64,000 nt of DNA. Origin: an uncultured Acidimicrobiales bacterium (lineage in GTDB: Bacteria; Actinomycetota; Acidimicrobiia; Acidimicrobiales; VFJN01). Within the stretch, counting starts at the first letter, position 1; every line of letters begins with the position of its first letter. The stretch spans positions 23,861 through 87,860 of the forward strand of contig CAVTKV010000013.1 in the NCBI GenBank assembly GCA_963735395.1, given 5' to 3'. Shown here one piece after another: positions 1-64,000 of this stretch. The position numbers were made by a program, and so were the translations under genes. The notes beneath the pieces are model-generated. The model was not told where the DNA came from and made no database searches. It saw only the letters and a list, made by a program, of their open reading frames with translations.

Positions 1-2
1 GC

Positions 3-158
3 GCGCAGGCCTATCTCGGGGACGAAGTATCCAAACAGCTCGCGCAAGTGGCCCGCGACGTCCGCGGCGCCGTCATCCCCGCGTCCGGTCACAACATCGC
101 GCTGGAGAACCCGGCCGCCCTGGCCCAGGCCTACCTCGACTTCTTCGCAGGCGGCTAA
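3..158 (+). CDS. alpha/beta hydrolase, C-terminal fragment (5' end lies outside the window)
   Basis: Frame +3 reads ...SGHNIALENPAALAQAYLDFFAGG*, the typical C-terminus of an alpha/beta-fold hydrolase, with the catalytic His in the SGHN context. Confidence 0.5.
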   Translation, partial: AQAYLGDEVSKQLAQVARDVRGAVIPASGHNIALENPAALAQAYLDFFAGG

Positions 159-322
159 GCCGCGGGTTCAGCCATGTGACCCAGCGGCGCGCGCCATAAC
201 TGCAGATTTCGCGCCCCGTCCATCTGTGCTCCGATCGTCCTGGCCAGACGAGCGCAGCGCGGGCAATAGGGCGCCCGGGTCCGGAGGCAAGGTACGCCTT
301 CGCAGCCTTCTTCCGCGGCTGT

Positions 323-736
323 GTGGGCGACCGAATCTCCGGTGTCCGGACTTCCGCCTGTGATGCCGGGTCGCGGCCGACGTGGCAATGTGAAGCGGTG
401 CTGGTGTTGATTCTTGTTGCAGGCGTTGTCTTGCTCAACGTAGTGAGTGTGCTCTTTCGGTCACGGACGCGGCGGAAGCTTGTCCTCGAGGAGCTAGCCG
501 CCAGGAATCTCACGATTCTGGAGTGCAAGTACACGTTCCAACCCTTCCGGCCGAACTGGAACGCGTACTTCTGGGTTCGCGCGGTGGATGAGATGGGTCG
601 ATCAATGTCGGGGCTTGCAACTGCAACGGGTCTTCTTCGCCGGAAGGTGTGGGTCAAGTGGGATGGTCCGGTGAACGATCGGCCGGCAAGTGCACTCGAC
701 GCGCTGCGTCGTCGACGTCGCCCTCCCGCGGCATGA
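323..736 (+). CDS. hypothetical small membrane protein
   Basis: 137-aa ORF in a locally lower-GC patch with one strongly hydrophobic helix (VLVLILVAGVVLLNVVSVLF). No recognisable family. Confidence 0.35.
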   Translation: MGDRISGVRTSACDAGSRPTWQCEAVLVLILVAGVVLLNVVSVLFRSRTRRKLVLEELAARNLTILECKYTFQPFRPNWNAYFWVRAVDEMGRSMSGLATATGLLRRKVWVKWDGPVNDRPASALDALRRRRRPPAA

Positions 737-1246
737 GGGTGGCAGCGCGCGAGGGCGACTCGGTCGCCGCATCGACGATGCCGCCGGGTGCCGCCCTTGC
801 GGGACACGGTGAGGGTGCGGTGTCCACGCTCGAGGCCGAGCGCGTCGATGTCGGCACCGAGCGCCTCGGAGATCCGCAGTCGTTGAGCGCCAGCATCAAC
901 GAGATGAGGGCGTGGTCGCGGGCACCGGTGAGACCCGCGGCCACGAAGACGGCACCGAACTCGTTGCGGTCGAGGCCAGTCGCGTGAGACTCGTAGTCGA
1001 GCCGGGGCCGTCGAACATGCACGGCCGGTGATCGGTCGATGAGACCTTCCTCATCGGTGTAGCGGTCCTAGGTGCCATCGACAGGGACGGAGTCTCGGCA
1101 GTCGGAACGTGCTCCCAAACGTCCCAGATCCCCGGCTTGGCGCCGGTGACCAAGCCTGACGACTGTCGCCTCGCAGACCATCTGTCATCTCGGGGTCGTA
1201 TCGATCAGCGCAGCCGAGCTCAACGGAGTTCGGAGGGCCGGCGCCT

Positions 1247-2179
1247 CTACGGACCACCCAGCCGGTGCAGCACGACGTCGAGCGCCGGCCAGGGCGGACC
1301 CTCGCCCAGGCTCTCCTGAACGCACCGCGCGAACAGCCACTGCCGGACCCGCCCGGCGTCCAGACCGGCCAGGTCGGTGACCTCGGTCAACAGCCCGATC
1401 GGGTCGGCCTGCAGCGACCCGTTGCAGTTCAGCAGGTGCTGCAGCACGTCGTAGTGCGGGTCGCCGACGTACGGCTTGGGGTCGATGAGCAGCCACGGGC
1501 GGCGCTCGCCGGACAGCACGTTGCCGGCGTGCAGGTCGGTGAACAGCAGCACCTCGGTCGGCCCGGTGCGCGACAGCTCGCGGAACAGCGCCAGCCCCTC
1601 GCGGGCCAGCCCGCGGTCGAGTCGTCCCGGTTCGGCGGCGAGCCGCGCCTCGGCGCACACCACCCAGTCGTCGGCCATCACCGACAGCGGACGAAACGGG
1701 TGGTCGGACGGCAGGTCGACGGCCCAGACCGACCGAAGCAGGTCGGTGATGACGACGTGCTGCTCGGCCTCGGGGCGTCCGCGCAGCTCGGTCCCGGGGC
1801 GGCACCGCTCGAGCAGCATCGCGGTGGTGTCGATGTCGCCGTCCGGTCCACCTCCGGGCCGGGCCGCCGCCAGGTGCTCGAACGCGTGCACCTCGACCGC
1901 CCCCTGGCCGCCGAGCGCGGCCAGCCCCTCCGCCTCGTGCAGCGCCTCGGTGTGCTGCCACGCCACCTTGAGCACGACCTCGCGTCCGTCGCGGTCGGTG
2001 CCCGGCGCGACCCACGAGCAGTTGCCGCCCGGCTCGAACGGCTCGCCGAGGTCCAGCCCCCAGCGCGCGGTCAGCTCCTCGACCCGGTCCGGCAGCGCGG
2101 CCAGCCACTCCACCCGCGCCGGCCCGCCGACATCGGTCGACGCCTGCAGGTAGGTGGGCACGCGCAGCTTCGCGGTCAT
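1247..2179 (-). CDS. aminoglycoside phosphotransferase (APH) family kinase, streptomycin-6-kinase-like
   Basis: The C-terminal 310 aa of the long 1247..3184 ORF (from MTAKLRVP...) carry APH signatures such as ...LKVAW..., HLDLHAGNVL-like 'FTDLHAGNVLS' and DPKPYVGDPHYD. ATG at 2177-2179 on the minus strand. Confidence 0.8.
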   Translation of the reverse strand: MTAKLRVPTYLQASTDVGGPARVEWLAALPDRVEELTARWGLDLGEPFEPGGNCSWVAPGTDRDGREVVLKVAWQHTEALHEAEGLAALGGQGAVEVHAFEHLAAARPGGGPDGDIDTTAMLLERCRPGTELRGRPEAEQHVVITDLLRSVWAVDLPSDHPFRPLSVMADDWVVCAEARLAAEPGRLDRGLAREGLALFRELSRTGPTEVLLFTDLHAGNVLSGERRPWLLIDPKPYVGDPHYDVLQHLLNCNGSLQADPIGLLTEVTDLAGLDAGRVRQWLFARCVQESLGEGPPWPALDVVLHRLGGP

Positions 2180-2666
2180 GCGGCACACCGTACGGTTCGG
2201 GTCGACGACCGGCTCGCGGGAGGTACGTAGGAGCCGACCTGACTCGATAGGGGCTGTTGTGATGCTCATGCGCACCGATCCACGATGGCGGAGGGTCGCA
2301 CCGACCGGCTGCGTAAGGCGCTCCGACGGCCCGGTGCCCCAGAACGCCGCTGTGAGGACTACTCGCCGACGCGTCATCGTCAGCGTGAGCGGCAACGCCC
2401 AACGACGAGGCGCTGCTCCGCAATAGTTACCGACGGTGCGAAGCCCGCGACCAGGGCATACGCGCCGCGCGGGCTGCCTGACAACGCCGACTCGGGCGCA
2501 TATCCGGTGTTCTCGGACAGGTCCGGGTGCGCGAGAAGTGCTGTCGGCGGCTCGGCGCCGCAGAGTGTCGAGCGAGTTCGCGTCGGTTGGCCGATCTTCA
2601 AGGCGCGCACCGGCCGAGCGAGCCGTCGCCGAGCAGTTGGCGGCCATCTTCACGCCCGCGCCGAGG

Positions 2667-3824
2667 TCATCTGTGGTGTTGCAGGTGCTGGTTGAGTCGC
2701 GCTGCTTGGCGCGTCTGATGGTCGCGTTCTGCGAGGTTGGGTGCGTTGCGAGCTGCGTTGGCATACAGGCGGGCAGCGAGTTCGAGATCGCCGTTCTTCT
2801 CGTGGAGGTACGCGGCGACCGCGTCGCGCCGCGGGACGTGTTCGTCGACCTCGGCCAGTGCCGCCAGTCCTGCGGCCGCGCCGTCGGCCTCGCCGACTGC
2901 GACCGCACGGTTGAGCCGGACGATCGGAGTGTCGGCGAACCGGAGTAGCTCGTCGTACCACTCCACGATCTGGACCCAGTCGGTCTCCTCGACACGCGGC
3001 GCGTCGGCATGGAGCGCGGCGATCGCCGCTTGCGCCTGGTATTCGCCGAGCTGATCGCGCGCGAGCGCAGCCTGTGCGATGTCGATCCCCTCGGCGATGA
3101 GCCCGGTGTCCCACTGGCTGCGGTCCTGATCGGCGAGAGGCACGATGCTTCCGTCCGATCGGGTGCGGCTGCGGCGGCGGGCATGGTGGAGGAGCATGAG
3201 GGCGAGCAACCCGTGGACCTCCGGGTCGTCCACCAAGGCAGTCAGCTGCCGGGTCAGTCGGATCGCCTCGGCCGCGAGATCGACGTCGCCGGAATAGCCC
3301 TCGTTGAAGACGAGGTACAGCACCCGCATCACCGTCCGCACGTCGCCGGGACGATCGACACCGGCCCGACTGACCATGCGCTTGGCGCGACTGATGCGCT
3401 GCGCCATGGTGGGCTCGGGCACGAGGTATGCCCGAGCGATCTGGCGAGTGGTGAGGCCACCCACGGCTCGGAGGGTCAAGGCAACCGCCGACGACGACGT
3501 CAGATCGGGGTGCGCGCACAGGAAGTAGAGGCGCAGCGTGTCGTCGGCGCTCGGGATCGCGCCCGCCGGCGGTTCGGTGTCGAACCGGACCTCTCGGTCG
3601 CGGCGCGCGGCGTCTGACCGCACGATGTCGAGGAAGGCTCTCCAAGCGACCGTGATGAGCCACCCTGTGGGGTCGGCGGGCGGCTCGTCCCCCCATGCGG
3701 ACAGCGCCCGGATGAGCGCCTCTTGTACGGCGTCCTCGGCCGTCGCGAAGTCCGCACCGCGACGGACGAGGACGCTCAAGACCTGTGGGACGAGTTCGCG
3801 CAGCTCGACCTCGTCCACGGTCAC
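2667..3824 (-). CDS. RNA polymerase ECF-type sigma-70 factor with a long C-terminal extension (YciI-associated type)
   Basis: Sigma region 2 and region 4 motifs (EDAVQEALIRAL..., ...TRQIARAYLVPEPTMAQRISRAKRM...) followed by a roughly 200-aa extension. The GTG start at 3824 overlaps the TGA stop of the upstream YciI-like gene (GTGA). Confidence 0.85.
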   Translation of the reverse strand: MTVDEVELRELVPQVLSVLVRRGADFATAEDAVQEALIRALSAWGDEPPADPTGWLITVAWRAFLDIVRSDAARRDREVRFDTEPPAGAIPSADDTLRLYFLCAHPDLTSSSAVALTLRAVGGLTTRQIARAYLVPEPTMAQRISRAKRMVSRAGVDRPGDVRTVMRVLYLVFNEGYSGDVDLAAEAIRLTRQLTALVDDPEVHGLLALMLLHHARRRSRTRSDGSIVPLADQDRSQWDTGLIAEGIDIAQAALARDQLGEYQAQAAIAALHADAPRVEETDWVQIVEWYDELLRFADTPIVRLNRAVAVGEADGAAAGLAALAEVDEHVPRRDAVAAYLHEKNGDLELAARLYANAARNAPNLAERDHQTRQAARLNQHLQHHR

Positions 3825-4228
3825 TGCGTGACGGTGGGTGGCGCGGTCAGGAAGGGCCGGACCTCCAGCCATTCGTGGATCGGTTCGCCGCCGGCCCCAG
3901 GTGCTGCCGACAGCTCACCGGCAAGCTCGATCGCTCGCTCGTAGCTGTCGACGTCGATCACATACCATCCGGCGATCAGGTCCTTCGTTTCGGCAAACGG
4001 GCCGTCGGTCACCGGCGGTCGCCTCTCGCCGTCGTAGCGGACCCACACGCCGTCGGGCGACAGCGCCTGTACGTCGATGAACTCGCCGCTGCTCTCGAGC
4101 CGAGCTGCGAAGTCGTTCATGAACCGAATGTGGGCCTCGACCTCGTCGGGCCTCCACTGGTCCATCGGGACATCGTTGACGGGGCCCGGCGCGCCCCGGT
4201 AGTGCTTGAGCAACAGGTACTTGGCCAT
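3821..4228 (-). CDS. YciI-like (DGPF domain) protein
   Basis: MAKYLLLKHYRGAPGP...DGPFAETKDLIAGWYVIDVDSYERAIELA matches the YCII-related domain. A strong RBS (AAAGGAGAA) precedes the ATG at 4228. The gene is translationally coupled to the downstream sigma factor gene. Confidence 0.85.
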   Translation of the reverse strand: MAKYLLLKHYRGAPGPVNDVPMDQWRPDEVEAHIRFMNDFAARLESSGEFIDVQALSPDGVWVRYDGERRPPVTDGPFAETKDLIAGWYVIDVDSYERAIELAGELSAAPGAGGEPIHEWLEVRPFLTAPPTVTQ

Positions 4229-5018
4229 GGTGTTCTCCTTTGTGTGACGCCGGCCCTGCCGGCCGGATACACCCTGGGACGGAGCAGGCCTCCAATTCTC
4301 GACATCTTCGCCGGGAGTTCGGCACGAAAGCTCTGAGGACGAGTCAGAGCGCATCGACCCCAGCCACGCACCAGGCGAATCGTCCGGCACGATCCAGCCG
4401 GCGTGCCGTGTCAGGCAACGTTTGACGCGGCACCAGCCGCCGCAGGGCGGCTAAAGCCGACACCAGGCACCGTTTGCCTCGTCGGTGGCGTGACTTCGCC
4501 GACGTTAGGACGCTCCTGCATCGGCGTGGGGGTGTTGAGGGCGGCTGCCGTGCGGGAGCAACGTCAAGGATCCGAACGGGCCACGGCTCGGACAGCCTCG
4601 CCAAGCCGGCAGCGGTGCTCATGCGACGGCGTCGGCGACGAGGTCGGGCCGGTCGAGCTCAACGCAATGCCCGGCGTCCGGTACCGAGAGTCGCCGGAAC
4701 TCGGCGTCGCGGCATGGTCTCTGCGACTCGCTCGCCGACACGCGCTCTTCACGACCAGCGTCCCCTGAGACCGGGACGGTGCCTCACTCCTACTGTCAAT
4801 GGCAGCGCGAATAGAGCGCCCCGGCCCAAGGCGCACGGTGAGGCGGGCGGAGCGTCACCGGCCGGCACCCACCGCCCTTCGCCCGATCTGGGCGCGGTTC
4901 CTCGGAACCGCCTTCGAGAGTTCCGCGGGCGCCGATCGCGGGCACGGGCGCGCGGCCGTGTCGAGCCTCCGACGCCCACTGCTGCGCGGATGCCGTACCG
5001 CGCGGCACGCGCCGTCCT

Positions 5019-5861
5019 CTACCCGAGCGCGAGCATCGCCTCGGCGACCTCGCCGGCCGCCGCATCGGGGATCGCAGTGGCGGCCTCCTCGAGGACGAGC
5101 AGCCGCGCCCCGGGGATCTCGCGCGCGATCGCCTCGCCGTTGCCGACGGGGAAGAACGGGTCGCGGCGGCCGTGGACGACGAGCGTGGGGACCTCGATCT
5201 CGGGCAGGCGCTCGCGCCAGCGGGGTTTGCAGTCGAGCTTGGAGAACACCATGCCCATCTGGTTGGCCATCTGGACCGGGGGTGCGGTGCCGGGCGTGCG
5301 GTCCCAGATGCGCGCGGCGATCGCGCGCGCGGCGACGGGGTCGTCGCCGAGGATCTCCGCGCCGGCGGCGGCGAACTCCGCCACCGCCTCGCGGTCGGTC
5401 CAGTCGGGCATCGGATGCGCGAACAGCCGGCTCATCGTCGCCTGGTCATGGTCGGGGAGGTCATCGTCGGGCGGGCCGGGCGCGACCGCGCGGGTGCCGA
5501 CCAGGGTGAGCGCCGAGAACGCGCCCGGATGGTCGAGCGCGGCCACCTGGGCGACCATCCCGCCGACGCCGATCCCCGCGAGGTGCGCGGGCCCGCCGCC
5601 GAGCGCGTCGGCAAGGGCCGCCGCGTCGGCGGCGAGGTCGCGCAGGGTGTAGGCGGGCGCCTCCGGGTCCGCCGTCGTCGACTCGCCGCTATCGCGCAGG
5701 TCGTAGCGCACCACGCGGCGCCCGCCGGCGGCGAGGCGCTCGCAGAGCGCGTCGGGCCAGGAGAGCATCGTCGTCCCGCCCGCGAGCAGGACGAGTGGTG
5801 CGTCGTCGTCACCGAAGGACTCGATGCCCAGGGCGACCCCATTGGCGTTGACGGTGGTCAT
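5019..5861 (-). CDS. alpha/beta hydrolase
   Basis: 280-aa ORF with a nucleophile-elbow-like GIGVGGMVA, an HGRRDPFFP C-terminal motif and the typical fold length. Confidence 0.85.
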   Translation of the reverse strand: MTTVNANGVALGIESFGDDDAPLVLLAGGTTMLSWPDALCERLAAGGRRVVRYDLRDSGESTTADPEAPAYTLRDLAADAAALADALGGGPAHLAGIGVGGMVAQVAALDHPGAFSALTLVGTRAVAPGPPDDDLPDHDQATMSRLFAHPMPDWTDREAVAEFAAAGAEILGDDPVAARAIAARIWDRTPGTAPPVQMANQMGMVFSKLDCKPRWRERLPEIEVPTLVVHGRRDPFFPVGNGEAIAREIPGARLLVLEEAATAIPDAAAGEVAEAMLALG

Positions 5862-6046
5862 CGGATCACCGTAACCGGAGCCTCGATCCGGCGTTCGGTG
5901 ATACCTCGGTCCCCTCGAAATGGTGCGCGTTCTGGGACACCGGTCGGTGAGCGACAGCTGTGAGCAGATCGCCGACTCGGGCGCGCGACGTCAGGTCACG
6001 GGAGGGGTTGCGTGCTCGCAGGAGTTGCCTGCCCGCGACCGGTCCT

Positions 6047-6679
6047 TCAGGGATTGGCGGCCCTGGCTTCGCTCGGCGGCGTGGTATTTCGCAGAGAGGC
6101 GGTGGGCGAGCGATCGTCCGAGTAGACGACCTCGTGCGAAGCGACGAGTTCGGAGTCGATCATCTCTCGGCGGCTTCGCTCGCTCGTCTTGTCGAGCACC
6201 GTGGTCTCGTAGGCGGCGCGCAGCTGATCGCTCGCACGCGGTGCATCCGGGTCGGGGCGCGGGACGCCGAGGTGGAGCTCGCGCAGTTCGTCGATCATCG
6301 CCGCTACTAGCTCGGGGCCCCCGTCGCGAAGCAATTCGGCGCGGACCCGTAGGCGGCGCTCGCCGTGGCGGTGGGCGAGGCCCCAGTTGCCGAGCGCGAC
6401 CATGACCGGGAGCACTTGGATGCCTGCCTCGGTGAGCGAGTACGCCGCCCGCTGCCCACGGCGAGCGTCGTCGCGGGTGAGCAGCCCGGCGGCCACGAGC
6501 TGCTTGAGGCGGCTGGCGAGGATGTTGGTGGCGATGCCCTCTTCGGAGCCGGCGATCAGCTCGCGGAAGTGGCGGTGGTTGCCGAACATGATGTCGCGCA
6601 GCACGAGCATCGCCCACGGGTCGCCGAGCACCTCGACGGCGGCGTTGATCGCACATCCCGAACGTGGGGCGGTGACCAT
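6047..6679 (-). CDS. HxlR-family winged-helix transcriptional regulator (with C-terminal extension)
   Basis: CAINAAVEVLGDPWAMLVLRDIMFGNHRHFRELIAGSEEGIATNILASRLKQLVAAGLL is the canonical HxlR/DUF24 HTH. The gene is divergent from a DHFR-family gene. Confidence 0.8.
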   Translation of the reverse strand: MVTAPRSGCAINAAVEVLGDPWAMLVLRDIMFGNHRHFRELIAGSEEGIATNILASRLKQLVAAGLLTRDDARRGQRAAYSLTEAGIQVLPVMVALGNWGLAHRHGERRLRVRAELLRDGGPELVAAMIDELRELHLGVPRPDPDAPRASDQLRAAYETTVLDKTSERSRREMIDSELVASHEVVYSDDRSPTASLRNTTPPSEARAANP

Positions 6680-6776
6680 GCGCTCCTCCAAAGTGCTTGC
6701 AATCTGCCACTGCTTCACCTTGCGTTAGCGACAACCAGTTGCACATCGCAACCACTCCACCGCACGGGAGGCAGCC

Positions 6777-7433
6777 ATGTCCCAGGTCCGTGTCCACAAC
6801 TTCTCGATCTCCCTGGACGGGTTCGGGACCGGCGACTGCATCACGTTCGACGCCCCGTTCGGTCACGCCGGGGAACGCCTGCACGAGTGGATGTTCGCCA
6901 CCCGATTCTGGCGGTCGATGGTCGGCGATACCGGCGGTACCGCGGGTGTCGACCACTCCTTCGCCGAACGCCATGGCCTCGGCATCGGTGCCGAGATCAT
7001 GGGCCGGGGCAAGTTCGGCGTGCAGACCGGTCCGTGGACCGATGTCGGCACCGACGACGAGTGGCGCGGCTGGTGGGGGCCGAACCCGCCGTTCCACACG
7101 CCGGTGTTCGTGCTCACGCATCACCCGCGCCCGTCGATCGAGATGGAAGGCGGCACCGTGTTCCACTTCGTCGACGCCAGCCCGCAGGAGGCGCTCGACC
7201 GCGCCCGGGAGGCAGCCGGCGACCTCGACGTGCGCATCGGCGGTGGCCCGACGGTCGTCCGCGACTTCCTCGCCGCCGAACTCATCGACACGCTCCACGT
7301 CGTGCAGGTGCCGATCCTGCTCGGCCGCGGCGTTCGCCTGTGGGACGGCGTCGAGGGCGTCGAGGAGCGCTACGACGTCGAGGCGGTCTCCTCACCGAGC
7401 GGTGTCACCCACCTCACCTTCACACGTCGATAG
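6777..7433 (+). CDS. dihydrofolate reductase family protein (RibD C-terminal domain)
   Basis: MSQVRVHNFSISLDGFGTGD...GRGKFGVQTGPW...LHVVQVPILLGRGVRLWDG is typical of the YwjB/RibD_C family. It forms a divergent pair with the HxlR regulator. Confidence 0.85.
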   Translation: MSQVRVHNFSISLDGFGTGDCITFDAPFGHAGERLHEWMFATRFWRSMVGDTGGTAGVDHSFAERHGLGIGAEIMGRGKFGVQTGPWTDVGTDDEWRGWWGPNPPFHTPVFVLTHHPRPSIEMEGGTVFHFVDASPQEALDRAREAAGDLDVRIGGGPTVVRDFLAAELIDTLHVVQVPILLGRGVRLWDGVEGVEERYDVEAVSSPSGVTHLTFTRR

Positions 7434-7557
7434 CCGGTCCTGCGGACGTCCGACGAGGTCTACGCCTTCCCAGCGGCCTGAGCGGCGGCCAAGCTGCCGG
7501 GGCCGCTGACGTACTGCTCGTACGGTGGACGACCGAGCGCGAGTGTGTCGTCTGTTG

Positions 7558-7998
7558 TCAACGGTGAGGCGACGTGTCGAGGGACCGCGCGGTAACGATC
7601 CAGGCGCGTGAGTCAAAGAGCACGCCGTCGCTGGTGTGGTGGGCTGCGAGGCTGGCTCGCAGTCGGTCGAGCGCCCTCTCAGCGGTGGCGACGTCAAGGG
7701 TGGCGAGGAGGTCGCTGGTGTGCCGCAAGCGACGTACGGCGTCGAAGGCCGCGTCGCAGTTCTCGCCGTAGTACACGAGTTCCTCCACGGCGGCGTCGTC
7801 GCCGCTTCCGCGGCCCGGCCATCGCTGCCTGACGCGAGCGTGCGGAGAAGCGCACCGATCGACCGCTTTGGGCGCGCTCGATGACAACGCGGGTGTCCCA
7901 AACGAGCGCCCCCCACCTCGAACGTGCGGAAGGGCACGAACTCGGCCCACTCGTTCCCAGAGCCGCACGATTCCCGGGTAGCGCTCGTCCTCGAGCAC
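7558..7998 (-). CDS. hypothetical protein, possibly frameshifted
   Basis: The N-terminal MLEDERYPGIVRLWERVG is protein-like, and a second frame (7392..8000) carries ...NEWAEFVPFRTFEVGG... over the same span. A C7 homopolymer run at about 7910 suggests an indel. The C-terminal part AAVEELVYYGENCDAAFDAVRRLRHTSDLLATLD... is in the first frame. Confidence 0.25.
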   Translation of the reverse strand: MLEDERYPGIVRLWERVGRVRALPHVRGGGRSFGTPALSSSAPKAVDRCASPHARVRQRWPGRGSGDDAAVEELVYYGENCDAAFDAVRRLRHTSDLLATLDVATAERALDRLRASLAAHHTSDGVLFDSRAWIVTARSLDTSPHR

Positions 7999-8050
7999 AT
8001 CGCTGCGCGTCAGGCGCGCCTCCGCGTGGCTCCGACTAGCGACGACGAGC

Positions 8051-8329
8051 TCAACCGTCCCCGAGCCCGACGGCCTCGGGCCGGTCGAGCGTGATGCGGC
8101 CGACCGCCGGGTCGTCGGCCAGCCGTAGCACGTCGCTCGGGCGGAGAGCGCAGGCCACCGCTCCCACGAGCGGCATAGCCGTTACCGCCGCGCCGCCGTC
8201 GACCCGGGCGACGGCGGCGCGGACCCGCTCTGAGTCGTGCTCGGCGCCGGGGGAGCGGACGCCCTCGACCATGATGTCGATGGGGACATCCGGCTCCGTC
8301 GCGAGCCGATCCTCGACGGTCCGGCGAAC
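8051..8329 (-). CDS. small peptidase-inhibitor-I9 (subtilisin propeptide)-like protein
   Basis: ...VPIDIMVEGV...RVRAAVARVDGGAAVTAMPLVGAVACALRPSDVLRLADDPAVGRITLDRPE resembles the I9 propeptide pattern (gg.v...y..i.gfa..l....l..L...p.V.yvE.D). It lies immediately downstream of the S8 protease gene, in a different frame. Confidence 0.45.
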   Translation of the reverse strand, partial: VRRTVEDRLATEPDVPIDIMVEGVRSPGAEHDSERVRAAVARVDGGAAVTAMPLVGAVACALRPSDVLRLADDPAVGRITLDRPEAVGLGDG

Positions 8330-8355
8330 GAGCTCTGGTAGGGGATCCGGCCTGC

Positions 8356-9633
8356 TCACATCAGCGCGCCGTAGGCGTTCACCAGGCCGTAGCCCGCCTG
8401 GTTCGGGGCGAGGGGCAGGTCCTCGCAGCTGCGCTCGAGCAGCTTGCGCACCATCCGCGGCCGGAGCGAGCCGTCCCGCTCGAGCAGCAGCGCCACCAGG
8501 CCAGCCACGTGGGGCGACGCCATCGACGTGCCCGACAGCGCAGCGAACGTGCCGCCGGGGAAGGTCGAGGTGATGATGCCGCCCGGCGCCGCCAGGTCGG
8601 GCTTCGTCAGCTCGATCGACGACGTGGGGCTGAGCCGCCCGCTGCCGGGCCCGATGCTCGAGAACCACGAGAGCTGCTTGTCCTTGTCGACCGAGCCGAC
8701 CGTGATCGCCCCGCGGGCCGCGCCGGGGTGGCGGATGTTGTGCTGCGGCGGCGTGGCCGACGCCCCCTCATTGCCCGCCGCCACCACCGCGACGACGCCG
8801 AGCCGCACGACGTTGTCGACGGCCTGGCAGAGGATGCAGTCGGCGTCGTTGCACAGCCAGCCGTGGTAGATCTCGCTCCATCCGAGGCTCAGGTTCACGA
8901 CGTCGGCGCCCCGCAGGAACGCCTGCTGGAGGCCGGCGATGACCCACGACGGCTGGGCGAAGTTCGCGGCATCGAGCACCTGCACGTTGATCAGCGAAGC
9001 GCCGGGCGCGACACCGCGGTACACGGGGTCGGAGCTGGCGATGATCCCCGCTACGTGCGTGCCGTGGTAGCCGGGGACGAAGCCGCCGCCGGTGGCGTCG
9101 AACGAGTCCTTGACCCGGCCGAACAGCGCCGGATGGGTGTCGTCGATCCCGCTGTCGGCGACGGCGACCGTGACCGTGTCGCCGGTGGCGGTGAAGCCCG
9201 GCGACGCCAGGTCGGCGACCGCGTCGGGCAGCTCGATGACCTTGACGCTCTCGCTCAAGAGCGCGACCTGCTCGCGGTGGTCGCTGACGACGACCGTGAC
9301 CTCATCACGGGCTGCGACGGCATCGATCTCGGCCTCGGTGAGCTCGGCGCGGACCGACCTCGCCAGCGGCATCAGCTCCGCCTCGCGATCGTCCAGGTCG
9401 GCGATCGCGGCCTCGACCGGACCAGCCACATCGTGTAGCTGGTCGGCCATCTCGGTCACGACCGCACCGCGGTCGCCGCTATCGCCGTCCACCTCCGGGG
9501 ACCCGTCCAGCACGAGCAGCACCGGGTGGCGCAGATCCTCGGCCGCCGGCTCTTCCGTCGCCATCGCCGCCCCGCGACGCTTGCTCTCCTCCACCCGCGC
9601 CACAAGGCGCGGCTCCATCTTGTCGGTGGTCAT
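8356..9633 (-). CDS. S8 family subtilisin-like serine protease (no signal peptide; acidic N-terminal region)
   Basis: Catalytic triad motifs VADSGID (Asp), HGTHVAGII (His) and GTSMASPHVAG (Ser). The N-terminus is acidic and lacks a signal peptide or TM segment. Confidence 0.9.
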   Translation of the reverse strand: MTTDKMEPRLVARVEESKRRGAAMATEEPAAEDLRHPVLLVLDGSPEVDGDSGDRGAVVTEMADQLHDVAGPVEAAIADLDDREAELMPLARSVRAELTEAEIDAVAARDEVTVVVSDHREQVALLSESVKVIELPDAVADLASPGFTATGDTVTVAVADSGIDDTHPALFGRVKDSFDATGGGFVPGYHGTHVAGIIASSDPVYRGVAPGASLINVQVLDAANFAQPSWVIAGLQQAFLRGADVVNLSLGWSEIYHGWLCNDADCILCQAVDNVVRLGVVAVVAAGNEGASATPPQHNIRHPGAARGAITVGSVDKDKQLSWFSSIGPGSGRLSPTSSIELTKPDLAAPGGIITSTFPGGTFAALSGTSMASPHVAGLVALLLERDGSLRPRMVRKLLERSCEDLPLAPNQAGYGLVNAYGALM

Positions 9634-9729
9634 CTCGACGCTCCTTCCATCCGTCTGCGTCGACCAGGAGAGAGCGCCGCGGCCGCCAACCAGATACGTC
9701 TGTGCGCCACCTCGCCCGATCCGCCGGCG

Positions 9730-9804
9730 CAGGCCGGCTGTCGCACGCGACCTGGCGCAGACCGGCTCTCGTGCCAGACCGACGCGGTATCAAACCGGCT
9801 GTGG
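9730..9804 (+). promoter_or_regulatory. three direct repeats of a 14-bp motif CARRCCGGCTSTSG (starts at about 9730, 9758 and 9791) in the divergent S8-protease / membrane-protein intergenic region
   Basis: caggccggctgtcg / cagaccggctctcg / caaaccggctgtgg are read directly. Spacing is about 28-33 bp. Confidence 0.4.
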
Positions 9805-9860
9805 GCGGTCTCATTGTGTGTGGACGCCGCAGCCCAGGGCGAGGACGGCGGAGGTGGCGC

Positions 9861-12164
9861 ATGTCGGACATAGGCGATCACGCCGCGGCGGCTCGGCCCC
9901 GCGGTCGAGTCTTCGGGCGCAGACCCAAGGACGACTCCAGCATCTCGAAGGACCCCCGAGCCGCGTACGACGAGACGTTCGAGATCGAGCCGGACAAGCA
10001 GTACCTGGTCCACAACCGGACGCCGAACCGCATCCGGGTCCACGACAACGACTACGGCGATCTCTGCCTGGCGCCCCTGGCGCGGCGGGAGTTCGACGGC
10101 AAGCGGCTCGCTCCCTTCGCCCGCCATCTGCGCCCGCTGCGGCAGCGGCACCAGCTGCGCGTGCGCGACTGCACCTCCACCGCCACGTCCGTCTGGTGCC
10201 GGTTCGTCGTGTGGCTCGTGGCGCTGGCCGCCCTCGTTGCCGTCGTCGTCGACGTCCTCGTGTACGGCACCCTGTGCCGGGCCGAGGCCATCGCGACGAC
10301 GTCGGTGTTCGCCGCCGTCGTTCTCGTCGTCCTGCTCCTGGCTGCACACCGCGAGCACGGACGCGTCAAGGAGGCCCGCATCGCCGACACCGAGGAAGGT
10401 GACGTCGAGTTCGGCCTCGGCGACGCCTATACCGACGGCAACGACACCGTCCGGCGGACGAAGTACATCACCATGCTGCTGGTCGTGATCGTGGTGGGGG
10501 CAGTCCTTCCGGCCATCGCCATCTTCGTCGCCACGGACGCCAAGAGCTTCCTCGTCATGGAGGGCGGCCTCCACGTGAAGCAGGGGCTGGAGAGCCGGCT
10601 GGTGTCGAGGCTCGTCCAGGTCGTCTACACCGCGGTGCTCTCGCTGTTCCCGGCGCTCATGTACTTCCAGTTCGACCGCCAGCGGGTCGGCACCATCCGG
10701 GGCGGGTGGGTCCGGGCCATCTTCCGCATGGACCCGCAGATGGAGACGATGGCCGACATCGACGCCCACTACGGCGACCGGCTGGGCGAGGCGTCGAGCT
10801 TCTCGACCGACTCCGTGCGCTTCCTGGGCGGGCGCTACTCGCCGATCATCGTGGCCACGATCCTCATCAGCCTGGGTTGGACCCTTCTCATCCTCCCCAC
10901 GAAGTCGTTCGACTTCGCCGGCTCCAACGAGCTCTCGACCGTGGCGGCCGCCGCCGATTCGGCCTCCGAGCGGGCGCAGGCGGCGGCGGGGGACGGGTCC
11001 GCGACCGACACCCAGGCCGCCGCCGCCGAGGCGGACCGGAACCGCAACGCGGCCGAGGCCATCGCCGCCGAGAGCACCGGCTCATCGACCACGTCGACGA
11101 GCCAGCCAGACCTTCCGGAGGACGTCGACCAGGCCGCCGCCGCCGCCGAGGCGGCCGCCGCGGACGCCCGAGAGTCCGAAGAGAGTGTGCAGCTCTCGTT
11201 CTTCCAGCTGCTCGACCCGACACCCAGCGCGGCCACCATGGCGTTCCTCGGCGCCTACTTCTTCGCCGTCTTCCTGGTGCTACGCGGCTACTTCCAAGGT
11301 GACCTGCGACCCAAGCTCTACAACCAGATCACGGCCCGGCTGGTGACGGTCGTCGTGCTCGCCTACCTGATCAACGTGTTGCTCAAACCCTCCGGGGTGG
11401 AGGAGAACCTATGGTGGGCCATCGCCTTCCTGGCCGGCGTGGTCCCCATCACGGTGCTGCAGGGCTTCGGCCTGCTGATGTCGTCGGTGCTCGGCGACCT
11501 TCCCGGCAAGAGGGTCGAATGGTTGCGAAAGGCGTTCGCCAAGACGTTCGCGACACCCCGGGCGCTGACCCAGATCGACGGCATCGACATCTACGAGAGC
11601 GCCCGGCTCGAGTCCGAGGGGATCAGCGACGTCCCGTCGCTGGCCAAGACTGACCTGGTGTCGATGATGGTCAACACCCGCATGCCGGTGGAGCGCCTGG
11701 TCGACTGGTCCGACCAAGCCATGCTCGTGCTGCTGGTGGACGAGGGCGAGAACGACGACACCCGGGGCGGCAAGGGCCGGAAGGTCGACGGCCAGCACCG
11801 CGAGGCGAAGCCCGATCAGTCAGCTGCGCAGCATCGGGATCCGGCGAGGCGAAGCCGGATCAGCCAGCTGCGCAGCATGGGGATCCGCACGGCCTCAAGC
11901 CTGCTGGCCGTCGCCCAGGATGCCGATCAGCAAGACCGGTGCGCCGCCGCCGCCAAGATCCTCGGCGGGGACCCGCTGCTGAGGGGACTGGCCTGCCAGA
12001 TCGAGAAGGAGCCGTCGACCCGACGCATCCAGCATTGGCGCGAGGCCGAGCTGACCGACCTGTGCATCAGGCGTCCCCTCATCAAGGCGGGCCACGACCT
12101 GCCCTCCGATCCCCGCACGGTGGCCGGCAACGGGTCGCGCAGCACACGGGTGCCTACGCCGTAG
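9861..12164 (+). CDS. large polytopic membrane protein of unknown function (about 767 aa) with a central Ala/Asp/Glu-rich low-complexity linker
   Basis: ATG at 9861 preceded by GGAGGTG. There are 8 or more hydrophobic helices, a roughly 110-aa cytoplasmic N-domain and a C-terminal soluble domain (...IDGIDIYESARLESEGISDVPSLAKTDLVSMM...). It contains an out-of-frame 44-bp tandem duplication at 11800-11887. Confidence 0.75.
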   Translation: MSDIGDHAAAARPRGRVFGRRPKDDSSISKDPRAAYDETFEIEPDKQYLVHNRTPNRIRVHDNDYGDLCLAPLARREFDGKRLAPFARHLRPLRQRHQLRVRDCTSTATSVWCRFVVWLVALAALVAVVVDVLVYGTLCRAEAIATTSVFAAVVLVVLLLAAHREHGRVKEARIADTEEGDVEFGLGDAYTDGNDTVRRTKYITMLLVVIVVGAVLPAIAIFVATDAKSFLVMEGGLHVKQGLESRLVSRLVQVVYTAVLSLFPALMYFQFDRQRVGTIRGGWVRAIFRMDPQMETMADIDAHYGDRLGEASSFSTDSVRFLGGRYSPIIVATILISLGWTLLILPTKSFDFAGSNELSTVAAAADSASERAQAAAGDGSATDTQAAAAEADRNRNAAEAIAAESTGSSTTSTSQPDLPEDVDQAAAAAEAAAADARESEESVQLSFFQLLDPTPSAATMAFLGAYFFAVFLVLRGYFQGDLRPKLYNQITARLVTVVVLAYLINVLLKPSGVEENLWWAIAFLAGVVPITVLQGFGLLMSSVLGDLPGKRVEWLRKAFAKTFATPRALTQIDGIDIYESARLESEGISDVPSLAKTDLVSMMVNTRMPVERLVDWSDQAMLVLLVDEGENDDTRGGKGRKVDGQHREAKPDQSAAQHRDPARRSRISQLRSMGIRTASSLLAVAQDADQQDRCAAAAKILGGDPLLRGLACQIEKEPSTRRIQHWREAELTDLCIRRPLIKAGHDLPSDPRTVAGNGSRSTRVPTP
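11800..11887 (+). repeat. 44-bp tandem duplication (2 copies, 41 of 44 identical) inside the 9861..12164 CDS, not a multiple of 3
   Basis: gcgaggcgaagcccgatcagtcagctgcgcagcatcgggatccg / gcgaggcgaagccggatcagccagctgcgcagcatggggatccg. The copies are translated in different frames (REAKPDQSAAQHRDP vs ARRSRISQLRSMGIR). Confidence 0.8.
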
Positions 12165-12198
12165 CAACCGTCCATCGCTGTCAAGGATGTGTTGCCTG

Positions 12199-12214
12199 TG
12201 TGCGCGCGGGCACA
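12199..12214 (+). promoter_or_regulatory. CRP/FNR-type palindrome TGTGC-N6-GCACA upstream of the ECF sigma gene
   Basis: TGTGCGCGCGGGCACA is seen about 57 bp upstream of ATG 12271. The architecture matches the TGTGA-N6-TCACA family. A Crp/Fnr regulator is encoded immediately downstream at 13070. Confidence 0.4.
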
Positions 12215-12270
12215 CACGGTGCGTGCCCGTGGGCGACGACTTGGGGGCGGATGTGTGGTGCGGTGCTCGC

Positions 12271-12876
12271 ATGACGCGGAACAGGCCAGACGAGGACGAG
12301 ACCACCAGCGGAGACGGCGCGCAGATCGCCGACATGTTGCTGCGAGCACGAGCCGGCGACCAAACCGCGATCGGGGAGATCGTCGAACGGTGCACCCCGA
12401 TGTTGCGATCCCTCGCCCGTCGGTATGTGGCCAACGCCGCCGAGGTCGACGACGTCATGCAGGACGTGTGGGTCACGTTCGTGCAGAACCTCGATCGCAT
12501 CCACGAACCAGCCGCCACCCGCGGATGGCTGGTGCGGGTGCTGACCCACACGGCGTGGCGCGCCCAGAGCCGGGCCAGGCGGTGCGTGCCCACCGCTGAC
12601 GTGGGCGAAGGCGCTGCCCACCATGACACCGAGGACGCCGCGCTACGCCGAGTGTGGTGCGAGGAGCTGCGCGCACGGCTGGCACCTGCGCTGCGTGCCC
12701 TTCGGGCCGACGACCGGCGCCTGGTCGTGTTGCTGGCGGGAGAGCGGCAGCCGGACTACCGCACGGTGAGCAAGCTGGTCAACCGTCCCATCGGCAGCAT
12801 CGGCCCGACACGTCAGCGGGCGCTGGAGCGCCTGCGCCGCCAGCCGTCGCTGGCCGACGCTGGTCCCGCCGCCTGA
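12271..12876 (+). CDS. ECF-type RNA polymerase sigma-70 factor
   Basis: Region 2 (LLRARAGDQTAIGEIVERCTPMLRSLARRYV...DVMQDVWVTFVQ) and region 4 (LRALRADDRRLVVLLAGE...YRTVSKL...GSIGPTRQRALERLRR). ATG at 12271. Confidence 0.85.
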   Translation: MTRNRPDEDETTSGDGAQIADMLLRARAGDQTAIGEIVERCTPMLRSLARRYVANAAEVDDVMQDVWVTFVQNLDRIHEPAATRGWLVRVLTHTAWRAQSRARRCVPTADVGEGAAHHDTEDAALRRVWCEELRARLAPALRALRADDRRLVVLLAGERQPDYRTVSKLVNRPIGSIGPTRQRALERLRRQPSLADAGPAA

Positions 12877-13069
12877 CGTCTGCTCATCGCGCGGCGCCTC
12901 CGGACGTAACCGATCCGGCGACAGGAACGGGAGCGCGGCTCCTGATCCATCGTCGTCCTCACGGCGGGGCTACGCTGTCACGACGCGTGAGCCGTTCCCG
13001 ACGGGGCGTGAGGAGGCGCGATGAGGGTAAAGGGGCCCGCGGTCCGGGTTGCGACGATCGTGACCGCTG

Positions 13070-13729
13070 GTGCTCGACCTGCTGGGTGAGCGCGAGCGCC
13101 GCGCCCTGCTCCGGGTGGGGATCAGACGGCGGTTCTCTCGGGGCGAGGTGGTGTTCCACGAGGGCGACCCCGGCGACTCGCTCCACATCGTGACCAACGG
13201 CGCGTTCATCGCTCGTACCTCGTCGACGATGGGTGAAGTGATCGCGGTGAACGTGTTCGGCGCAGGCGACTTCTTCGGGGAGATGGTCCTGCTCAATCCC
13301 GGCGCCCGGCGCTCCGCGACCGTCGTCTCCCATGGCCGCGGGGCGACGCTGATGATCGGCCGCGGGCACTTCGAGGCATTGAGGGCCGGAGACACCAACG
13401 TCGACCGCGTCCTCCTCTCGGTGCTGGCCGAGCGCAACCGCGCGCTCACAGCACAATTGGTGGAGCTGCTGTCCACCCCGGTCGAGCAGAGAGTCTGCCG
13501 GCAGTTGCTGGCGTTCTCACAGGCGGTCGCGGCGACGTCCCCTGGCGGGTGGGTGACCCTCAACCAGGCCGACCTGGCCACACTTGCCGGCACAACCCGC
13601 TCGACCGTCAACCGGGTGCTTCGCCGGGCCCAGGACCGGGGCATGGTCGAACTGGCCCGTGGTCGCATCCACCTGGTGGACGAGCCGGCTCTCCGCCTGC
13701 GCGCTCAGGCGACGGCCCGACTCCAGTGA
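13070..13729 (+). CDS. Crp/Fnr-family transcriptional regulator (cNMP-binding domain plus C-terminal HTH)
   Basis: cNMP-binding motifs FFGEMVLLNPGARRSATVV and a C-terminal HTH (LATLAGTTRSTVNRVLRRAQDRGMVEL). GTG start. Confidence 0.85.
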   Translation: MLDLLGERERRALLRVGIRRRFSRGEVVFHEGDPGDSLHIVTNGAFIARTSSTMGEVIAVNVFGAGDFFGEMVLLNPGARRSATVVSHGRGATLMIGRGHFEALRAGDTNVDRVLLSVLAERNRALTAQLVELLSTPVEQRVCRQLLAFSQAVAATSPGGWVTLNQADLATLAGTTRSTVNRVLRRAQDRGMVELARGRIHLVDEPALRLRAQATARLQ

Positions 13730-13794
13730 TGGCTCTTGCCGTTCTGCCCCTGCCCCGGGCGCTGTGCGGTGGGACTGGGCCACGCCGTGGCCCT

Positions 13795-15528
13795 CTAGGC
13801 GTGCTCGACATCCCTGGTCGGAGCCAACAGCACCGAGCAGTCGTCATGCGAGGCGGGCGCATCCGAGTCTGGGACCGTGGAGCCGGGCGGGAGGCCGTCG
13901 ACGAACGAGGGCGGCCTGGCGGGGTACCGGTTGAGGTAGCACGAGATGAGCCGGGCGAGCTGCCGTTGGCCTTGCGCGTTGGGATGGAACGTCGCCCCAT
14001 CGATCGGGTTCAGCAGTTGCAGCGCTGGCTTCACGGCGTAGGTGTACTGGCCTGAGTCGCCACACGGCTCGTGCCCGTTCCAGGCGGCTGCCGGTGAGAC
14101 GAAGTCGAGTCCCGCCTCGTGCGATACGCCATACAGCATGGTGTTGAGGTCGTTTGTGAGCGTCCGGAGGGTGTCGCGTTCGCCTTCGTCGACCTTGCGT
14201 AGCACGCTCGCACAGTCCCGTTGGAGGGGATTGAGGGGTGCGCCGCCTGACGGGAAGAGGTACGGGTATCCGACGACGATGATTCGGGCGTTCGGGTACG
14301 TGTCGACGAGATTGTCGTAGACACGCTCCAAGTTGCCGGACAGGCCGTCCATCGCCGAGCGGGCCCAGACGGTGAGGTTCGCGGCGTCGGGAAGGTCGAT
14401 CGTGGTTCTCCCGACCTTGACGTCTGGGGGTTCGAAGGTCTCTTCGGCGCAATCCGTGTAGATGACGCACAGCTGCACGACCGCCGAGAAGACGACGTCG
14501 TTCCCGCCGACGGTGATGGTGACGAGGTCGACGTCGGGCTGGGGCGAGGGGTGGATCTGTGGCTCGTGGCCGCCGACGATGCCGAGGTCGACGTCGTGGG
14601 TCACAGCGCCCGAGCATGCACGAAACGTACGTTGCACCTCATGGCCGAACTCGAGCAGAAGCGGGTACGCCTCTGGCGAGCGATGGCAGCCGGGTTGCGG
14701 GCTGGGAAGGAAGGGCTTCAGCCCTTCGCCGGCCGAGTACGAGTCACCGAGCGCGACGTAGCTGTCGTAGCTCGACCCACGGATCGTCGGGATGGCGATG
14801 GGATCGTCGTCCTGATCGTTCTGGCGCCACGCCGCGAGCCCGCCCAGGACGAGCAGGGGCACCGTGGCCCCGATCGCCACCCCCCGCACGATGTCCAGCG
14901 CGATCGAGGCGCGGTTGGCGGCCGGGGCTTTGGTCAGATGCTCGGGTGATGCAGCAGCCCACATCAACGCCAGGAAGGACGCGAACGCGAGCACACAGAG
15001 CACGGAGTACAGGATCTGGTCGGGGGGATCGAGGGGCGCACGCCACACGAACCGGTCGATCTCGACGAGCAGCACGGAGAGCCAGCCGATGTTGATGAGC
15101 CATTTCAACCACGGCCACACCAGTGGGCCCGGCTTCGGGTCACCCATATGGGTCGCCAGTCGTCGAAGTTCGTCGTACAGCTGGAAGCAGAAGATGCCCA
15201 GGCACCCGTGCGCGGCGATGGCGAGCACCAGGAGCAGCGGGTTCCCCAAGGGAATGTCGAGGGCGACCCACACGACGATGAGCGCGCCGACCGACATCGC
15301 TCCCCACCAGCGCCCTGGCACAGCCCTGGCAAGCCCCCAGATCCAGGAGACGCCACGACTCTTGTGGGGGATCGGACGGGCCTGGCCATCCACGGGTGCT
15401 GTCGCCGTCGTGCCGTCCGGCTCGCCGCCCGCGTCGGGGTGAGCTTCGGTTCCCTCGTGCTGCTCTGTCGCGGCATATGGACTGTCGATCTGACTCGTCG
15501 GTTCGGTGCCCGCCATGTCATCGGTCAT
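13795..15528 (-). CDS. membrane-anchored SGNH/GDSL-family hydrolase (lipase/esterase)
   Basis: GDSYSAGEG (block I, catalytic Ser), a GGND block and a C-terminal DxxH-like region. The N-terminus has several TM helices. ATG at 15528 with a GGAGAGGAA RBS. Confidence 0.85.
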   Translation of the reverse strand: MTDDMAGTEPTSQIDSPYAATEQHEGTEAHPDAGGEPDGTTATAPVDGQARPIPHKSRGVSWIWGLARAVPGRWWGAMSVGALIVVWVALDIPLGNPLLLVLAIAAHGCLGIFCFQLYDELRRLATHMGDPKPGPLVWPWLKWLINIGWLSVLLVEIDRFVWRAPLDPPDQILYSVLCVLAFASFLALMWAAASPEHLTKAPAANRASIALDIVRGVAIGATVPLLVLGGLAAWRQNDQDDDPIAIPTIRGSSYDSYVALGDSYSAGEGLKPFLPSPQPGCHRSPEAYPLLLEFGHEVQRTFRACSGAVTHDVDLGIVGGHEPQIHPSPQPDVDLVTITVGGNDVVFSAVVQLCVIYTDCAEETFEPPDVKVGRTTIDLPDAANLTVWARSAMDGLSGNLERVYDNLVDTYPNARIIVVGYPYLFPSGGAPLNPLQRDCASVLRKVDEGERDTLRTLTNDLNTMLYGVSHEAGLDFVSPAAAWNGHEPCGDSGQYTYAVKPALQLLNPIDGATFHPNAQGQRQLARLISCYLNRYPARPPSFVDGLPPGSTVPDSDAPASHDDCSVLLAPTRDVEHA

Positions 15529-15712
15529 CGTGAACGTTCCTCTCCGATCCGCGAGCCGTGCCCCGCACGCAGAGCGGGGCGACGCCGCCCAGAAGGAGGC
15601 ACACGGGTCGGCAGGAGATACACGTGCGAGCGGATGACCGGGCGTCGTCACTGAGTAAACCGGCGCGCTGCCGAGTGGGATCACCCTGCCGGCCCTCCGT
15701 CGTGTCCGCGAA

Positions 15713-16604
15713 TCACGCGGTGCCGAGGACCCGTCCGATCTCGGCGGCGATCTCGTCGGGCGCTTCGAGGTCCACGAAGTGACCGACGTGCGGGAGCGGC
15801 CGCCACTCGACCTTGCAGCCCGCATCCCGACTGCTCTTCCTGGCCACCGGGGCAGGCAGGGCGCCGTCCTGCATCCCCCACAGCATCGTGACCGGGACGG
15901 TGACCGGTGTCTCGTAGATGCGGTAGAGCTCCCGGCGCCGCCCCGGCACCAGCAGTCTGGCGACGAAGGCGCGGTAGTAGTCGATCGGCCCGCGCAGGTC
16001 GGCGGCGTGCCGGAACCGGCCGACGATCTCGTCGACCAGCCGGCGGTCCATCGAGCCCGGCCGACCCTCCCGGACCGTGAACGACCACCGCAGGAACCTC
16101 CGGCCCAGGCGGGTCGTCAGCAGGAACTCGGGGAGCCAGGGGATCTGGAACGGCAGGACCCATGGGATGCGCAGCGGCTGCAGGTGATCGAACGTCAGCG
16201 CCGCCCGTACCAGGGTCTTCGTGTGGGTGCAGTTGATCACCACCAGCCCACTGATCAGGTCGGAGTAGCGGTGGGCGAAGATCCAGCCGAGGCCGCCACC
16301 CCAGTCGTGGGTGACGAGCAGGGGCCGGTCGAGGCCCAGCACCTCGATCAGCGCCTTGACGTCGTCGGTCAGCGTGATGACGTCGGATCGACCCTTCGGC
16401 GGCGTCCGTTCCGGGATAGCCGCGCAGCGTCGGTGCGACCACACGGCAGTCGTCCACCTGTTCCATGACCGCCCGCCAGCTCATCCACCCCTCGGGGAAG
16501 CCGTGCAGGCACAGGACCGTCGGCGCGGTCGCCGGCCCCGACGCCGCCACGTGGAAGGTGATGCCGTTCGCCTCCACCTGCCGGTGTTCGATCGCGTGCG
16601 TCAC
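15713..16604 (-). pseudogene. alpha/beta hydrolase (haloalkane dehalogenase/epoxide hydrolase-like), split by a 1-nt frameshift
   Basis: The N-terminal part (VTHAIEHRQVEANGITFHVAASG...LCLHGFPEGWMSWR...RGYPGTDA) is in one frame. The continuation (...PKGRSDVITLTDDVKALIEVLGLDRPLLVTHDWGGG...) is in another. The shift is near 16385-16400 (gacgccgcc). Confidence 0.7.
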
Positions 16605-16754
16605 TACACCACCGAGGCGCGCGGGAGTGCCGCGGATACAAACGTCCGGCGGCAACGGTCTGGTCGGCCGTCACGCCAGATCATGTATTCGTGATGGCGG
16701 CTCGGGCTCTGTACCCACGAGGACGTCCCCACCGGTACGCCCGGCACCCGTCTG

Positions 16755-17138
16755 ATGGGAGGGCTCGTGCTCAGTCGTCGCAGCGCACGCCACGGGTTGT
16801 CGGTCGTCCGGATCGTCAACGGAACGCTCGGACTCGTCGCACCCGCCCTGTTGATCAAGCGCCTGGACCCGGACCGGGAGCCGAGCCCCGCCGCCGTCTA
16901 CGCCTTCAGGCTGTTCGGCATCCGCACGCTGCTGCTCGGCATCGACCTGCTGGTACGGCCGGAGGCCGAGATCCGTCGCGCCCTGCGCGAGGGGGTCGTC
17001 ATCCATGGCAGCGACGTGGCCACCGTCGTGCTGCTCGGGCTCCGGCACAAGATCCCGCACCGCACCGCCGTCGTGACGGCGCTCATCTCGGGCACCAACG
17101 TCGCCCTGGCCCTGACCGGCATGGAGCCGGAGCCGTGA
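16755..17138 (+). CDS. small integral membrane protein (first gene of the coupled heme-enzyme operon)
   Basis: 127 aa with 3-4 hydrophobic helices. Its TGA stop at 17136-17138 overlaps the GTG start of the peroxidase gene at 17135-17137. Confidence 0.6.
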   Translation: MGGLVLSRRSARHGLSVVRIVNGTLGLVAPALLIKRLDPDREPSPAAVYAFRLFGIRTLLLGIDLLVRPEAEIRRALREGVVIHGSDVATVVLLGLRHKIPHRTAVVTALISGTNVALALTGMEPEP

Positions 17139-18946
17139 GCGCGGCCCACCGTGCGACCCCGTTCTGGCGGGCCTACACCGCTCTGGCCGAGCGCGTCGAC
17201 CACGCGGTCGGGTGGGACCGGCTGCCCACGCCGCTCGGGTTGCTCACCCTCATCGGACTGCGGACCAAGCTGCGCCAGCAGAACCTCGTCGACACCACGG
17301 CCCTGCCGGCCGTCGACGTCCCGCCGGTCGGGGCGCCGGGCCCGCGCCACGTGACGAGCCGCGCCCCGGACGGTTCCTACAACGATCTGGAGTCGCCGGC
17401 CATGGGCCGCGCCGGGTCACGGTTCGGTAGGAACATCCCCCTCGACAGCATCGTGGACGTCACGGCCGACGAGGTGCTCACCCCCAGCCCCCGCGAGGTG
17501 AGCCGGGCGTTGATGACCCGGACCGAGTTCGTACCGGCCACGTCGGTCAACTCGCTGGTGGCGGCCTGGCTCCAGTTCATGATCCGCGACTGGTTCAGCC
17601 ACGGGACCAGCCCGGTCGACAACCCCTGGGTCGTGCCGCTCGCCGCCGACGATCCCTGGCCCGAGTCCCCGATGACGATCATGCGCACCCCCGAGGACCC
17701 AACGCGCCCGCCCGACGCCCGCGGCATGCCCCAGACCCGCGTCAACGTGCTCACGCACTGGTGGGACGGGTCGCAGGTGTACGGAACCGGTGCCGACGAA
17801 CAGCGGGCCTTGCGCAGCGGCACCGACGGCAAGCTGCGCGTCCGCGACGACGGGCAGCTGCCCCTGCCGACCGATCCCGACCACGACCCGTCCCGGGAGC
17901 CCGGGTTCTGGGTCGGCCTGCTCATGCTGCAGACGATCTTCGCGCTCGAGCACAACGCCATCTGCGACCACCTGCATGCGGCCTACCCGTCGTGGGACGA
18001 CGACGAGCTGTTCGAGCGGGCCCGGCTCGTCAACGCCGCGCTCATCGCCAAGATCCACACGGTCGAGTGGACGCCGGCGGTCATCAGCCACCCGACCACG
18101 AAGGCGGCGCTGCGGGCCAACTGGTTCGGCATCGCCGGCGAGCGCGTCCACCGGCTGTTCGGCCGCCTGTCTCGGGGCGAGGTGATCAGCGGCATCCCCG
18201 GCGGGGAGACCGACCACTACGGCGTGCCGTACAGCCTGACCGAGGAGTTCGTGGCCGTCTACCGGATGCACCCGCTCCTGCGCGACGACTGGCCGCTGCG
18301 CTCGGTGGCCGATGACGCCGTGCTCCAGGAGTGCACGTTCCGCGACCTGGCCGGGCCGCACGCGCTCGACGTCCTCGACAAGGTCTCCCTGACCGACCTC
18401 TTCTACTCGTTCGGCACGCTGCCCCCCGGGCTGGTCACGCTCTACAACTTCCCGAGGTTCCTCCAGGAGTTCGAACGCCCCGACGGTCACCTGCAGGACC
18501 TGGCGGCCACCGACATCCTGCGCACGCGCGAGCTGGGGGTGCCCCGCTACAACGAGTTCCGCCGGCTGCTCCACCTCGAGCCGGCCTCGGACTTCGAGAC
18601 GTTGACGGACAACCCGGGCTGGGCCGCGGAGATGCGCCGTGTCTACGACGGCGACGTCGAGCGGGTCGACCTCAGCATCGGCATGTTCGCGGAGCGCCGC
18701 CCCGAGGGCTTCGCCTTCAGCGACACAGCCTTCCGGGTCTTCATCCTGATGGCGTCGCGTCGCCTCAACAGCGATCGCTTCTTCACCGAGTACTACACCC
18801 CCGCCGTCTACACCCAGCAGGGGCTCGACTGGATCGACGACAACTCGATGGCGACCGTCCTGCTGCGCCACTACCCCCAGCTGCGGAGCTCGATGGCGGC
18901 GGCGGTCAACGCCTTCTCGCCGTGGACGCCTGCGGGCAGCGCGTGA
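17135..18946 (+). CDS. animal-type heme peroxidase / cyclooxygenase-like fatty-acid dioxygenase family protein
   Basis: About 603 aa matching the An_peroxidase fold: ...FMIRDWFSHG..., ...ALEHNAICDHL..., ...RLVNAALIAKIHTVEWTPAV..., ...LRTRELGVPRYNEFRR.... Confidence 0.9.
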   Translation: MSAAHRATPFWRAYTALAERVDHAVGWDRLPTPLGLLTLIGLRTKLRQQNLVDTTALPAVDVPPVGAPGPRHVTSRAPDGSYNDLESPAMGRAGSRFGRNIPLDSIVDVTADEVLTPSPREVSRALMTRTEFVPATSVNSLVAAWLQFMIRDWFSHGTSPVDNPWVVPLAADDPWPESPMTIMRTPEDPTRPPDARGMPQTRVNVLTHWWDGSQVYGTGADEQRALRSGTDGKLRVRDDGQLPLPTDPDHDPSREPGFWVGLLMLQTIFALEHNAICDHLHAAYPSWDDDELFERARLVNAALIAKIHTVEWTPAVISHPTTKAALRANWFGIAGERVHRLFGRLSRGEVISGIPGGETDHYGVPYSLTEEFVAVYRMHPLLRDDWPLRSVADDAVLQECTFRDLAGPHALDVLDKVSLTDLFYSFGTLPPGLVTLYNFPRFLQEFERPDGHLQDLAATDILRTRELGVPRYNEFRRLLHLEPASDFETLTDNPGWAAEMRRVYDGDVERVDLSIGMFAERRPEGFAFSDTAFRVFILMASRRLNSDRFFTEYYTPAVYTQQGLDWIDDNSMATVLLRHYPQLRSSMAAAVNAFSPWTPAGSA

Positions 18947-18964
18947 CCGCCGAAGGAGACACCC

Positions 18965-19402
18965 GTGATCGACTCTGACCAGATGATCTCGATGCGCCAG
19001 GACGACCTCGACGAGCTGTTCCGGTCCAGCCCGCCCGGCGACATCCCCCGGGGCAGGGGCCGGGGGACCGTGGTCTTCGCGCCGCATACCCTCGTCGGGC
19101 GCATCGCGGCGAAGCTGGCTTACCTCCTCGCCTGGAGGGGCAAAGTGTTCAACCCGCAGCGGAGCGACCTGCGCAACCTGATCTCGCCATTTGGTCTCCG
19201 CCTGATCCGGGCCCGCGTCTACGAGCAGGCCAGCTGGCTCGACGGCAGGCCGTGCATCGTCCTCGACTACTCGAAGACGTCGTTGGTGGCCAAGAAGATC
19301 CGGGACGAGATCCGCGAGGTCGGCGATGGTGTCTACCTCGGGTTGGTGTTCTGGGGCAGCCGCCTCGTCCTCAAGTTCACGCTCGAGTTCCCCCGGTCGT
19401 GA
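18965..19402 (+). CDS. hypothetical protein, GXWXG/DUF4334-like
   Basis: GTG start preceded by GAAGGAGA. The C-terminal ...IVLDYSKTSLVAKKIRDEIREVGDGVYLGLVFWGSRLVLKFTLE resembles DUF4334 (...YDhqPIiDhFR...lG...fFvL.R). Confidence 0.6.
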   Translation: MIDSDQMISMRQDDLDELFRSSPPGDIPRGRGRGTVVFAPHTLVGRIAAKLAYLLAWRGKVFNPQRSDLRNLISPFGLRLIRARVYEQASWLDGRPCIVLDYSKTSLVAKKIRDEIREVGDGVYLGLVFWGSRLVLKFTLEFPRS

Positions 19403-19415
19403 GGACCGGCGCAAC

Positions 19416-20678
19416 GTGGCTCCACAACAGGCGGTGACCGTCGTGGCCGAGGTCCGGCCGGGGGAGGCCGAGGCGCTGACGTCGGACCTGGAAGCGATCG
19501 ACAAGGACGATCGCCGGCGCGACCTGCTCCCGTTCGAGGATCTCCCCGTCCACTTCGCCCGGTTCGTGGTCGTCGACGAGTCGATCGATCCCGAGGGGCG
19601 AACGATCCCTGCCCAGCTGCTCTTCCTGAGCGACATCGACGGCCCGCTGCGGACCTACCTGAGCCGCCTGGTCGACGCGGCGGGGGAGGGGCTCGATGAG
19701 ATCTACCGGCACTGCGTGGGCTATCCCGCCGTCCCCACGGTGAGGGACCGGAAGCAGTACCTCAAGCGACACATGGCCCGGGCCGCGGCCGCGTACATCA
19801 ACACCGTGGGCCGATCGGTGGAACAGGTGCGCCACGACGCGGAGGTGCGCCACGCGATCGACGACTTCCTCGACGACCACGACTGGGCGGGGCAGAGCCC
19901 GGCCGCCGTTCGGGCGGCGGTCCAGGAGTTCGTCGGTTCCAAGCCATCCCTGCGGGCCTCGCTGCGGCCCGCGCCGCGACCGAGCCTGTGGTGGCGAGTA
20001 AAGGAGGGCGCCCACCTGGTCGCAACCGTCGCCGTCCTGGTCGCCCTCCTGCCGGTCCTGCTCGCGGTCGTGCCCGTGTGGCTCGTCGCCGTCCGCATCC
20101 AGGAGATCCGGGACGTGCCCGACACGCCGCCCCCCGACCCCGCCCACGCCGACCGTCTGGCCGGGGCCGAAGGGCACCTGGTGCAGAACCAGTTCAGCGC
20201 CGTCGGCTTCGTCAAGCCCGGGTGGCTGCGCCGGACGACCGTCTCGACGGTTCTGTGGGCGGTGAACCTCTCGTCCCGGCACGTCTTCAACCACGGGAAC
20301 CTGGCCGGCATCCGCACCATCCACTTCGCTCGGTGGATCTTCCTCGACGGCAAGCGCCGGGTGATCTTCGCCAGCAACTACGACGGTTCGCTCGAGAGCT
20401 ACATGGACGACTTCATCGACAAGGTGGCGTGGGGGCTCAACGCCGCGTTCAGCAACGGCCGCGGTTACCCCCGGACGCGGTGGCTGGTGCTCGGCGGCGC
20501 CAGAGACGAGCCCGCCTTCAAGAACTTCCTGCGCAACCACCAGATCCCGACCCAGATCTGGTACTCGGCCTACGGCGACCTCACCGCGGTCAACGCCGCC
20601 GGCAACGCAGCCATCCGGGACGGTCTCCACGGCACGATGACCGCCCGGCAGCTCGACGAGTGGGTGGCGCGGCTGTGA
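19416..20678 (+). CDS. hypothetical membrane-anchored protein with an internally duplicated 'HFAR(F/W)' domain
   Basis: Two halves each carry ...(V/I)HFAR(F/W)(V/I)(V/F)(V/L)D... (LPVHFARFVVVDE and IRTIHFARWIFLDG), separated by a TM helix (HLVATVAVLVALLPVLLAVVPVWLVAV). The TGA stop overlaps the GTG start of the DyP gene. Confidence 0.7.
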   Translation: MAPQQAVTVVAEVRPGEAEALTSDLEAIDKDDRRRDLLPFEDLPVHFARFVVVDESIDPEGRTIPAQLLFLSDIDGPLRTYLSRLVDAAGEGLDEIYRHCVGYPAVPTVRDRKQYLKRHMARAAAAYINTVGRSVEQVRHDAEVRHAIDDFLDDHDWAGQSPAAVRAAVQEFVGSKPSLRASLRPAPRPSLWWRVKEGAHLVATVAVLVALLPVLLAVVPVWLVAVRIQEIRDVPDTPPPDPAHADRLAGAEGHLVQNQFSAVGFVKPGWLRRTTVSTVLWAVNLSSRHVFNHGNLAGIRTIHFARWIFLDGKRRVIFASNYDGSLESYMDDFIDKVAWGLNAAFSNGRGYPRTRWLVLGGARDEPAFKNFLRNHQIPTQIWYSAYGDLTAVNAAGNAAIRDGLHGTMTARQLDEWVARL

Positions 20679-22078
20679 CCGCCCCGACCCTCGAGCTCGA
20701 CGACATCCAGGGCATCGTCGCCGCCGGGTACGCCCACCTTCCCTCGGCCTGCTTCGTGCTCCTCCGCGTCGAACCCGATGCGGACGGCCGGGCGCGGGAG
20801 GCCAAGGCGTGGCTTGCCCGGGTGGCCGAGCGCGTGACGACGGCACGGCAACGCCAGGACCGGCAGAGCACGAACGTGGCGCTCACCCACCACGGCCTGA
20901 TCGCCCTCGGCCTCGACCCCGAGGCGGCCGGCTCGTTCGCCGCCGAGTTCGTCGACGGCATGACCGCACCCCACCGCAGCCGCTGGCTCGGGGACACCGG
21001 CGAAAGCGCGCCGACCAACTGGCGCTGGGGTGGGCACGGCAACCCGGTCGTCGACGTCGTCCTCCTGCTCTACGCCGCCGACGACGAGTCGCTCGAGGAG
21101 CTGCACCGGTTGCACGTCTCGGACCTCGGCGCGAGCCGGCTGGTCGAGGTGGCGCGGCTCGGCACCAGCGCGCTCGGTCCCACCGAGCCGTTCGGGTTCG
21201 CCGACGGGATCGCACAACCGGTCGTCGACGGCCTCGGGGCGACCGGGCCGGCGGCCGACACGGTGCAGCCCGGCGAGTTCATCCTCGGCTACCGCAACGA
21301 GTACGGCCTGACCCCGGTGTCGCCGACCGTCGCCGACGCCGACGACCCCGGCGGCGTCCTGGCCCCGGCGCCGGGCGAGGGCCGCCGTGATCTCGGACGC
21401 AATGGCACCTACCTGGTCTTCCGGGAGCTCCGTCAGGACACCGAGGGCTTCCGGGCGTTCCTCGACGAATCGACGCGCCGCCCCGACGGAAGCAGTGATC
21501 CCGCGGCGGCCACGCGATTGGCGGCCAAGATGGTCGGCCGCTGGCCCAGCGGCGCCCCGCTGGTACTCGCCCCCCACGCCGACGACCCGGCCCTCGGACG
21601 GGCCAACGACTTCGGCTACTTCCACGTCGACCGCGACGGCTTGCGCTGCCCCGTCGGCGCCCACATCCGCCGCGCCAACCCCCGCGACTCCCTCGACCCC
21701 GACCCGGGCTCGGCCGCCTCGATCGCCGTCGGGAAGCGGCACCGGATCATCCGCCGGGGGCGCGAGCGTGGGCCCAACGGCACCCCCGGCGCCGCAGAAC
21801 CGGCTGATCGGGGGCTGCACTTCGTCTGCCTGAACGCCAACCTTGCGCGGCAGTTCGAGTTCATCCAGGGCACCTGGTGCAACAACCCGAAGTTCGCCGG
21901 GCTCTACGAGGACCGTGATCCGCTCGTGACGACCGAGCCGGACCAGACCTTCCGGGTGCCGGGCCGTCCGGTCCGCACCCGCTACACCGGCATCCCCAGC
22001 TTCGTGCGGGTCGTCGGGGGCGCCTACTTCTTCTTGCCCGGCGTCAGGGCGCTGCGTTTCCTGGCCGGGCGTGCATGA
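20675..22078 (+). CDS. DyP-type (dye-decolorizing) heme peroxidase
   Basis: N-terminal LELDDIQGIVAAGY hallmark, GFADGIAQP (GxxDG) and proximal-His region GAHIRRANPRD. The GTG at 20675 overlaps the upstream stop (GTGA). Confidence 0.9.
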   Translation: MTAPTLELDDIQGIVAAGYAHLPSACFVLLRVEPDADGRAREAKAWLARVAERVTTARQRQDRQSTNVALTHHGLIALGLDPEAAGSFAAEFVDGMTAPHRSRWLGDTGESAPTNWRWGGHGNPVVDVVLLLYAADDESLEELHRLHVSDLGASRLVEVARLGTSALGPTEPFGFADGIAQPVVDGLGATGPAADTVQPGEFILGYRNEYGLTPVSPTVADADDPGGVLAPAPGEGRRDLGRNGTYLVFRELRQDTEGFRAFLDESTRRPDGSSDPAAATRLAAKMVGRWPSGAPLVLAPHADDPALGRANDFGYFHVDRDGLRCPVGAHIRRANPRDSLDPDPGSAASIAVGKRHRIIRRGRERGPNGTPGAAEPADRGLHFVCLNANLARQFEFIQGTWCNNPKFAGLYEDRDPLVTTEPDQTFRVPGRPVRTRYTGIPSFVRVVGGAYFFLPGVRALRFLAGRA

Positions 22079-23256
22079 CGGCGGCCCGCCGGCTCAACGA
22101 CCTGCTCGTGGCCCTCATCAACGCCGAACGGCGGGTCGACCCCTACATCCGCCCGACGTTCGATCGGCTGTTCCGGCGGCGGGTGGCCAACGGGGTGCAG
22201 CGGCTCATCGTGGCCCGGCGCACCCACGACGACGCCCTCCTGGGTGAGGAGACGCTCCTCCCCGACGAGGCCGAGATCACCGCTGCCATCATCGAGGCCA
22301 TGTCGGCGTTCACCCACCGGACCTACGACCACGCCCTGCCGGCGCAACGGGCGGGCAACACGAAGACCTACGGCGTCGTTCGGGCCGACGTCGAGGTGTC
22401 GCCGGACCTCCCGGCCGACCTCCGCCATGGCCTGTTCGCCGCGCCCCGCCTGTTCCCGGCCTGGGTGCGGTTCGCGGGGCCCGGCCCGCTGGCGCCGGCC
22501 GACCTCAAGGACAACGGCGTCCTCAGCATCGGGGTCAAGGTCATGGGCGTCCCCGGACCGAAGCTGCTTGACGACGAGCAGTGGACGCAGGACCTCACCG
22601 GCATCAGCGCCCCCACCTTCACCACCCCGACAGTCGCCGAGAACGTCAAGCTGCAACGCCGCATCGGCGACGGCACGCCGATCCTCTACTTCCTGCACCC
22701 GGGCGACTCGCACGTGCTCGACGGGCTCATGCAGGGTCTGTACGCCAAGACGCAGACCAACCCCCTGTACGAGCAGTACTGGAGCTGCTCGTCCTACCGG
22801 CTGGGCGACCGGCAGGCGATCCATTACTCGATCAGGCCCCGCCGGGTGGTCCGCACCCGGATGCCCCGCCGCCCGTCGGACGACTACCTGCGTGAGGCCA
22901 TGGTCGCCACCCTCGCCCGCACCGCCGTCGACTTCGACATCCTGGTCCAGCGGCAGACCGACGCCCGCCGGATGCCGATCGAGGACGACGGTGTCGAGTG
23001 GCCCGAGTCGTTGTCGCCGTGCGTTCCCGTCGCCACGCTGCACGTTCCCGCGCAGCGATTCGACTCCGACCGCCAGCTGGCCTTCGCCGGCAACCTGTCG
23101 TACAACCCCTGGCACTCGCTCACGGCACATCGCCCGTTGGGCAGCCAGAACCGCGCCCGCCGCGCCATCTACCTCCAGCTCTCGGGGCTGCGGCAGCGCA
23201 TGAGCGGGACACCCCACGTCGAGCCCACCGGCGACGAGTCCTTCGACGACGGGTAG
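22075..23256 (+). CDS. catalase-related heme protein (small catalase family / allene-oxide-synthase-like)
   Basis: Catalase core-like segments (YGVVRADVEV..., VRFAGPGPLAPADLKDNGVLSIGVKVMG...). The ATG at 22075 overlaps the DyP stop (ATGA). Confidence 0.7.
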   Translation: MTAARRLNDLLVALINAERRVDPYIRPTFDRLFRRRVANGVQRLIVARRTHDDALLGEETLLPDEAEITAAIIEAMSAFTHRTYDHALPAQRAGNTKTYGVVRADVEVSPDLPADLRHGLFAAPRLFPAWVRFAGPGPLAPADLKDNGVLSIGVKVMGVPGPKLLDDEQWTQDLTGISAPTFTTPTVAENVKLQRRIGDGTPILYFLHPGDSHVLDGLMQGLYAKTQTNPLYEQYWSCSSYRLGDRQAIHYSIRPRRVVRTRMPRRPSDDYLREAMVATLARTAVDFDILVQRQTDARRMPIEDDGVEWPESLSPCVPVATLHVPAQRFDSDRQLAFAGNLSYNPWHSLTAHRPLGSQNRARRAIYLQLSGLRQRMSGTPHVEPTGDESFDDG

Positions 23257-23521
23257 ATCAGGCCGGTACGTGCTGACATCAGGCCCGTACGCCGATCAGG
23301 ACGACGAGGCGCCCATAAGCTGCTCGGTTCGCTTGGCTTCCCTCGTCAGACGTATGAGACACCTGCCATGCCATAGGTGTGCCAAATGACGCTGTGTTGT
23401 CGTTCCTGATGGCACACGCTCCCGGGGATTGCTGAAGATCAGCAAGGTCACGGGGTTGACACTCCGGGGTTTGACAGCACCGTTTGCGATCCCGCATCCA
23501 GTGCGCGAGGAGGTGGACTGG

Positions 23522-25018
23522 ATGTTGGCCATCCGGCGGCTCATCGGTCGGATGCTCGCCGTAGCGCTGGTCACCGCGTCCACGCTCCTCGTTCCTGCCG
23601 CGGGGCAGACAAGCGCCGGCCCGACCCAGCGGTCGCCCGCACTGACACTCGAGCCCAGCGAAGGACCACCCGGCACACGGGTGACAGCTACTGGTGACGG
23701 ATACGACGACTGCTTCCCGACCGTCGACGACGTCGAGCTGACGGTGCCGGAGGGGCCTGGCCGGCTGTCGTTGTCGAAGCCGGCGACGCAACCGACACAG
23801 TCGACGAGCGGCGAGGTTTCCCTCACCTGGGACAGCAGGAGGCTCGCCACTGCTGTGATCGACGGTGGAACCTTTTCGGCGACCTTCCTGGCTCCCGACT
23901 CGGCGTCTCTCGACACCATCTATGTCGTCAGAGGGCAGTGCGCGGACGACGCGGATGTGGTGGCGTCCGCGGAGTTCAGCGTGATCCGTCCCGTGGAGGT
24001 GCCGGTCGTCGTCCCGAACCTCGTCGGAACGACGATCGGCGAGGCACACGCTGCCCTGGAGGACGCGGGGCTCGCACTCGGCCAGGCCTCGGGCACCGGC
24101 GACGTGATTCGGCGCCAGGACCCGACCGCTGGGACAGAGGTCTCGCCAGGCACAGCCATCGATGTCAGTTTGGCAACCGAGGAACCTGATCTCGTGGTCG
24201 TGCCCGACCTCGTGGACACCTCGTTGAACGACGCCCCGGGTGTTCTGGAGCCGTTAGGGCTCTTGCTCGGCAGCGTGTCGGGCGACGGCAAGGTGATCCG
24301 CAGCCAGAGCCCGCTTCCGGAAACCGAGGTTCGGCGGGGAACCGGCGTCGATGTCACCGTGGGATCATCGGCGCCGCGGTTGGTGACGGTTCCCGACGTG
24401 GTGGGCTCGAGCGTCGATGATGCTCCGGGCATCCTCGAGTCGACGGGTCTGGTGCTGGGCCAGGTTGCGGGCAGTGGCGACGTGATCCGCGGCCAGAACC
24501 CGGCCACAGGAGCCCGGGTTCCCAGAGGAAGCGCCGTCAATGTCACCGTGCAGGCCACGGTACCCCCGGAGCAACCAGTGGAAGTGCCCGACCTCGTCAA
24601 CGGCACGGTGGACGACGCGCGGGCTGCGCTGGAGGATGTCGGGCTCGCTCTCGGCAATGATTCCGGCAGCGGCAGAGCCGTGGAGCGTCAGGAGCCGGCC
24701 GCTGGAACTCTGGTCCCGGCGGGTACCGAAATCACGGTCACCCCGGCCACTGTCCCCGTTTCCGAGCGGACTCCGGTGTGGGTTGTCGCTGCGGCCCTGA
24801 TCCTGCTCGGCGCCGCGCTGTTGATCCCTCGTTCCGTTCGGGCGCGGCGGCGGCCGAGTTGGGTGCGCACGCATGTCCGAGTTGTCGCGCGAACCGGGCC
24901 CGCCAGAGATGTCAAGTTCACACAATCACTAGCCGATCCGTCGACGCCGACGTGTGTGGTGCGCCTCGAGCCCCACGCCGACGGCGGCAAACAGGTCCTC
25001 GTGGAGGTCGACCCATGA
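23522..25018 (+). CDS. secreted PASTA-domain protein (signal peptide, 4 PASTA repeats, C-terminal TM anchor)
   Basis: N-terminal signal peptide MLAIRRLIGRMLAVALVTASTLLVPAAG. Four roughly 70-aa repeats of the form VVPNLVGTTIGEAHAALEDAGLALGQ...G.V.RQ.P..G..V. C-terminal helix VWVVAAALILLGAALLI plus an RRR tail. RBS GAGGAGGTGG. Confidence 0.85.
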   Translation: MLAIRRLIGRMLAVALVTASTLLVPAAGQTSAGPTQRSPALTLEPSEGPPGTRVTATGDGYDDCFPTVDDVELTVPEGPGRLSLSKPATQPTQSTSGEVSLTWDSRRLATAVIDGGTFSATFLAPDSASLDTIYVVRGQCADDADVVASAEFSVIRPVEVPVVVPNLVGTTIGEAHAALEDAGLALGQASGTGDVIRRQDPTAGTEVSPGTAIDVSLATEEPDLVVVPDLVDTSLNDAPGVLEPLGLLLGSVSGDGKVIRSQSPLPETEVRRGTGVDVTVGSSAPRLVTVPDVVGSSVDDAPGILESTGLVLGQVAGSGDVIRGQNPATGARVPRGSAVNVTVQATVPPEQPVEVPDLVNGTVDDARAALEDVGLALGNDSGSGRAVERQEPAAGTLVPAGTEITVTPATVPVSERTPVWVVAAALILLGAALLIPRSVRARRRPSWVRTHVRVVARTGPARDVKFTQSLADPSTPTCVVRLEPHADGGKQVLVEVDP

Positions 25019-25677
25019 GCTCAGCCAACCTCACCCCGCCGCTGACGGCACGGACATTCCTTCTTGGTGACGCCGAAACCGACGACACCGCGGAGGTCCT
25101 CGCCCGCGAGCTCAGCCAACACGATGTCGCCCGGTCGGCGCTCCGCGGCCTCCCCCGCCTCTCCGGCTCGGCGCTGCAGGCCGTCCACGGGGAGATAGCA
25201 ACGGTTGCCGCAGGACTTCTCGATCTCGGCCTCGGCGACGCCCTGGTATCCGGTTGGCGCAAGTACGTCGCCATGACCAAAGCCGCCAGGCGCACGCTTG
25301 TCGTTCCGGGGAGCGAAGCGGTCGTGGTGCTGGCGACTCATCGCGTCACCTGGCCATACGAGGCGCACATCGACGTGCTCGTCGACGGGAAGAAGATCGC
25401 GAGCTTCGATTTCGAGATGACGGTCGTCTTCGACCTCCATGGCGTCGTGGCCGTCTTGCGCCTCGGCGACCTCGTGGCACTGCGCGGCGGCGAGTGCACC
25501 ATCACGGCGACGCTCACACTCGAAGGAGCAACGTTGGCGCGCCAGCAAAGACGCATGGATGCCGCGGTCGTGGTCTCGCTGGACCCGCCCGTCCCGATGT
25601 TCGGGGACGCCGCCACCGCCAGCGCCCGGCGGCGACATCGCAGCGCACCTACGCCATTGCCGGCGCCTCGCCTCTGA
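25015..25677 (+). CDS. hypothetical protein, translationally coupled to the PASTA gene
   Basis: The ATG at 25015 overlaps the PASTA-gene stop (ATGA). 220 aa with no recognisable family. Confidence 0.55.
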   Translation: MSSANLTPPLTARTFLLGDAETDDTAEVLARELSQHDVARSALRGLPRLSGSALQAVHGEIATVAAGLLDLGLGDALVSGWRKYVAMTKAARRTLVVPGSEAVVVLATHRVTWPYEAHIDVLVDGKKIASFDFEMTVVFDLHGVVAVLRLGDLVALRGGECTITATLTLEGATLARQQRRMDAAVVVSLDPPVPMFGDAATASARRRHRSAPTPLPAPRL

Positions 25678-25711
25678 CCGCGCCCGCAGGTGGCGTGGTC
25701 TGGAACGCAGT

Positions 25712-25733
25712 GCTTGAGTCCGCACTGCTCCAC
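25712..25733 (+). terminator. putative stem-loop (7-bp perfect stem GCAGTGC/GCACTGC, 8-nt loop) downstream of 25015..25677
   Basis: Seen directly in the sequence. There is no U-tract, which is common in high-GC actinobacteria. Confidence 0.3.
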
Positions 25734-26031
25734 GGGCGCTCGCTGATCGAGTTCATGCTCGGTGCGAAGAAGCATCGAGAACGGACGCCTGTGCCCGGTT
25801 GTGCCCAGTGACCTGGACGGGGCGACCCAGGCCGCGGCTGCCACGCCCGAACGGCGTCGTCATGCCCCCCAGCAGGGCGACATCCCGGAACCGGTGAGCG
25901 ACTGATATCCACTCGGGCTCAACCGGTCGGGTAGCCGACTTCAGGCCGGGTCGGATGCCGCGTACGCGCCCGACGGCGAGCCCCCGACCGGCGCGGTGTC
26001 CGGCATGGGTGGCGCCACCGCGCTCCTGCTG

Positions 26032-26814
26032 CTATAGCGCCGGAGTGCGGGCGGCGCAAGCCGTCACCCGGGTCGCCGCACCGGGCTCCTCGTCGTCGCG
26101 GCGGAGGAGCGAGGCGAGCGCGTCCGTGTCGCAGCGCTCGAAGGCCATGACGCAGCGCGACAGCAGCTCGTGGTGCGGTCGGCCGCCGGATCCGGTTCCG
26201 TGGCGGTCGGGATCGATGCCCGTACCCAGGGCGGACCGTGCCCGCTGGAGGGCGCTGTTGGTCGACGCAACGGAGGCATCGAGCAGCTCGGCCACCTCGG
26301 CGGCGCGCCATCCCAGGCCGTCCCGGAGCACGAGCACCGTTCGCTGGCGGGGTGGGAGGCGGCTCAGCGCGACGACGAACGCCCGCCGGACCGCGTCGCG
26401 CTCGGCGACGGCGTCGGCCGGACAGCGGTCGGCGGCCGCTCCGGCCTGCTCGTCGGTTGGAACGCCGAGCGTCCGGGCCCGCCGCTGGGGGGCCCGGAGC
26501 ATGGAGAGGCAGACGTTGGTGGCGATGCGATAGAGCCAGGTCCGCAGGCTGGCTCGACTGTCGAAGCGATCCATGGCCCGCCACGCGCGCACCAGCGTCT
26601 CCTGCACGGCGTCGTCGGCCTCGAAGGACGAGCCGAGCATCCGGCGACAGTGGGCTCGTAGCTCGGGGCGGTGGCTCTCCAACCGGAGCTCGGGACGACC
26701 ATCGGCGGATCGCCGCCTGTCCCGGGCGTGCGCTCGAGAGAGGACCCGGTCGGATGGCTCGTCGCCATCCGTGTCCGGGCGCGCTGAGGCTGGGGCAGAG
26801 AGGGCGGTGGGCAT
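26032..26814 (-). CDS. ECF-type sigma-70 factor (SigJ/ECF41-like architecture with a short C-terminal extension)
   Basis: Region 2 (ELRAHCRRMLGSSFEADDAVQETLVRAWRAMDRFD...LRTWLYRIATNVCLSMLR) and region 4 (RTVLVLRDGLGWRAAEVAELLDASVASTNSALQRAR). The C-terminal HELLSRCVMAFERCDTDALASLL looks like the start of a SnoaL-like domain but is truncated. Confidence 0.8.
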   Translation of the reverse strand: MPTALSAPASARPDTDGDEPSDRVLSRAHARDRRRSADGRPELRLESHRPELRAHCRRMLGSSFEADDAVQETLVRAWRAMDRFDSRASLRTWLYRIATNVCLSMLRAPQRRARTLGVPTDEQAGAAADRCPADAVAERDAVRRAFVVALSRLPPRQRTVLVLRDGLGWRAAEVAELLDASVASTNSALQRARSALGTGIDPDRHGTGSGGRPHHELLSRCVMAFERCDTDALASLLRRDDEEPGAATRVTACAARTPAL

Positions 26815-26931
26815 CGGGCGTCCTTCGCTCGGCGGCTGCGGCGCCTGTCACCGGCGCCGACGAGAGCAAGGTACGAAGGGCTCCGTCATAAGGCAAAGAC
26901 AGGTGAGGTCTCGCTGCCATAGTGTCTCGTT

Positions 26932-27861
26932 ATGGAGCTTCGCCAGCTGTCCTATTTCGTCGCCGTCGCCGAGGAGGGGCAGGTCACGCGAGCCGCCGAA
27001 CGCGTCTCGGTCGCGCAGCCCGCGGTCAGCGCACAGATCCGCCGGCTCGAACGAGAGTTGGGCGAGACGCTGTTCCACCGCGACCAGCGGGGCGTAACCC
27101 TCACGGCGGCCGGTGCGGCCTTCCTTCCCCACGCCCGCGCCGCGCTCGCAGCCGTGGCGCGGGGACGGGAGACGGTCACGGCCATGCGGGGCCTGCTCGA
27201 GGGCCGGCTGAGCGTCGGTGTGTCGGGACCGATGGACCGCCGCTTCGCTGCCGCGCTCGGCGACTACTCCCGAGCCCATCCTGCCATCGAGATCGCACTG
27301 CGCGAAGACAACCGGGAACGGATCGTCTCGTCGGTCGCCAAGGGCGACATCGGCGTCGCCCAGATCTGTATGACCGGTGAGCCCGTGCCTCCGTCGGTCC
27401 GCACCAAGGTGGTCACGGTCGACCCTCTGGTGCTCGCGGTCAGTGCGGGCCACCGCTTCGCCGGCCGGCGGCGTGTGCTCATCAGCCAGCTCGAGGATCA
27501 ACCCTTGATCACCCTGGAGGAGGGCACCGGTCTGCGAGCGGCCGTGGAACGAGCCTGCCGCGCAGCGGGGTTCTCCCCCCGTGTCGTGGCCGAGACCACC
27601 GAGATCCGCTCGCTGCTCGACCTCACCGCCGCCGACCTCGGCGTCGCGGTCGTTCCGCAGTCGGTGGGTGACGACCCCCGCCTCGCCCTCATCGAGCTGA
27701 CCCGCCCCCGGCTCGAACGCCCCGTCGGGCTCGCCTGGAACGAGGCCGCCACCAGCCCGGCCGTCCGCGCCTTTCTCACGCTGGCCCAGCGTCACTTCGA
27801 CGATGGTGAGACAGCGATCGCCACGGTGACCGCCCTCCCGGCCCGCACGGCCGGCGAGTAG
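26932..27861 (+). CDS. LysR-family transcriptional regulator
   Basis: MELRQLSYFVAVAEEGQVTRAAERVSVAQPAVSAQIRRLERELG is the canonical LysR HTH, followed by a substrate-binding domain. Confidence 0.9.
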   Translation: MELRQLSYFVAVAEEGQVTRAAERVSVAQPAVSAQIRRLERELGETLFHRDQRGVTLTAAGAAFLPHARAALAAVARGRETVTAMRGLLEGRLSVGVSGPMDRRFAAALGDYSRAHPAIEIALREDNRERIVSSVAKGDIGVAQICMTGEPVPPSVRTKVVTVDPLVLAVSAGHRFAGRRRVLISQLEDQPLITLEEGTGLRAAVERACRAAGFSPRVVAETTEIRSLLDLTAADLGVAVVPQSVGDDPRLALIELTRPRLERPVGLAWNEAATSPAVRAFLTLAQRHFDDGETAIATVTALPARTAGE

Positions 27862-28058
27862 CCGGACCGGCCGTCCTCCCGAGCCCACGACGGTCCACCG
27901 GTCGGGGCCGACGATCGTCGATCGACGCCCGTCCGACGGGTCGGCGTGCCCCCCCGCCGCGCTGGCAGCTGAACCCGCCACCGAGCGACGCGCGGGCGGA
28001 ATCGTTGCGGCGCAGTTGTGTATGTTGTCCCCTCGCCGAGGGGCGGAGGTGAGAGGCG

Positions 28059-28893
28059 ATGGGGTGGGGACGGGTCGTCATCCGGGATCTCACCACCCAG
28101 ACCACGACGCTGGCGTCGGTGGGCGAGGAGTTCCACGCCGACCTGGCCACGTTCAGCCCCGACGGAGCGTGGCTGGCCTACACGAGCGGCGTCGTGGGGA
28201 TCGAGCGCGTCGGTGGAGCGCTGCAGGTGACCGCTCATCCCGAACCCGGCGGCATGGAGAGCCCGGCGTTCAGTCCTGACAGCGAGAAGGTCCTGTTCCG
28301 GACCTGGGAGCCGCTCGACCCCCGGGACCAGAACATCGTGGCCGACGTCTACCTCGTCGATCTCGACACCGGCGAGGTGGAGTTGGTCTCGGCCAACGAC
28401 GCCCAGAGCGGCAGCGGCAACCACATCTCCGGGGCCTACGTCGATCGGTCGGTGTTCAGTCCCGACGGCAGCAGGATCGCTTCGAGAGCTCAGCGGCGAC
28501 CTCACCCCAGGCAGACCTGCAGGAGTCTCGGAAACCGACGTCTTCGTCGCGCACTTCGTCGCCGCTTCGCAGACCGACCGTGCCATCGGTGACAACCCCG
28601 ACGACGGGCCCGGCCAGAACGCTCGAGCCTTCGGCAAGCCCGCCGGACTCAGCCCCGGGACCATCAGCATCACCGCCGGAAGCTGTGGCCAGCTCTACGA
28701 CGAGTACCGCGAAACCCTCCACTGCGACGTCGGAACGTTGCAACCCGGGGCCTCGGCCCAGCTCACCCTGGTGCTGGGTGTCGTCGCCGAGGCAGGAGCC
28801 ACCCTGGACAGCGTGGCGTTGGTCGACCTGGCGCCGACCCTCGACCCCCACGGCGAGGACAACGTCGCCCTGACGGCAGTGACGGTCGGCTAG
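28059..28893 (+). pseudogene. WD40-like beta-propeller (PD40/TolB-like repeats) plus DUF11 domain protein, frameshifted (+1) near 28485-28495
   Basis: PD40 repeats (FSPDGAWLAYTS, FSPDSEKVLF, FSPDGSRIAS) are in frame 0 up to about 28490, which then reads junk to a stop at 28592. The +1 frame continues as ...DLTPGRPAGVSETDVFVAHF...TISITAGSCGQLYDEYRETLHCDVGTLQPGASAQLTLVLGVVAEAGATLDSVALVD... (DUF11-like) to a TAG at 28893. Confidence 0.55.
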
Positions 28894-28898
28894 AGATC

Positions 28899-29522
28899 GT
28901 GACCACCAACGGCTTCGACGAGAAGGCCGCGACCTGGGACGACGACCCCGCCAAGGTCGAGCGTGCGCGGGCAGTCGCGCAGTCCGTTCGGGATGCCGTC
29001 CCCCTCGACGGCACCGAGCGCCTGCTCGAGTACGGCGCGGGCACAGGGCTCGTGACCGAGGCACTGCGCGACGCGGTCGGCCCCGTCACCATGGCCGACA
29101 CCTCCACCGGGATGCTCGACGTCATGCGGGCCAAGGTCGAGGCGGGGACCATCCCCGACGCCCGGATCCGGAATCTCGACCTCGCCTCCGGGCCGGTCCC
29201 CGACGAGCGCTTCGACCTCATCGTCACGGTCATGACCCTCCACCACATCGACGACCTCGCACCCGTGCTCTCCGCCTTCGGCGAGCTGCTGGAGGAGGGC
29301 GGGCACCTCTGCGTCGTCGACCTCGACGAGGAGGACGGGTCGTTCCACACCGATGACTTCCACGGCCCCCACGGGTTCGCGCGGTCGAGCCTGCGCTCCC
29401 AGCTCGCGGACGCCGGCTTCGCCGACATCGCCTTCCGCGACTGCCACCGGATCGTCCGCGGCGGCGTGGAGTATCCACTGTTCCTCGCCACGTGCACCCG
29501 TGGCGGCGCCACCGGCCCCTGA
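28899..29522 (+). CDS. class I SAM-dependent methyltransferase
   Basis: LEYGAGTGLVTEAL (motif I) and FDLIVTVMTLHHI... GTG start. Confidence 0.85.
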   Translation: MTTNGFDEKAATWDDDPAKVERARAVAQSVRDAVPLDGTERLLEYGAGTGLVTEALRDAVGPVTMADTSTGMLDVMRAKVEAGTIPDARIRNLDLASGPVPDERFDLIVTVMTLHHIDDLAPVLSAFGELLEEGGHLCVVDLDEEDGSFHTDDFHGPHGFARSSLRSQLADAGFADIAFRDCHRIVRGGVEYPLFLATCTRGGATGP

Positions 29523-29535
29523 CGTCCAGGCCGGG

Positions 29536-30045
29536 TCAACGCTGGTCGGCCAACCAGGCGTCGACGCGGCGCTCGGCCTCGGCGGGGTCGACGTCCTCGA
29601 CCCGGGTCATGACGGCCCAGCGGTGGCCGAAGGGGTCGAGGAAGGCCGCGTACCGGTCGCCCGTCACGAACGTGTCGGGCTCGCCGTAGCCGTGCGCGCC
29701 CAGCTCGACGGCCCGCGCGTACGCGGCGTCCACGTCGGGCAGGTAGACGACGGTGGAGTTGCTGACGTCGTCGTCGCCGGAACGGGCGACGAGGTGGTGG
29801 TCGGGTGCGGGGTCGCTGAGCTGCATCCGGCCGGTCGCCAGCTCGAGCTCGCAGTGCGCGACCGTCCCGTCGGGGCCGTCGTTGCGGGACACGACCCGGG
29901 CACCGAGCACGGCTGCGTAGAAGGCGATGGCCCGCTCGGCGCCGTCGACGCAGAAGTACGGGGTGAGGGTCGTGTAGCCGGGCGGGACGGGGCTGGCGGC
30001 CGGCGTCGGAGCGGTGTCGCGGTCGGTGTGGGTGGTCGCGTCCAT
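29536..30045 (-). CDS. VOC-family protein (glyoxalase/bleomycin-resistance fold, PhnB-like)
   Basis: The C-terminal 169 aa of the composite ORF (...LTPYFCVDGAERAIAFYAAVLGARVV...GDRYAAFLDPFGHRWAVM...). Confidence 0.8.
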   Translation of the reverse strand: MDATTHTDRDTAPTPAASPVPPGYTTLTPYFCVDGAERAIAFYAAVLGARVVSRNDGPDGTVAHCELELATGRMQLSDPAPDHHLVARSGDDDVSNSTVVYLPDVDAAYARAVELGAHGYGEPDTFVTGDRYAAFLDPFGHRWAVMTRVEDVDPAEAERRVDAWLADQR

Positions 30046-30153
30046 GGGGTCGATGGTGCCTACGCTGACCGCTTGGCGTCTTGCAGAAACGCGACAAATC
30101 CGCGATCCCTGCCACCGGACCTGCCCCGCCCGCCGACGTCGTCGACGGCGGGT

Positions 30154-30990
30154 GTGCTGTGGCCCGACGTCGGCCGGCGGTACTTCACCCTCACCCGCCC
30201 CGCGGCGCATGCGGACCTGGCGCCCTGGGTCGAGCGGTACTGGACGGTGCGCTGGCAGCTGCCACCGGGCACGTCGTACACCTCGACGGTGCTGACCCAC
30301 CCGAGCGTGCACCTGTCGGTGGAGTCCGGGGCGGGGCCACGACACGGCTTCGTCATGCCCGAGGCGCTGGTGCACGGCGTGGTCACCCGCACGTTCGCCG
30401 TCGAGCTGAGCGGTAGCGGGCGCGTGTTCGGGGTGAAGTTCCGGCCCGGCGGGTTCGGCGCGTTCACCGGTCGCGACGTCGCTACGCTCACCGATCGGAT
30501 CGTCCGGCTGACCGACGTGTTCGGCGAGCCGGCCAGAGACCTGCTGCGCGACGTGTGCGCGAGCGACGACGACGCCGTGGCGACGCTCCGCATGGATGCG
30601 TTCCTGCGCGAGCGCAGGCCAGCCCCGGACGACCGGTACGACCAGCTCCTCGGCATCGTCGCCGGCGTGCTCGCGGACCGCGACCTCATCACGGTGCACA
30701 CGGTCACCGAGCGCTTCGGGGTCTCGACCCGCACCCTCCAGCGGCTCTTCCGGCGCTATGTCGGGGTGGGCCCGAAGTGGGTGCTCCAGCGATTCCGGCT
30801 GCATGACGCCCAGTTGCTCCTGGAGTCCGGTGCGGCGCCCGACCTGGCGACGCTCGCCGCGAGCCTCGGTTGGTCCGACCAGGCGCACTTCAGCCGGGAC
30901 TTCCAGACCACTGTGGGGATCCCACCGGGCAGGTACACGGCCGGTCCTCGGGCCACGCCCGACGGCTTGCCCCGCCCCGCGGCGTCGTAG
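30154..30990 (+). CDS. AraC-family transcriptional regulator (DUF6597-type N-domain plus C-terminal HTH)
   Basis: The C-terminal VHTVTERFGVSTRTLQRLFRRYVGVGPKWVLQRFRLHDA...LGWSDQAHFSRDFQTTVGIPP is the AraC HTH pair. Divergent from the VOC gene. Confidence 0.8.
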   Translation: MLWPDVGRRYFTLTRPAAHADLAPWVERYWTVRWQLPPGTSYTSTVLTHPSVHLSVESGAGPRHGFVMPEALVHGVVTRTFAVELSGSGRVFGVKFRPGGFGAFTGRDVATLTDRIVRLTDVFGEPARDLLRDVCASDDDAVATLRMDAFLRERRPAPDDRYDQLLGIVAGVLADRDLITVHTVTERFGVSTRTLQRLFRRYVGVGPKWVLQRFRLHDAQLLLESGAAPDLATLAASLGWSDQAHFSRDFQTTVGIPPGRYTAGPRATPDGLPRPAAS

Positions 30991-31048
30991 CGCCGGGCTC
31001 TCGCCGGAGTCTCCCGGGTGTCATGCCTGGCGTCTTCGGCCCGGATCG

Positions 31049-31882
31049 TCACGCCGGGCCGCCCGCCTCGACCGACGGGCTGGGCGGTGCCGACAGCGTC
31101 ACCACAGCCTCGCTGGTGTAGACGACGAAGGTCAGCGTCTCGTGGAAGTACAGCCGGATGGTGGCGCTGTCGTGCTCGAGGTAGCCGATCGCGACGTCCT
31201 GGCCGATGTGCAGTTCGTAGTCGCCGCCGCGTGTGGACAGCAGGAAGGCGCCGTCGATGGCGGGTGCCCAGATGATCTCCCCGTCCACGAGACGGGAGAC
31301 GTGCTCGTGGATCGGGTAGCCCTGGTCGGAGGTCTCACTGACCGCGGTGTAGGCGTCGGCGCTGAGAACCAGTGTGTACGGACCGTTGACGCCGGCCAGT
31401 CGCAATGCGGTCACGGCTTGGCTGATGGCGTCGGGATAGCTGCGCACGTCCGTCGGGAGCGTGATCGCCGGGTTGGACGAGCTGGCGCGAATCCCGGTGA
31501 TGCCGGCCGCGGCGTACCCCTCGAAGATCGCGCGGTCTTCGGCGAAGGCCATCCGGCGGGCGGCGTCCTTGACCGGCTGCCAGTCCGCGTCCTTGGCTCC
31601 GCGTTCGACGTCGTCGACCTGTTGCCGATCGACGGTGAAGGGAACGCGCAGTTCGACGATCGGCTGCGAGCGGCGTGTATGGGCGATGACGCCGTCCGAT
31701 TGCGGATCGATGGCCTGCAGGTGCCCGGTGCCGACCGCCGACAGCTCAACCCCTCCCGGGTCCGCGACATCGACGATGCGACGGCCGGCCACGTGACTCC
31801 TGAACGTGCGCCCTGCTTCCTGCTCCAGGCCAATCCATGCGGCCGCGGAGATCGGCGCCAGTTCCCGATGCAGGTTGTTCAT
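31049..31882 (-). CDS. family 1 encapsulin nanocompartment shell protein (Mycobacterium Enc/Cfp29-like)
   Basis: MNNLHRELAPISAAAWIGLEQEAGRTFRSHVAGRRIVDV...DWQPVKDAARRMAFAEDRAIFEGY...GYPIHEHVSRLVDGEIIWAPAIDGAFLLSTRGGDYELHIGQDVAIGYLEHDSATIRLYFHETLTF is closely encapsulin-like. The internal ATG at 31882 is preceded by AAAGGAAG (RBS). Confidence 0.85.
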   Translation of the reverse strand: MNNLHRELAPISAAAWIGLEQEAGRTFRSHVAGRRIVDVADPGGVELSAVGTGHLQAIDPQSDGVIAHTRRSQPIVELRVPFTVDRQQVDDVERGAKDADWQPVKDAARRMAFAEDRAIFEGYAAAGITGIRASSSNPAITLPTDVRSYPDAISQAVTALRLAGVNGPYTLVLSADAYTAVSETSDQGYPIHEHVSRLVDGEIIWAPAIDGAFLLSTRGGDYELHIGQDVAIGYLEHDSATIRLYFHETLTFVVYTSEAVVTLSAPPSPSVEAGGPA

Positions 31883-32953
31883 CGACACGTCGCTTCCTTT
31901 GAGGTCGCCGATCCCGAGGGATTCCCGGACCGGCCTTTCAGGTTCAGGTGGCGCGCCAGTCGCGGCGTCGGCGAGCACCTCGTCTCGGACCCGGGTCGCT
32001 GCGATGCTTGGCGGATCGGGCGGGTCGTCGAGGAAGTCGGCACTCGGGACGAAGAACAGCGTGCCGGTCACGGGGGTGGAGAAATCCAGGATCCGGTCGT
32101 GCCTCGCCGGCGGATCGCCGAGGAACATCCGCTCCAGCATCCGTTCGGTGACCGTCGGGGTGCGGGCGTAACCGATGAAGTACGTGCCGAAGTCACCGCG
32201 CCCCACTTCGCCGAAGGGCATGTTGTCCCGCAGGATCTTGCGCTCTGTCCCGTCGGGATCGACGATCGTGGTCAGCGCGACATGGGAGTCGGCCGGCTTG
32301 ACGGCGTCGTCGAGCTCGATGTCGGACAGCTTCGTGCGGCCGACCACCATTTCCTGGGTCTCGACCGGCAGGGCGTTCCACGCCTGCAGATCGTGCAGGT
32401 ACTTCTGCACGATCACATAGCTCCCGCCCGCGAATTGCGGGTCCTCGTCGCCGATCAGCACGGCGTCCCTGGCCACCGGGCCGACGGGGTTCTCCGTCCC
32501 GTCGACGAAGCCGAGCAGGTCCCGTACGTCGAAGTACTTGAACCCGTGCACCTCGTCGCGGACCGTCACCACGTCGCGCACCCGATCGATGATCTGCGAC
32601 CCCAGCTCGAAGCACAGGTCGGGCCGCTGTCCCCGGATGTGGAACAGCAGGTCACCTGGTGTGGCCACAGCATGGTGGACCGGCCCGAGGAGCTCGCGGA
32701 ACGGGTGCAGCTCGACGGGGCGCGGCCCGGCGAACAGCCGGTCCCAGGCCTGGGAACCGATCCCGGTGACGCAGCTCAGCCTGCCTTCCTGCGCCCGGAA
32801 GCCGACGGCCCGCTGCACGCCCGACAGCTCGGACAGCAAGGCCCGCACGCGGGACTCACCTCCTGGATCGATCGTCACCACGAGGAAGAGCGCCGCCCTT
32901 GTCAGCGGGCTCAGCACCGCCTGGGGGATCACCTCCCGCCCGGAATCTGTCAT
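31883..32953 (-). CDS. DyP-type peroxidase (B-class, encapsulin cargo type) with a C-terminal cargo-loading peptide; no stop codon before the encapsulin ATG
   Basis: ...FKYFDVRDLLGFVDGTENP..., ...GGSYVIVQKYLHDLQAWNAL..., ...MPFGEVGRGDFGTYFIGYA.... The C-terminal ...RESLGIGDLKGSDVS matches the encapsulin targeting-peptide consensus (SLGIGSLK-like). The ORF continues in frame into MNNLHREL.... Confidence 0.85.
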
Positions 32954-33217
32954 CGCCGTTCACTCCCCCGTGCGCTGTCACGGCCGCAGGACGGTCTCGA
33001 TGACGCCGGCGGCGCGCCGGTCGAATGCACCGTACAACCCGGGCGCGTCAACGGGTTCTCAACAGCACCCAGCGTGCAGTCGCTCCGGCGCGACCTGCCT
33101 CACGCGTGCGCGTGGTTGTGGCCGGGGCCAGCATCGACGCTCGTCGACGCGATCGGCGACCACGACGGGGGCACCCGAGAGCCAGGGGCGGCCGCGAAGA
33201 CCCAATAGCCTGCCCGG

Positions 33218-34267
33218 ATGGGAGAGGTCAGCGGCGATGAGCGACGGCAAGTACGTCCTCGGCGATCGCTGCTGCTTCGACTGGCCTTGGGTGTTGCCGC
33301 CATCGGAGCGGTGGTGTTCTTCTCCTGGCGGGAGCGGCACGTGTTCACCGGTCTCACCTCGACCATGTCGCGCGTCACCTGGTACTGGGTGCCGCTCGCG
33401 TTCGTGGCGGAGATGGCCTCGATCCCTCCGCTCGCGGAGGCGCAGCGGATCTTGCTCCGGGCCGGCGGGGCGAACGTGAGCCGGCGCCGGATGAACCTGG
33501 TCACGCTGGCGAGCAACGCGGTCTCCATGTCGGTTCCTGCCGGCGTGGCCGTGGCAGAGGGTTACACCTACGCGCAGTACCGTCGGTTGGGGGCGAGCAC
33601 GGCCGTGGCCGGTTGGGCCGAGCTCGCCTCCGGTGCCCTCTCCTTCGCCGCCCTCGCCGCGGTGGCGCTGACGGGAGCCGCGACCAGCGGCGGTCGGGCG
33701 GAAGGGATACTTCTGCCGATCCTGTCCGTGGTCGTCGCGGGGTCGTTCGCCGCCGCCGCGCTGTTTAGCCATCCGAAGGTCCTCATCGCGGCGATCGACT
33801 GGATCGACGGCCACCTCAGTCGGCACCTGGGAAGATTGCGGACGATGGCCGACCGCGTTCGCCGTATCTCTCACCAGCTCAGCCACGTGAACGCTCCGAT
33901 CTCCACCTGGATGACGGCATTCTGGCTCTCCGCGGCGAACTGGCTGCTCGACGTGGCTTCGCTCGTCCTCGCCTTCCAGGCGGTCGGCGGTCCCGTCCCG
34001 TGGGGAGCGGTCCTCCTCGCGTTCGCCGGCTCGAAGGTGGTCTCGAGCATCGGGATCACGCCGGGCGGCGTGGGGATCGTCGAAGGAGGGCTCGTGGCCG
34101 TGCTCGTGGCGTACGGGACCTCTGGGTCGACCGCCGTCGCCGCGGTGGTCGTCTATCGGGCCCTGACCTTCATCGGGCTCGTCGGCCTGGGCTGGCTGGC
34201 CGCCGGGCGCTTGGCCATCGAAGCCCGGGGCCAGGCCCACCGGCCAACGGCGCCCACCCCGGCGTGA
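33218..34267 (+). CDS. lysylphosphatidylglycerol-synthase-TM-like / flippase-like membrane protein (UPF0104)
   Basis: 8 or more TM helices. ...KVVSSIGITPGGVGIVEGGLVAVL... is characteristic of the LPG_synthase_TM/MprF-like family. Confidence 0.75.
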   Translation: MGEVSGDERRQVRPRRSLLLRLALGVAAIGAVVFFSWRERHVFTGLTSTMSRVTWYWVPLAFVAEMASIPPLAEAQRILLRAGGANVSRRRMNLVTLASNAVSMSVPAGVAVAEGYTYAQYRRLGASTAVAGWAELASGALSFAALAAVALTGAATSGGRAEGILLPILSVVVAGSFAAAALFSHPKVLIAAIDWIDGHLSRHLGRLRTMADRVRRISHQLSHVNAPISTWMTAFWLSAANWLLDVASLVLAFQAVGGPVPWGAVLLAFAGSKVVSSIGITPGGVGIVEGGLVAVLVAYGTSGSTAVAAVVVYRALTFIGLVGLGWLAAGRLAIEARGQAHRPTAPTPA

Positions 34268-34294
34268 GCGGAGGCACTTGAGCGCCCGGCGTGC

Positions 34295-34312
34295 GATGAG
34301 AGATCTCTCATC
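34295..34312 (+). promoter_or_regulatory. perfect 18-bp palindrome GATGAGAGATCTCTCATC in a low-GC patch upstream of the small ORF and two-component genes
   Basis: Seen in the sequence. It lies about 45 bp upstream of 34355. A related palindrome sits at 42932. Confidence 0.4.
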
Positions 34313-34354
34313 TCCATCTCATCCTGGCGTAGTACGAGCACGTCAGAGTGGCGG

Positions 34355-34603
34355 GTGATGTCTCGGGTTCGTGCGTTGGTCGTCGCTGTGGCGGTTGGGC
34401 TCGTGGCGTTCGCCGCGGGGCGGTTGCTCGCGGGTGCTGCCGAGCCTGAGCTGCCCGAGCCGATCGTGGTGGAGGTACCCACCAGCGTGGCGCCGGACGG
34501 GTCGTCGACAACGACGACGTCGCAGCCGGTGCCGCCGACGTCCCCCGTCCCGTCGATCGTGCCTCCGCCCACGGTGGGCGCGACCAGTCCACCGCCAGTC
34601 TGA
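34355..34603 (+). CDS. small exported Pro/Thr-rich protein (hypothetical)
   Basis: The N-terminal hydrophobic segment VRALVVAVAVGLVAFAAGRLLAGA looks like a signal peptide, followed by a PT-rich tail. It sits immediately upstream of the histidine kinase. Confidence 0.4.
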   Translation: MMSRVRALVVAVAVGLVAFAAGRLLAGAAEPELPEPIVVEVPTSVAPDGSSTTTTSQPVPPTSPVPSIVPPPTVGATSPPPV

Positions 34604-34608
34604 CGACG

Positions 34609-36065
34609 ATGACGACGGGGGCGGGGGTGACGATGATTGAGCGCAGGCGGTTCCGTCTGTCCGCCAGGCTGCGGATCCTGGGGTGGATCCTGGCGTTGAC
34701 CACGCTGGCGGTCGTGGGTGCCCTCGTGCTGTCGCGGCGTCTGTTGCTCGAGCAGCTCGACGCCGAGGTGACCGATCACCTGGAGCAGGAGCTGGATGAG
34801 ATCAGGGTTCTGGCGGGTGGGCGGGACCCGGAGACCGGTCAGCCGTTCGGGGCGGACGTGGCGGCCATCTTCGACACGTTCCTGGGGCGCAACGTGCCGG
34901 GCGAGGGTGAGGCGCTGTACACGTTCGTGGACGGGAGTTTCTACAAGGCCACCCAGGCGCCGGTGCCGCTGGATCGAGGAACCGGCGGCCGGTGGCCGGT
35001 GGGCCGAGTTGACGGGCCCGGGTCACGGTGAGCTGTCCAGCGATGCGGGGTCGGTGCGTTGGGTGGCCGTGCCGCTGCGCGACGCCGAGGGCGAGACGCT
35101 GGGGGTGTTCGTGGTGGCGAACTTCCTGCGCGGCGAGCGCGACGAGATCGCCGACGCCATCAACACGGGGTTCGTGGTGGCCGGAGCGATGCTGGTGGTG
35201 GCAGCCCTGGTGGGCTGGGCGGTGGCCGGGCGGATCCTGCGACCGATCCGTGAGGTGACCGAGACCGCCCGGGCGATCAGCGAGAGCGACCTGTCAGGGC
35301 GGATCGCCGTGGAGGGTGACGACGAGATCGCGGAGCTGGCCCGCACGTTCAACGCCATGGTCGACCGGCTCGAAACGGCGTTCGTCAGTCAACGGGCTTT
35401 CATCGACGACGCCGGCCACGAGCTGCGCACGCCCATCACGATCGTGCGTGGCCATCTCGAGCTGCTGGGCGATGACCCGGACGAGCGGCGCGAGGCGGTC
35501 GCGCTGGTCACCGACGAGCTCGACCGCATGAGCCGCATCGTCGATGACCTGTTGCTGCTGGCCAAGCTGGAGCACCCCGAGTACCTCCGTCCGGCGTCGT
35601 TCGAGGTCGAGCCCTTCACCGTGGAGCTGTTCGCCAAGGCCCAGACGTTGGGCGACCGGCGCTGGCGGCTCGCGGCGGCGTCCGAGGGCATGGTGGTGGC
35701 CGACGAGCAACGCCTGACCCAGGCAGTCATGAACCTGGCCCGCAACGCCGTCGAGCACACCGGCACCGAGGCCATGATCACGCTGGGGTCGGCGGTGGTC
35801 GATGGTGAGGTGCGGTTCTGGGTGGCCGACACCGGTCCGGGCATCGCCCCTGACGAGCACGCCGCGATCTTCGAACGTTTCGCCCGGGGCGGCGATCGTC
35901 GGCGTCGCTCCGACGGCGCCGGGTTGGGGCTGGCGATCGTGCGGGCGGTGGCTGACGCGCATGGCGGACGGGTCGAGCTCGACAGCCGAGCCCGGCGCGG
36001 GTGCCGCGTTCACCATCAGCATCCCGGCACAGCGGCCCGAGGGGGCGACATGGCCCGCATCCTGA
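34609..36065 (+). pseudogene. sensor histidine kinase (TM-sensor-TM-HAMP-HisKA-HATPase) interrupted by two 1-nt frameshifts, at about 34970-35030 and about 35986
   Basis: The N-terminal sensor is in frame 1 and stops at 35031. HAMP/HisKA/HATPase (HELRTPIT..., ...GLGLAIVRAVADAHGGRVELDS) is in frame 2. The canonical C-terminus EPGAGAAFTISIPAQRPEGAT is in frame 0. As written, frame 2 runs straight into the response regulator, giving a 642-aa HK-RR fusion ORF. Confidence 0.6.
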
Positions 36066-36724
36066 TCGCCGAGGACGAGACCCGGATCGCGAGCTTCCTG
36101 GAGAAGGGCCTGCGGGCCAACGGGTTCGCCACCACGGTGGTCGACGACGGTGTGGTGGCGGCTGCCATGGCCCGAGACTCGGACTTCGACCTGCTCATCC
36201 TGGACCTCGGCCTGCCGCGGCTGCACGGCCTGGATGTGCTCCGCGCTCTGCGTGGGCGGGGCGAGCGTCTGCCCGTGCTGATCCTCACGGCTCGCGACGC
36301 GTTGGACACGACGGTCGCAGGGTTCGAGCGTGGCGCCGACGACTATGTCACCAAGCCGTTCCGGTTCGAGGAGCTGCTGGCCCGCATCCGGGTGCGGCTG
36401 CGGGGCGAGGGAGCCGAGGAGACGACCCTGCTGCGCGGCGGGCCGATGACGCTCGATCTGCGGACGCGGCGGGCCTCGGTGGGGGACCGCACCGTCGAGC
36501 TGACGGCCCGCGAGTTCGCGCTGGCCGAGACGTTCCTGCGTCACCCCGACCAGGTGCTGTCGCGCGAGCAACTCCTGTCGCACGTCTGGGGCTACGACTT
36601 CGACCCCGAGTCGAACATCGTCGACGTCTACGTGCGCTACCTCCGCAAGAAGCTGGGCGACGGCGCCATCGAGACTGTGAGGGGGATGGGCTATCGCCTG
36701 GCGACTGGCCACGGGGGGAGCTGA
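36050..36724 (+). CDS. OmpR-family response regulator
   Basis: MARILIAEDE...DLLILDLGLP... receiver domain plus a winged-helix C-terminus (...VLSREQLLSHVWGYDFDPESNIVDVYVRYLRKKL). Confidence 0.9.
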   Translation: MARILIAEDETRIASFLEKGLRANGFATTVVDDGVVAAAMARDSDFDLLILDLGLPRLHGLDVLRALRGRGERLPVLILTARDALDTTVAGFERGADDYVTKPFRFEELLARIRVRLRGEGAEETTLLRGGPMTLDLRTRRASVGDRTVELTAREFALAETFLRHPDQVLSREQLLSHVWGYDFDPESNIVDVYVRYLRKKLGDGAIETVRGMGYRLATGHGGS

Positions 36725-36774
36725 TGATCGCCTTCTCCTCCGTCTGCTCGAGCCGGGCTACTTCCACTGCGGTG

Positions 36775-37269
36775 TCACGGGATGAGGCGGAGGCCCAGGT
36801 CGGCGAGCCGGGCAGGTACGTGTTGGCGTGGGCATTGGAGGATGCTGGCCACGGCGGTCGCGTCGCTGCGGCGGATGGTGAGGATCCGGCCGTTGTAGTC
36901 GCCGCGCTCGACCTCGATGGCCCGGAGATACCGGCCGAGCAGCAGAGCCTCGGGCCCTCGGAGCTGGCGGAGGGCGACGAGATCGATCGTCATGGGAGGA
37001 TCTATGTCCGATGGTGTGGCCCGCTCGTCGTGGGGGACCATCTCGGCGACCGGCACCTTGTAGAAGCGCGCGAGGCGTTGCAGCCGATGCACAGACATCG
37101 CCCTGTCGCCGCGCTCGTACGCGCCGATGACCGAGGCCTTGAACTCGTGGTTCGAGGCGATCTCCACGTCGCGCAGCGACAGGTGCAGCTGGCGACGGAC
37201 CCCCCGCAGACGAGCCGCGCCGAATCTGGCGTACGCCTCCAGGTCGGATGGGTCATCGGCGGGCGTCAT
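36775..37269 (-). CDS. XRE-family HTH transcriptional regulator (with C-terminal domain)
   Basis: LRGVRRQLHLSLRDVEIASNHEFKASVIGAYERGDRAMSVHRLQRLARFYKVP is a Cro/C1-type HTH. ATG at 37269 with a GGGAGG RBS. Confidence 0.7.
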   Translation of the reverse strand: MTPADDPSDLEAYARFGAARLRGVRRQLHLSLRDVEIASNHEFKASVIGAYERGDRAMSVHRLQRLARFYKVPVAEMVPHDERATPSDIDPPMTIDLVALRQLRGPEALLLGRYLRAIEVERGDYNGRILTIRRSDATAVASILQCPRQHVPARLADLGLRLIP

Positions 37270-37350
37270 CGCCAGAACCTCCCTCGGCTCCGGCCGGGTG
37301 CACACCGGAGCGGTCGACGCGGCCTGACGGTGGTCTGGCAGGCTCACGCC

Positions 37351-38001
37351 ATGGCCCTGGGCTCCGCGGCGTCGGGTGACGAGGAGCCCTCGGGGCAGCA
37401 GGTGCGGTCTCGGACCGAGCGGCGCGACGCGCTCGTGCGCAGCGCGCTGACCACGCTGGGCGAGCTGGGCGAGAGGGCGACCATGGAGGATCTGGCGGCG
37501 GGAATGGGGGTGAACAAGGCGGCGCTGTACCGCTACTTCGGCAACCGTGCCGGTTTGCACCGGGCGTTGATCGGTCGCTGGGTGTCGCGTGCCCTGTCCG
37601 ACTTCCGGGCCCTCGTGTTCGCCGGCCCACCGGCCGCAGAGATGATCGAGCGCGGGTTTCTCGCCTACCTCGGCGTCCTCGAGCGGGAGCGGTCGACCTA
37701 CCTGGGCCTGACCCAGCTCGGACACGTCGCCGGTCCCCGCGGCGAGGAGCACCTCGCCGCTTACATCGCCGCCGCAGGCGATGTCGTGACCGACGTCATG
37801 TACTCGCGCTTTCCTGGCGTCCCGGCCGGCGGTGAGCTCGGCCGCACCTGGGGACAGGCGCTCGCCGGCATGTCGCACCACGTCGCGGACCGTTGGGCGC
37901 GGGCACCCTGGGCGCCCAAGGAGGACGTGGCGCGCTCGTTGACCGGCTTGATCCTTCCCGCGCTCGAAGGCAGCCTCCACGATCGATCCACCCCTCCCTA
38001 G
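37351..38001 (+). CDS. TetR-family transcriptional regulator
   Basis: The N-terminal TTLGELGERATMEDLAAGMGVNKAALYRYFGNRAGLHRAL is a TetR HTH. Divergent from the XRE regulator. Confidence 0.85.
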   Translation: MALGSAASGDEEPSGQQVRSRTERRDALVRSALTTLGELGERATMEDLAAGMGVNKAALYRYFGNRAGLHRALIGRWVSRALSDFRALVFAGPPAAEMIERGFLAYLGVLERERSTYLGLTQLGHVAGPRGEEHLAAYIAAAGDVVTDVMYSRFPGVPAGGELGRTWGQALAGMSHHVADRWARAPWAPKEDVARSLTGLILPALEGSLHDRSTPP

Positions 38002-38113
38002 CAGCGCACCACGCCCCCAGAGCGACCAGCGACACCCGGTACGGCAACACGGGTTGCAGCGTGAGTGCAACGCTACGTTGCAGCTGAACCGACCGTAGCA
38101 GCCGCCGGCATCG

Positions 38114-38812
38114 TCAGGTCCGCACGGCGAACACGATCACGTTGTCGACGTAGTGCCCGCTCGACCGGTCGAACGCACCGCCGCAGGTCACCAGCCGAAG
38201 CTCCGCGCCGGCGGTCGGGGCGTAGACGCTCTCGGTCGGGAACGCGGCCTTGGTGTGTCGCTCGATGCGCTGCACGGTGAACTCGACCCGGGAGCCGTCG
38301 GTGCGGATCACGTCGACCAGGTCGCCCGGCTGCAGCTCGCCCAACCGGTAGAACACGGCCGGGCCGCGCGTGGAGTCGACGTGCCCGGCGATGACGGCCG
38401 GGCCCTGCTCGCCCGGCTCGGGCCCCCCGGTCCACCACCCCGTGTCGTCCACATCGTCGGGAACCTCGAGAGCGCCCGACCCATCCAGCCCCAGAGGGAT
38501 GATCGGTGCGTCCACCCCGATTGCCTCCGCGTAGACGCGCATCGGGTCGGCCGCCTCGGCGTCGATGCTGGACAGCGTCGCCTGCGGGATGCCCGTGGGC
38601 GGTGGTGCCGTGGCCGGGCCGGGGGTCGCCGCCGCAACCGTCGGCGTGGTCGCCGGCTCGGTCGTGGTCGGGGCGAGGGCGTCACCCCGGGACCCGGCCG
38701 ACTGATCCGGCCCGTCCCCAGAACCCCCGCAGGCGACAAGGACGAGCGCGGCGACGGCCGCCGCGAGTCGGAACGACCCGCGGCGGCCCACCGGGAAGCA
38801 ATGGCCCAGCAT
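38114..38812 (-). CDS. sortase (class E/F-like) with a lipoprotein-type signal
   Basis: AVIAGHVDSTRGPAVFYRLGELQPGDLVDV... (His) and ...ELRLVTCGG (Cys in TLxTC). N-terminal LAAAVAALVLVACGGS. Confidence 0.85.
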   Translation of the reverse strand: MLGHCFPVGRRGSFRLAAAVAALVLVACGGSGDGPDQSAGSRGDALAPTTTEPATTPTVAAATPGPATAPPPTGIPQATLSSIDAEAADPMRVYAEAIGVDAPIIPLGLDGSGALEVPDDVDDTGWWTGGPEPGEQGPAVIAGHVDSTRGPAVFYRLGELQPGDLVDVIRTDGSRVEFTVQRIERHTKAAFPTESVYAPTAGAELRLVTCGGAFDRSSGHYVDNVIVFAVRT

Positions 38813-38814
38813 GA

Positions 38815-39474
<660 letters not shown>

Positions 39475-39570
39475 CCCTTCATGATCGAGTCGTTGCCCGG
39501 TCACGTTGGCGGCTCGAGGTGAGACGGCAGTGAGGCGACGATTAGTCCTTCCTCATCTGCCGACGGCTCA

Positions 39571-40774
39571 TCACGAACTACATGTGTTCGGCGCTGGTTC
39601 GCCGGCGAAGCGCTCGGCGATCCATGCGGCCACGCCGGGCGCGGCGACGTGGCCGGGTGGAGGTGAGCGCCCGACAGCCGCGGAAGCACGGTGCCAGCGC
39701 GACTCGTCGCTCAGGTTGCGGGCGGCCCGCACGCTGTCGAGCGTGTTCATCGCTTCGGACTGTCCGACCAGGTACGGGTGGGGTCCGGGAGTCCCGAGGC
39801 CTTGGTAGTCGGTGGCAGCGACCACGTACCCGGCGGCGACGAGACTCGTCGAGCCCTTCGTACACCGGCAAGGCTTGGCGGCCCTGCAGCGATGGGCTGC
39901 AGTTGGTGGCCACGCCGACGGTGCCGTGCGTGAGCGTGATGACGTTGTGGCCCTCCGCTGGCGCGGCGCCATCGGGCACGACGACGATCCCGCTGACCGC
40001 AGTGGGCGCACCGTCGTAGCCGGTCGACGTGTAGAGCAGCCGGTATGTCGTCGCCCCGTCGTGGAAGCCGTCGATGACCTCGGTGCGGATGATCGTGCCG
40101 GGCGGCCCGTCGGGCAGCGGGGACGGCGCGGTATAGAACGAGCCGGGTGCACCGGGCGCAGAACGATGCACGGCGACGCTGATCGCCAGCCCACCGACCG
40201 CCAACACCAGCGCGGTGGACGCACCGGTCAGTCGCAGCCACCGAGGCCAACGGCTCTCCGGCGCCGCGGCATCGATCGCCACTGCCGAGCCAGGCGGTGC
40301 CTGGCGCAACTTGGCAGCCAGGGCGACCTGGCTGACGCCGAACAGGATCGTGCGGACGCCCACGAGGACGGCCAGCACCAGCACGGTCACCGCCGGCCAC
40401 GTCAACGCCAGCACCCCGACGACCACGTTGGTGAGGCCGCTGATGCCGAGAACGAACAGCTCGTCGCCGTCGCCGACCAGTGCCGTCACCATCCTGATCG
40501 CGCCGCCCCGCACTAGCGCGATACCGACCGCGATGGCCAGAGCGAGGGTGGTGATCGCCGGCCACGATGCGGTGATGAGACCGACCACAATCCATCCCAC
40601 GCCGATGATGCGTGACAGCCATGGCCGCGGTGAGGCCTCGACCGACGCGAGCCGGACGACCCACGCAGGATCAGAGCGGCGGCGACCAGCCACGCCAAGA
40701 CAGCCCACCACGGCGCCCGTCGCGCGATGAACGTCCTGACCGCCGAGACCAGTCGAGTCACGCCGCGGTCCCAC
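39571..40774 (-). pseudogene. DUF308 (HdeD-like) membrane domain fused to a secretory-lipase (LIP-family) domain; frameshifted at about 39850-39880 and C-terminally truncated
   Basis: Frame X: ...GWIVVGLITASWPAI...GSFYTAPSPLPDGPPGTIIRTEVIDG...HNVITLTHGTVGVATNCSPSLQGRQALPVYEGLDES. Frame Y continues ...LVAAGYVVAATDYQGLGTPGPHPYLVGQSEAMNTLDSVRAARNL...GRSPPPGHVAAPGVAAWIAERFA and then stops. The lipase domain ends well short of full length, right at the boundary of the sortase operon. Confidence 0.55.
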
Positions 40775-40791
40775 CGCTCACGACCCGAACG

Positions 40792-42864
40792 TCAAACCAC
40801 GGGCCGCCCCCTCACCCACGACGCCGGGGACGCCGTCGCCGGAACGGGGCTGCGCGCCTCGTGGCGGCGGCCCGGAAACCTCAATCGGTTCTTGTCGACG
40901 ACGAAGCAGAACTTTCCCGCGTGATCGCCGTAGTGGAAGGCGAGAGTGAGGACGCACGCCGCCATGTAGGCGGCGCTCAGGGCGCACCACGCGAGGCCGT
41001 TCGCGGCGAAGAGCACCATCCAGGCGACCTGGTGGGCGACGAACCCTGCCTCGGTCAGCACGTACGGCCAGTGCACCTTCACGCTGTCCGTCTTGGTGGC
41101 GGTCGGCGCGCCGGCCGGCAGCTCGATCGCGGCGTTCGGCCGACCGGGTGCTCCCGCCGGTTCGACGCCCTCGCCCGGTTCGCCCACCGTGGGCCTCGTG
41201 GTCACCGTCGCGGCCTTGGGGGTGCGCTCGAACTCGCTGTGCAGCGGACCGAAGAGGCCTTCGGAAAAGGCGCTGAACTGATGCGGGAGCATCCCGGTGT
41301 TGATGATGAGGTACGGGACGACGCGCCCGAAGTGCCCCAGCACGCCTCGCGGCGTGATCCTGCCGGGGTAGGTGTGCTTCGTCTCGATCGACGCCACGGT
41401 CGCGGCCACGGCGATCCAGAGCGCGCTGGGCAGCACGTACAGCAAGACCCCGACCGCGGCACCGAAGGACCCGAACCAGTGATCGGTGTAGATCATGAAC
41501 GGCAACATCGTGATCCAGACGGCCCAGGCGGGCCATTGCCACGCGATGCACATGTGGTAGAGCAGATGGAGCCGCCTGAGCCCTGAGCACCGATACCGGA
41601 ACAGCAGCGTCGACAGGTGCAGCTTCTGGAGCTGCACCCAGCCCTGCGTCCAGCGCTTCTGTTGCGCCTTGTACGCGGTGTAGGTCGCCGGCAGCTCGGC
41701 GGGAGCGACGATCTCCTTCACGAACTTCGTGCGGTACCCGGCGAACAGATGCCGGAAGCTCAGCTCGCAGTCTTCGACCAGGCTCGCGGCGTGCCAGCCC
41801 CCGGCGGCCTCGATGGCCGAGGCCCGCCAGACACCGGCCGTGCCGGTGAAGTTGACGAACTGCCACATCGCCGAGCGCCATGACATCTGCAGCGTGTGGT
41901 GGTCATCGACCCACAGCGACTGTGCGAGGGTCAGCGCCGACTCGTCGTGGTTGAGGTGCCCCCACTGCGCCTGCACGAGCGCGAGACCGGTGTCGGGCTG
42001 GCCATTCGGGAGGAAGAAGTGCGGGATGGCGTTCAACAGGAAGTCCTGCGGCGGCAGGAAGTCCGAGTCGAAGATCACGAGGAACTCGGCGTCGGTCTCC
42101 CGGCGACCCTCCTCGAGGGCGCCGGCCTTGAAGCCGCGGCGATCGACGCGGTGCCGCACGTAGCAGTGCACACCGGTCGACGCACGGATGTTGGCGCACA
42201 CCTCCTCGACGAGCGCCCGCGTGTCATCGTCGGTGGAGTCGTCGAGGACCTGCACGCTGAACCGGTCTGCCGGCCAGGTCATCGCGGCAGCGGCCTCGAT
42301 GACGCGCTGCGCTACCGCGTGCTCGTTGAACATGGGGAGCTGCACGCAGACGGTGGGAGTCACCGCCGGCAGTCGCCCAGGTTGCTCGGGCACTCGCCCC
42401 CGCCAGAAGAAGCCCAGGCGTTCGACCAGTCCGCCCGCGAGGAAGAACGCGATCACGAAGTACGGCAGGTGAAGGGTGGCCGTGAGCACCCACCAGCCTG
42501 CACTGTGCACCGCGAACCACCCGCTCCCGGCGTCCCGTGTCGCGGCGTACGCGAACAGCCAGACGGCCACGCCGAACGCGCCGAGTTGTGGCATCCACCA
42601 GCGGAAGCGCACGGGACCCTCCCGCGCCACCGGCGACGAGGTCGCCGATGAGAGTGGATCGAGACCCGGGGACGAGGCCACTTGCGCGCTGTCGTCCGTC
42701 GCGATGTCAGCGAGCCCACTGCCGGCGATGCGCTCGGACCTGGTGGCCGGCCGAGGCGGGGTCCCCGCCGGGGATCGATCGCGCCGATCGCGACGCCGCT
42801 CGCGAGTGCCGGGAGCGAGGCCGAGTCCGCGGCGCCGCGCGGTGGGGCTGGGCTGGGAGGTCAA
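40792..42864 (-). CDS. family-2 glycosyltransferase, processive beta-glycan-synthase-like (QxxRW type) with N- and C-terminal TM helices
   Basis: VQLPMFNEHAVAQRVIEAAAAMTWPADRFSVQVLDDSTDD..., DSD (DxD), VEDCELSFR and QQKRWTQGW (QxxRW). The true start may be internal (GTG at about 42630 or ATG at about 42594). The first 80 aa are Arg/Pro-rich. Confidence 0.8.
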   Translation of the reverse strand: MTSQPSPTARRRGLGLAPGTRERRRDRRDRSPAGTPPRPATRSERIAGSGLADIATDDSAQVASSPGLDPLSSATSSPVAREGPVRFRWWMPQLGAFGVAVWLFAYAATRDAGSGWFAVHSAGWWVLTATLHLPYFVIAFFLAGGLVERLGFFWRGRVPEQPGRLPAVTPTVCVQLPMFNEHAVAQRVIEAAAAMTWPADRFSVQVLDDSTDDDTRALVEEVCANIRASTGVHCYVRHRVDRRGFKAGALEEGRRETDAEFLVIFDSDFLPPQDFLLNAIPHFFLPNGQPDTGLALVQAQWGHLNHDESALTLAQSLWVDDHHTLQMSWRSAMWQFVNFTGTAGVWRASAIEAAGGWHAASLVEDCELSFRHLFAGYRTKFVKEIVAPAELPATYTAYKAQQKRWTQGWVQLQKLHLSTLLFRYRCSGLRRLHLLYHMCIAWQWPAWAVWITMLPFMIYTDHWFGSFGAAVGVLLYVLPSALWIAVAATVASIETKHTYPGRITPRGVLGHFGRVVPYLIINTGMLPHQFSAFSEGLFGPLHSEFERTPKAATVTTRPTVGEPGEGVEPAGAPGRPNAAIELPAGAPTATKTDSVKVHWPYVLTEAGFVAHQVAWMVLFAANGLAWCALSAAYMAACVLTLAFHYGDHAGKFCFVVDKNRLRFPGRRHEARSPVPATASPASWVRGRPVV

Positions 42865-42931
42865 CTCGGACTCATCTCTCGTGGGGGATCCGTTGACCTC
42901 CGCACCATGGGGGCAGCGGATGAGATGAGCG

Positions 42932-42956
42932 TGAGGTCATTCTGAGAATCACCTCA
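42932..42956 (+). promoter_or_regulatory. 25-bp imperfect palindrome TGAGGTCATTCTGAGAATCACCTCA (22 of 25 symmetric) flanked by GATGAGATGAG / TCATCTG, upstream of the GT2 gene
   Basis: Seen in the sequence in a low-GC patch, about 70-90 bp upstream of the GT2 start on the minus strand. Confidence 0.4.
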
Positions 42957-43410
42957 TCTGCCCGCGCGGCAGGGTTCAGGAACCGAATGTCGGGGAGCTC
43001 CCCGACGCCGCTGCCCGAGGCGCGGGCTTAGGGTCGGAACCTGTGGAACACCAACCCCGCCGCGACGGGGACCGTGTGCTGAGCGTCCGGCTGGACATCC
43101 TGCTCGACCGCGAGCCGGTACGCGGACGGCTGCGCACCGAGTGGGGCGGGGAGGAGGGGTTCGTGGGCTGGCTCGGCTTCGTCGACGCTCTCAGGAGAGC
43201 GCATGAGGCCCAACAGATGTCGGCGGGACCGGCCGCCACCGGACAACCGCCCGGTGAGGCACCGACGACCGATGGTCGACAGGAGCCGGAGCAGCCACCG
43301 TGACCGGGACCAGGCCCCGGTTGGTGGGCTGGGTCCCACCCGTGTTCCGCATCGGTCGGCCGGTCGGCCCGTGGGATACGGTGAGCCGGATCTCGAGGCT
43401 GTGATGGGCT

Positions 43411-46266
43411 GTGGCACCTGCTCTGGTAGTCGAGAATGTGGCGACACTTCTGGACCGGGAGCGCGAGCTCGCCGAGTTGGGCCGCGCTCTGTCCCAGGCT
43501 CAGGAGGGCCGGGGCCGCGTGGTCCTCGTCGAAGCCGCGGCCGGTCTCGGCAAGACGAGCCTGCTCAGGGCCGCCTCCCAAGCCGCCGCTGACGCGGGTT
43601 TCACGTGTCTGCGCGCCCGCGCAACGGAGCTCGAACGGGACTTCGCGTACGGCTGTGTGCGGCAGCTGCTCGAGCCCGCCGTGGAGAAGGTGACCGGTCC
43701 GGAGCGTGAGCACCTGTTCGAGTGGGCCGCGGCTCAGTCGACGCCGCTGTTCGCTCCGACCGGAGCCGCGCTCGCCTCACTGCCGGTCGACAGCTCCTTC
43801 GCGGTGCTGCACGGCCTCTACTGGCTGCTCAACAACCTCGCGGACGAGGGCCCGGTGGTGCTCGCGGTCGACGACATCCACTGGTCCGACCCGGAGTCGT
43901 TGCGCTTCCTCAACTACCTGGGCCCCCGCCTGGACGGCCTCCCCGTTGCCGTGCTGGTCTCCACCCGCCGGGGTGATGACGAGGTGGAGGACCTGGCACG
44001 GTTGGCCGCGGACCCGGACACGACGGTGTTGCGCCCCGGGCCGTTGGGCGTCGGCGCGACGGCGATGCTGTGTGAGCAACGGCTCGGCGCGAAGGTCGCC
44101 GACGAGTTCGCGGCGGCGTGCCGTGAATCCACGGGCGGGAATCCGTTCTTCCTCGAGGCGCTCCTGCGCGAGGCCAAGGAGCAGCGGATCCGGTCGGACG
44201 CCCGAGGGGCCCTGCACGTGCCGCGCATCGGCCCCGCCACGGTTGCCCAGGCGGTGCTTTTGCGCCTGTCGGGGGCTCCCGCGGCCGCGGGCGCGGTGGT
44301 GCGCGCGGCCGCGGTGCTGGGCGATGGTGCCAGCGTCGCCGAGGCAGCCGGGCTGGCCGGGGTCACCGACGACGAGGCGGCCCGGGCCGCTGACCGTCTG
44401 ACCGCGCTCGCCATACTCGGGCCCGGTCACGGCCTCGAGTTCGCCCACCCGATCGTGCGCGAGGCGGTCTACGCCGACATCGCACCCCGCGAGCGTGCCG
44501 AGGCGCATGCGCGTGCGGTCGAGGTCCTCGTGGCGAGAGGTGCGTCGGAGGAACGGGTCGCGGCCCAGATCGTCCAGGCCGAGCCGGCGGGCGATCCCGA
44601 GCGGGTCGAGCTCCTGCGCCGCACGGCGGCGGAGGCGCTGGTGAGGGGCGCGCCGGGCGCGGCGGTCGCCTGGCTCCGGCGTGCGCTGGCCGAGCCGCCC
44701 CCGGCCGCCTCCAGGCCGGAGGTGCTCGTCGAGCTCGGCTCTGCTGAGCTGCGCCTCTGGGCGCCAGGGGCCATCGACCACCTCGCAGAGGCGGTCGATG
44801 TGATCGAGGAGCCGGGCCTGCTCACGACGGCCGTCCGCCGGCTCGCGACCGCGCTCACGTGGTCGGGGGAGTCCGACCGTGCCGTCGAGGCACTCGAGTC
44901 GGCCATCCCGACCGTCGAGGCGTCCGATCGGGAGTTGGCGCTGTGTCTGACGGCGGATCTCGCGGCGCACGCCCAGGAGGCCAGCCTCGAGGCTCGTGCA
45001 CCTGCGGCGAGGCGGCTGGAGCGCCACCGCGACCTCATCGGGGCGAGCCCCGGTGAACGCCTGGCCAAAGCGAGCTTGGCCTTCGAGCGCGCCAGGGCCA
45101 GCCAGTCGGAGAGCGACGCGGCGGCCTACATGGAAGCCGCGCTGGCGGGCGGGCGGTTGCTCGGCGAGCAGGAGGTGGACGTCGCCCCTCCGATCTATGT
45201 CCTTGTGGTGGGCTTGCTCGCCACGGACGCGCTCGATGTCGCCGATGCGTGCCTGGACCAGATGCTGGCCGATGCCCGCGCCCGGGTCTCGGTCCCGGCA
45301 GTGGCGTTCGTGCTCGCCCACCAGGGTGTGGCCTGCATGCGGCGGGGCGTCGTGGCCCGAGCCGAGGCCGATGCACGGACTGCGCTCGACCTGCTCACCA
45401 CGCACGACATCCCGCTGGGGGCCACGCTGGCTCTCGGGGTTCTGATCGAGGCACTGGTCGAGGGCGGCGAGGTCGACGCCGCCGGACAGGCCCTCACTAA
45501 CTTTGGCCCGGGCGATGAGATTCCGCCGGGGCTGCCCAGCAATCCCCTGCTGGAGGCTCGGAGCCTGTTGCGTCTCGCTCAGGGACGGACGCGTGAGGGG
45601 CTGGATGACCTGGTCGAGTTCGGCCGCCGGGACGAGCTGTGGGGAGGCGCGAACCCGCTTGCCTCTCGCTGGCGCTCGCGCGCCGCGCTCGCGCTGGACG
45701 CACTCGGGGAACGTGAGCGTGCGCGCCACATGGCCGCCGAGGATGTCGAGCGGGCGCGGCGCTGGGGGGCGCCGAGCGGACTTGGCGTTGCGCTGCGCGC
45801 GACCGCCCTGGTCGACGGCGGCCCGGCGATCGTGGATCGCCTCCGAGAGGCCGTGGACGTCCTCGCGGCCTCACCTGCCCGGCTCGAGCACGCCCGTGCG
45901 CTCACCGACCTCGGTGCCGCCCTGCGGCGCGCCAACCGCCGTGCGGACGCGCGCGGCGTGCTCCAGACCGGGCTCGACCTCGCTCGGAACTGCGGCGCAC
46001 GCTCGCTTGCCGCGCGCGCCCGCACAGAGCTGAGCGCCGCCGGCGGCCGGTCGAGCGAACCGACGGGCACCGGCGTACAGCAGCTGACCGCCTCCGAGCG
46101 CCGTGTCGCCGAGCTCGCCGCCGAAGGACACAGCAACCCCGAGATCGCCCAGGCGCTGTTCGTGACCCGCAAGACCGTCGAGACCCATCTCGGGCACGTC
46201 TACCGCAAGCTGGACATCTCCCGCCGTGGGCAGCTGCACCGTGCCCTCGCCGACCGGCGATCGTGA
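43411..46266 (+). CDS. LuxR-family transcriptional regulator with an N-terminal AAA/NACHT-like ATPase (LAL / MalT-type), 951 aa
   Basis: Walker A VVLVEAAAGLGKTSLL, a TPR-like middle region, and a C-terminal LuxR HTH LTASERRVAELAAEGHSNPEIAQALFVTRKTVETHLGHVYRKLDISRRGQL. Confidence 0.9.
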   Translation: MAPALVVENVATLLDRERELAELGRALSQAQEGRGRVVLVEAAAGLGKTSLLRAASQAAADAGFTCLRARATELERDFAYGCVRQLLEPAVEKVTGPEREHLFEWAAAQSTPLFAPTGAALASLPVDSSFAVLHGLYWLLNNLADEGPVVLAVDDIHWSDPESLRFLNYLGPRLDGLPVAVLVSTRRGDDEVEDLARLAADPDTTVLRPGPLGVGATAMLCEQRLGAKVADEFAAACRESTGGNPFFLEALLREAKEQRIRSDARGALHVPRIGPATVAQAVLLRLSGAPAAAGAVVRAAAVLGDGASVAEAAGLAGVTDDEAARAADRLTALAILGPGHGLEFAHPIVREAVYADIAPRERAEAHARAVEVLVARGASEERVAAQIVQAEPAGDPERVELLRRTAAEALVRGAPGAAVAWLRRALAEPPPAASRPEVLVELGSAELRLWAPGAIDHLAEAVDVIEEPGLLTTAVRRLATALTWSGESDRAVEALESAIPTVEASDRELALCLTADLAAHAQEASLEARAPAARRLERHRDLIGASPGERLAKASLAFERARASQSESDAAAYMEAALAGGRLLGEQEVDVAPPIYVLVVGLLATDALDVADACLDQMLADARARVSVPAVAFVLAHQGVACMRRGVVARAEADARTALDLLTTHDIPLGATLALGVLIEALVEGGEVDAAGQALTNFGPGDEIPPGLPSNPLLEARSLLRLAQGRTREGLDDLVEFGRRDELWGGANPLASRWRSRAALALDALGERERARHMAAEDVERARRWGAPSGLGVALRATALVDGGPAIVDRLREAVDVLAASPARLEHARALTDLGAALRRANRRADARGVLQTGLDLARNCGARSLAARARTELSAAGGRSSEPTGTGVQQLTASERRVAELAAEGHSNPEIAQALFVTRKTVETHLGHVYRKLDISRRGQLHRALADRRS

Positions 46267-46295
46267 GCGCCACGCCTTGGCAACCGCCGGCGGCC

Positions 46296-46826
46296 TCATG
46301 CGATGCGCACCACGGCCACGCCCTGGAGATGCGCCGGAAGGGGGATCTCGGGCAACTGGTCCTCGGGCCGGGGCACCTTGGGCGGACGGCCCCGCGGCCG
46401 TCGGGTGGCCAGGATCGTCCCGTTGAGGAACAGCTGACCGCCCCACACTCCCCACGGCTCACGCCGCTCGAGGGCGCCCTCGAGGCACGGGATGAGCGCA
46501 GGGCAGGTCGCGCACAGTCGCTTCGCCCGGGCGATGTCCGGCAGCCTCTGGCTGAAGAACACGTGGGCGAGCCGGCCACTCCCGTCGTTGCAGCGCGCGT
46601 GCGCCCACCGGGCGGCCTCGTTCCTGGGTGTCTCATGGTCAGCCTTGTCGGCACGGACCTCGTCGAGTCGGACGAGGTGGTCGACGTCGCCGTCGGAGGG
46701 GTCGGCGTTGACGCCGCTGTGGGTCGGTGCCGTCGCGGTGTCGCTCGTCGTCATCGATCGGCTCCTCATTGGTCTCGAGGTCGACGTCCCGATGGCCGTA
46801 TGACTCGCCACGTGCGTGGAAGTCAT
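46296..46826 (-). CDS. WhiB-family [4Fe-4S] regulator with a C-terminal AT-hook (WhiB7-like) and an unusually long N-terminal extension
   Basis: ARCNDGSGRLAHVFFSQRLPDIARAKRLCATCPALIPCLEGALERREPWGVWGG carries the four Cys and the turn motif. The C-terminal RRPRGRPPKVPR is an AT-hook. The start could be an internal Met at about 46754. Confidence 0.75.
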   Translation of the reverse strand: MTSTHVASHTAIGTSTSRPMRSRSMTTSDTATAPTHSGVNADPSDGDVDHLVRLDEVRADKADHETPRNEAARWAHARCNDGSGRLAHVFFSQRLPDIARAKRLCATCPALIPCLEGALERREPWGVWGGQLFLNGTILATRRPRGRPPKVPRPEDQLPEIPLPAHLQGVAVVRIA

Positions 46827-47163
46827 CGGTCGGCATCAACGCTCGATCGGCTGGGGACGACGGTCGCACGCGACCGGAGCCTCGGCGTCAGGGCCCTCCC
46901 TGATCTCGGTCCCCGAATCTCGTCGTCGAAACCGTGCTCGGAGGCCCACCGATGCGGCCTGCACCCACGGAGTTCAGGGATCGAGTTCAGCGACGTCCTG
47001 GGCAGCAACGCCCCTCTGACCGACGGCGTCGAGCGCGCTCTGGGCCGGGCGCCCCGGGACTTCGCCGACTATGCACGGGCGGCCGCCGCCACGGGCGCCT
47101 GGAACGGATCCGAGGCGACCACCTGAGGGTCTTGGTACGTTACCGCTGGTGGCCGGGCTGGTC

Positions 47164-47433
47164 GTGAGGTGTTCCATCGTCCTCGCCGAGGGGTGGAGCG
47201 ATACCAACCGTGCAGATCTCCCCGCGCTCGAGGACGCCCCGGAGGCGCGCAGCCTCATCAGCATCAGCGAGGACTCGTGGCCGGTGGCGCCGGACACGCG
47301 GACCCTGCGGACCATCATCTCGATCGAGGCCACCAGCGCCGCCAGCATCCGCTGGTATGCACAGCACGTCCTCGGCCTGGACGAGGAGCATCCGTCCTGG
47401 ATCGAGATGGAGCGCCAACTCCCATCCGCGTGA
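47164..47433 (+). CDS. hypothetical small protein (lower-GC patch)
   Basis: The open frame from a GTG reads ...ISISEDSWPVAPDTRTLRTIISIEATSAASIRWYAQHVLGLDEEHPSWIEMERQ. No family assignable. Confidence 0.25.
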   Translation: MRCSIVLAEGWSDTNRADLPALEDAPEARSLISISEDSWPVAPDTRTLRTIISIEATSAASIRWYAQHVLGLDEEHPSWIEMERQLPSA

Positions 47434-47584
47434 TCGGCCTCCGTCGTGCGCGATCGCGACGGGAGTCGTACGGCATCACGGCCCGCCGCAGGCGTCGAAA
47501 TCGGGGTCCGATTCAGGGATCTCCTCGATGCCGTTGCGGCCGGCGATCAGCGATCCTCGAGGAGAGACGAATGGAAAGGGGCGC

Positions 47585-47761
47585 ATGATGAGCACCCACA
47601 TCTATGGGCTGACCGTTGGTGCGCTGGCCGACGCCTCACGCGCCGCTCGCACGGTCGATCATGCCGTCACCCTCGTGGACGACGCGTCGCACGTGATCGT
47701 CATCGTCGACCAGCGAGGCCGAGTCACGATGCGACAGGAGGAGCGGTACTCGCTGAGCTGA
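47585..47761 (+). CDS. hypothetical 58-aa protein
   Basis: ATG preceded by GGAAAGGGG. MMSTHIYGLTVGALADASRAARTVDHAVTLVDDASHVIVIVDQRGRVTMRQEERYSLS. Confidence 0.35.
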   Translation: MMSTHIYGLTVGALADASRAARTVDHAVTLVDDASHVIVIVDQRGRVTMRQEERYSLS

Positions 47762-47822
47762 CCCGGCGTCAACGCGTCTCCACACCCAGAGCCGTGGGTA
47801 GCGTGTGCCCGGAGGTGGTGGC

Positions 47823-48632
47823 ATGACCGACGACCCTGACCTGCTGGTACTGCGGGTCGTCCCGCCCCCGCCGCCGCCAGGGTCCGGGCGCCGGCGGCGC
47901 CTCCGCCGGGGCGTGGTGCTCGCGGCCGTTGTGGTCGCCCTCGCCGAGGTCACGGTGGTCGTGGTCGGCGACGGCGACCCCGACCGCACCGACATCACAG
48001 GGCGTACCCCTCCTGGCCAAACCGAACGCGTGGCCTCGGTCGCTCCTTCGCCCGCGCCTGGGGGACGCGGCGCCCAGCCCGTCGCCGGGCCCAGCCCCGC
48101 CCAGCCCGCGGCGGGCGTGGTCCTGGAAGACTTGGCGCTGCGGCCCGACGGCGGAGTCGGGCCGTTTCCCAACGGCACCCCCCGCGACGACGTGCTCACT
48201 GTGGCGATCGGACTACTCGGCGCCCCGGACCGGGTGTCCGAGCCGGTGGCGACGACCGGCGCCTGCCCGGCCGACCCGACGTGGACCACGACCCAGGACG
48301 CGTCGTGGAACGACGTTGTGCTCACCTTCGCCGGACTCGATGCCGACGAGCTCCAACTCGTCGGTTGGCAGGCGGTGGCCCGCCCGGGAGCGCCCCGCCG
48401 ATTCCGCCTCGCCGACGGGCCGGTCCTCGACGACCCGCTGACGGCCTGGCGGGCGGCGTACGGCGGGGCGGTCGAGGTCCACGAGCGGCGGGCCGGCGAC
48501 GGCGGCCAGTCCAACATCACCGTCCACCTGCCCGACGGGGACGTCACGATCGTCGGACGGGCCGCGGCGTCCGCCCAGGCGGTGGTCGCCCGCGGGGGCG
48601 CGCCCTGCTCCGGGCCGGTGACCGCCGGTTGA
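47823..48632 (+). CDS. hypothetical signal-anchored (single-TM) protein
   Basis: ATG at 47823 with a GGAGGTGG RBS. The N-terminal basic stretch is followed by VVLAAVVVALAEVTVVVVG. Unknown extracytoplasmic domain. Confidence 0.6.
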   Translation: MTDDPDLLVLRVVPPPPPPGSGRRRRLRRGVVLAAVVVALAEVTVVVVGDGDPDRTDITGRTPPGQTERVASVAPSPAPGGRGAQPVAGPSPAQPAAGVVLEDLALRPDGGVGPFPNGTPRDDVLTVAIGLLGAPDRVSEPVATTGACPADPTWTTTQDASWNDVVLTFAGLDADELQLVGWQAVARPGAPRRFRLADGPVLDDPLTAWRAAYGGAVEVHERRAGDGGQSNITVHLPDGDVTIVGRAAASAQAVVARGGAPCSGPVTAG

Positions 48633-48673
48633 CGGCGCACGCGAGGTCAACCGGGGTGGCCTCGTCTCTCCCT

Positions 48674-49318
48674 TCAGCGACCGACCGGGCGGTCGAGTAG
48701 GCCGGGTAGCAGGGTGGCGACGAGGCCGTCGGCGTGTGCCTCGACCCAGTTGGGGTCGGTGGGTTCGGCGCCGGTGAGGAGGCGGGCCTCGGGCGCGTTG
48801 ACGAACGGCAGCGAGGCGGCCCCGACGATCACGTAGTGGACCATGGCGGGATCGATGGGCGCAGCGATGCCGGCGTCGCGCAGCCGCTGCCACACGGCCC
48901 GTATCGCGTCGTACAGCGGGCGGATGTGGCGCTCGACCATCCAGCGGAGGCGGTCGCTCTCCTCGGTGGCCTCGTGCACCATGATCTGGTTGAGCTCTGG
49001 GTGGGCGGCGGCGAAGCGGACGAACCGTCGGATCGCTTCGGCGAACGCCGCGGCCAGCTGGGCGGGATCGTCGGTGCCCGCTGGCAGTGGCAGGTCGGCC
49101 AGCTCCTCGCCGAGTCGGGCGAAGAGGTGGTCGACCGCCGCGGCCCACAGCGCGTCCTTCGAGGCGAAGTGGTAGTTGATCTGGGGCTGGTGGGCGTCGA
49201 CCCGCTGGGCGATCGACCGTGTCGACGCGCCGTCGAACCCCTTGGCGCCGAACTCCACCAGCGCCGACTCGAGGAGTCGCTGGCGGATGTCCTCTCTGGT
49301 CCGGCGCATGGACACCAT
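48674..49318 (-). CDS. TetR/AcrR-family transcriptional regulator
   Basis: REDIRQRLLESALVEFGAKGFDGASTRSIAQRVDAHQPQINYHFASKDALW is a TetR HTH. Divergent from the PPOX gene. Confidence 0.85.
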   Translation of the reverse strand: MVSMRRTREDIRQRLLESALVEFGAKGFDGASTRSIAQRVDAHQPQINYHFASKDALWAAAVDHLFARLGEELADLPLPAGTDDPAQLAAAFAEAIRRFVRFAAAHPELNQIMVHEATEESDRLRWMVERHIRPLYDAIRAVWQRLRDAGIAAPIDPAMVHYVIVGAASLPFVNAPEARLLTGAEPTDPNWVEAHADGLVATLLPGLLDRPVGR

Positions 49319-49332
49319 GTTATCGTTCGATA
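49319..49332 (+). promoter_or_regulatory. candidate TetR operator: 14-bp palindrome TTATCGTTCGATAA in the TetR/PPOX divergent intergenic region
   Basis: Seen in the sequence in an AT-rich spacer between 49318 and 49389. Coordinates are uncertain by about 1-2 nt. Confidence 0.35.
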
Positions 49333-49388
49333 ATATGTTGATCCTGCCACTGGCGACGGAGCCGTTCTTCCCGGCCACTGACCGCGAC

Positions 49389-49904
49389 ATGCTCCCGTCC
49401 GAGCGGCGGTCGTTCGTCCGCACCCACCGCACCTGTGTCTTCGGGACCGCTCGCCGGGCCGACGGCCCGGCGATGTCGGTCGTGTACTACGTGCCAACCG
49501 ACGGCGACGAGCTGCTGGTGTCGACCATGCGCGACCGGGGCAAGGCCAAGGTCGTCGCCCGGGAGGGCAAGGCCAGCCTGTGCGTGCTCGACGAGCGTTG
49601 GCCGTTCAGCTACCTGCAGGTCTATTGCGACGCCTCGGTCGACGAGGATCCCGACCTCGTGGTCGACGTGATGATGGCGGTGGCGGCCCGCATGTCGGGC
49701 GAGCCGCTGGGCGAGGAGGCCCGGCCGTTCGTGGCCGCCATGGCCGCGGAGGAGCGCCGGGTCGTCCTGCGCTGTCGGCCGTATGCCACCTTCGCCCAGC
49801 CGCCCCGGCACCTCCATGCCAACGACCAGGCCGAGCCGATCACCCACTGGGTGTCGGCCTCGCTGCCCTGGGACGCCCCCGACCCCATCGAGGCGCCGAG
49901 ATGA
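49389..49904 (+). CDS. PPOX-class F420-dependent oxidoreductase (pyridoxamine 5'-phosphate oxidase fold)
   Basis: MLPSERRSFVRTHRTCVFGTARRADGPAMSVVYYVPTDGDELLVSTMRDRGKAKVVAREGKASLCVLDE is the typical PPOX/F420 N-terminal pattern. The TGA overlaps the next ATG (ATGA). Confidence 0.85.
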   Translation: MLPSERRSFVRTHRTCVFGTARRADGPAMSVVYYVPTDGDELLVSTMRDRGKAKVVAREGKASLCVLDERWPFSYLQVYCDASVDEDPDLVVDVMMAVAARMSGEPLGEEARPFVAAMAAEERRVVLRCRPYATFAQPPRHLHANDQAEPITHWVSASLPWDAPDPIEAPR

Positions 49905-50785
49905 GGCTCGCCAACCTTGGTGGGCGGGCGACGCTGGTGGTGCCCGGGAGCGAAGATCGGGGCGCCGACATCGCCAAGGCGTCCGGCGGCCAGTTCCGCC
50001 CCGAGATGCAAGCTCTCTACGAGGAGTGGGACGCCTTGCGGGCCTTCGTCGCCGAGGGCCCGTCCGCCGACGCCAGCTTCTTGGGCTTCGACACAGCGGG
50101 CCCCGACACCTGGACCACCACGGTGGCCCGGCTGGAGGACGCCGGCTATCCGGTGGGGCATGCCACCCCCGAGCAGGCCGACGTGCGGCGTGTCGATCAG
50201 CTGGCCTACGTCGAGGCGCCCTGGGGGGTCCGGGTCGAGGTGACCCACGGCCTCGCCGACGCCGAGGAGCCCTTCGCCTCGCCACTGGTGGCCGGCGGCT
50301 TCGTGACCAAGGGCGTGGGGTTCGGCCACGTCGTGTTCGCCACCACCGCGTTCGACGCGTCGCACCGCTTCGTGACCGAAGGGTTGGGACTGCGCCAGAC
50401 CGACTGGGTCGAGACCGAGATCGCCGCCGGCGTCGAGCTGGAGATCCGCTTCTACCACGGCAACCCGCGGCACCACTCGCTGGCGCTGGCCCGGGCACCG
50501 TTCGACCTACCGAAGCGCCTGCACCACCTGATGGTCGAGGTCACCGACCGCGACGACGTCGGCCACGCGTTCGACCGGGCCTGGAACGCCCGGTGCGTCA
50601 TCGCCAACGGCCTCGGCCACCACCCCAACGACGGCATGTTCAGCTTCTACGTCGAGTCCCCGGCCGGCTTCCAGGTCGAGGTCGGCCACGGCGCCCGCCT
50701 CGTGACCGAGGACTGGGACGAGAACCACCGCTACGACCGCATCAGCACCTGGGGCCACCAACCGCTCCAACCGCCCATCATCTGA
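49901..50785 (+). CDS. VOC-family type I extradiol ring-cleavage dioxygenase (BphC/catechol-2,3-dioxygenase-like)
   Basis: Two VOC modules. C-terminal metal ligands in ...FYHGNPRHHSLAL... and ...LGHHPNDGMFSFYVESPAGFQVEVG.... Confidence 0.8.
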   Translation: MRLANLGGRATLVVPGSEDRGADIAKASGGQFRPEMQALYEEWDALRAFVAEGPSADASFLGFDTAGPDTWTTTVARLEDAGYPVGHATPEQADVRRVDQLAYVEAPWGVRVEVTHGLADAEEPFASPLVAGGFVTKGVGFGHVVFATTAFDASHRFVTEGLGLRQTDWVETEIAAGVELEIRFYHGNPRHHSLALARAPFDLPKRLHHLMVEVTDRDDVGHAFDRAWNARCVIANGLGHHPNDGMFSFYVESPAGFQVEVGHGARLVTEDWDENHRYDRISTWGHQPLQPPII

Positions 50786-50803
50786 AGGTCTACCGAACCG
50801 CGC

Positions 50804-52819
50804 TCAGGCCCGGACGTCCGTCGTCACCAGTTCAGCGCGGTGGTGCTCCATCGCAGGTTCGATGTCGACGAAGAAGACGTTGGCCGTGCAGGCACCGAGG
50901 TGGTGGCGCCCGCAGGCGACCTCTCGGGAACCGCCTGCGATCGTGCCCCGTGCCTCGACCCCGCCGTCGCTGGTGAGCGTGAACACCGGCCCCCCGCTGT
51001 CGCCCTGGCCGGCGGCAACCTCGGTGCCGGGATCGACAAGGGGGGGATCGGGCATGATCGTGACCCACGATTCAGGGGCCGCGACGTCGAACGCGAATCG
51101 GGCCAGGTTTCCCGCGTGCTGTCGCGACGTGGCCTCGACGACACTGGAGTAGGTGGTCGAGCCCGCCGGCCGGTAGAAGGTGTCGACGTTCACGACCACG
51201 AGGTCGCAGCGTGCCCCCGTTGCGGCGCCGGATGTGCAGACCTCGTCGCCCTTCACGTTGCGCCCCGACTGACGCACCGGTCGCGTGAACTCGGCGGTTC
51301 CACCCACGCCCCCGGTATAGATGCGGGCCCCGACCTCCTCGACGGGGATGAGCCGGGAGTCGAGCCGCACATCGCCGGCACCGCCTTCGGGGCCGACCAC
51401 CCGGGTCCGGTCACCGTTGCGGAACTGGCCCCGACCGTCGCCCCGGCAATGGGCGGCCGTCAGCAGGCCGAACGACGTGGACGACCGGGGTTCGACACCG
51501 CGGACGCCGAAGCCACTGGAGCAATGCCCTTCGCCGACGATGCGGGCGCCGCCGAGCCACGGCGGCGAGTCGGCCACTCGGTTGAACTGCCTCGGCGGCG
51601 CATCGACCACCAGATGGACGGGCACGCCCAGGGCAGCTTCGAGCGTGCGGTGGGCCCGGTCGGACCAGCGGGCGGCGCCGTCGGCATCGAGCCCGGCAGG
51701 GCGGGCGATGCCCACATCGATGCCGCTGCCCTCGGGCAAGACCGCCACGCGGTAGATGCGGTCAGCGAGGGGTTCCGCCACCAGCGGTATCTGCGTCCGA
51801 TCGGCGGTCACCAGCGCGTCGGCCCGATCCAGCAGGTAGCGACGTGTGAAGGCTGCCGACCGTGCGGCAACCTGGATGCCGGTCGCGGCATTGGCTCGCT
51901 CGATCGCGTCCGCCACCGCCGCAGGCGGCACGCCCTTCCAGTAGAGATCGACCTCGCCGTGGTCGGGTGAGACGACCACGCCGGCGAAGCCCTCGTCCGC
52001 GCCCGTGTGGGGCGCGGACTCGACCGCATCGAGCACGAGGTCGGCGGCAGCGTCGATACGCGACTGGGCACCGATCGCCGCGACGCTGGGCGCTCCAGGC
52101 TCGCTGACGCCCGTGATCGGGAACGTGATGTCCCGGCGGCCATCCGCGCCCCACGCGGTCACCGCCACCGTCCGAGCTGCGTCGGGATCACAGCTCCACG
52201 CCACGGTGGCCATCCCCCAAAGATCGGCGGACAGCACGATCGGTCGGTCCAGGTCCGGTGAGGTCAGGCGGATCGTTTCAAGGGGCTCGGCGCCGCGCAG
52301 CGTCCCGGCGGTTCGTTCGGATGCGTCGCACAGCAACGGATCGTCGCTGGGCAGGAACTGGAGCTGCCGGGCGGGCGTCACCGGAGCCGGAACCGTCGGC
52401 GGGGTGGGCGTCGATCGCGGCGGTATGCGTCGGGCCGGAGGGTTGGACGTGGGGTCGGGGAGAGGACCGGGCGGCGGTGGCGGCCCCGTCCCGGACGACG
52501 GCGACCCAGCCGACCGAACGGGCCCGGGGGACGTCCGGGCGGCGGTGCCCGCGGGCGTCGCCGGTTCCCTGGGCGCACGCCGACCGCGCCCGGCCGCGTC
52601 CGGCGCGGGAGTGGTCCGGGGCCCAGCCGGGGCGGCGGATGGCGTGTCCATCGCGCGCTCGTCCTGATCAGCGGGCGCGCCTGACCCGCCCGGGACGCTG
52701 GAGGGCGGATCGTCCTGCGAGCGGTCGGGCACTGGCACCACGAGGCTCAGGAGCGTCGCGCCCAACGCGACGAGCAAGACCAGCATGCCCCCGACGGTGA
52801 CGCTGAATCTCCTCAGCAC
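50804..52819 (-). CDS. secreted S1-family (chymotrypsin/streptogrisin-like) serine protease with an N-terminal TM anchor, Pro-rich linker and alpha-lytic-type prodomain
   Basis: GLLTAAHC (His), GDSGGPVF (Ser). N-terminal LVLLVALGATLLSLVVPVP, then a roughly 130-aa Pro/Thr/Ala-rich low-complexity region. GTG at 52819 with a GAGGAGAA RBS. Confidence 0.85.
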   Translation of the reverse strand: MLRRFSVTVGGMLVLLVALGATLLSLVVPVPDRSQDDPPSSVPGGSGAPADQDERAMDTPSAAPAGPRTTPAPDAAGRGRRAPREPATPAGTAARTSPGPVRSAGSPSSGTGPPPPPGPLPDPTSNPPARRIPPRSTPTPPTVPAPVTPARQLQFLPSDDPLLCDASERTAGTLRGAEPLETIRLTSPDLDRPIVLSADLWGMATVAWSCDPDAARTVAVTAWGADGRRDITFPITGVSEPGAPSVAAIGAQSRIDAAADLVLDAVESAPHTGADEGFAGVVVSPDHGEVDLYWKGVPPAAVADAIERANAATGIQVAARSAAFTRRYLLDRADALVTADRTQIPLVAEPLADRIYRVAVLPEGSGIDVGIARPAGLDADGAARWSDRAHRTLEAALGVPVHLVVDAPPRQFNRVADSPPWLGGARIVGEGHCSSGFGVRGVEPRSSTSFGLLTAAHCRGDGRGQFRNGDRTRVVGPEGGAGDVRLDSRLIPVEEVGARIYTGGVGGTAEFTRPVRQSGRNVKGDEVCTSGAATGARCDLVVVNVDTFYRPAGSTTYSSVVEATSRQHAGNLARFAFDVAAPESWVTIMPDPPLVDPGTEVAAGQGDSGGPVFTLTSDGGVEARGTIAGGSREVACGRHHLGACTANVFFVDIEPAMEHHRAELVTTDVRA

Positions 52820-52940
52820 GGTGTTCTCCTCGCGTGTCCCGAGCGGTCGCCCATGCCTGATTCGTGCCGCCGGGCCCGCCCGGATGACGTCGAGCATCGG
52901 CGCGTGGGCGGCTGGGCGAGCGCGCCGATGTGGCAGGCGG

Positions 52941-53105
52941 GTCAGCGTCTCCGTGCCCGAGAGGGCTGCAGCGCGGCGAGCAGGCTCGGATAGTCCGGGG
53001 CACCGTCGTGACGCACGCCGTTGACGACGAAGGTGGGCGTGCCGTTGACCCCGCTGCGCACTCCGCTCAGGAAGTCCTGACGCACCCGGCCGGCGTGAAT
53101 GTCGA
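52941..53105 (-). pseudogene. DsbA-like thioredoxin-fold protein, C-terminal remnant
   Basis: Minus-strand translation ...FDIHAGRVRQDFLSGVRSGVNGTPTFVVNGVRHDGAPDYPSLLAALQPSRARRR* matches the DsbA C-terminus (GV.GTPTFfvNG). There is no upstream body in frame. Confidence 0.4.
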
Positions 53106-53384
53106 AGCTGCGCGCGGCCGAGGCCGAGCTCGACCTCCGTCTTGGACGTGTCCTACCAGCGCTTCAGCCGTTCCGAGCTCACGGCCGACGAGATGGCCAA
53201 GGAGCGCGACGGACTGATCCGGGCGTTCAACCGCCGCGTCATGGCCGAGAACATCCGCTACCGCAGCATGCTGCGTCGACGGCGCCCGGGCTGAGCGACG
53301 TCCCGCCCTTCGCATTTCCGCTGTCCGTCATCCCGATCGCCAGTCACAGATTCAGAGTGCGCGATCACGTGGCGGGGTGGGGCC

Positions 53385-53891
53385 TCATACCTCGCTCGTG
53401 GCTTGTCGGCGCCGGAAGGCGGCGGCCTTGACCCTGTTCTGGCAGGTGGTCGAGCAGAAGCGCCGGCTCTCGTTCGTGGATCCGTCGAGGAACACGCGAT
53501 CGCAGTCGTCGCTCGCGGAGGCGCCGAGACGGCTGACGGCGCCGGCCCCGATCATGCGGGCCATCCCCTCCGCGCAGATGGCGGTCACCATCGGCACCAG
53601 GGTTGCGTCGACGGGGTGATGGTGCAGACGCCATTGCCCGTCATCTTTGGCCAGGTGGGGGTGGGCGGGGTGCACTGCGAGCAGGTCGTTGAGTCGGCGT
53701 GCCGAGACGTCGAGGTCGCCGCGATCGAGGCCGCCAACCTCCGCGCCGCCTTCGCCATGGGACACGAGCTGGAGCCCTACGGCGCCACCGCCGTGGCGCT
53801 CACACCCGGCTGGCTGCGCTCCGAGGCCATGCTCGAGGCCTTCGGCGTCACCGAAGCCAACTGGCGCGACGCCACCGAGAGGATCCCCCAC
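53385..53891 (-). CDS. CGNR zinc-finger (ABATE-domain) protein, N-terminus uncertain or possibly truncated
   Basis: The C-terminal CDRVFLDGSTNESRRFCSTTCQNRVKAAAFRRRQ matches zf-CGNR (C..C...F.D.S.N.SRRWC...CGNRAK). The upstream roughly 60 aa are low quality and overlap an SDR remnant on the other strand. Confidence 0.55.
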   Translation of the reverse strand: MGDPLGGVAPVGFGDAEGLEHGLGAQPAGCERHGGGAVGLQLVSHGEGGAEVGGLDRGDLDVSARRLNDLLAVHPAHPHLAKDDGQWRLHHHPVDATLVPMVTAICAEGMARMIGAGAVSRLGASASDDCDRVFLDGSTNESRRFCSTTCQNRVKAAAFRRRQATSEV

Positions 53892-54109
53892 TTCGCCATC
53901 GCCGAGAGCCCCGCCTTCGTCGGCCGCGCCGTCGCCGCTCTCGCCAGCGACCCCGATGTGACCCGCTGGAACGGCCAGTCCTCTCGAGCGGGCAACTCGC
54001 CAAGGTCTACGGCTTCACCGACCTCGACGGCAGCCAGCCCGACGCCTGGCGCTACGTCCCCGAGGTCCAAGACGCCGGCAAACCCGCCGACACCACCGGC
54101 TACCGATGA
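53690..54109 (+). pseudogene. short-chain dehydrogenase/reductase (SDR), C-terminal remnant with a frameshift
   Basis: ...ELEPYGATAVALTPGWLRSEAMLEAFGVTEANWRDATERIPHFAIAESPAFVGRAVAALASDPDVTRWNGQS then a frame change to ...SSGQLAKVYGFTDLDGSQPDAWRYVPEV.... The Rossmann N-terminal half of the SDR is missing. Confidence 0.45.
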
Positions 54110-54125
54110 AGCTCGCCGGCGCGGG

Positions 54126-54602
54126 CTACCTGATCTGGCTCGGCGGGGAGACGCCATCGGCGGCGTGAGCGGTGCGGCCCGAGGTCGTACGGCGCCATAT
54201 GCGCCGGCCGGTGACGACCTCGGGCACGATGCGGATCCAGTGCGCCTTGTCCCCGAGCGCCCAGTAGCGCAGGGGCAGATCTGCCGCCCGGCGCAGGTCG
54301 TCGGGGTTGCTGAGCTCAACCGCGCGCCCCTTGACGAGCACGCTCCAGCCGGTGGCGTCCTCGGGGTCGATGCCGTCGATCTGGTAGCACACGGCGGGGC
54401 TGCGGCAGAGCCCGCGCAGCTTGCTACCGGGATCGGTGCGGAACACGATCGTCTTGCGATCGACCACGTGGTTGACGGGGTAGATCTCGGGGGCACTGTC
54501 GTTGAGGACGCCGATGCGCCCGACCGGCGTCGTCGCGAGCAGCGCCCAGCACTCGGTGGGGCTGATGTGCTCCAACCAGGTTCGTCCATCGATCACACTC
54601 AT
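54126..54602 (-). CDS. pyridoxamine 5'-phosphate oxidase-family (FMN/F420-binding split-barrel) protein
   Basis: MSVIDGRTWLEHISPTECWALLATTPVGRIGVLNDSAPEIYPVNHVVDRKTIVFRTDPGSKL.... RBS CAGGAGGACACG. The ATG overlaps the upstream stop (ATGA). Confidence 0.8.
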   Translation of the reverse strand: MSVIDGRTWLEHISPTECWALLATTPVGRIGVLNDSAPEIYPVNHVVDRKTIVFRTDPGSKLRGLCRSPAVCYQIDGIDPEDATGWSVLVKGRAVELSNPDDLRRAADLPLRYWALGDKAHWIRIVPEVVTGRRIWRRTTSGRTAHAADGVSPPSQIR

Positions 54603-55288
54603 GGCGTGTCCTCCTGGGCGATGTCGTCGACCTGATCGTGGGCGTCCTGCTGGCGATCCGGCAGGGGCGAACGTCCCGGGACGTGGACGGCGACCTCGAC
54701 TGGCCCGTAGGTGCGTCCCGCTCGCCGCACGGCGTCGAGCACCCGCACCGCCAGCGCCTGCTTCACGGCCGGGGCGACGGCGACGGGCAGGTCGAAATGC
54801 ACGCGCAGCCGCGTCGTCTCCGGCTCGATGCGACAGAGCGCCTGGGTGGCGGGGATGCGGGCACCCACGAGGATCGGGTCGGCCAGGCGGAGGATCTCGC
54901 GGCGCAGGACGCCGAGCGCCGCATCGGTGGCGGCTTCGCAGGCGGCCACGACGTCGCCGTCGACGCGGGCCGCCAGCCACGGCTCGTAGGGGTCGAGGGC
55001 GGCCGGACCGTCCTCGACGACGGGTACGTTGGCGCGAATGGCGCAGGTCGCACCCTGCTCGAGCGCCGTCGGTCGGGGGGCGACACGGAGGCGAACGAGC
55101 AGGGCGACATCAATGTGGCGCCCCAGGGGGCACCCAGCGGGATCGATCACGCCCTGGCAGGGGAAGCCGTGGCTGTCGTCGTCGTGGCAGCGGTGAACGT
55201 GATGGCCCGCCGCCTCCAGGGCAGCCACGGCCGAGGCCGCCGCGTCACGGTGACTCCCGATGATCATCACGTCGAGCGGTCTCGTCAT
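54599..55288 (-). CDS. hypothetical protein (Cys/His-rich N-terminal region), coupled to the downstream PPOX-like gene
   Basis: 229 aa, MTRPLDVMIIGSHRDAAASAVAALEAAGHHVHRCHDDDSHGFPCQG.... No family recognised. Confidence 0.55.
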   Translation of the reverse strand: MTRPLDVMIIGSHRDAAASAVAALEAAGHHVHRCHDDDSHGFPCQGVIDPAGCPLGRHIDVALLVRLRVAPRPTALEQGATCAIRANVPVVEDGPAALDPYEPWLAARVDGDVVAACEAATDAALGVLRREILRLADPILVGARIPATQALCRIEPETTRLRVHFDLPVAVAPAVKQALAVRVLDAVRRAGRTYGPVEVAVHVPGRSPLPDRQQDAHDQVDDIAQEDTP

Positions 55289-55374
55289 GTCCCGATCATC
55301 GGGTGCGATCGGGCGGCCGGGGCAGGGGCGACGGTCGCTGGATACAGGGCCGAAGGTCACAGCCCGGTCTCGCC

Positions 55375-56427
55375 TCACTCGGGCTGGTTCAGACCGCGAC
55401 CCAGCGTGTCGCGCAGTGCCTCGAGGCCTGTGTACCGGGGGCTCCAGCCCAGCTCCCGCTTCGCCTTGGTGGTATCCATGATGGCGGGGTGGCTGAGCGC
55501 TTCTGCCCACGCGGTCGCCGGTGGGGTGAACGGCAGGGCCGTCAAGGCCGCCATGGCGCGGGCCGGCGTTCGGACGAGGCCTCCCGGTACTGGAACGGGT
55601 GCGAGCCCAAGCTCTCGGGCGACCTCCGTCGCGTCGAGGACGCCATCGCCGGCGATGTTGTAGGCGCCGGGTGGGCCCGCTCCGACGATGCACAACAGCA
55701 GGGCCTGACCGACGTCGTCCTCGTGGACGAACTGCATCGGCAGGCGGGGGACCGGCGCCGGCAGCGGCACGGGCAGCCTGCTCACGCGACCGGCGAGCCG
55801 GCCCACCAACGGCGCAAGTGGCCCGGGCAGCAGGTCCTTGCCGCCGACGGTGTGCGGGCCCAGCACGATGGACGGGCGCAGGAGGTAGAGGCTGAGCCCG
55901 GAGTGGCCGGCGGCCTCCTCGGCCAGGAGGCGCTCGAGCTCGGCCTTCTCCCGGGCGTAGAAGAGACGAGCGGCGGGCCTGACCGGCCAGTCCTCGGTCA
56001 TGCCGATGGGGTTGTCGGCATGGAACCCGTAGGCGGCGACCGACGAGGCGTAGACGAAGCGCCTCGCTCCGACGGCGGCTGCGGCCCGGACGGCGTTCAG
56101 CGTGCCGTCGACGTTGACCACGCGGGTGGTCGCGTGCGAGGCCGTTCCGGTGATCAGGAACGCGAGGTGGACGACGACGTCGGCACCCTGGAACGCCTGC
56201 TCGAGGCTGGCGGGATCGCGGACGTCGCCCCGCCGGTACTCCATCTTGGTCCACCCGTGGTCTGCGGGGTCGAACGGGCGGCGGGCGATCCCGACCACGT
56301 GTGCGATCCGCGGGTCGGCCTGGAGAAGTGGCACGAGGCCGAAGCCGAACGTGCCGGTGGGGCCGGTGACGGCTGCGACCAGGTCGGACTCCGGCGCGGG
56401 CACGGGGCGACGGTAGCCGGGGATCAC
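55375..56427 (-). CDS. NAD-dependent epimerase/dehydratase family protein (extended SDR)
   Basis: VAAVTGPTGTFGFGLVPLL (GxxGxxG), ...YASSVAAYG..., ...YAREKAELERLL (YxxxK). Confidence 0.85.
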   Translation of the reverse strand: MIPGYRRPVPAPESDLVAAVTGPTGTFGFGLVPLLQADPRIAHVVGIARRPFDPADHGWTKMEYRRGDVRDPASLEQAFQGADVVVHLAFLITGTASHATTRVVNVDGTLNAVRAAAAVGARRFVYASSVAAYGFHADNPIGMTEDWPVRPAARLFYAREKAELERLLAEEAAGHSGLSLYLLRPSIVLGPHTVGGKDLLPGPLAPLVGRLAGRVSRLPVPLPAPVPRLPMQFVHEDDVGQALLLCIVGAGPPGAYNIAGDGVLDATEVARELGLAPVPVPGGLVRTPARAMAALTALPFTPPATAWAEALSHPAIMDTTKAKRELGWSPRYTGLEALRDTLGRGLNQPE

Positions 56428-56429
56428 CC

Positions 56430-56677
56430 GGTGGACGTGGGATCGCCCTGCGTGCCGACCGCGCCCGCGGCGGCGCGGGCGTACGCCGGTGCCAGGAGAT
56501 CACGGCGCGACACGATGCCGACGAGTCGACCGTCGGAGGCCACGACGGGCACACGTCGGTCGTCATCACGTCGCGTACATGCACGACGTCTGTGAACCCA
56601 GGCACGACTACATCGCGGACGGGGTCACCCGGGTGGCTGCCCTCCGCGACGATGCTGTCATCAGTCCTGGCCGTCAT
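56430..56677 (-). pseudogene. CBS-domain protein remnant (internal deletion/frameshift)
   Basis: ...VRDVMTTD in one frame and RRVPVVASDGRLVGIVSRRDLLAPAYARAAAG...* in another, with the intervening roughly 25 aa of a CBS motif missing. Confidence 0.35.
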
Positions 56678-56896
56678 GGCATTCCTCCTTGTGCCCCATG
56701 CTGTGGCCTCCTGTCATTGAACGAGATCGACCGATCAGGTGCCCAGGGTCGAACGTCCTTTCCTGGCGGGCCTCGCTCCCGTCTCCGGGCCCACGGAGCC
56801 GGCAAGCGCGTGGGGACCTTCGACCCTGGCGTGGCGCACGTCGGGCGGCGACGCTGGTGGCATGAAAGGACGGCGCGTCGTCGTCGGTGGCGGCTC

Positions 56897-58177
56897 GTGA
56901 ACAGGCCGAGCCCGGTTGCCGGTCCCCCGGAGGATGTCCTCGACCACATCGACGACGGTGACGATCTGATCGTGCCGCTCGCCAATGGCGAGCCCGTGTC
57001 GGTGCTCGATGCGATCGAGGCCCACGCCGAGCGCTTCCGGGGCGTGCGCGTCCACCAGATGCATGCCCTGCACGACCGCCCCTACCTCCACGGCAAGGTG
57101 CGCGACCACCTGCTGCACGTCTCGTACTTCCTGTCGCCTGTCACTCGCCCCGCGTTCCACGAGCGCGGGTGCGAGCTCGTGCCCAACCATTTCAGCGAGG
57201 TTCCGCGCCTGCTGCGCGAGACGACGAAGTGCTCGATGGTGCTCGCCGCGGCGGCCCCGATGGACCGGCACGGCTACTTCTCGCTCGGCACCAGCTGCGA
57301 CTACGTGGCGCCGTTCATCGGCCGGGTGCCGTTCTTCCTGGAGGTAAACGACGGCATGCCACGCACCTTCGGGCGCAACCAGGTCCACGTCAGCCAGGTG
57401 GCGGGGTGGACCGAGGTCGACCGGCCACTCGTCGAGGTGGCGCGACCGGTGCCGTCGAGCGTGGACGAGCGCATCGCCGCCCACGTGGTCGAGCGCATCC
57501 CGGATGGCGCCACGATCCAGGCGGGGATCGGGTCGATCCCCAACGCGCTGCTCGCCGGTCTGCACGACCACCGCGACCTGGGTGTGCACACCGAGTTGCT
57601 CTCGGACGCGCTGATCCGTCTGGTGGAGAGCGGGGTGGTGACCGGCACGCGCAAGCGGCTCGTGCCCGGCAAGGTCGTCACCACGTTCGCGCTCGGCACC
57701 CAGGAGCTCTACGACTTCCTGCACGAGAACCCGGCCATCGAGTTCCTGCCGGTCGACTACGTCAACGACCCCCGGGTGATCGCGCGCGAGGACTGCTTCG
57801 TGTCGATCAACGCGACGACCGAGGTCGACCTGGTCGGCCAGTGCGCGTCCGAGACGGTGGGCGGCCGCTACTGGTCCTCCAGCGGGGGACAGGCCGACTT
57901 CGCCCGCGGTGCCATGTACTCGCCGCACGGCAGGGCCTTCGTGGTCCTGCCGTCGACGGCCGCGGACGGCGACATCTCCCGGATCACGGCGACCCTGACA
58001 CCAGGGTCGATGGTGACCACCCTGAAGAACACCGTCGACCACATCGTCACCGAGTACGGCGTGGCCGACATGCGTGGCCGCTCGCTCTCCCAGCGCGCCA
58101 CCGCCCTCATCCGCGTGGCTCACCCCCGCTTTCGCGATGATCTCACCGCGCAGGCACGCCGGCTCGGCTACTTGTAG
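56897..58177 (+). CDS. acetyl-CoA hydrolase/transferase family protein (4-hydroxybutyrate/succinyl-CoA:acetate CoA-transferase-like)
   Basis: ...DDGDDLIVPLANGEP..., ...GIGSIPNALLAGL..., ...EVDLVGQCASETVGGRYWSSSGGQADFARGA..., the conserved CoA-transferase C-terminal core. GTG start at 56897 chosen. Confidence 0.85.
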   Translation: MNRPSPVAGPPEDVLDHIDDGDDLIVPLANGEPVSVLDAIEAHAERFRGVRVHQMHALHDRPYLHGKVRDHLLHVSYFLSPVTRPAFHERGCELVPNHFSEVPRLLRETTKCSMVLAAAAPMDRHGYFSLGTSCDYVAPFIGRVPFFLEVNDGMPRTFGRNQVHVSQVAGWTEVDRPLVEVARPVPSSVDERIAAHVVERIPDGATIQAGIGSIPNALLAGLHDHRDLGVHTELLSDALIRLVESGVVTGTRKRLVPGKVVTTFALGTQELYDFLHENPAIEFLPVDYVNDPRVIAREDCFVSINATTEVDLVGQCASETVGGRYWSSSGGQADFARGAMYSPHGRAFVVLPSTAADGDISRITATLTPGSMVTTLKNTVDHIVTEYGVADMRGRSLSQRATALIRVAHPRFRDDLTAQARRLGYL

Positions 58178-58179
58178 CC

Positions 58180-58710
58180 GTGGCTGCGCCTCCGCAGGTC
58201 GCGCCCGTCGAGCTTCGGGACGGCACGGTTGTCGATCTCGTCGCGATGCGGCCGGCGGACGCCGAGCGCTTGGTGCGGTTCCATCACAGGCTGTCGCCGG
58301 AGACGACCTACCTACGGTTCTTCTCGTTCCATCCTGAGCTGAGCAACGACGAGCTGTACCGGTTCACGCACGTCGACCATCGAGACCGGGAAGCCGTCGT
58401 GGCCGTCGCCGCCGGCGAGATCGTGGGTGTCGCCCGGTTCGACCGCCTCGAGAGCAGGCCGGATGCCGAGGTGGCCTTCGTGGTCGCCGACAGCTGGCAG
58501 GGCCGCGGGCTGGGCACGCTCCTCTTCGAGCAGCTGGCCCGACGGGCCCGCCAGGTCGGCATCGCCCGGTTCGTCGCGGAGACGTTGGCGCACAACCATC
58601 CGATGTTGGCCGTGTTCCACAACGCCGGCCTGCCTGTGACCAAGCGCTTCGAGGACGGAGTAGTCCACCTTGCCATCGACCTCGAGCGAGGTACCAAGGT
58701 TCAGCCCTGA
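58180..58710 (+). CDS. GNAT-family N-acetyltransferase
   Basis: ...VADSWQGRGLGTLLFEQLARRARQVGIARFVAETLAHNHPML is GNAT motif A (Q/RxxGxG/A). It sits 3 bp after the CoA-transferase stop. Confidence 0.85.
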   Translation: MAAPPQVAPVELRDGTVVDLVAMRPADAERLVRFHHRLSPETTYLRFFSFHPELSNDELYRFTHVDHRDREAVVAVAAGEIVGVARFDRLESRPDAEVAFVVADSWQGRGLGTLLFEQLARRARQVGIARFVAETLAHNHPMLAVFHNAGLPVTKRFEDGVVHLAIDLERGTKVQP

Positions 58711-58723
58711 CCCGGCCTCGTAG

Positions 58724-59881
<1,158 letters not shown>

Positions 59882-59899
59882 TGACGGTCTGCCGGAGCA

Positions 59900-61781
59900 G
59901 TGGTCCGATCGCGACCGCAGCCACGTGCCCTATCTGTATCGACTGGCATGTCGGGCGCGCCACGGGAGGAGGCGAAAGGCGTGGTGATCGAACGGTTGGC
60001 CGGCGACGGTGTCGAGCCCACGGCCAGCAGATCACCGGGAGACCGCGCGGCATTCCCGCGTCGGCCCGATCAGCACGTCACACGGGTGTCCCTGCGCCAG
60101 CGGGTGTCGTTCGTGGCCCTGGCGATCGCCCGGCTCAGCTGGCTGCTGGTCCTGAGCCTGCTCGCCGCCCCTGCGCTGCTTGTCCGCAACGCCTTCGGAC
60201 CGACCACCGGGCCCCGTGTCCTGCGTTGGTACTTCGAGACCTGCGGTGGCGGCTACGTGAAGGTCGGTCAGTTGCTGGCCACCCGGTACGACCTCCTACG
60301 AGCTGACTACACCGAGGAGCTCGGCAAGCTCCTCGACTCGTTGCCGCCGGTTCCCACCGCGACGATTCGCCAGGTGGTCGAGCGTGAGCTGGGGCGACCG
60401 ATCGCCGACGTGTTCGCGCTGTTCGAGCCCCGACCGATCGCAACGGCGTCACTGGCGCAGGTGCACGGCGCCGTGCTCGCCAACGGCGACGACGTCGTCG
60501 TGAAGGTCCTCAAACCGGGGATCAACGAGCGCGTCCGCATCGACCTGGCGTTCCTGCGGGTCACCGCCCGGGTGATCGACGTCCTTCCGGTGCTCCGGGG
60601 CCTCGACGTGAGCGGGCTGATCGACGAGCTCTCCCGCACGGCCATCGAAGAGCTCGACCTCGGCCGAGAGGCCATGTACACCTCCTACCTCCACGACCAG
60701 ATGGCGGCGGACCCGATCGCCCACTACACGCCGAAGGTCTACCGCCGCCTGTGCACCCGGAACATGCTCACCCTCGAGCGCATCCGCGGCGTGACCGTGC
60801 GGGAGATGCTGACGGCGATCACCAACGGCGACGACCCCACGCTCGAGTCGTGGGCCGCACGTGGGATCACACCCGAGCGCACCGCCGTGGTCCTGCTGCG
60901 GTCCGTCCTCGAGCAGACCATGCGGCTCCGGTTGTTCAACGCCGACCCGCACCCGTCGAACCTGATCGTCAGCGACGGTGGCACGCTCAACTGGGTCGAC
61001 TTCGGCCTGGTCGGATGGATCGACGAGCGTCAGTGGGAGTTGCAGCTGCGCCTGAGGGATGCGATCACGCAGGATCGCATCCACGACGCGTACGTCGCGC
61101 TGCTCGAAGGGCATGGAGCCCCTGCCCTTCCGAGACCTCAGCGGCTTCGAGCAGGAGATCAAACAGAGCCTGCAGGACTACCTGATCGCGTCGAACGACC
61201 CGAACGCGCCGCTGAGCGAGAAGAGCACAGGGTCGTTCCTGCTCAAGACGCTGGCGACGCTGCGCCGCAACCGACTGCCCATGACCTCCAGCACCGTTCA
61301 GCTCTACCGCACGATCCTGATCGCCGACATCGTGATGCTCGGCCTATACCCGTCCATCGATTGGCGGGGTCACCTCCGCCGGTTCCTCCGGGACTTCTCC
61401 ACCGACCTCATCGAGCAGGCCGTCGTCCAACCTCTCACCTCGCCCTACACCGGATACCGGCTGGCACGGGCGCCGATGGCCGTGGCCGACACGATGGAAT
61501 GGCTGATGCGGCGCCTCCCGGACATCGGCCGCCAGACATTGCGCACGCTCTCGGCCAGCGAACGGCTCATCCCGCACGCCCTCCGGCTGCTGCGCCGGGC
61601 GGTCGGGATCTGGATCGTCGCCGTGATCGCGCTCGCCGTGATCCAGCCCGACTTCTCGCGTCGCAGCGCGCTCGGCCGATTTGCCCTTCGCATCGAGGAC
61701 AATCCCTGGCCGTATCTCGGCGCCGGCGTGCTCGCCGTCCTCCTCCTGAGCTCGTTCGTTCGGAAGATGGAGACGACGTAG
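59900..61781 (+). pseudogene. ABC1/UbiB-family atypical kinase with an N-terminal TM helix, frameshifted at a GGG run at about 61120-61130
   Basis: YVKVGQLLATRYDLLRADYTEELGKLLDSLPP, VLKPGINERVRIDLAFL, ADPHPSNLIV (catalytic loop), DFGLVG (DFG). After ...VALLEG the frame shifts, and ...MEPLPFRDLSGFEQEIKQSLQDYL...(C-terminal TM) continues to 61781. Confidence 0.7.
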
Positions 61782-61799
61782 GACCTGGCCCTGGCTGGA

Positions 61800-62198
61800 C
61801 TAGGTCTTCCGTCTGCTTCGTGCGGTGTCGGTGGGCTCGACCGCGCCGGGCGTCGACTCGCTGGCACGGAGCCGCTCGGCGACCATGTCGGCGAGGCGTT
61901 CGTAGTCGAAGTCCTCGTCGGCCGGTGTTCGTGAGCGTGCGACGAACCCGTCGGAGGCCTGGCGGACGACCGTCGCGACCTCGTCGAGCAACCGGGCATT
62001 CGCCCGAATCATGGCGGCCACTGAGCGGCCCATGAGATCGGGGAATCGGTTGGTTCCCTCCAGCTCGTTCGAGAACGCCTGAGATGCTTCGGTGAAGCCG
62101 TCCACCACACCGCGCGTGAATCGCGTCGTCAGGTCCTCGTCCGGGCTGCTCCGTGGATCCTGCTTGCCGCCACGGTTCTCCTCTTGACCTTGGTCCAT
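61800..62198 (-). CDS. hypothetical protein
   Basis: 132 aa, lower GC. ...DGFTEASQAFSNELEGTNRFPDLMGRSVAAMIRANARLLDEVATVV.... Family not recognised. Confidence 0.5.
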   Translation of the reverse strand: MDQGQEENRGGKQDPRSSPDEDLTTRFTRGVVDGFTEASQAFSNELEGTNRFPDLMGRSVAAMIRANARLLDEVATVVRQASDGFVARSRTPADEDFDYERLADMVAERLRASESTPGAVEPTDTARSRRKT

Positions 62199-62397
62199 GC
62201 CCAGGCATTCTGAGCAATCCGCCGCGGGCAGGCATCGTCCATTGCGGGTGATCTACGGCGGGTCCACCGCGACCACGTCGCGCAGGGTCCCTGGTGGAAC
62301 CCGTGGCGGCCCCTCGAACCGGTGAGAGTCGCTGGGGTAGCCAGGTGCTACGGTTCGTGCCGTCTCCAACGCGCTGCGCGGGAGCGGGAGGCGAGCA

Positions 62398-63519
62398 ATG
62401 CACTCTGCTGTGAGCACCTTTGCTGGTCAGCTCCGTCACTTCGCGAGGTCGGTGGACATAGTCGACGACGCGACGTTCGACCAGTTCCGGCGGCTGATCT
62501 ACCGCTACGTCAAGAACGAGCTCGACGCCGCGTACTTCGAGCTCTTGCGCGAGCAGGCGATGGATCACGACGCGGCGCTCAAGATGTTCTGGAGCAGCGA
62601 AGACCGTGACCACAACTGGCCCGTGTGCCGGGCCGACGGCACCTATAGCAACGTCATCGCGCTGGCCTTCGGCGAGCAGAAGCCGCTCTGGATAGTCGGC
62701 CAGGACCACGAGCGGCTCGACCGCGCGGCCGGCCTCGAAGACCAGTGGTCCCACAACGCCGATCTTCCCGGCTACGAGCCGTCGGCTGACCAGGCGATCC
62801 GCACGCTGATCGTGCTCCCGCTGCGGCGGCGGCGGATCTTGGGCGTCTGCTACTTCGAGTGCTCGTCGTACCTCGGCATCACCGACGTGGCCACGACCGA
62901 GCTGCAGCTTCTGGCCGACGCCATCGCCATTCTGCTCGAGCTCTACGAGGCGAACCGGACCCAGTCCTCCTTGACGTCGTCGGCGATCACCGAGCTTCAG
63001 GAGCGGCTGGAGAAGGCCAAGTTCCCCCGGTTGACGAGGCCGCACTTCTTCGTGGCCTTCTCGACGCGGGCCGACGAGCAGGTGGTCAACGTCATCAAAG
63101 AGGTCCTGCACCGTCTCGCCGACAGGCTCGAGTTCACCGACTGGTCGCTCATCGATGAGGCAGGCAACATCAACACGCAGATCGCCCGCGAGATCACCCG
63201 GTCGCGCTTCGGCATCTGTTACCTGTCGGAGCCGGCCAAGAACTCCACGGACCCAGCCGTCGCCTACGAGGACAACCCGAACGTCGTGTTCGAAGCCGGC
63301 ATGCTCCACGGCAAGTCCGTCGCCAACGACACCGACGATGGCGGCGAGCCCACCGGGTGGATCCCGGTGCGCGAAGCCTCGTCACCCCCTGCCCCGTTCG
63401 ACTTCGCGACGGAGCGGATCCTCATCGTCCCCCGCGAACCGGACGACCACAGCCTGAACGAGTACCGGCTGGGCCAGTCGCTCAACAGCGCGATCCTGAA
63501 ACTGCTGCGCGAGGAGTGA
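62398..63519 (+). CDS. two-domain protein: N-terminal GAF-like domain plus C-terminal TIR-like / nucleoside-2-deoxyribosyltransferase-like (flavodoxin-fold, 'FEAG' glutamate) domain
   Basis: N-terminus: ...PVCRADGTYSNVIALAFGEQKPLWIVGQDHER...IRTLIVLPLRRRRILGVCYFECSSYLGITDV... (GAF-like). C-terminus: PHFFVAFSTRADEQVVNVIKEVLHRL...SRFGICYLSE...YEDNPNVVFEAGMLHGKSV...IPV (TIR_2/COG4271-like or NDT-like). GC lower than flanks. RBS GGGAGG. Confidence 0.7.
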   Translation: MHSAVSTFAGQLRHFARSVDIVDDATFDQFRRLIYRYVKNELDAAYFELLREQAMDHDAALKMFWSSEDRDHNWPVCRADGTYSNVIALAFGEQKPLWIVGQDHERLDRAAGLEDQWSHNADLPGYEPSADQAIRTLIVLPLRRRRILGVCYFECSSYLGITDVATTELQLLADAIAILLELYEANRTQSSLTSSAITELQERLEKAKFPRLTRPHFFVAFSTRADEQVVNVIKEVLHRLADRLEFTDWSLIDEAGNINTQIAREITRSRFGICYLSEPAKNSTDPAVAYEDNPNVVFEAGMLHGKSVANDTDDGGEPTGWIPVREASSPPAPFDFATERILIVPREPDDHSLNEYRLGQSLNSAILKLLREE

Positions 63520-63598
63520 GCCCGCCCGATCCGGCCGTGCGGTCGGCTCGTGGCGCCGATCGGGGGGCAGCTGCTCGCGTCGGAGGGCAAGATGGAGC

Positions 63599-63985
63599 AT
63601 GGTCGACGATGCGAGGCAAGCCCGTCACATCGTGGAGAGGTACTGGGACGCTGCGGAGGCCCGCGACTGGGCCACCTTCGGTGCCCTGCTGGCCGATGAT
63701 GTCGTCTACGAGGCCCCGCAAACGCGCGAGCGAGTGCGCGGTAAGGCAGCGTATGTCCGGTTCAACGCCGAGTATCCGGGCAATTGGCACCTGAGCATCG
63801 AGAGGGCAGTGGGTGACGAGCGCCACGCCGCCACCTGGATCACGTTCGACAACCAGGGCTCGATCGAGACAGGCCTCTGCTTCTTCGAGCTCGGCAACGA
63901 CGGGTTGATCAGACGCATCACCGACTTCTGGCCCGAGCCTTACGAACCGCCTTCGGGCCGCGATCACCTTGTCGAACGGTGGTAG
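63599..63985 (+). CDS. nuclear-transport-factor-2-like (SnoaL/DUF4440-type) protein
   Basis: ...IVERYWDAAEARDWATFGALLADDVVYEAPQTRERVRGKAAYVRFN...ATWITF is the typical NTF2-like pattern. Confidence 0.75.
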   Translation: MVDDARQARHIVERYWDAAEARDWATFGALLADDVVYEAPQTRERVRGKAAYVRFNAEYPGNWHLSIERAVGDERHAATWITFDNQGSIETGLCFFELGNDGLIRRITDFWPEPYEPPSGRDHLVERW

Positions 63986-64000
63986 GGCCGACAACAGCAG

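Follow-up and report, generated by a model that had tools for sequence, protein, structure and literature searches.

The closest described relatives of the genes considered here belong to several separate systems. The α-dioxygenases (α-DOXs) of plants and cyanobacteria are represented by OsaDOX from rice (4KVJ), AtDOX1 from Arabidopsis (4HHR), and CalDOX/LepDOX, and the cyanobacterial enzymes are active on fatty acids (PMC8720084). In Nostoc punctiforme, a linoleate 10S-dioxygenase adjoins a catalase-related 10S-hydroperoxide lyase, as described in papers citing the original work (Brash et al. 2014, cited in PMC9579011, ref 32, and PMC13049297). The coral allene oxide synthase (AOS)-lipoxygenase fusion (1U5U, 3DY5) carries a catalase-like domain followed by an oxygenase domain, and MAP-2744c of M. 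avium (3E4W/3E4Y) is a mini-catalase. In Deinococcus radiodurans, the DyP peroxidase DrDyP (DR_A0145, 8RE2/8RE3) adjoins the catalase-like DR_A0146; this pair has been discussed for oxidative-stress defence, and DR_A0146 is reported to lack catalase activity (PMC6300522). DrDyP itself shows no activity towards H2O2 at neutral pH (pH 7.5; PMC10820274). Subclass V4 DyPs, which combine a P450, transmembrane regions, and a DyP, have been described as unexplored (PMC9719856). Finally, WhiE-ORFI (9LMN) and the polyketide decarboxylase AbxO (9LTX) are ABM/SchA-like tandem barrels.

The window analysed here, a 64,000-nucleotide stretch of DNA from an uncultured Acidimicrobiales bacterium, contains six ORFs (g1–g6, positions 16755-23256) with likenesses to these systems. 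The conserved unit is g3–g6 rather than all six genes, and g1–g2 constitute one of several alternative accessory modules. This gene cluster is widespread in bacteria and undescribed in the literature searched, in agreement with the preliminary description of the locus, which considered the arrangement to be new. Likewise, no gene-cluster context for bacterial α-DOXs was found in that literature.

Organization of the Locus

As initially described, the six ORFs share one orientation, all being encoded on the plus strand (Table 1). The overlaps noted at 17135 (GTGA), 20675 (GTGA), and 22075 (ATGA) are all read in the sequence and account for three of the five junctions, with 4 nt each. The claim that every junction overlaps does not extend to g2/g3 and g3/g4, which are separated by spacers of 18 and 13 nt, respectively. 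The g2 stop codon (18944-18946) is followed by an 18-nt spacer containing GAAGGAGA and then by the GTG of g3 at 18965, replacing the 2-nt gap reported previously. The 13-nt spacer follows from a g4 start at GTG 19416, which was chosen because ~120 homologues of ~420 aa align from its first residue; a longer g4 ORF from ATG 19326 is unsupported by these alignments. A pattern search found neither a sigma-70-like promoter nor an intrinsic terminator inside the g1–g6 block.

Table 1. Positions and assignments of the genes of the locus within the window.
Gene	Position	Strand	Description
g1	16755-17138	+	small hydrophobic protein, 127 aa; travels with g2
g2	17135-18946	+	α-dioxygenase-like heme fatty-acid dioxygenase (predicted), 603 aa; GTGA overlap with g1
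g3	18965-19402	+	145-aa soluble protein without family match; core component
g4	19416-20678	+	420-aa tandem ABM/SchA-like α+β-barrel with central hydrophobic hairpin; core component
g5	20675-22078	+	class-V (C-type) DyP peroxidase (predicted), 467 aa; GTGA overlap with g4
g6	22075-23256	+	catalase-fold heme protein (predicted), 393 aa; ATGA overlap with g5
g7	15713..16607	-	epoxide-hydrolase-like α/β hydrolase, divergent from g1; split over two frames

In a tblastn search with an intact homologue, residues 7-69 of g7 fall in frame -1 (16407-16595) and residues ~75-298 in frame -2 (15719 to ~16390). DNA alignment to the intact gene of another cluster locus (L001) traces the frameshift to one extra base near 16400, and the broken g7 is either a pseudogene or a sequencing error. 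The intact L001 protein matches the epoxide hydrolases 5NG7 and 4NZZ (E=1e-28 to 1e-27) as well as Pfam Abhydrolase_1. Across phyla, 19 cluster loci carry an intact homologue, in many cases immediately next to g6; overall, only about 19% of loci have g7.

Conservation of the Core and Exchange of Oxidase Modules

Co-occurrence was assessed in 53 loci, each representing a separate GTDB species and having 8 kb or more of flanking sequence; the loci retained for comparison were the 80 most similar of 314 and of 547 matches. Among the matches listed, g6 is accompanied by g3 in 51/53 species-level loci, by g4 in 52/53, and by g5 in 52/53. All four core genes are present in 50/53 loci and all six genes in 19/53. 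The juxtaposition is far beyond chance, and of the six-gene unit initially proposed it is g3–g6 that recurs across genomes. With g4 as the anchor, metagenome contigs show a co-occurrence picture that agrees with the g6 anchor. The order of g3–g6 in the 53 loci is shuffled between lineages, and g4 is always followed by g5. Core-bearing loci are found in Actinomycetota, Chloroflexota, Acidobacteriota, Pseudomonadota, Cyanobacteriota, Bacteroidota, Methylomirabilota, and Gemmatimonadota, among others; g3–g6 lie side by side in ~10 phyla, and the carriers are mostly soil bacteria.

The accessory oxidase modules are nearly mutually exclusive, with one such module in 51/53 species-level loci among the matches listed. 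An α-DOX is found in 29/53 loci (28 alone, one together with a second GMC type), a GMC flavoprotein with a di-heme cytochrome c in 19/53, and the second GMC type in 4/53 (three alone, one with α-DOX), such that GMC oxidoreductases are the accessory module in 23/53 loci. Two of the 53 loci contain no oxidase module. The core lacks any α-DOX in ~45% of loci, and therefore a link to fatty acids is not universal.

Natural fusions connect several of these components. In Rhizobium phaseoli, WP_199287286 joins a catalase-like N-domain to an α-DOX domain that is 40% identical to g2, the same domain order as in the coral fusion. Proteins from Sulfitobacter and Novosphingobium have a P450 + g4-like + DyP architecture (hmmsearch E 1e-65 to 1e-110). 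In the V4 DyPs, the C-terminal DyP is g5-like (hmmsearch E=1e-78 to 4e-110), and the so-called "transmembrane region" corresponds to an entire g4-like tandem domain, hydrophobic hairpin included (E=2e-68 and 1.6e-65), which was not recognised in that report (PMC9719856). These proteins differ from the present locus in that one polypeptide combines all parts and a P450 substitutes for α-DOX or GMC.

Properties of the Encoded Proteins

The g1 protein has one clear hydrophobic segment (residues 15-34) plus weaker ones, and no match in Pfam, NCBIfam, or PDB. Its homologues (37-56% identity) adjoin g2 in actinobacterial and Chloroflexota loci; certain lineages have an unrelated multi-TM protein of 225 aa in its position. 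The heme peroxidase assignment of g2 is confirmed by Pfam An_peroxidase (E=9e-105). It had been termed cyclooxygenase-like, which is sound as regards a heme dioxygenase; α-DOX-like is the closer label, as residues 25-598 align end to end with rice α-DOX (4KVJ, E=5e-112) and Arabidopsis α-DOX (4HHR, E=3e-109). The g2 protein keeps equivalents of Tyr379 and proximal His382 (motif VYRMH), His311, and Arg558/559 (ASRRLNSDRF), and the Tyr, both His, and the Arg pair, which binds the fatty-acid carboxylate, are conserved in all 40+ homologues. In contrast to the plant and cyanobacterial enzymes, distal His157 is replaced by Arg in g2 (QFMIRDW) and by Arg or Lys in a Streptomyces and Ktedonobacteria clade. 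These alignments show that g2 is a full-length fatty-acid α-dioxygenase homologue.

For g3, no match was found in Pfam, NCBIfam, or PDB. The initial DUF4334/GXWXG assignment is not supported, with only 1 of 30 homologues touching GXWXG (E=0.14). The family comprises at least 6912 homologue clusters, every one named "hypothetical", and its invariant residues include W57-x-G59-K60, D101-Y102, and R113-D114. The g4 protein is a membrane-embedded, internally duplicated ABM/SchA-like α+β barrel; both the membrane anchoring and the duplicated HFAR domain of the preliminary description were borne out. The hydrophobic hairpin comprises 36 residues (197-232), and invariant His residues are present in both halves. 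Neither Pfam SchA_CurD nor ABM matches g4. Its best structural matches are the polyketide-tailoring proteins WhiE-ORFI and AbxO, with a sequence identity of 11-14%; unlike g4, these lack the inserted hairpin and repeated HFAR motif, and the genomic context of g4 differs in having no PKS genes.

The earlier assignment of g5 as a DyP is upheld by matches to TIGR01413 (E=2e-27; 96.3 bits, below the cut-off of 100.5), DrDyP (8RE3, E=2e-57), its closest solved relative, and fungal D-type DyPs (1e-36), and by intact catalytic residues (GFADG Asp, AHIRR His, IIRRG Arg). Judged by sequence, g5 is a class-V (C-type) DyP, closest to the C/D-type enzymes. The Deinococcus system differs in that only a two-gene pair is described, with no description of g3, g4, or a dioxygenase, and with DR_A0146 as a putative counterpart of g6.

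No match to g6 was found by sequence in Pfam, NCBIfam, or PDB, and a profile search of PDB sequences retrieved only 1U5U and 3E4W. The AF2 model (pLDDT 90) has Foldseek matches to 3E4Y (1.4e-13), 1U5U (1.5e-13), and true catalases (~1e-9). These matches confirm the catalase-related assignment at the level of the fold: g6 has the core fold of catalases and most resembles the mini-catalase of M. avium and the AOS of coral. The proximal heme ligation motif is shared with these proteins (Arg362/Tyr366, backed by alignment with HPII; RxxxY is invariant). In contrast, the sequences are just 16-18% identical, the N-terminus of g6 is extended by a helical stretch of 88 residues, and the distal His/Asn positions are occupied by Asn95 and Ser178. 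Asn95 falls where y4iL-type relatives have His in the family alignment, and a D. gobiensis relative has Val-His at this point. The distal His is present in all characterised hydroperoxide-transforming catalase relatives. Because it is absent from g6, the "AOS-like" label given previously applies to the fold and is at most putative for the chemistry; the g6 family could have lost peroxide chemistry altogether.

Proposed Pathway

Tentatively, at a probability of roughly 0.4, the cluster is best read as a membrane-associated pathway in which fatty-acid or lipid hydroperoxides are made and converted. The oxylipin proposal made previously agrees with it in fitting the catalase-like/α-DOX fusion and the recurring g7, and is weakened by the missing distal His of g6. 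The Nostoc pair follows the logic of that proposal and is a precedent for the present reading: as far as the citing papers describe it, a bacterial peroxidase-cyclooxygenase heme dioxygenase gene lies beside a gene for a small catalase-fold hemoprotein. By the same descriptions, g2 and g6 differ in that the dioxygenase is α-DOX-type, the distal residue is Asn rather than His, and the genes are embedded among those for a DyP, an ABM-like membrane protein, and g3, a conserved unit that is also found without the dioxygenase.

In the proposed pathway, a four-gene core made up of soluble g3, the membrane-embedded barrel g4, cytoplasmic DyP g5, and the Tyr-ligated hemoprotein g6 would work with an exchangeable O2-activating module, here the small membrane protein g1 and the α-DOX-like g2. 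First, a tyrosyl radical formed on heme activation of g2 would oxygenate a free fatty acid beside the carboxylate to give the 2-hydroperoxide, a step inferred from the conserved catalytic residues. Next, the two hemoproteins that react with peroxide would receive the hydroperoxide on the inner side of the membrane; in lineages using a GMC flavoprotein or P450, they may receive H2O2 instead. The fold of g6 and its fusion to α-DOX domains suggest that g6 may then isomerise, dehydrate, or cleave the hydroperoxide without the His chemistry of catalases. Because g4 and g5 are strictly adjacent and g4-DyP fusions exist, g4 is proposed to tether g5 to the membrane, where g5 would consume peroxide in oxidising or reducing a lipophilic co-substrate that binds to g4 or g3. 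Finally, g7, where present, would open an epoxide product. Of this scheme, the genes present, their folds and conserved residues, their co-occurrence, and the fusions are shown, and each catalytic step and the lipid character of the substrate are inferred.

Several observations were counted against this reading. These are the cores lacking α-DOX, the Asn of g6, the limited distribution of g7 and its disruption here, the inactivity of DrDyP, the nearest characterised DyP, with H2O2 at neutral pH, and the lack of an assignable fold or family for g1 and g3. Furthermore, no lipoxygenase, desaturase, or lipase is conserved among the neighbours of the cluster loci, and a signal peptide is found on the di-heme cytochrome c that accompanies the GMC flavoprotein but on none of the core proteins.

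Alternative Functions

The strongest alternative, although unlikely, is a peroxide or lipid-peroxide detoxification unit, in which g5 and g6 would scavenge H2O2 or membrane lipid hydroperoxides, a membrane quinol or other lipophilic donor bound by g4 would serve as reductant, and the neighbouring oxidases would be the peroxide sources guarded against. Two peroxide-reactive heme folds are indeed consistently paired, g4 is membrane-embedded with a fold that includes quinol-oxidising enzymes, and loci with the core have an H2O2-producing GMC flavoprotein as frequently as they lack α-DOX. The Deinococcus pair discussed for oxidative-stress defence points the same way. However, catalase turnover would require the distal His and Asn that are missing from g6, DR_A0146, a putative g6 counterpart, is reported to lack catalase activity, DrDyP is inactive at pH 7.5, and the dioxygenase, epoxide hydrolase, and P450 or α-DOX fusions look biosynthetic or catabolic rather than protective.

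Somewhat less probable still is a role in the oxidative catabolism or tailoring of aromatic, quinone-like, or humic/lignin-derived compounds. Fungal class-V DyPs obtain H2O2 from GMC oxidases; in the cluster, g4 and g6 would oxygenate or cyclise polycyclic substrates as cofactor-poor enzymes. The C/D-type affinity of g5, the frequency of GMC modules, the polyketide-tailoring matches of g4, the presence of the catalase-fold chanoclavine synthase 9JDC among the fold matches of g6, and the soil habitat of most carriers are consistent with this possibility. Against it, g2, g3, g5, and g6 all lack a signal peptide or TM segment, making lignin itself an unlikely substrate; the α-DOX module keeps its carboxylate-binding Arg pair, and genes for PKS, ring cleavage, or aromatic catabolism are not conserved near the cluster loci.

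It is improbable that g6, and possibly g4 and g3, are non-enzymes that handle or sense heme for the DyP and dioxygenase in a heme-enzyme maturation or regulation unit: three heme proteins in one operon, the proximal Tyr retained by g6 after loss of both distal catalytic residues, the invariant His residues of g4, and the heme-binding or heme-degrading members of the ABM fold, such as IsdG, would fit, but the 61% mean column identity of g6 and the many invariant polar residues lining its would-be distal side are typical of an enzyme, the catalase-like/α-DOX fusion mirrors known two-step catalytic fusions, and no heme-transport or heme-biosynthesis genes are conserved near the cluster loci.

Two further features of the g6 relatives were counted in favour of the proposed pathway. 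A multi-TM domain is fused to g6 in two proteins (P0099 and P0114), and a y4iL paralogue adjoins a patatin-like phospholipase and a di-heme peroxidase.

Organization of the gene cluster

ORF calls bear out the six co-directional ORFs (g1-g6, see table) previously placed on the + strand of this window, which has a G+C content of ~70%, within positions 16755-23256. The overlap claimed for every junction of this block exists as 4-nt start/stop overlaps between g1 and g2 (GTGA at 17135), g4 and g5 (GTGA at 20675), and g5 and g6 (ATGA at 22075), but a reading of the DNA does not find it at the g2/g3 and g3/g4 junctions. The gap before g3, given as 2 nt in the preliminary description, is an 18-nt spacer that separates the end of g2 (18946) from the GTG of g3 (18965) and contains GAAGGAGA. 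The start of g4 is most probably the GTG at 19416, following the end of g3 at 19402, because ~120 homologues of ~420 aa align from its residue 1, and these homologues leave a longer g4 ORF from the ATG at 19326 unsupported. A pattern scan detected no sigma-70-like promoter or intrinsic terminator within the six-gene block, which is weak evidence in a high-GC actinobacterium, and for this reason the translational coupling and co-transcription of the six genes are graded as plausible.

Coordinates of the cluster genes, flanking ORFs and related features
Feature	Source	Position	Strand	Length	Description
g1	window	16755-17138	+	127 aa	small hydrophobic protein
g2	window	17135-18946	+	603 aa	α-dioxygenase-like
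g3	window	18965-19402	+	145 aa	family without Pfam model
g4	window	19416-20678	+	420 aa	predicted tandem barrel protein
g5	window	20675-22078	+	467 aa	DyP-type peroxidase
g6	window	22075-23256	+	393 aa	catalase-fold protein
g7	window	~15713-16607	-		α/β hydrolase, epoxide-hydrolase-like, divergent from g1
GDSL ORF	window	13795-15825	-	676 aa	GDSL-like lipase/acylhydrolase domain
PASTA ORF	window	23429-25018	+		four PASTA repeats
225-aa protein	L007	11208-11876		225 aa	multi-TM, between g6 and g2
GMC region	L021	14474-18979	-		GMC flavoprotein next to g3-g5
Long g3 variant	L156	2697-3701		~280 aa	N-terminal transmembrane anchor
Long g3 variant	L158	7059-7919		~280 aa	N-terminal transmembrane anchor
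R. phaseoli fusion	L163	5833-8658		942 aa	catalase-like domain and g2-like domain
y4iL row	L164	5917-11970			pNGR234a
P450-g4-DyP fusion	L165	3694-8553			Sulfitobacter
P450-g4-DyP fusion	L166	3721-8049			Novosphingobium aromaticivorans pNL2

Conservation and distribution

The distribution of the cluster was probed with a scan in which the g6 alignment was the query and each GTDB species was represented by one genome, which gave 314 relatives; the loci analyzed are the best 80 of these 314 and of 547 hits, and many come from MAGs, including one labelled as an archaeal bin. Gene presence was scored by targeted tblastn searches with the six proteins as queries, requiring ≥35% identity and ≥50% coverage, in the 53 loci, from the best 80 of 314, flanked by at least 8 kb on each side. 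In this set g3 is present in 51/53 loci and g4 and g5 in 52/53 each, and all four core genes (g3-g6) occur together in 50; g2 is found in 29, and g1 in 20, a count in which these thresholds underestimate a short, fast-evolving protein. The co-occurrence expected of the six genes in relatives holds for the four-gene core, but the complete set is limited to 19 of the same 53 loci (best 80 of 314). A reciprocal metagenome scan anchored on g4 (flanks of at least 5 kb) recovered g5 on 18/18, g3 on 16/18, and g6 on 15/18 contigs.

Carriers of the cluster include Acidimicrobiia, Streptomyces, Solirubrobacter, Gaiellales, Ktedonobacteria, and Thermomicrobiales, as well as Acidobacteriota, Paraburkholderia and other Pseudomonadota, Cyanobacteria (Moorena, Waterburya), Bacteroidota, Methylomirabilota, Gemmatimonadota, and Binatia. 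Gene order is heavily shuffled among them, with g4 followed by g5 as the sole invariant pair: the order is g1-g2-g3-g4-g5-g6 here, g3-g4-g5-g6-g1-g2 in Streptomyces, and g1-g4-g5-g2-g3-g6 in some soil contigs, while in Proteobacteria and Acidobacteria g6 is divergent from g5-g4-g3. That the genes still co-occur after so much reshuffling speaks for a functional link rather than for synteny retained by descent. One complete six-gene cluster (L015, DASPYG010000180.1) is carried by a contig that was assigned to an archaeal bin, 'Candidatus Nitrosopolaris'; since its proteins are 48-61% identical to bacterial proteins, mis-binning (probably) or recent transfer is the likely source of this assignment.

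The α-dioxygenase-like protein g2

The preliminary description of g2 as a cyclooxygenase-like peroxidase is correct as to the heme peroxidase family (Pfam An_peroxidase PF03098, E=9e-105), but the fatty-acid α-dioxygenases (α-DOX) are much closer relatives than the cyclooxygenases. The protein aligns end-to-end with the plant enzymes from rice (4KVJ, E=5e-112, residues 25-598) and Arabidopsis (4HHR, E=3e-109), whereas matches to cyclooxygenases reach only ~1e-15 and the match to lactoperoxidase is likewise far weaker. Alignment places the equivalents of the rice catalytic Tyr379 and proximal His382 in the VYRMH of AVYRMH, that of His311 in AKIHTVEW, and the Arg558/Arg559 carboxylate site in ASRRLNSDRF, and all of these residues are kept in every g2 homologue retrieved from the loci. 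The distal His157 (Q-x-x-x-H; QFMVHDW in rice) is replaced by Arg in g2 (QFMIRDW); across the homologues this position is Arg or Lys in the clade containing the window, Streptomyces, and Ktedonobacteria, and His in other clades. Lys occupies the position in some Streptomyces (loci L003-L080 compared). The distal His is only partially conserved within the α-DOX family, bacterial members of which are known from five phyla and include two cyanobacterial enzymes that turn fatty acids into aldehydes (PMC8720084). From its conserved catalytic residues, g2 is predicted to catalyze the 2-hydroperoxidation of fatty acids.

The catalase-fold protein g6

No Pfam or NCBIfam model, PF00199 included, matches g6 at E≤10, and phmmer finds no match among PDB sequences, while its homologues are named 'catalase family protein' by NCBI. 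The AlphaFold (AF2) model built from 40 homologues (pLDDT 90) is matched best in Foldseek by the M. avium 33-kDa catalase-related protein (3E4Y, E=1.4e-13, probability 1.0) and also by coral allene oxide synthase (1U5U, E=1.5e-13, probability 1.0), with true catalases ranking lower (~1e-9). A profile of the g6 family searched against PDB sequences retrieves the M. avium and coral proteins alone, weakly. Furthermore, Arg362 and Tyr366, which correspond to the proximal RxxxY of catalases, are invariant in 40 orthologues and in the y4iL-type paralogues, distant plasmid-borne relatives that share 35% (y4iL of pNGR234a) or 28-33% (others) identity with g6.

The distal side was assigned from sequence alignment and the predicted model. 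Because hhalign of the g6 profile with the single sequence of E. coli HPII gives a short alignment on the proximal side only, upstream of R411/Y415, the distal mapping rests on the y4iL-family alignment. In that alignment the invariant Asn95 of g6 (RAGNTK) is matched by His in y4iL (QHFK), in a Rhizobium phaseoli fusion protein (FHAK), and in D. gobiensis (VHSK), and the position of the catalase distal Asn is Ser178. Unlike g6, y4iL and the R. phaseoli fusion are weakly matched by PF00199. The distal motif of catalases is Val-His. In their hydroperoxide-transforming relatives it is reportedly Thr-His, as Mashhadi, Newcomer and Brash are said to have described in 2016. Consequently, g6 has the catalase fold and is probably Tyr-ligated, but by alignment and model it is without the His that catalases and their characterized hydroperoxide-transforming relatives use for acid-base chemistry. 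The proposal that g6 is catalase-related and allene oxide synthase-like thus stands for the core fold and proximal RxxxY, but not for the distal His and Asn, which are absent, or for a PF00199 match.

On pNGR234a, the catalase-like y4iL is encoded in one row with a hypothetical protein, a di-heme cytochrome c peroxidase, and a patatin-like phospholipase, and this row may represent a distinct lipid-peroxide module centered on a His-containing g6 paralogue.

The DyP-type peroxidase g5

The assignment of g5 as a DyP, here placed in class V, is supported by a full-length phmmer match to DrDyP of D. radiodurans (8RE3, E=2e-57), the nearest solved protein, which is followed by fungal D-type DyPs. 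TIGR01413 gives E=2e-27 at 96.3 bits, just below its cut-off of 100.5, and Pfam DyP_N gives E=0.014. The Asp of GFADG, the distal Arg of IIRRG, and the proximal His of GAHIRRANPRD align with D189, R348, and H324 of DrDyP, the roles of which have been described (PMC10820274). DrDyP is a class C/V enzyme that is inactive with H2O2 at pH 7.5, and the physiological substrates of bacterial class-V DyPs are still an open question (PMC10820274).

The g4, g3, and g1 proteins

The remaining three genes encode protein families without a Pfam model. No Pfam or NCBIfam match at E≤10 is found for g4 (including ABM and SchA_CurD), g3, or g1, and phmmer against PDB sequences returns no match to g4 or g3. The g4 model (pLDDT 85) is a predicted tandem ferredoxin-like α+β barrel of ABM/SchA-CurD-like fold, and the internal duplication noted earlier is upheld, as hhalign shows its halves to be homologous (probability 98.7%, E=4e-16), with their invariant HFAR motifs aligned to one another. 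Between the halves lies a 36-residue hydrophobic segment (residues 197-232, Kyte-Doolittle 3.0) that is modelled as a helical hairpin, so that both halves would be located on the same side of the membrane. The possibility that g4 is a DyP paralogue was ruled out.

The suggested membership of g3 in DUF4334/GXWXG (PF14231/PF14232) is not sustained, since neither model is among matches at E≤10; when 30 homologues were scanned singly, 1/30 matched GXWXG (E=0.14) and 0/30 matched DUF4334. The family is large (at least 6912 homologue clusters, all named 'hypothetical'), and in L156 and L158 longer members with an N-terminal transmembrane anchor take the place of g3, directly upstream of g4. These long variants also give no GXWXG/DUF4334 match. 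For g1, hhalign was negative for a relationship to the 225-aa TM domain that is fused to g6 in P0099, a metagenomic protein.

Oxidase modules and gene fusions

An α-DOX is the sole oxidase module in 28 of the 53 loci (from the best 80 of 314), whereas 19 carry instead a cytoplasmic GMC flavoprotein with an ~830-aa protein containing two CxxCH motifs, and 3 a different, cholesterol-oxidase-like GMC; one locus combines an α-DOX with the second GMC type, and two have none of these modules. That the modules almost exclude one another suggests a core acting downstream of, or alongside, an O2-activating enzyme yielding a hydroperoxide or H2O2. In L021 and 18 other loci without an α-DOX, the GMC gene is conserved next to g3-g5. 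The ~830-aa GMC partner carries a signal peptide and, apart from weak matches to cytochrome c, belongs to no PDB or Pfam family, and BLASTP was negative for a relationship between this di-heme cytochrome c and the cytochromes beside y4iL or the R. phaseoli fusion.

Independent links of g6 to g2, of g4 to g5, and of the system to the membrane come from three kinds of natural fusion. First, in the fusion on R. phaseoli plasmid pRphaN261c (WP_199287286.1), a His-containing catalase-like domain at the N terminus scores E=1e-6 with Pfam Catalase and E=9e-16 with g6 by tblastn, and the C-terminal domain shares 40% identity with g2 along its entire length (E=8e-136). No description of this protein was found in the literature searched. 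Its gene is followed by a cytochrome c gene. Second, plasmid proteins of 1443-1620 aa from Sulfitobacter and Novosphingobium consist of a P450, a complete g4-like domain with its hydrophobic segment, and a g5-like, class-V DyP (hmmsearch E=2e-68 and 1.6e-65 for g4, 1.4e-78 and 4.4e-110 for g5). These are listed only as an unexplored 'subclass V4: P450, transmembrane regions, DyP' (PMC9719856), and the literature searched held no description of the identity of this 'TM region'. Genes for an acyl-CoA dehydrogenase and a MaoC dehydratase are among the neighbors of the N. aromaticivorans fusion. Third, two metagenomic proteins (P0099 and P0114) carry a 225-aa multi-TM domain fused to the C terminus of g6, and in L007, L013, L014, and L017, four actinobacterial genomes, this domain is a separate gene located between g6 and g2.

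Proposed function

With a probability of roughly 0.4, the cluster encodes a lipid-hydroperoxide pathway. In the proposed pathway, g2 would make a fatty-acid 2-hydroperoxide and g6 would transform that or another peroxide by His-independent chemistry, while g4 would tether g5 and present a lipophilic co-substrate; g7, where present, would open an epoxide. This logic is supported by the precedent of Nostoc, in which a heme 10S-dioxygenase is found with an adjacent catalase-related hydroperoxide lyase (as cited in PMC9579011 and PMC13049297), and the patatin-like phospholipase and di-heme peroxidase in the context of y4iL also point to it.

Against a strictly lipid reading, the α-DOX is missing from nearly half of the loci (best 80 of 314), g6 is predicted to be without the His common to all characterized relatives, none of lipase, lipoxygenase, and desaturase is conserved nearby, and DrDyP is a poor peroxidase at neutral pH. 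Among the alternatives, a role in the detoxification of peroxides or lipid peroxides is considered unlikely, oxidative metabolism of aromatic or quinone-like compounds rather improbable, and a heme-handling or sensor role of the non-canonical members very improbable.

The lipid-hydroperoxide pathway can also be framed more specifically, in a form that is speculative and doubtful: g3-g6 would be a hitherto unrecognized, phylum-spanning, membrane-associated heme system of four components in which a His-less, Tyr-ligated g6 and a class-V DyP docked to the monotopic tandem-ABM g4 carry out new lipid hydroperoxide chemistry with interchangeable α-DOX, GMC, or P450 suppliers, that is, a bacterial oxylipin pathway without a characterized counterpart. 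If true, such a system would give the physiological role of C-type DyPs and bacterial α-DOXs.

The individual superfamilies are already known, as is the combination of heme dioxygenase and catalase-related protein, both in Nostoc and in the coral AOS-LOX fusion. In D. radiodurans, DrDyP adjoins a catalase-like gene, the product of which, a possible counterpart of g6, is reportedly without catalase activity (PMC6300522). The view that this is not a described arrangement holds for the literature searched, in which no description was found of the four-gene core or how it is distributed, of the families of g3 and g4, of a catalase-fold subfamily with Asn in place of His, or of the alternation of oxidase modules; searches via y4iL, WhiE-ORFI, and AbxO likewise found no description of the cluster. 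The roles of bacterial α-dioxygenases are an open question (PMC8720084), and the cluster ties these enzymes and class-V DyPs to specific, testable partners, namely the g1, g3, and g4 families that have no Pfam model and a catalase-fold subfamily in which Asn appears to replace the catalytic His. Because the cluster occurs in cultivable Streptomyces, Paraburkholderia, Solirubrobacter, and Reticulibacter, these roles are directly testable. Should the lipid-hydroperoxide pathway be correct, oxylipin-type metabolism would extend to many soil phyla, with new heme chemistry and possible uses in biocatalysis (fatty aldehydes, hydroxy acids, epoxides).

The divergent g7 gene and flanking ORFs

The g7 gene has the HGXP oxyanion motif (LHGFPEGW) and Asp nucleophile (HDWGG) of its family, and in the window a single-base insertion near 16400 splits it over two frames, as judged against L001, a 93%-related Acidimicrobiales genome with an intact copy; this frameshift reflects either a real pseudogene or a sequencing or assembly error. 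Matches of the intact protein include the solved epoxide hydrolases 5NG7 (E=9e-29) and 4NZZ (E=5e-27) as well as haloalkane dehalogenases, and by motif and similarity the protein is a putative epoxide hydrolase. Intact homologues are present in 19 cluster loci, many directly beside g6, from Ktedonobacteria, Paraburkholderia, Acidobacteriota, Cyanobacteria, Binatia, and others.

Two other flanking ORFs were rejected as members of the system, as neither has a counterpart in any related locus, L001 included. No kinase or transpeptidase domain was detected in the first 190 residues of the PASTA ORF (repeats E=1e-42), which begins after a ~170-bp spacer of lower G+C content 3' of g6. The GDSL ORF (domain E=9e-16) is on the strand of g7 and comes just after that gene.

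Follow-up and report, generated by a model that had tools for sequence, protein, structure and literature searches.

The closest described counterparts of the locus discussed here are two-gene operons that encode a DyP-type peroxidase (DyP) and a family-1 encapsulin (Enc), characterised in Mycobacterium smegmatis (PMC8072242) and Klebsiella pneumoniae (PMC10960027), with further DyP encapsulin systems listed for M. tuberculosis, Rhodococcus and Brevibacterium (bioRxiv 10.1101/085266). Native shells of this type hold one to at most three DyP hexamers (PMC10960027; PMC8072242). Other encapsulins carry their cargo as part of the shell polypeptide, namely the Flp-fusion encapsulins of the archaea Pyrococcus furiosus and Sulfolobus solfataricus, which build T=3 shells, and the diheme cytochrome c-fusion encapsulins of anammox bacteria (PMC8346489; bioRxiv 10.1101/085266). 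In these natural N-terminal fusions the cargo ends up in the lumen on assembly, as the N-terminus of Enc is lumen-facing (PMC8346489), and a dedicated linker of about 35 aa is found in the anammox cytochrome fusion (bioRxiv 10.1101/085266). Family-1 censuses have recorded Flp and cytochrome fusions and no DyP fusion (PMC8346489; bioRxiv 10.1101/085266).

In the window, by which we mean the whole 64,000-nucleotide stretch of DNA analysed, DyP and encapsulin are written as one reading frame. The ORF list with its translations gives a single frame of 634 codons with an ATG start at 31049..32953 on the minus strand, and no stop codon lies between its DyP and encapsulin halves. The DyP-type peroxidase coding region (31883..32953, minus strand) supplies residues 1-357, ends in ...SLGIGDLKGSDVS and runs on into enc. 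Pfam places Dyp_perox_N at aa 11-139 and Dyp_perox_C at aa 143-306, both profiles (PF04261 and PF20628) being matched over nearly their full length; the NCBIfam model Dyp_perox_fam (TIGR01413) matches this half with 288 bits, and the GXXDG motif is present in the translation as GFVDGTENP. The shell half is the 277-aa family-1 encapsulin gene (31049..31882, minus strand; MNNLHRELAPIS...), which at the sequence level belongs to the encapsulin family by both Linocin_M18 (PF04454; aa 358-608, full profile 1-253/253, E=3e-97) and the family-1 equivalog NF041155 (aa 361-620, 349 bits against a cut-off of 100 bits). Because both halves are full-length, high-scoring domains, the 634-codon ORF is not a chance ORF. 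The computed sizes are about 39 kDa for the DyP part (residues 1-357), 29.6 kDa for the 277-aa Enc and 68.5 kDa for the fusion. Neither the fusion, in the protein collection, nor the 277-aa Enc, in the contig index, had an identical match. An earlier note on this DNA had claimed that DyP reads into encapsulin without a stop to give 634 aa, that a cargo-loading peptide closes the DyP and that a ribosome-binding site stands 10 nt before an internal ATG, and all of this holds at the level of the ORF, Pfam and NCBIfam assignments and the letters themselves. The peptide is SLGIGDLKGS (31892..31921, minus strand), read from the translation at fusion residues 345-354, so that the DyP carries a C-terminal SLGIGxLK-type targeting peptide directly upstream of enc. 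The Shine-Dalgarno-like AAAGGAAG for enc (31893..31900, minus strand) lies inside the K-G-S codons of this same peptide.

The difference from a standard operon comes down to one base. On the coding strand the junction reads ctc aaa gga agc gac gtg tcg ATG aac aac ctg (L K G S D V S M N N L), which sets the Enc Met four codons after an intact targeting peptide and keeps both the Shine-Dalgarno sequence and the ATG. A comparison is offered by a contig (L001) that is 97.8% identical to the window, in which the junction is GAC GTT CGA TGA AC where the window has GAC GTG TCG ATG AAC, and in which dyp (357 aa, ...GSDVR*) and enc are separate genes with a 4-nt overlap. Pairwise DNA alignment of the two (ACGT-TCGATGAAC against ACGTGTCGATGAAC) locates the extra base at 31886, a G on the coding (minus) strand and a C on the plus strand. 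The stretch GTGTCGATGAAC still holds the usual ATGA stop/start overlap (31879..31882, minus strand), recognised from the sequence and from relatives, in which the enc start at 31882-31880 overlies the ancestral dyp stop TGA at 31881-31879. This TGA is now out of frame with dyp; the extra base, 5 nt upstream of the ATGA, shifts dyp by +1, past its TGA and into the enc frame. Between AAAGGAAG and the enc ATG there are 10 nt in the window against 9 nt in L001. When 31886 is deleted, a 357-aa DyP ending in GSDVR-TGA is recovered, with its stop at 31881-31879 and the same C-terminus as in L001. The suggestion in the earlier note that a TGA stop had been miscalled as GGA is thus not what the alignment reveals; the actual change is a 1-nt insertion 5 nt upstream of the ATGA. 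The window as written therefore encodes one polypeptide, and two genes once that base is removed. Its DyP is 98% identical to a stand-alone 357-aa protein (P0009). Domain content, gene order and the SLGIGxLK motif are those of the family-1 DyP operons, and with one base removed the locus conforms to their standard form, ATGA overlap included; it departs from them only as a single ORF without a dyp stop, owing to an inserted base common to no relative.

A one-base shift at a junction could be read by the ribosome rather than written in error. If the base were real and a programmed ribosomal frameshift at the junction regenerated free DyP, the recoding event would set the ratio of DyP to fusion. 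SD-like elements are known to stimulate frameshifting in prfB and dnaX, and one stands here 10 nt upstream of the junction. Initiation of enc, however, accounts for that element, relatives without any frameshift conserve it too, GAC GUG UCG AUG AAC contains neither a slippery heptamer nor a CUU-UGA-type shift site, and the arrangement is conserved nowhere among the GTDB and metagenome loci described below. We regard recoding as the most improbable of the explanations considered. A scan for sigma-70 promoters and terminators around the operon yielded nothing useful, the consensus being ill-suited to a 70% GC actinomycete.

Comparison with orthologous loci bears on whether the fusion could be an inherited feature. 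The DyP stop is kept in 58 of 58 classifiable GTDB loci, with read-through in none (0/58). The ATGA arrangement (a -4 overlap) is the commonest class, with 18 of the GTDB loci, and is the form found in the closest relatives (L001, L023, L026 and L027). Nineteen metagenome junctions, defined as matches to a degenerate pattern that allowed spacers of 7-10 nt, all have a DyP stop and the canonical 9-nt spacer (19/19); a metagenome scan with the exact pattern of either junction allele returned 0 matches. The surrounding signals are shared: SLGIGxLK is the DyP C-terminus in all relatives, and 83 of 86 loci have an SD-like core at a distance of 4-14 nt before the enc ATG, which in 66 abuts the IGxLK codons. 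In many relatives the DNA before enc is open for as many as 573 codons, but tracking of the DyP frame identified these stretches as off-frame GC-rich reading and not DyP. An in-frame cargo-shell junction is thus found in none of the 58 GTDB loci, in L001 or in the 19 metagenome loci. The earlier note had proposed that orthologues with a stop and a single change here would point to a sequencing error or point mutation, and this is the situation encountered in L001, the 58 GTDB loci and the 19 metagenome contigs, with a difference of one base. As to its broader question of fusion versus error or mutation, the ORF and the internal ribosome-binding site and ATG stand as read, and an evolved or functional fusion finds no support.

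Such an evolved and selectively maintained fusion would make this locus the DyP counterpart of the archaeal Flp-fusion encapsulins, and like the Flp and cytochrome fusions it does join a cargo domain to the N-terminus of the shell protein. In its favour, about 30 proteins among the best 120 matches carry both DyP and Linocin_M18 domains, and three of them (P0006, P0007 and P0011) keep the same reading frame through the linker. The Flp and cytochrome fusions are conserved across clades and form their own sequence cluster, whereas the junction in the window occurs in no relative, near or far, within the loci surveyed. Where the anammox protein has its dedicated linker, the window retains the targeting peptide, the AAAGGAAG Shine-Dalgarno sequence and the ATG, all redundant in a fusion, which marks the event as very recent and the junction as something other than an adapted linker. 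The cargo is moreover a large hexameric enzyme and the shell is expected to be a small T=1 particle. The database examples are near-singletons whose junctions vary and which often contain scrambled targeting peptides and internal frameshifts, the two that were traced derive from what look like long-read assemblies of MAGs or metagenomes, and the family-1 censuses hold no DyP fusion class (PMC8346489; bioRxiv 10.1101/085266). A maintained fusion is accordingly very improbable, if slightly less so than recoding.

The neighbourhood of the operon offers evidence on how the extra base arose. A blastn alignment of L001 with the window over 5.25 kb contains six one-base indels, with the extra base on the window side in five; the three that fall in coding sequence all break or fuse genes of the window, and the same genes are intact in L001. 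Besides 31886, they affect a pair of two-component genes 2-4 kb from the dyp-enc junction, so that three breaks cluster in 4.1 kb. An extra base at 34965..34973 (plus strand) cuts the histidine kinase after ...QAPVPL (ORF 34609..35031), and the kinase goes on in another frame; a one-base deletion in this interval restores ...QAPVPLIEEPAAGGRWAELTG..., in agreement with the intact 484-aa kinase of L001. A second extra base at 35989 (plus strand), near the 3' end of the kinase gene, places the response regulator in one frame with what remains of the kinase, as ORF 34796..36724, which reads ...VELDSRARRG...MARILIAEDE... and contains HAMP, HisKA, HATPase_c, Response_reg and Trans_reg_C domains. Kinase and response regulator are separate genes in L001, and this ORF is a second artificial fusion of the same kind as DyP-Enc.

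Farther away, an alpha/beta-hydrolase gene has a +1 frame break at 16380..16439 (minus strand), with positions 1-45 of the Abhydrolase_1 profile in one frame and 45-243 in another. Any one-base deletion within that interval gives a single hydrolase ORF that matches Abhydrolase_1 unbroken over 1-243/245 (74 bits); off-frame ORFs are a hazard at 70% GC, and the repair was scored by requiring both conserved motifs in one ORF. An ABC1/UbiB-type kinase gene has a probable +1 frame break at 61075..61100 (plus strand), called on coding signal rather than homology: the GC3 signal moves to another frame at about 61.09 kb, with the first frame remaining open as far as 62035, the three-frame translation is continuous over the switch, and a one-base deletion yields a 631-aa ORF. 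Truncation of the Pfam ABC1 match at 222/244 was dropped as a sign of this frameshift, since the match ends there in the repaired protein too. Beyond dyp-enc, the kinase pair and the hydrolase, the window probably contains two further +1 breaks, the one in the ABC1/UbiB-type gene and one at about 28500, which brings the frame breaks to six, and every break found is a single-base insertion. Other candidates proved to be something else. A DsbA C-terminal fragment (52945-53163) is regarded as a truncated remnant, since there is no space upstream of it for the missing part of the domain. The apparent frame changes at 54.1-56.5 kb, in a region with a pyridoxamine oxidase, a gene of unknown function and an epimerase, coincide with stops and reflect ordinary borders between genes.

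Taken with the comparison to relatives, these lesions make it probable, on the strength of sequence analysis, that the apparent fusion is an ordinary family-1 DyP-encapsulin operon into which sequencing or assembly has introduced an extra base. The inserted base can be seen directly, and so can the ancestral ATGA and the +1 breaks elsewhere in the window; a technical rather than mutational cause for the extra base is most likely, because the same +1 lesions occur in neighbouring genes. We could detect no difference between this locus and the frameshift chimeras that form at ATGA junctions in indel-prone assemblies, where likewise a one-base indel upstream of a 4-nt overlap merges two genes. 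Some observations count against an error. Most of the inserted bases lie outside homopolymers, unlike the classic nanopore or pyrosequencing signature, and the rate of breaks is modest as well as bunched in the 4.1 kb noted above. The window carries about one insertion-type frame break per 10-15 kb, and presumably the whole assembly does likewise; the rate is judged modest because several long genes of the window are uninterrupted (for example 9342-12164, 17135-18946 and 40792-42936). L001 is also a different strain at 97.8% identity, which in principle allows strain-specific mutations.

This last point leads to the case in which the extra base is real and marks a recent strain-specific frameshift. 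The cell would then produce no free DyP, but a 68.5-kDa chimera together with free 29.6-kDa Enc from the internal Shine-Dalgarno sequence and ATG. The sequence as given encodes exactly such a chimera, the internal start signals are intact at their 10-nt spacing, natural N-terminal cargo fusions to family-1 encapsulins (Flp and cytochrome) exist and assemble, and, given the ATGA, dyp can be fused to enc in one step by any +1 shift close to its end. Small numbers of chimeric subunits could be built into shells along with free Enc, and DyP would be tethered inside such a mixed shell because the Enc N-terminus faces the lumen (PMC8346489). A shell made entirely of chimeras is sterically implausible, however, as 60 DyP would fill about 2800 nm3, or 67% of a 20-nm sphere. 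The allele occurs in no relative, and with at least three other genes hit by the same +1 lesion, a real frameshift would require an implausible burst of insertions only, at about 2% divergence from an intact relative. A real frameshift is hence unlikely, though it deserves more weight than either recoding or a maintained fusion. Were it true, it would be the first natural DyP-shell fusion, relevant to how cargo stoichiometry is set and to the route by which two-gene operons give rise to fusion encapsulins. It would constitute a natural one-step switch from peptide-targeted to tethered loading, in which the stoichiometry would depend on how often read-through occurs relative to internal initiation.

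Under the preferred explanation of an insertion error in a two-gene operon, dyp most likely ends in ...SLGIGDLKGSDVR-TGA in the organism, with its stop overlapping the enc start in the ATGA. The 357-aa DyP would be made as a free protein, form hexamers and enter a 60-subunit shell by way of its C-terminal targeting peptide, where the T=1 size and the mode of loading are predicted from related systems. As in the homologous systems of M. smegmatis and K. pneumoniae, the shell should self-assemble and encapsulate its cargo, and we would expect a T=1 60-mer with one or two DyP hexamers. Translation of enc would begin from the Shine-Dalgarno sequence that the codons of this peptide contain, and termination-reinitiation coupling at the ATGA probably assists it. 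The 634-aa ORF would be the product of one extra base at 31886, among several alike in the window.

The value of this locus is mostly cautionary. With an ATGA overlap, every +1 indel that falls where the upstream gene ends generates a clean and plausible fusion ORF in which both domains are intact, and dozens of DyP-Enc chimeras are already present in protein databases, those traced being from MAG or metagenome assemblies. Efforts to mine such data for fusions should compare each junction with close relatives and check for nearby frame breaks. We have for now rejected the database fusions as a conserved natural clade on the basis of their differing junctions and the nature of the traced sources. 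Almost all of them are singleton clusters, with one cluster of three members, and in many the targeting peptide is scrambled or the frame is shifted over an internal stretch. Of the two followed to their source, one belongs to a MAG whose accession (CAVS...) falls in the series of the MFD MAGs, and the other to an ENA assembly whose contigs carry Flye-style names.

The coding sequences for the DyP-type peroxidase cargo (dyp) and the family-1 encapsulin shell (enc) appear in the ORF list as a single reverse-strand ORF of 634 codons (31049..32953). Pfam places Dyp_perox_N at residues 11-139 of the fusion, Dyp_perox_C at residues 143-306, and Linocin_M18, the encapsulin family, at residues 358-608 with the whole profile covered. 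The NCBIfam family-1 encapsulin equivalog NF041155 and the DyP superfamily model score 349 and 288 bits on the fusion, respectively. At the junction the coding strand reads ctc aaa gga agc gac gtg tcg ATG aac aac ctg (L K G S D V S M N N L). The targeting peptide SLGIGDLKGS lies at 31921-31892, and four codons lead from it to the start of the encapsulin protein (Enc) at 31882-31880 with no stop in between, while the Shine-Dalgarno-like (SD-like) sequence AAAGGAAG at 31900-31893 is 10 nt upstream of the Enc ATG. The computed masses are 68.5 kDa for the fusion, 29.6 kDa for Enc, and ~39 kDa for the DyP part. The earlier note had described exactly this arrangement of fused ORF, peptide, missing stop, and internal SD and ATG, and the ORF list, both domain libraries, and the junction sequence bear the description out. 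A further ORF of 870 codons (30596-33208, forward strand) lies antisense to the entire dyp-enc operon and extends into the flanking DNA; it is without domain support and is a GC-driven artefact of DNA that is stop-poor off-frame at 70% GC, not a gene.

The nearest relative of the DyP half (P0009) is a stand-alone protein of 357 residues, 98% identical, with the C-terminus ...SLGIGDLKGSDVR. It is carried by L001, a contig ~98% identical to the window from the Logan assembly of run SRR25641406, on which dyp (4184-5257) and the following enc (5254-...) overlap by 4 nt. Alignment of GAC GTT CGA TGA AC in L001 with GAC GTG TCG ATG AAC in the window points unambiguously to one added base in the window, the G at 31886, 5 nt upstream of the canonical ATGA stop/start overlap. 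The extra G shifts dyp by +1, so the TGA at 31881-31879 is skipped and dyp enters the enc frame. Deletion of 31886 in silico returns a 357-residue DyP ending in GSDVR. The dyp stop has not been substituted: the TGA is still there, merely out of frame. The mutated stop of sequencing or strain-specific origin that the earlier note named as an alternative is therefore essentially right, with the correction that the alignment to L001 makes the lesion a 1-nt insertion.

A scan of GTDB at one genome per species returned 80 loci, 58 of which could be classified by finding the C-terminal motif of DyP together with the N-terminus of Enc and tracing the DyP frame to its stop. In all 58 the stop falls at or slightly beyond the enc start. 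The ATGA overlap (-4) is present in 18, among them the closest relatives L023 (Nonomuraea), L026 (Microtetraspora), and L027; in 13 the overlap is 20 nt, the junction is TGATG in 5, and the remainder have gaps of 0-30 nt. DyP reads through into enc in none of the 58, leaving the window alone in doing so. An exact-pattern metagenome scan for either junction allele gave no match, and a degenerate pattern allowing a spacer of 7-10 nt recovered 19 metagenome contigs, in every one of which the spacer is the canonical 9 nt and DyP has its stop. The comparison with orthologous dyp-enc loci that had been proposed as a check thus finds the stop kept in every classifiable relative and the window differing by one base, and a covalent cargo-shell fusion as biology is unsupported by the 58 GTDB and 19 metagenome loci. 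Natural fusion encapsulins do occur, namely archaeal Flp fusions and anammox cytochrome c fusions (PMC8346489; bioRxiv 10.1101/085266). In contrast to these, the window is without a conserved junction and retains its targeting peptide, SD, and ATG, which makes an evolved DyP-Enc fusion very improbable; programmed recoding at the junction is less credible still. No DyP fusion class is present in either family-1 encapsulin census (PMC8346489; bioRxiv 10.1101/085266). At the sequence level the locus matches a family-1 DyP encapsulin operon in all but the separateness of its polypeptides, and that feature is lost solely because of the base at 31886.

Two further observations came from the same loci. 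The 13 loci with the 20-nt overlap (L032, L033, L038, L041, L045-L047, L059, L062, L063, L073, L074, and L076) are from Streptomyces in 12 cases and Streptantibioticus in one (L074), and their DyP has a conserved added tail past the targeting peptide (...KRSxPDEEPAP, then the stop), coded over the first enc codons in a different frame. In L018, from the metagenome-assembled genome (MAG) MFD06742.bin.1.182, an additional T in the early enc codons at ~4060-4075 (AACCTTGCAT versus AACCTGCAT) breaks enc and is a further case of indel damage at a dyp-enc locus in a MAG.

Among the best 120 protein matches to the fusion, ~30 carry both DyP and Linocin_M18 domains at 57-66% identity to the window. 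Nearly all are singleton clusters with junctions unlike one another, and in many the targeting peptide is scrambled, RSASDLSKET being the off-frame reading of DGSLGIGSLKGD. Several (P0002, P0010, and P0014) have internal frameshifted stretches as well. The two traced to source both come from MAG or metagenome assemblies: P0004 from GCA_963730745.1, whose CAVS... accession belongs to the series of the MFD MAGs in the GTDB scan, and P0007 from an ENA assembly whose contigs are named in Flye style. In isolates of the same clades, dyp and enc are separate genes. These database fusions most plausibly represent the same artefact rather than a natural fusion family. Three from an alphaproteobacterial clade (P0006, P0007, and P0011) share an off-frame reading over ~25 linker residues, and this common frame may reflect either a systematic error that recurs or a genuine allele of the clade.

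The junction is one of several frame breaks in the window. Over 5.25 kb aligned to L001 at 97.8% identity there are six one-base indels, five with the extra base on the window side, and the three in coding sequence each damage window genes whose L001 counterparts are intact. One of the three is the base at 31886. In a nearby histidine kinase gene, an extra base at ~34965-34973 (forward) ends the first part at ...QAPVPL (ORF 34609..35031), with the rest continuing in another frame, and a further extra base at 35989 (forward) shifts the kinase C-terminus so that the remainder runs into the response regulator (...VELDSRARRG...MARILIAEDE...). The resulting ORF of 642 codons (34796..36724) brings together HAMP, HisKA, HATPase_c, Response_reg, and Trans_reg_C, the regulator being of the OmpR type, whereas L001 has a normal 484-residue kinase and 225-residue regulator in genes overlapping by 16 nt. 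Kinase and regulator are joined here in the same way as dyp and enc, 4 kb away. The intergenic indels are a run of G ahead of the dyp start, 1 base shorter in the window (32964-32965), and single extra window bases immediately upstream of the kinase start (34600) and immediately downstream of the regulator stop (36733).

A profile of third-codon-position GC (GC3) over the whole window indicated more same-strand frame switches. In an alpha/beta-hydrolase gene (15684-16670, reverse) the Abhydrolase_1 profile is divided between two frames, at positions 1-45 and 45-243, and removal of one base anywhere in 16380-16439 gives a single ORF with the profile unbroken (1-243/245, 74 bits), confirming a +1 frameshift at 16.4 kb. 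Frameshifts are probable in two other genes. In an ABC1/UbiB-type kinase gene (59885-62035, forward) the GC3 signal changes frame at ~61.09 kb (61075-61100), and deletion of one base gives a 631-residue ORF with hydrophobic C-terminal stretches, consistent with a +1 shift; the Pfam match of the repaired protein stops where it did before repair and so lends the shift no support from homology. In a PD40-repeat gene (28053-28893, forward) the signal changes frame at ~28500, ~60-100 nt ahead of the first-frame stop. A 73-codon ORF at 52945-53163 (reverse) covers only the end of a DsbA-like thioredoxin domain (the last 44 profile positions, 148-191/191), immediately downstream of a gene whose C-terminus reads as CGNR zinc finger-like by eye, with no tool match; a frameshift was rejected as its cause, and it looks like a truncated remnant.

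All breaks are +1, each with one additional base, and four confirmed plus two probable cases fall within 64 kb. Because these breaks are insertions only and the relative at 98% identity is intact, technical insertion error fits far better than independent mutations, and the base at 31886 is most likely a technical insertion. Two cautions apply, in that most inserted bases lie outside homopolymers and several long window genes are uninterrupted; a real strain-specific frameshift is nevertheless unlikely. Were the base real, translation of dyp would continue into enc and yield the chimera, free Enc would arise solely by internal initiation, and there would be no free DyP. Sixty DyP copies are computed to fill ~67% of a 20-nm sphere, so an all-chimera shell is sterically implausible and only mixed shells could form. 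The useful outcomes are a warning on ATGA-overlap chimeras in indel-prone assemblies and a quality flag on the window's assembly.

With the extra base removed, the locus would be expected from knowledge of the family to produce free DyP that forms hexamers and attaches through its C-terminal peptide to the luminal face of Enc, one or two hexamers being enclosed in a 60-subunit T=1 shell. In M. smegmatis the shell measures ~240 Å across with a 25 Å wall and encloses a DyP dodecamer of 180 × 90 Å (PMC8072242), and the load per shell is given in general as "one to maximally three hexamers" (PMC10960027). Translation of enc would start from an SD inside the targeting-peptide codons for K-G-S, and termination-reinitiation at ATGA would probably help. 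In 83 of 86 loci an SD-like core precedes the enc ATG by 4-14 nt, and in 66 it sits directly beside the IGxLK codons. The final targeting-peptide codons (L-K-G/R-S) double as this SD (CTC AAA GGA AGC, CTG AAG GGG AGC, CTG AAG AGG AGC), so the targeting peptide and the enc ribosome-binding site may constrain each other. The genes flanking dyp-enc are ordinary: a divergent LPG_synthase_TM membrane protein (33218-34267) and the two-component kinase and regulator (34609-36724, forward) on one side, and a convergent AraC-type regulator (~30145-30990) and a glyoxalase-family protein (~29536-30060) on the other.

Follow-up and report, generated by a model that had tools for sequence, protein, structure and literature searches.

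The GAF-helix-TIR gene and its chromosomal setting

The window, that is, the whole 64,000-nucleotide stretch of DNA from an uncultured Acidimicrobiales bacterium analysed here, carries close to its 3′ end an ORF with an ATG start and a TGA stop that encodes a protein of 373 aa (62398..63519, plus strand; sequence and ORF list). The GC fraction at codon positions 1, 2 and 3 of this ORF is 0.63, 0.42 and 0.91, and these values together with the homologue set demonstrate that it is a true coding gene and not a chance ORF. A search of a word-indexed protein database gave 308 homologues, which are mostly full-length (~372 aa) and nearly all labelled hypothetical; one source names a relative plainly "TIR domain-containing protein". 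The N-terminus of the homologues corresponds to the same start as that of the query, and the full-length homologues are 48–96% identical to it, the closest at 96%. An exact look-up of the 373-aa protein found no identical protein on record. The gene (hereafter the GAF-TIR gene), the parts of its product and the two adjoining genes are as follows:

61800-62198, minus strand: 132-aa ORF, divergent from the GAF-TIR gene, without a Pfam, PADLOC or NCBIfam match
62386..62391, plus strand: Shine-Dalgarno sequence GGGAGG, read in the sequence, with a spacer of 6 nt to the ATG
62398..63519, plus strand: complete GAF-helix-TIR gene, 373 aa and stop (ORF list, codon-position GC, full-length homologues, AF2 model)
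62398..62877, plus strand: N-terminal GAF-fold sensor domain, residues 1-160 (AF2 fold, conserved residues)
62884..63015, plus strand: connecting helix, residues 163-206 (44 residues), a putative dimeric coiled coil or signalling helix (AF2 model, periodicity)
63022..63033, plus strand: FPRL junction, the boundary between sensor cassette and effector (similarity to proteins P0123 and P0177 ends here)
63040..63516, plus strand: C-terminal TIR-like effector domain of the Cap12/PycTIR type, residues 215-373 (Pfam PF10137, Foldseek)
63271..63303, plus strand: active-site motif DNPNVVFEAGM, residues 292-302, with the putative catalytic E299 at codon 63292-63294
63358..63405, plus strand: WIPxRE (321-326) and PFDF (333-336) segment after strand beta-D, with W321, R325, E326, P333, F334 and D335 invariant
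63599-63985: 128-aa SnoaL-like gene, 80 nt downstream of the GAF-TIR gene (ORF list and Pfam)

The sequence-only reading had quoted three motifs from the product, and all are present, HFFVAFS at residues 216-222, DNPNVVFEAGMLHGKSV at 292-308 and WIPV at 321-324. It had also described the flanking genes as small and unrelated, which agrees with the 132-aa ORF without a Pfam match on one side and the 128-aa SnoaL-like gene on the other. The 132-aa ORF also adjoins the GAF-TIR gene in L040, a metagenomic relative, and not in the other loci. The promoter scan gave no promoter-like site for the GAF-TIR gene, and the single match of the terminator scan falls within the gene, antisense to it, at chance level. 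The Rfam scan of 61000-64000 returned no match, implying that there is no recognisable riboswitch or leader in this region. The NCBIfam scan yielded noise only.

The GC content of the GAF-TIR gene is 65.3%, compared with a window mean of 70.5%, and is the second lowest among 37 putative genes (z = -1.8); the gene thus has a lower GC content than its surroundings, as had been claimed, by a modest amount. The deficit is confined to codon positions 1 and 2 (z = -1.7 and -2.3), where the gene departs from the window, and GC3 ranks 32 of 37 (z = +1.0) at 91.2%, against a window average of 86.9%. Low GC at these two positions combined with high GC3 indicates that the low GC content reflects amino-acid composition and not foreign codon usage. 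Since the codon usage is host-like, GC provides no evidence for recent horizontal transfer of the gene, and the horizontal acquisition that had been tentatively suggested is not upheld by it. With a GC3 that exceeds the window mean, recent transfer is ruled out as an inference from GC.

The Pfam scan of ORFs showed that the wider neighbourhood is that of an ordinary actinomycete chromosome, with an AAA_16-LuxR regulator, WhiB, TetR, a glyoxalase, an epimerase, an acetyl-CoA hydrolase/transferase, a GNAT acetyltransferase, a GAF histidine kinase and an ABC1 kinase. The gene order of the window is kept in L040, whose GAF-TIR protein is 96% identical, and an Actinokineospora MAG (L014) contains a GAF-TIR fragment 95% identical to the query. 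The intergenic segment just upstream of the gene (62260-62338) is polymorphic relative to L040 (1731-2125), in which ~316 extra bases include a 93-aa minus-strand ORF with a HemolysinCabind match that is absent from the window. Further upstream, 2.5 kb from the gene, lies a canonical GAF-HisKA_3-HATPase sensor kinase (58733-59881, plus strand; GAF_2 E 2e-18), whose GAF domain has no sequence kinship to the GAF-like domain of the GAF-TIR protein. The ABC1/UbiB-like kinase gene (59900-61781, plus strand) falls into two frames (59900.. and 61059..61781) with a frameshift at 61109-61111, where the window reads GGG and L040 (a contig 94% identical) reads GG with an unbroken frame of 415 aa; the split points either to a pseudogene or to an error of sequencing or assembly in the homopolymer.

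Sensor domain, connecting helix and TIR domain

The AF2 model of the GAF-TIR protein, built from an alignment with 59 homologues, has a mean pLDDT of 85.3 and consists of an alpha/beta domain (8-155), a single long helix (163-206) and a second alpha/beta domain (216-369). Foldseek comparison of the AlphaFold models gave a GAF fold for the N-terminal domain and a TIR fold for the C-terminal domain, neither being an unrelated fold, and we regard the GAF-helix-TIR architecture as nearly certain. The N-terminal domain has the six-stranded antiparallel sheet with flanking helices of the GAF fold. None of the Pfam GAF, GAF_2 and GAF_3 models reached its gathering threshold on the query, the matches being sub-threshold only (GAF_2, 20.5 bits against a cut-off of 28.6, limited to residues 127-181), and GAF models reach E <= 0.01 in 12 of 59 family members. 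The earlier description of the N-terminus as GAF-like therefore stands for the fold of residues 1-160, but not at the Pfam threshold. Conserved residues of the sensor domain are D20, FWSS 64-67, W98, L107, D115, W117, T136, P141 and G149; W98, L107, D115 and W117, with the conserved P124, fall between the second and fifth strands, the region that forms the GAF pocket. The domain probably binds a small molecule, which would be the trigger. The structural matches include a GAF-fold enzyme, free methionine-R-sulfoxide reductase; this identity was rejected because the N-terminal domain has no Cys that is conserved across phyla.

Hydrophobic periodicity of the connecting helix peaks at 3.5 residues, and the helix contains two series of conserved core positions spaced by 7 residues (L172, L179, N186, T193 and L200; L182, Q189 and A196). 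In other GAF-regulated enzymes such a pattern marks a parallel coiled-coil signalling helix, and the protein probably forms a parallel dimeric coiled coil through residues 163-206.

The sequence-only reading had assigned the C-terminal domain to a type shared by TIR and nucleoside deoxyribosyltransferase (NDT) proteins. PF10137, the CAP12/PycTIR-type TIR model, scores 24.7 bits on the query against a gathering cut-off of 24.7, a borderline match; at E <= 0.01 the model is found in 57 of 59 family members (best 2.6e-8), and TIR_2 matches eight relatives among the 59 scanned. When a separate model of residues 207-373 (pLDDT 80.7) was used as the Foldseek query, the top two matches were SfSTING/Cap12 (7un8_A, E 4.9e-5) and TIR-STING (9lmq_D, 1.2e-4), followed by the TIRs of MyD88, AbTir, SARM1 and SPARTA. 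The domain thus has the TIR (flavodoxin-like) fold and is closest to Cap12. Searches of the PDB by sequence (phmmer, full-length profile and C-domain profile) gave nothing significant; the only non-ribosomal matches of the C-domain profile are the Brucella TcpB/BtpA TIRs, at a weak and merely suggestive E of ~0.7-0.8.

One alternative is that the C-terminal domain is a nucleotide N-glycosidase of the NDT/MilB/DNPH1 type, regulated by the GAF domain and either hydrolysing or transferring the base of a (deoxy)nucleoside monophosphate, for pool control or nucleotide-depleting defence. The structure paper on SfSTING sets its TIR beside SrMilB, both as TIR-like proteins of common fold (PMC9402430). 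No NDT-type Pfam model matches the query or any of its 59 relatives, the first-strand motif is TIR-like, and DNPH1 and NDT rank below the TIRs in Foldseek, appearing only at E >= 5e-3. The TIR half of the earlier assignment is thus supported and the NDT half is not, and we consider an NDT-type enzyme quite improbable.

The conserved Glu that had been noted in an FEAG context is E299, which is invariant in 39 sequences from several phyla, along with D292, N293, N295, V296, F298, A300, G301 and M302. The other residues invariant in these sequences are P215, F218, W249, G256, G272 and S277 and those of the WIPxRE and PFDF segment, so that the residues invariant across phyla are almost all in the C-terminal domain. 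Such clustering of invariant residues points to a conserved active site. A non-catalytic module for nucleotide binding or scaffolding is conceivable in principle, many bacterial TIR-like domains being uncharacterised, but the Glu-centred invariant block at residues 292-335 is typical of a conserved active site and makes such a module highly improbable.

In the AF2 models, E299 is located in the helix after the third strand, which is the alpha-C position. The NAD+ pocket of SfSTING comprises F6, S10, W33, F37, L47, R78 and N80, with the catalytic E84 in alpha-C, and D110 from the partner TIR completes the active site (PMC9402430). F218, S222, N295 and E299 of the GAF-TIR protein are spaced like F6, S10, N80 and E84 of SfSTING, N295-x3-E299 corresponding to N80-x3-E84, and F218, N295 and E299 are invariant in the 39 sequences. 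Judged by motif spacing and secondary structure, these four positions may be equivalent to the SfSTING pocket residues. E326 lies 27 residues after E299, and D110 of SfSTING lies 26 after E84, a spacing by which E326 might be the counterpart of D110. A glycohydrolase activity dependent on E299 is predicted and appears likely.

Family distribution, neighbourhoods and effector swapping

A search built on two peptide patterns across 185,579 genomes, one representative per species, found 36 GAF-TIR loci, whose products are 30-66% identical and always full length. Their hosts are Actinomycetota, Gammaproteobacteria (several Thiodiazotropha), Nitrosomonas, Leptolyngbya, Bacteroidota, Myxococcota, Nitrospirales, Longimicrobium, Desulfobacteraceae and others. 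When 1.84 billion representatives were searched with a profile limited to the sensor domain, 430 clusters at 50% identity came out, 325 of them at E <= 1e-10. Among the best 150 of the 430 clusters, 104 proteins are 355-400 aa long, 43 are shorter and are taken to be fragments, and three are longer. The GAF-TIR family is rare, uncharacterised and of fixed architecture.

All-against-all BLAST clustering of the ORFs of 39 loci revealed no conserved partner gene, in line with the earlier suggestion of a single-gene module. Neighbourhoods were surveyed by Pfam on 125 flanking ORFs from ~36 loci, with the following raw ORF counts:

TIR_2, 5; TPR-S, 5
SLATT_1, 4; SLATT_3, 3; DUF4231, 3
nSTAND1, 2; CHAT, 2; Patatin, 2; AAA_16, 2; AAA_21, 2

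In these raw counts, the commonest flanking families are all conflict-system domains. CHAT genes adjoin the GAF-TIR gene in L003 and L017 and lie ~1.5 kb off in L024, and in L043 the gene is surrounded by TPR-S, TIR_2, MoxR ATPase and SLATT_3 genes. In L047 an ISL3 transposase adjoins it. Curated plasmid and phage collections contained no homologue by tblastn. In an Acidimicrobiaceae MAG (L016) two GAF-TIR paralogues stand in tandem (7986-9101 and 9248-10375) with a TPR-S gene near. The window and other loci, such as L001, L045 and L046, have only housekeeping neighbours, with regulators and metabolic genes.

SLATT_1 genes are immediate same-strand neighbours in L041/L042 and L020, and L010 likewise has a SLATT gene beside the GAF-TIR gene. 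A patatin-like phospholipase gene lies by the GAF-TIR gene in three distant lineages, Nitrospirales, Bacteroidota and Propionibacteriaceae (L034, 7992-12390; L035, 6901-9077; L010, 2594-9116). The gap is 57 nt in L034 and 5 nt in L035, which is operon-like, and the patatin gene is nearby in L010; in L034 and L010 it is accompanied by a gene for a large TPR-S-matching protein having a TIR-like N-terminus. The patatin genes, with or without the TPR-S/TIR-like ones, may be an optional partner system or mere defence-island neighbours.

Two of the three long outliers among the best 150 clusters carry the same sensor cassette with another effector. In P0123 (820 aa), query residues 1-213 are matched at 50% identity, the similarity ends at the FP(R/N)L junction, and beyond it lies a CHAT protease domain (PF12770, 29.9 bits). 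Its gene is intact in two independent assemblies (L049, 6001-8463; L050, 240-2702) and resides in an island with Mrr_cat, a resolvase, a transposase and two STAS genes. P0177 (496 aa) is 28% identical over query residues 7-215; its C-terminal end is a canonical TIR_2 domain (E 2.6e-12), separated from the cassette by a middle region of ~150 aa without an assigned domain. A fixed sensor with interchangeable toxic outputs is a hallmark of conflict systems, and the placing of the cassette on CHAT and TIR_2 domains supports the C-terminal position as an end-effector slot.

These observations bear on two further explanations. The first is that the TIR domain acts as a signal generator like ThsB in Thoeris, producing a cyclic ADP-ribose-type or similar nucleotide that activates separate effectors such as SLATT pores and patatin lipases. 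The same-strand SLATT genes and the patatin genes described above would fit such effectors, and the name SLATT derives from association with nucleotide-signalling enzymes (Pfam description). However, most loci, including the window, have neither a SLATT nor a patatin neighbour, neither ThsA nor a SLOG/Macro receptor recurs, and the replacement of TIR by CHAT points to an end-effector slot. PADLOC (PADLOC-DB v2.0.0, 2023) gave no match for the GAF-TIR protein and three of its neighbours, and neither an adjacent ThsA (SIR2, or Macro with SLOG) nor a match to the ThsB model was found. A signal-generating role is accordingly considered very unlikely.

The second is a physiological switch for metabolism or stress, similar to SARM1. 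Here the GAF domain would sense a metabolite or second messenger of the cell itself (cAMP or NAD+-related compounds, for instance), and the TIR domain would lower NAD+ or make a signal, leading to dormancy or development in complex bacteria. Such a switch would agree with a chromosomal gene of host-like GC3 that is syntenic in L040, with the regulators and metabolic genes around it here and in L001, L045 and L046, and with the family being common in actinomycetes, cyanobacteria and myxobacteria; the lack of a linked dedicated signal synthase would fit a global cellular signal. On the other hand, the gene occurs at only 36 loci among the 185,579 species representatives (two peptide patterns), is patchy across phyla in varying neighbourhoods whose recurrent members are conflict-system genes, is duplicated in tandem at one locus (L016), and its cassette has been swapped onto a CHAT protease within a mobile island. 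Overall, we think a purely physiological switch unlikely.

Proposed mechanism and relation to known systems

Taken as a whole, we give about an even chance to a mechanism in which the GAF-TIR protein is a ligand-gated, coiled-coil-coupled TIR NADase that works as a stand-alone conflict effector; for this we infer dimerisation, ligand gating, NAD+ as the substrate and an anti-phage role. Two chains would associate in parallel through their GAF domains and the coiled coil. Entry of a small molecule into the GAF pocket would shift the geometry of the helix, and this shift would pack the two TIRs, or TIRs of neighbouring dimers, so that a composite active site is completed, one chain supplying E299 and the other possibly E326. 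The same logic has been described for SfSTING, where ligand binding packs the TIRs together and thereby completes a composite active site (PMC9402430). At the completed site of the GAF-TIR protein the N-glycosidic bond would be cut, in NAD+ or in a nucleotide closely related to it, and the resulting depletion would arrest the cell, an outcome comparable to abortive-infection immunity. No synthase is linked to the gene, suggesting that the ligand would be either a messenger or metabolite of general use in the cell or something produced by infection. An anti-phage role by itself is put at slightly under even odds, and the protein is a plausible candidate for a single-gene immune or stress switch.

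No cyclase gene was found among the scanned ORFs of the window between 43.4 and 64 kb, and no cyclase family is among the 25 most recurrent Pfam families of the 125 flanking ORFs (~36 loci). A Pycsar- or CBASS-type effector was ruled out because no cyclase is linked in these surveys, and PADLOC gave no match. The closest known protein, Cap12/TIR-STING (SfSTING), is a CBASS effector and the founding member of PF10137. It resembles the GAF-TIR protein in being the best structural match of the isolated C-terminal domain, in belonging to PF10137, in carrying sensor and TIR on one polypeptide, and in the alpha-C position of the putative catalytic Glu with equal F/S/N/E spacing. It differs in that its sensor is a C-terminal STING domain, whereas that of the GAF-TIR protein is an N-terminal GAF domain with a long helix; moreover, the GAF-TIR gene has no linked CD-NTase or cyclase, and the family profile matches no PDB TIR significantly.

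PycTIR, TIR-SAVED and Cat1 adjoin the maker of their ligand, namely PycC, a CD-NTase and the type III CRISPR Cas10. Compared with PycTIR, TIR-SAVED (7qqk) and Cat1 CARF-TIR (9mud), the GAF-TIR protein is an orphan, and its sensor has a GAF fold in place of their cNMP-binding, SAVED and CARF domains. SARM1 (ARM-SAM-TIR) is a eukaryotic octamer assembled via its SAM domains, in which ARM senses the NMN/NAD+ ratio; it resembles the GAF-TIR protein in logic, without sequence kinship beyond the TIR fold. GAF-regulated enzymes such as PDE2/5/6, cyanobacterial CyaB2 and phytochrome-linked diguanylate cyclases differ in their output, which in the GAF-TIR protein is a TIR domain. Full-text searches of the published literature found no description of the GAF-TIR architecture. 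The type of sensor (GAF), the orphan family and the portable cassette are new, and the effector chemistry and overall logic are familiar.

A broader and more tentative proposal, which we hold to be rather less likely than the mechanism itself, is that the GAF domain and signalling helix constitute a new portable immune sensor module, which would detect a small molecule associated with infection or stress without a dedicated neighbouring synthase and directly switch on the attached killing domain. Candidate cues would be a nucleotide derived from the phage, an alarm metabolite of the host or a second messenger of global reach. For the majority of members the killing domain would be a TIR of the Cap12 type, with TIR_2 or a CHAT protease in its place in a few. 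If true, the family would be a single-protein sense-and-kill defence family with a GAF receptor, spread over at least eight bacterial phyla.

GAF-helix-output is the classical allosteric layout of phosphodiesterases and cyclases, and the GAF-TIR protein would therefore offer a tractable dimeric model for the switching of TIR active sites. Given ~430 clusters, no model in PADLOC-DB v2.0.0 and no published description found, a phenotype confirmed by experiment would mean a further, new system of defence or stress response; a housekeeping role would instead make the protein a bacterial counterpart of SARM1. Sensor-fused TIR NADases (TIR-STING, PycTIR, TIR-SAVED, Cat1 and SARM1) are a central theme of bacterial and eukaryotic immunity, and to our knowledge the ligand is made by an adjacent enzyme in every characterised bacterial member. 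The orphan GAF-TIR protein raises the questions of what is sensed and who makes the ligand, and the answer could reveal a new infection cue or link global second-messenger signalling to NAD+ depletion.
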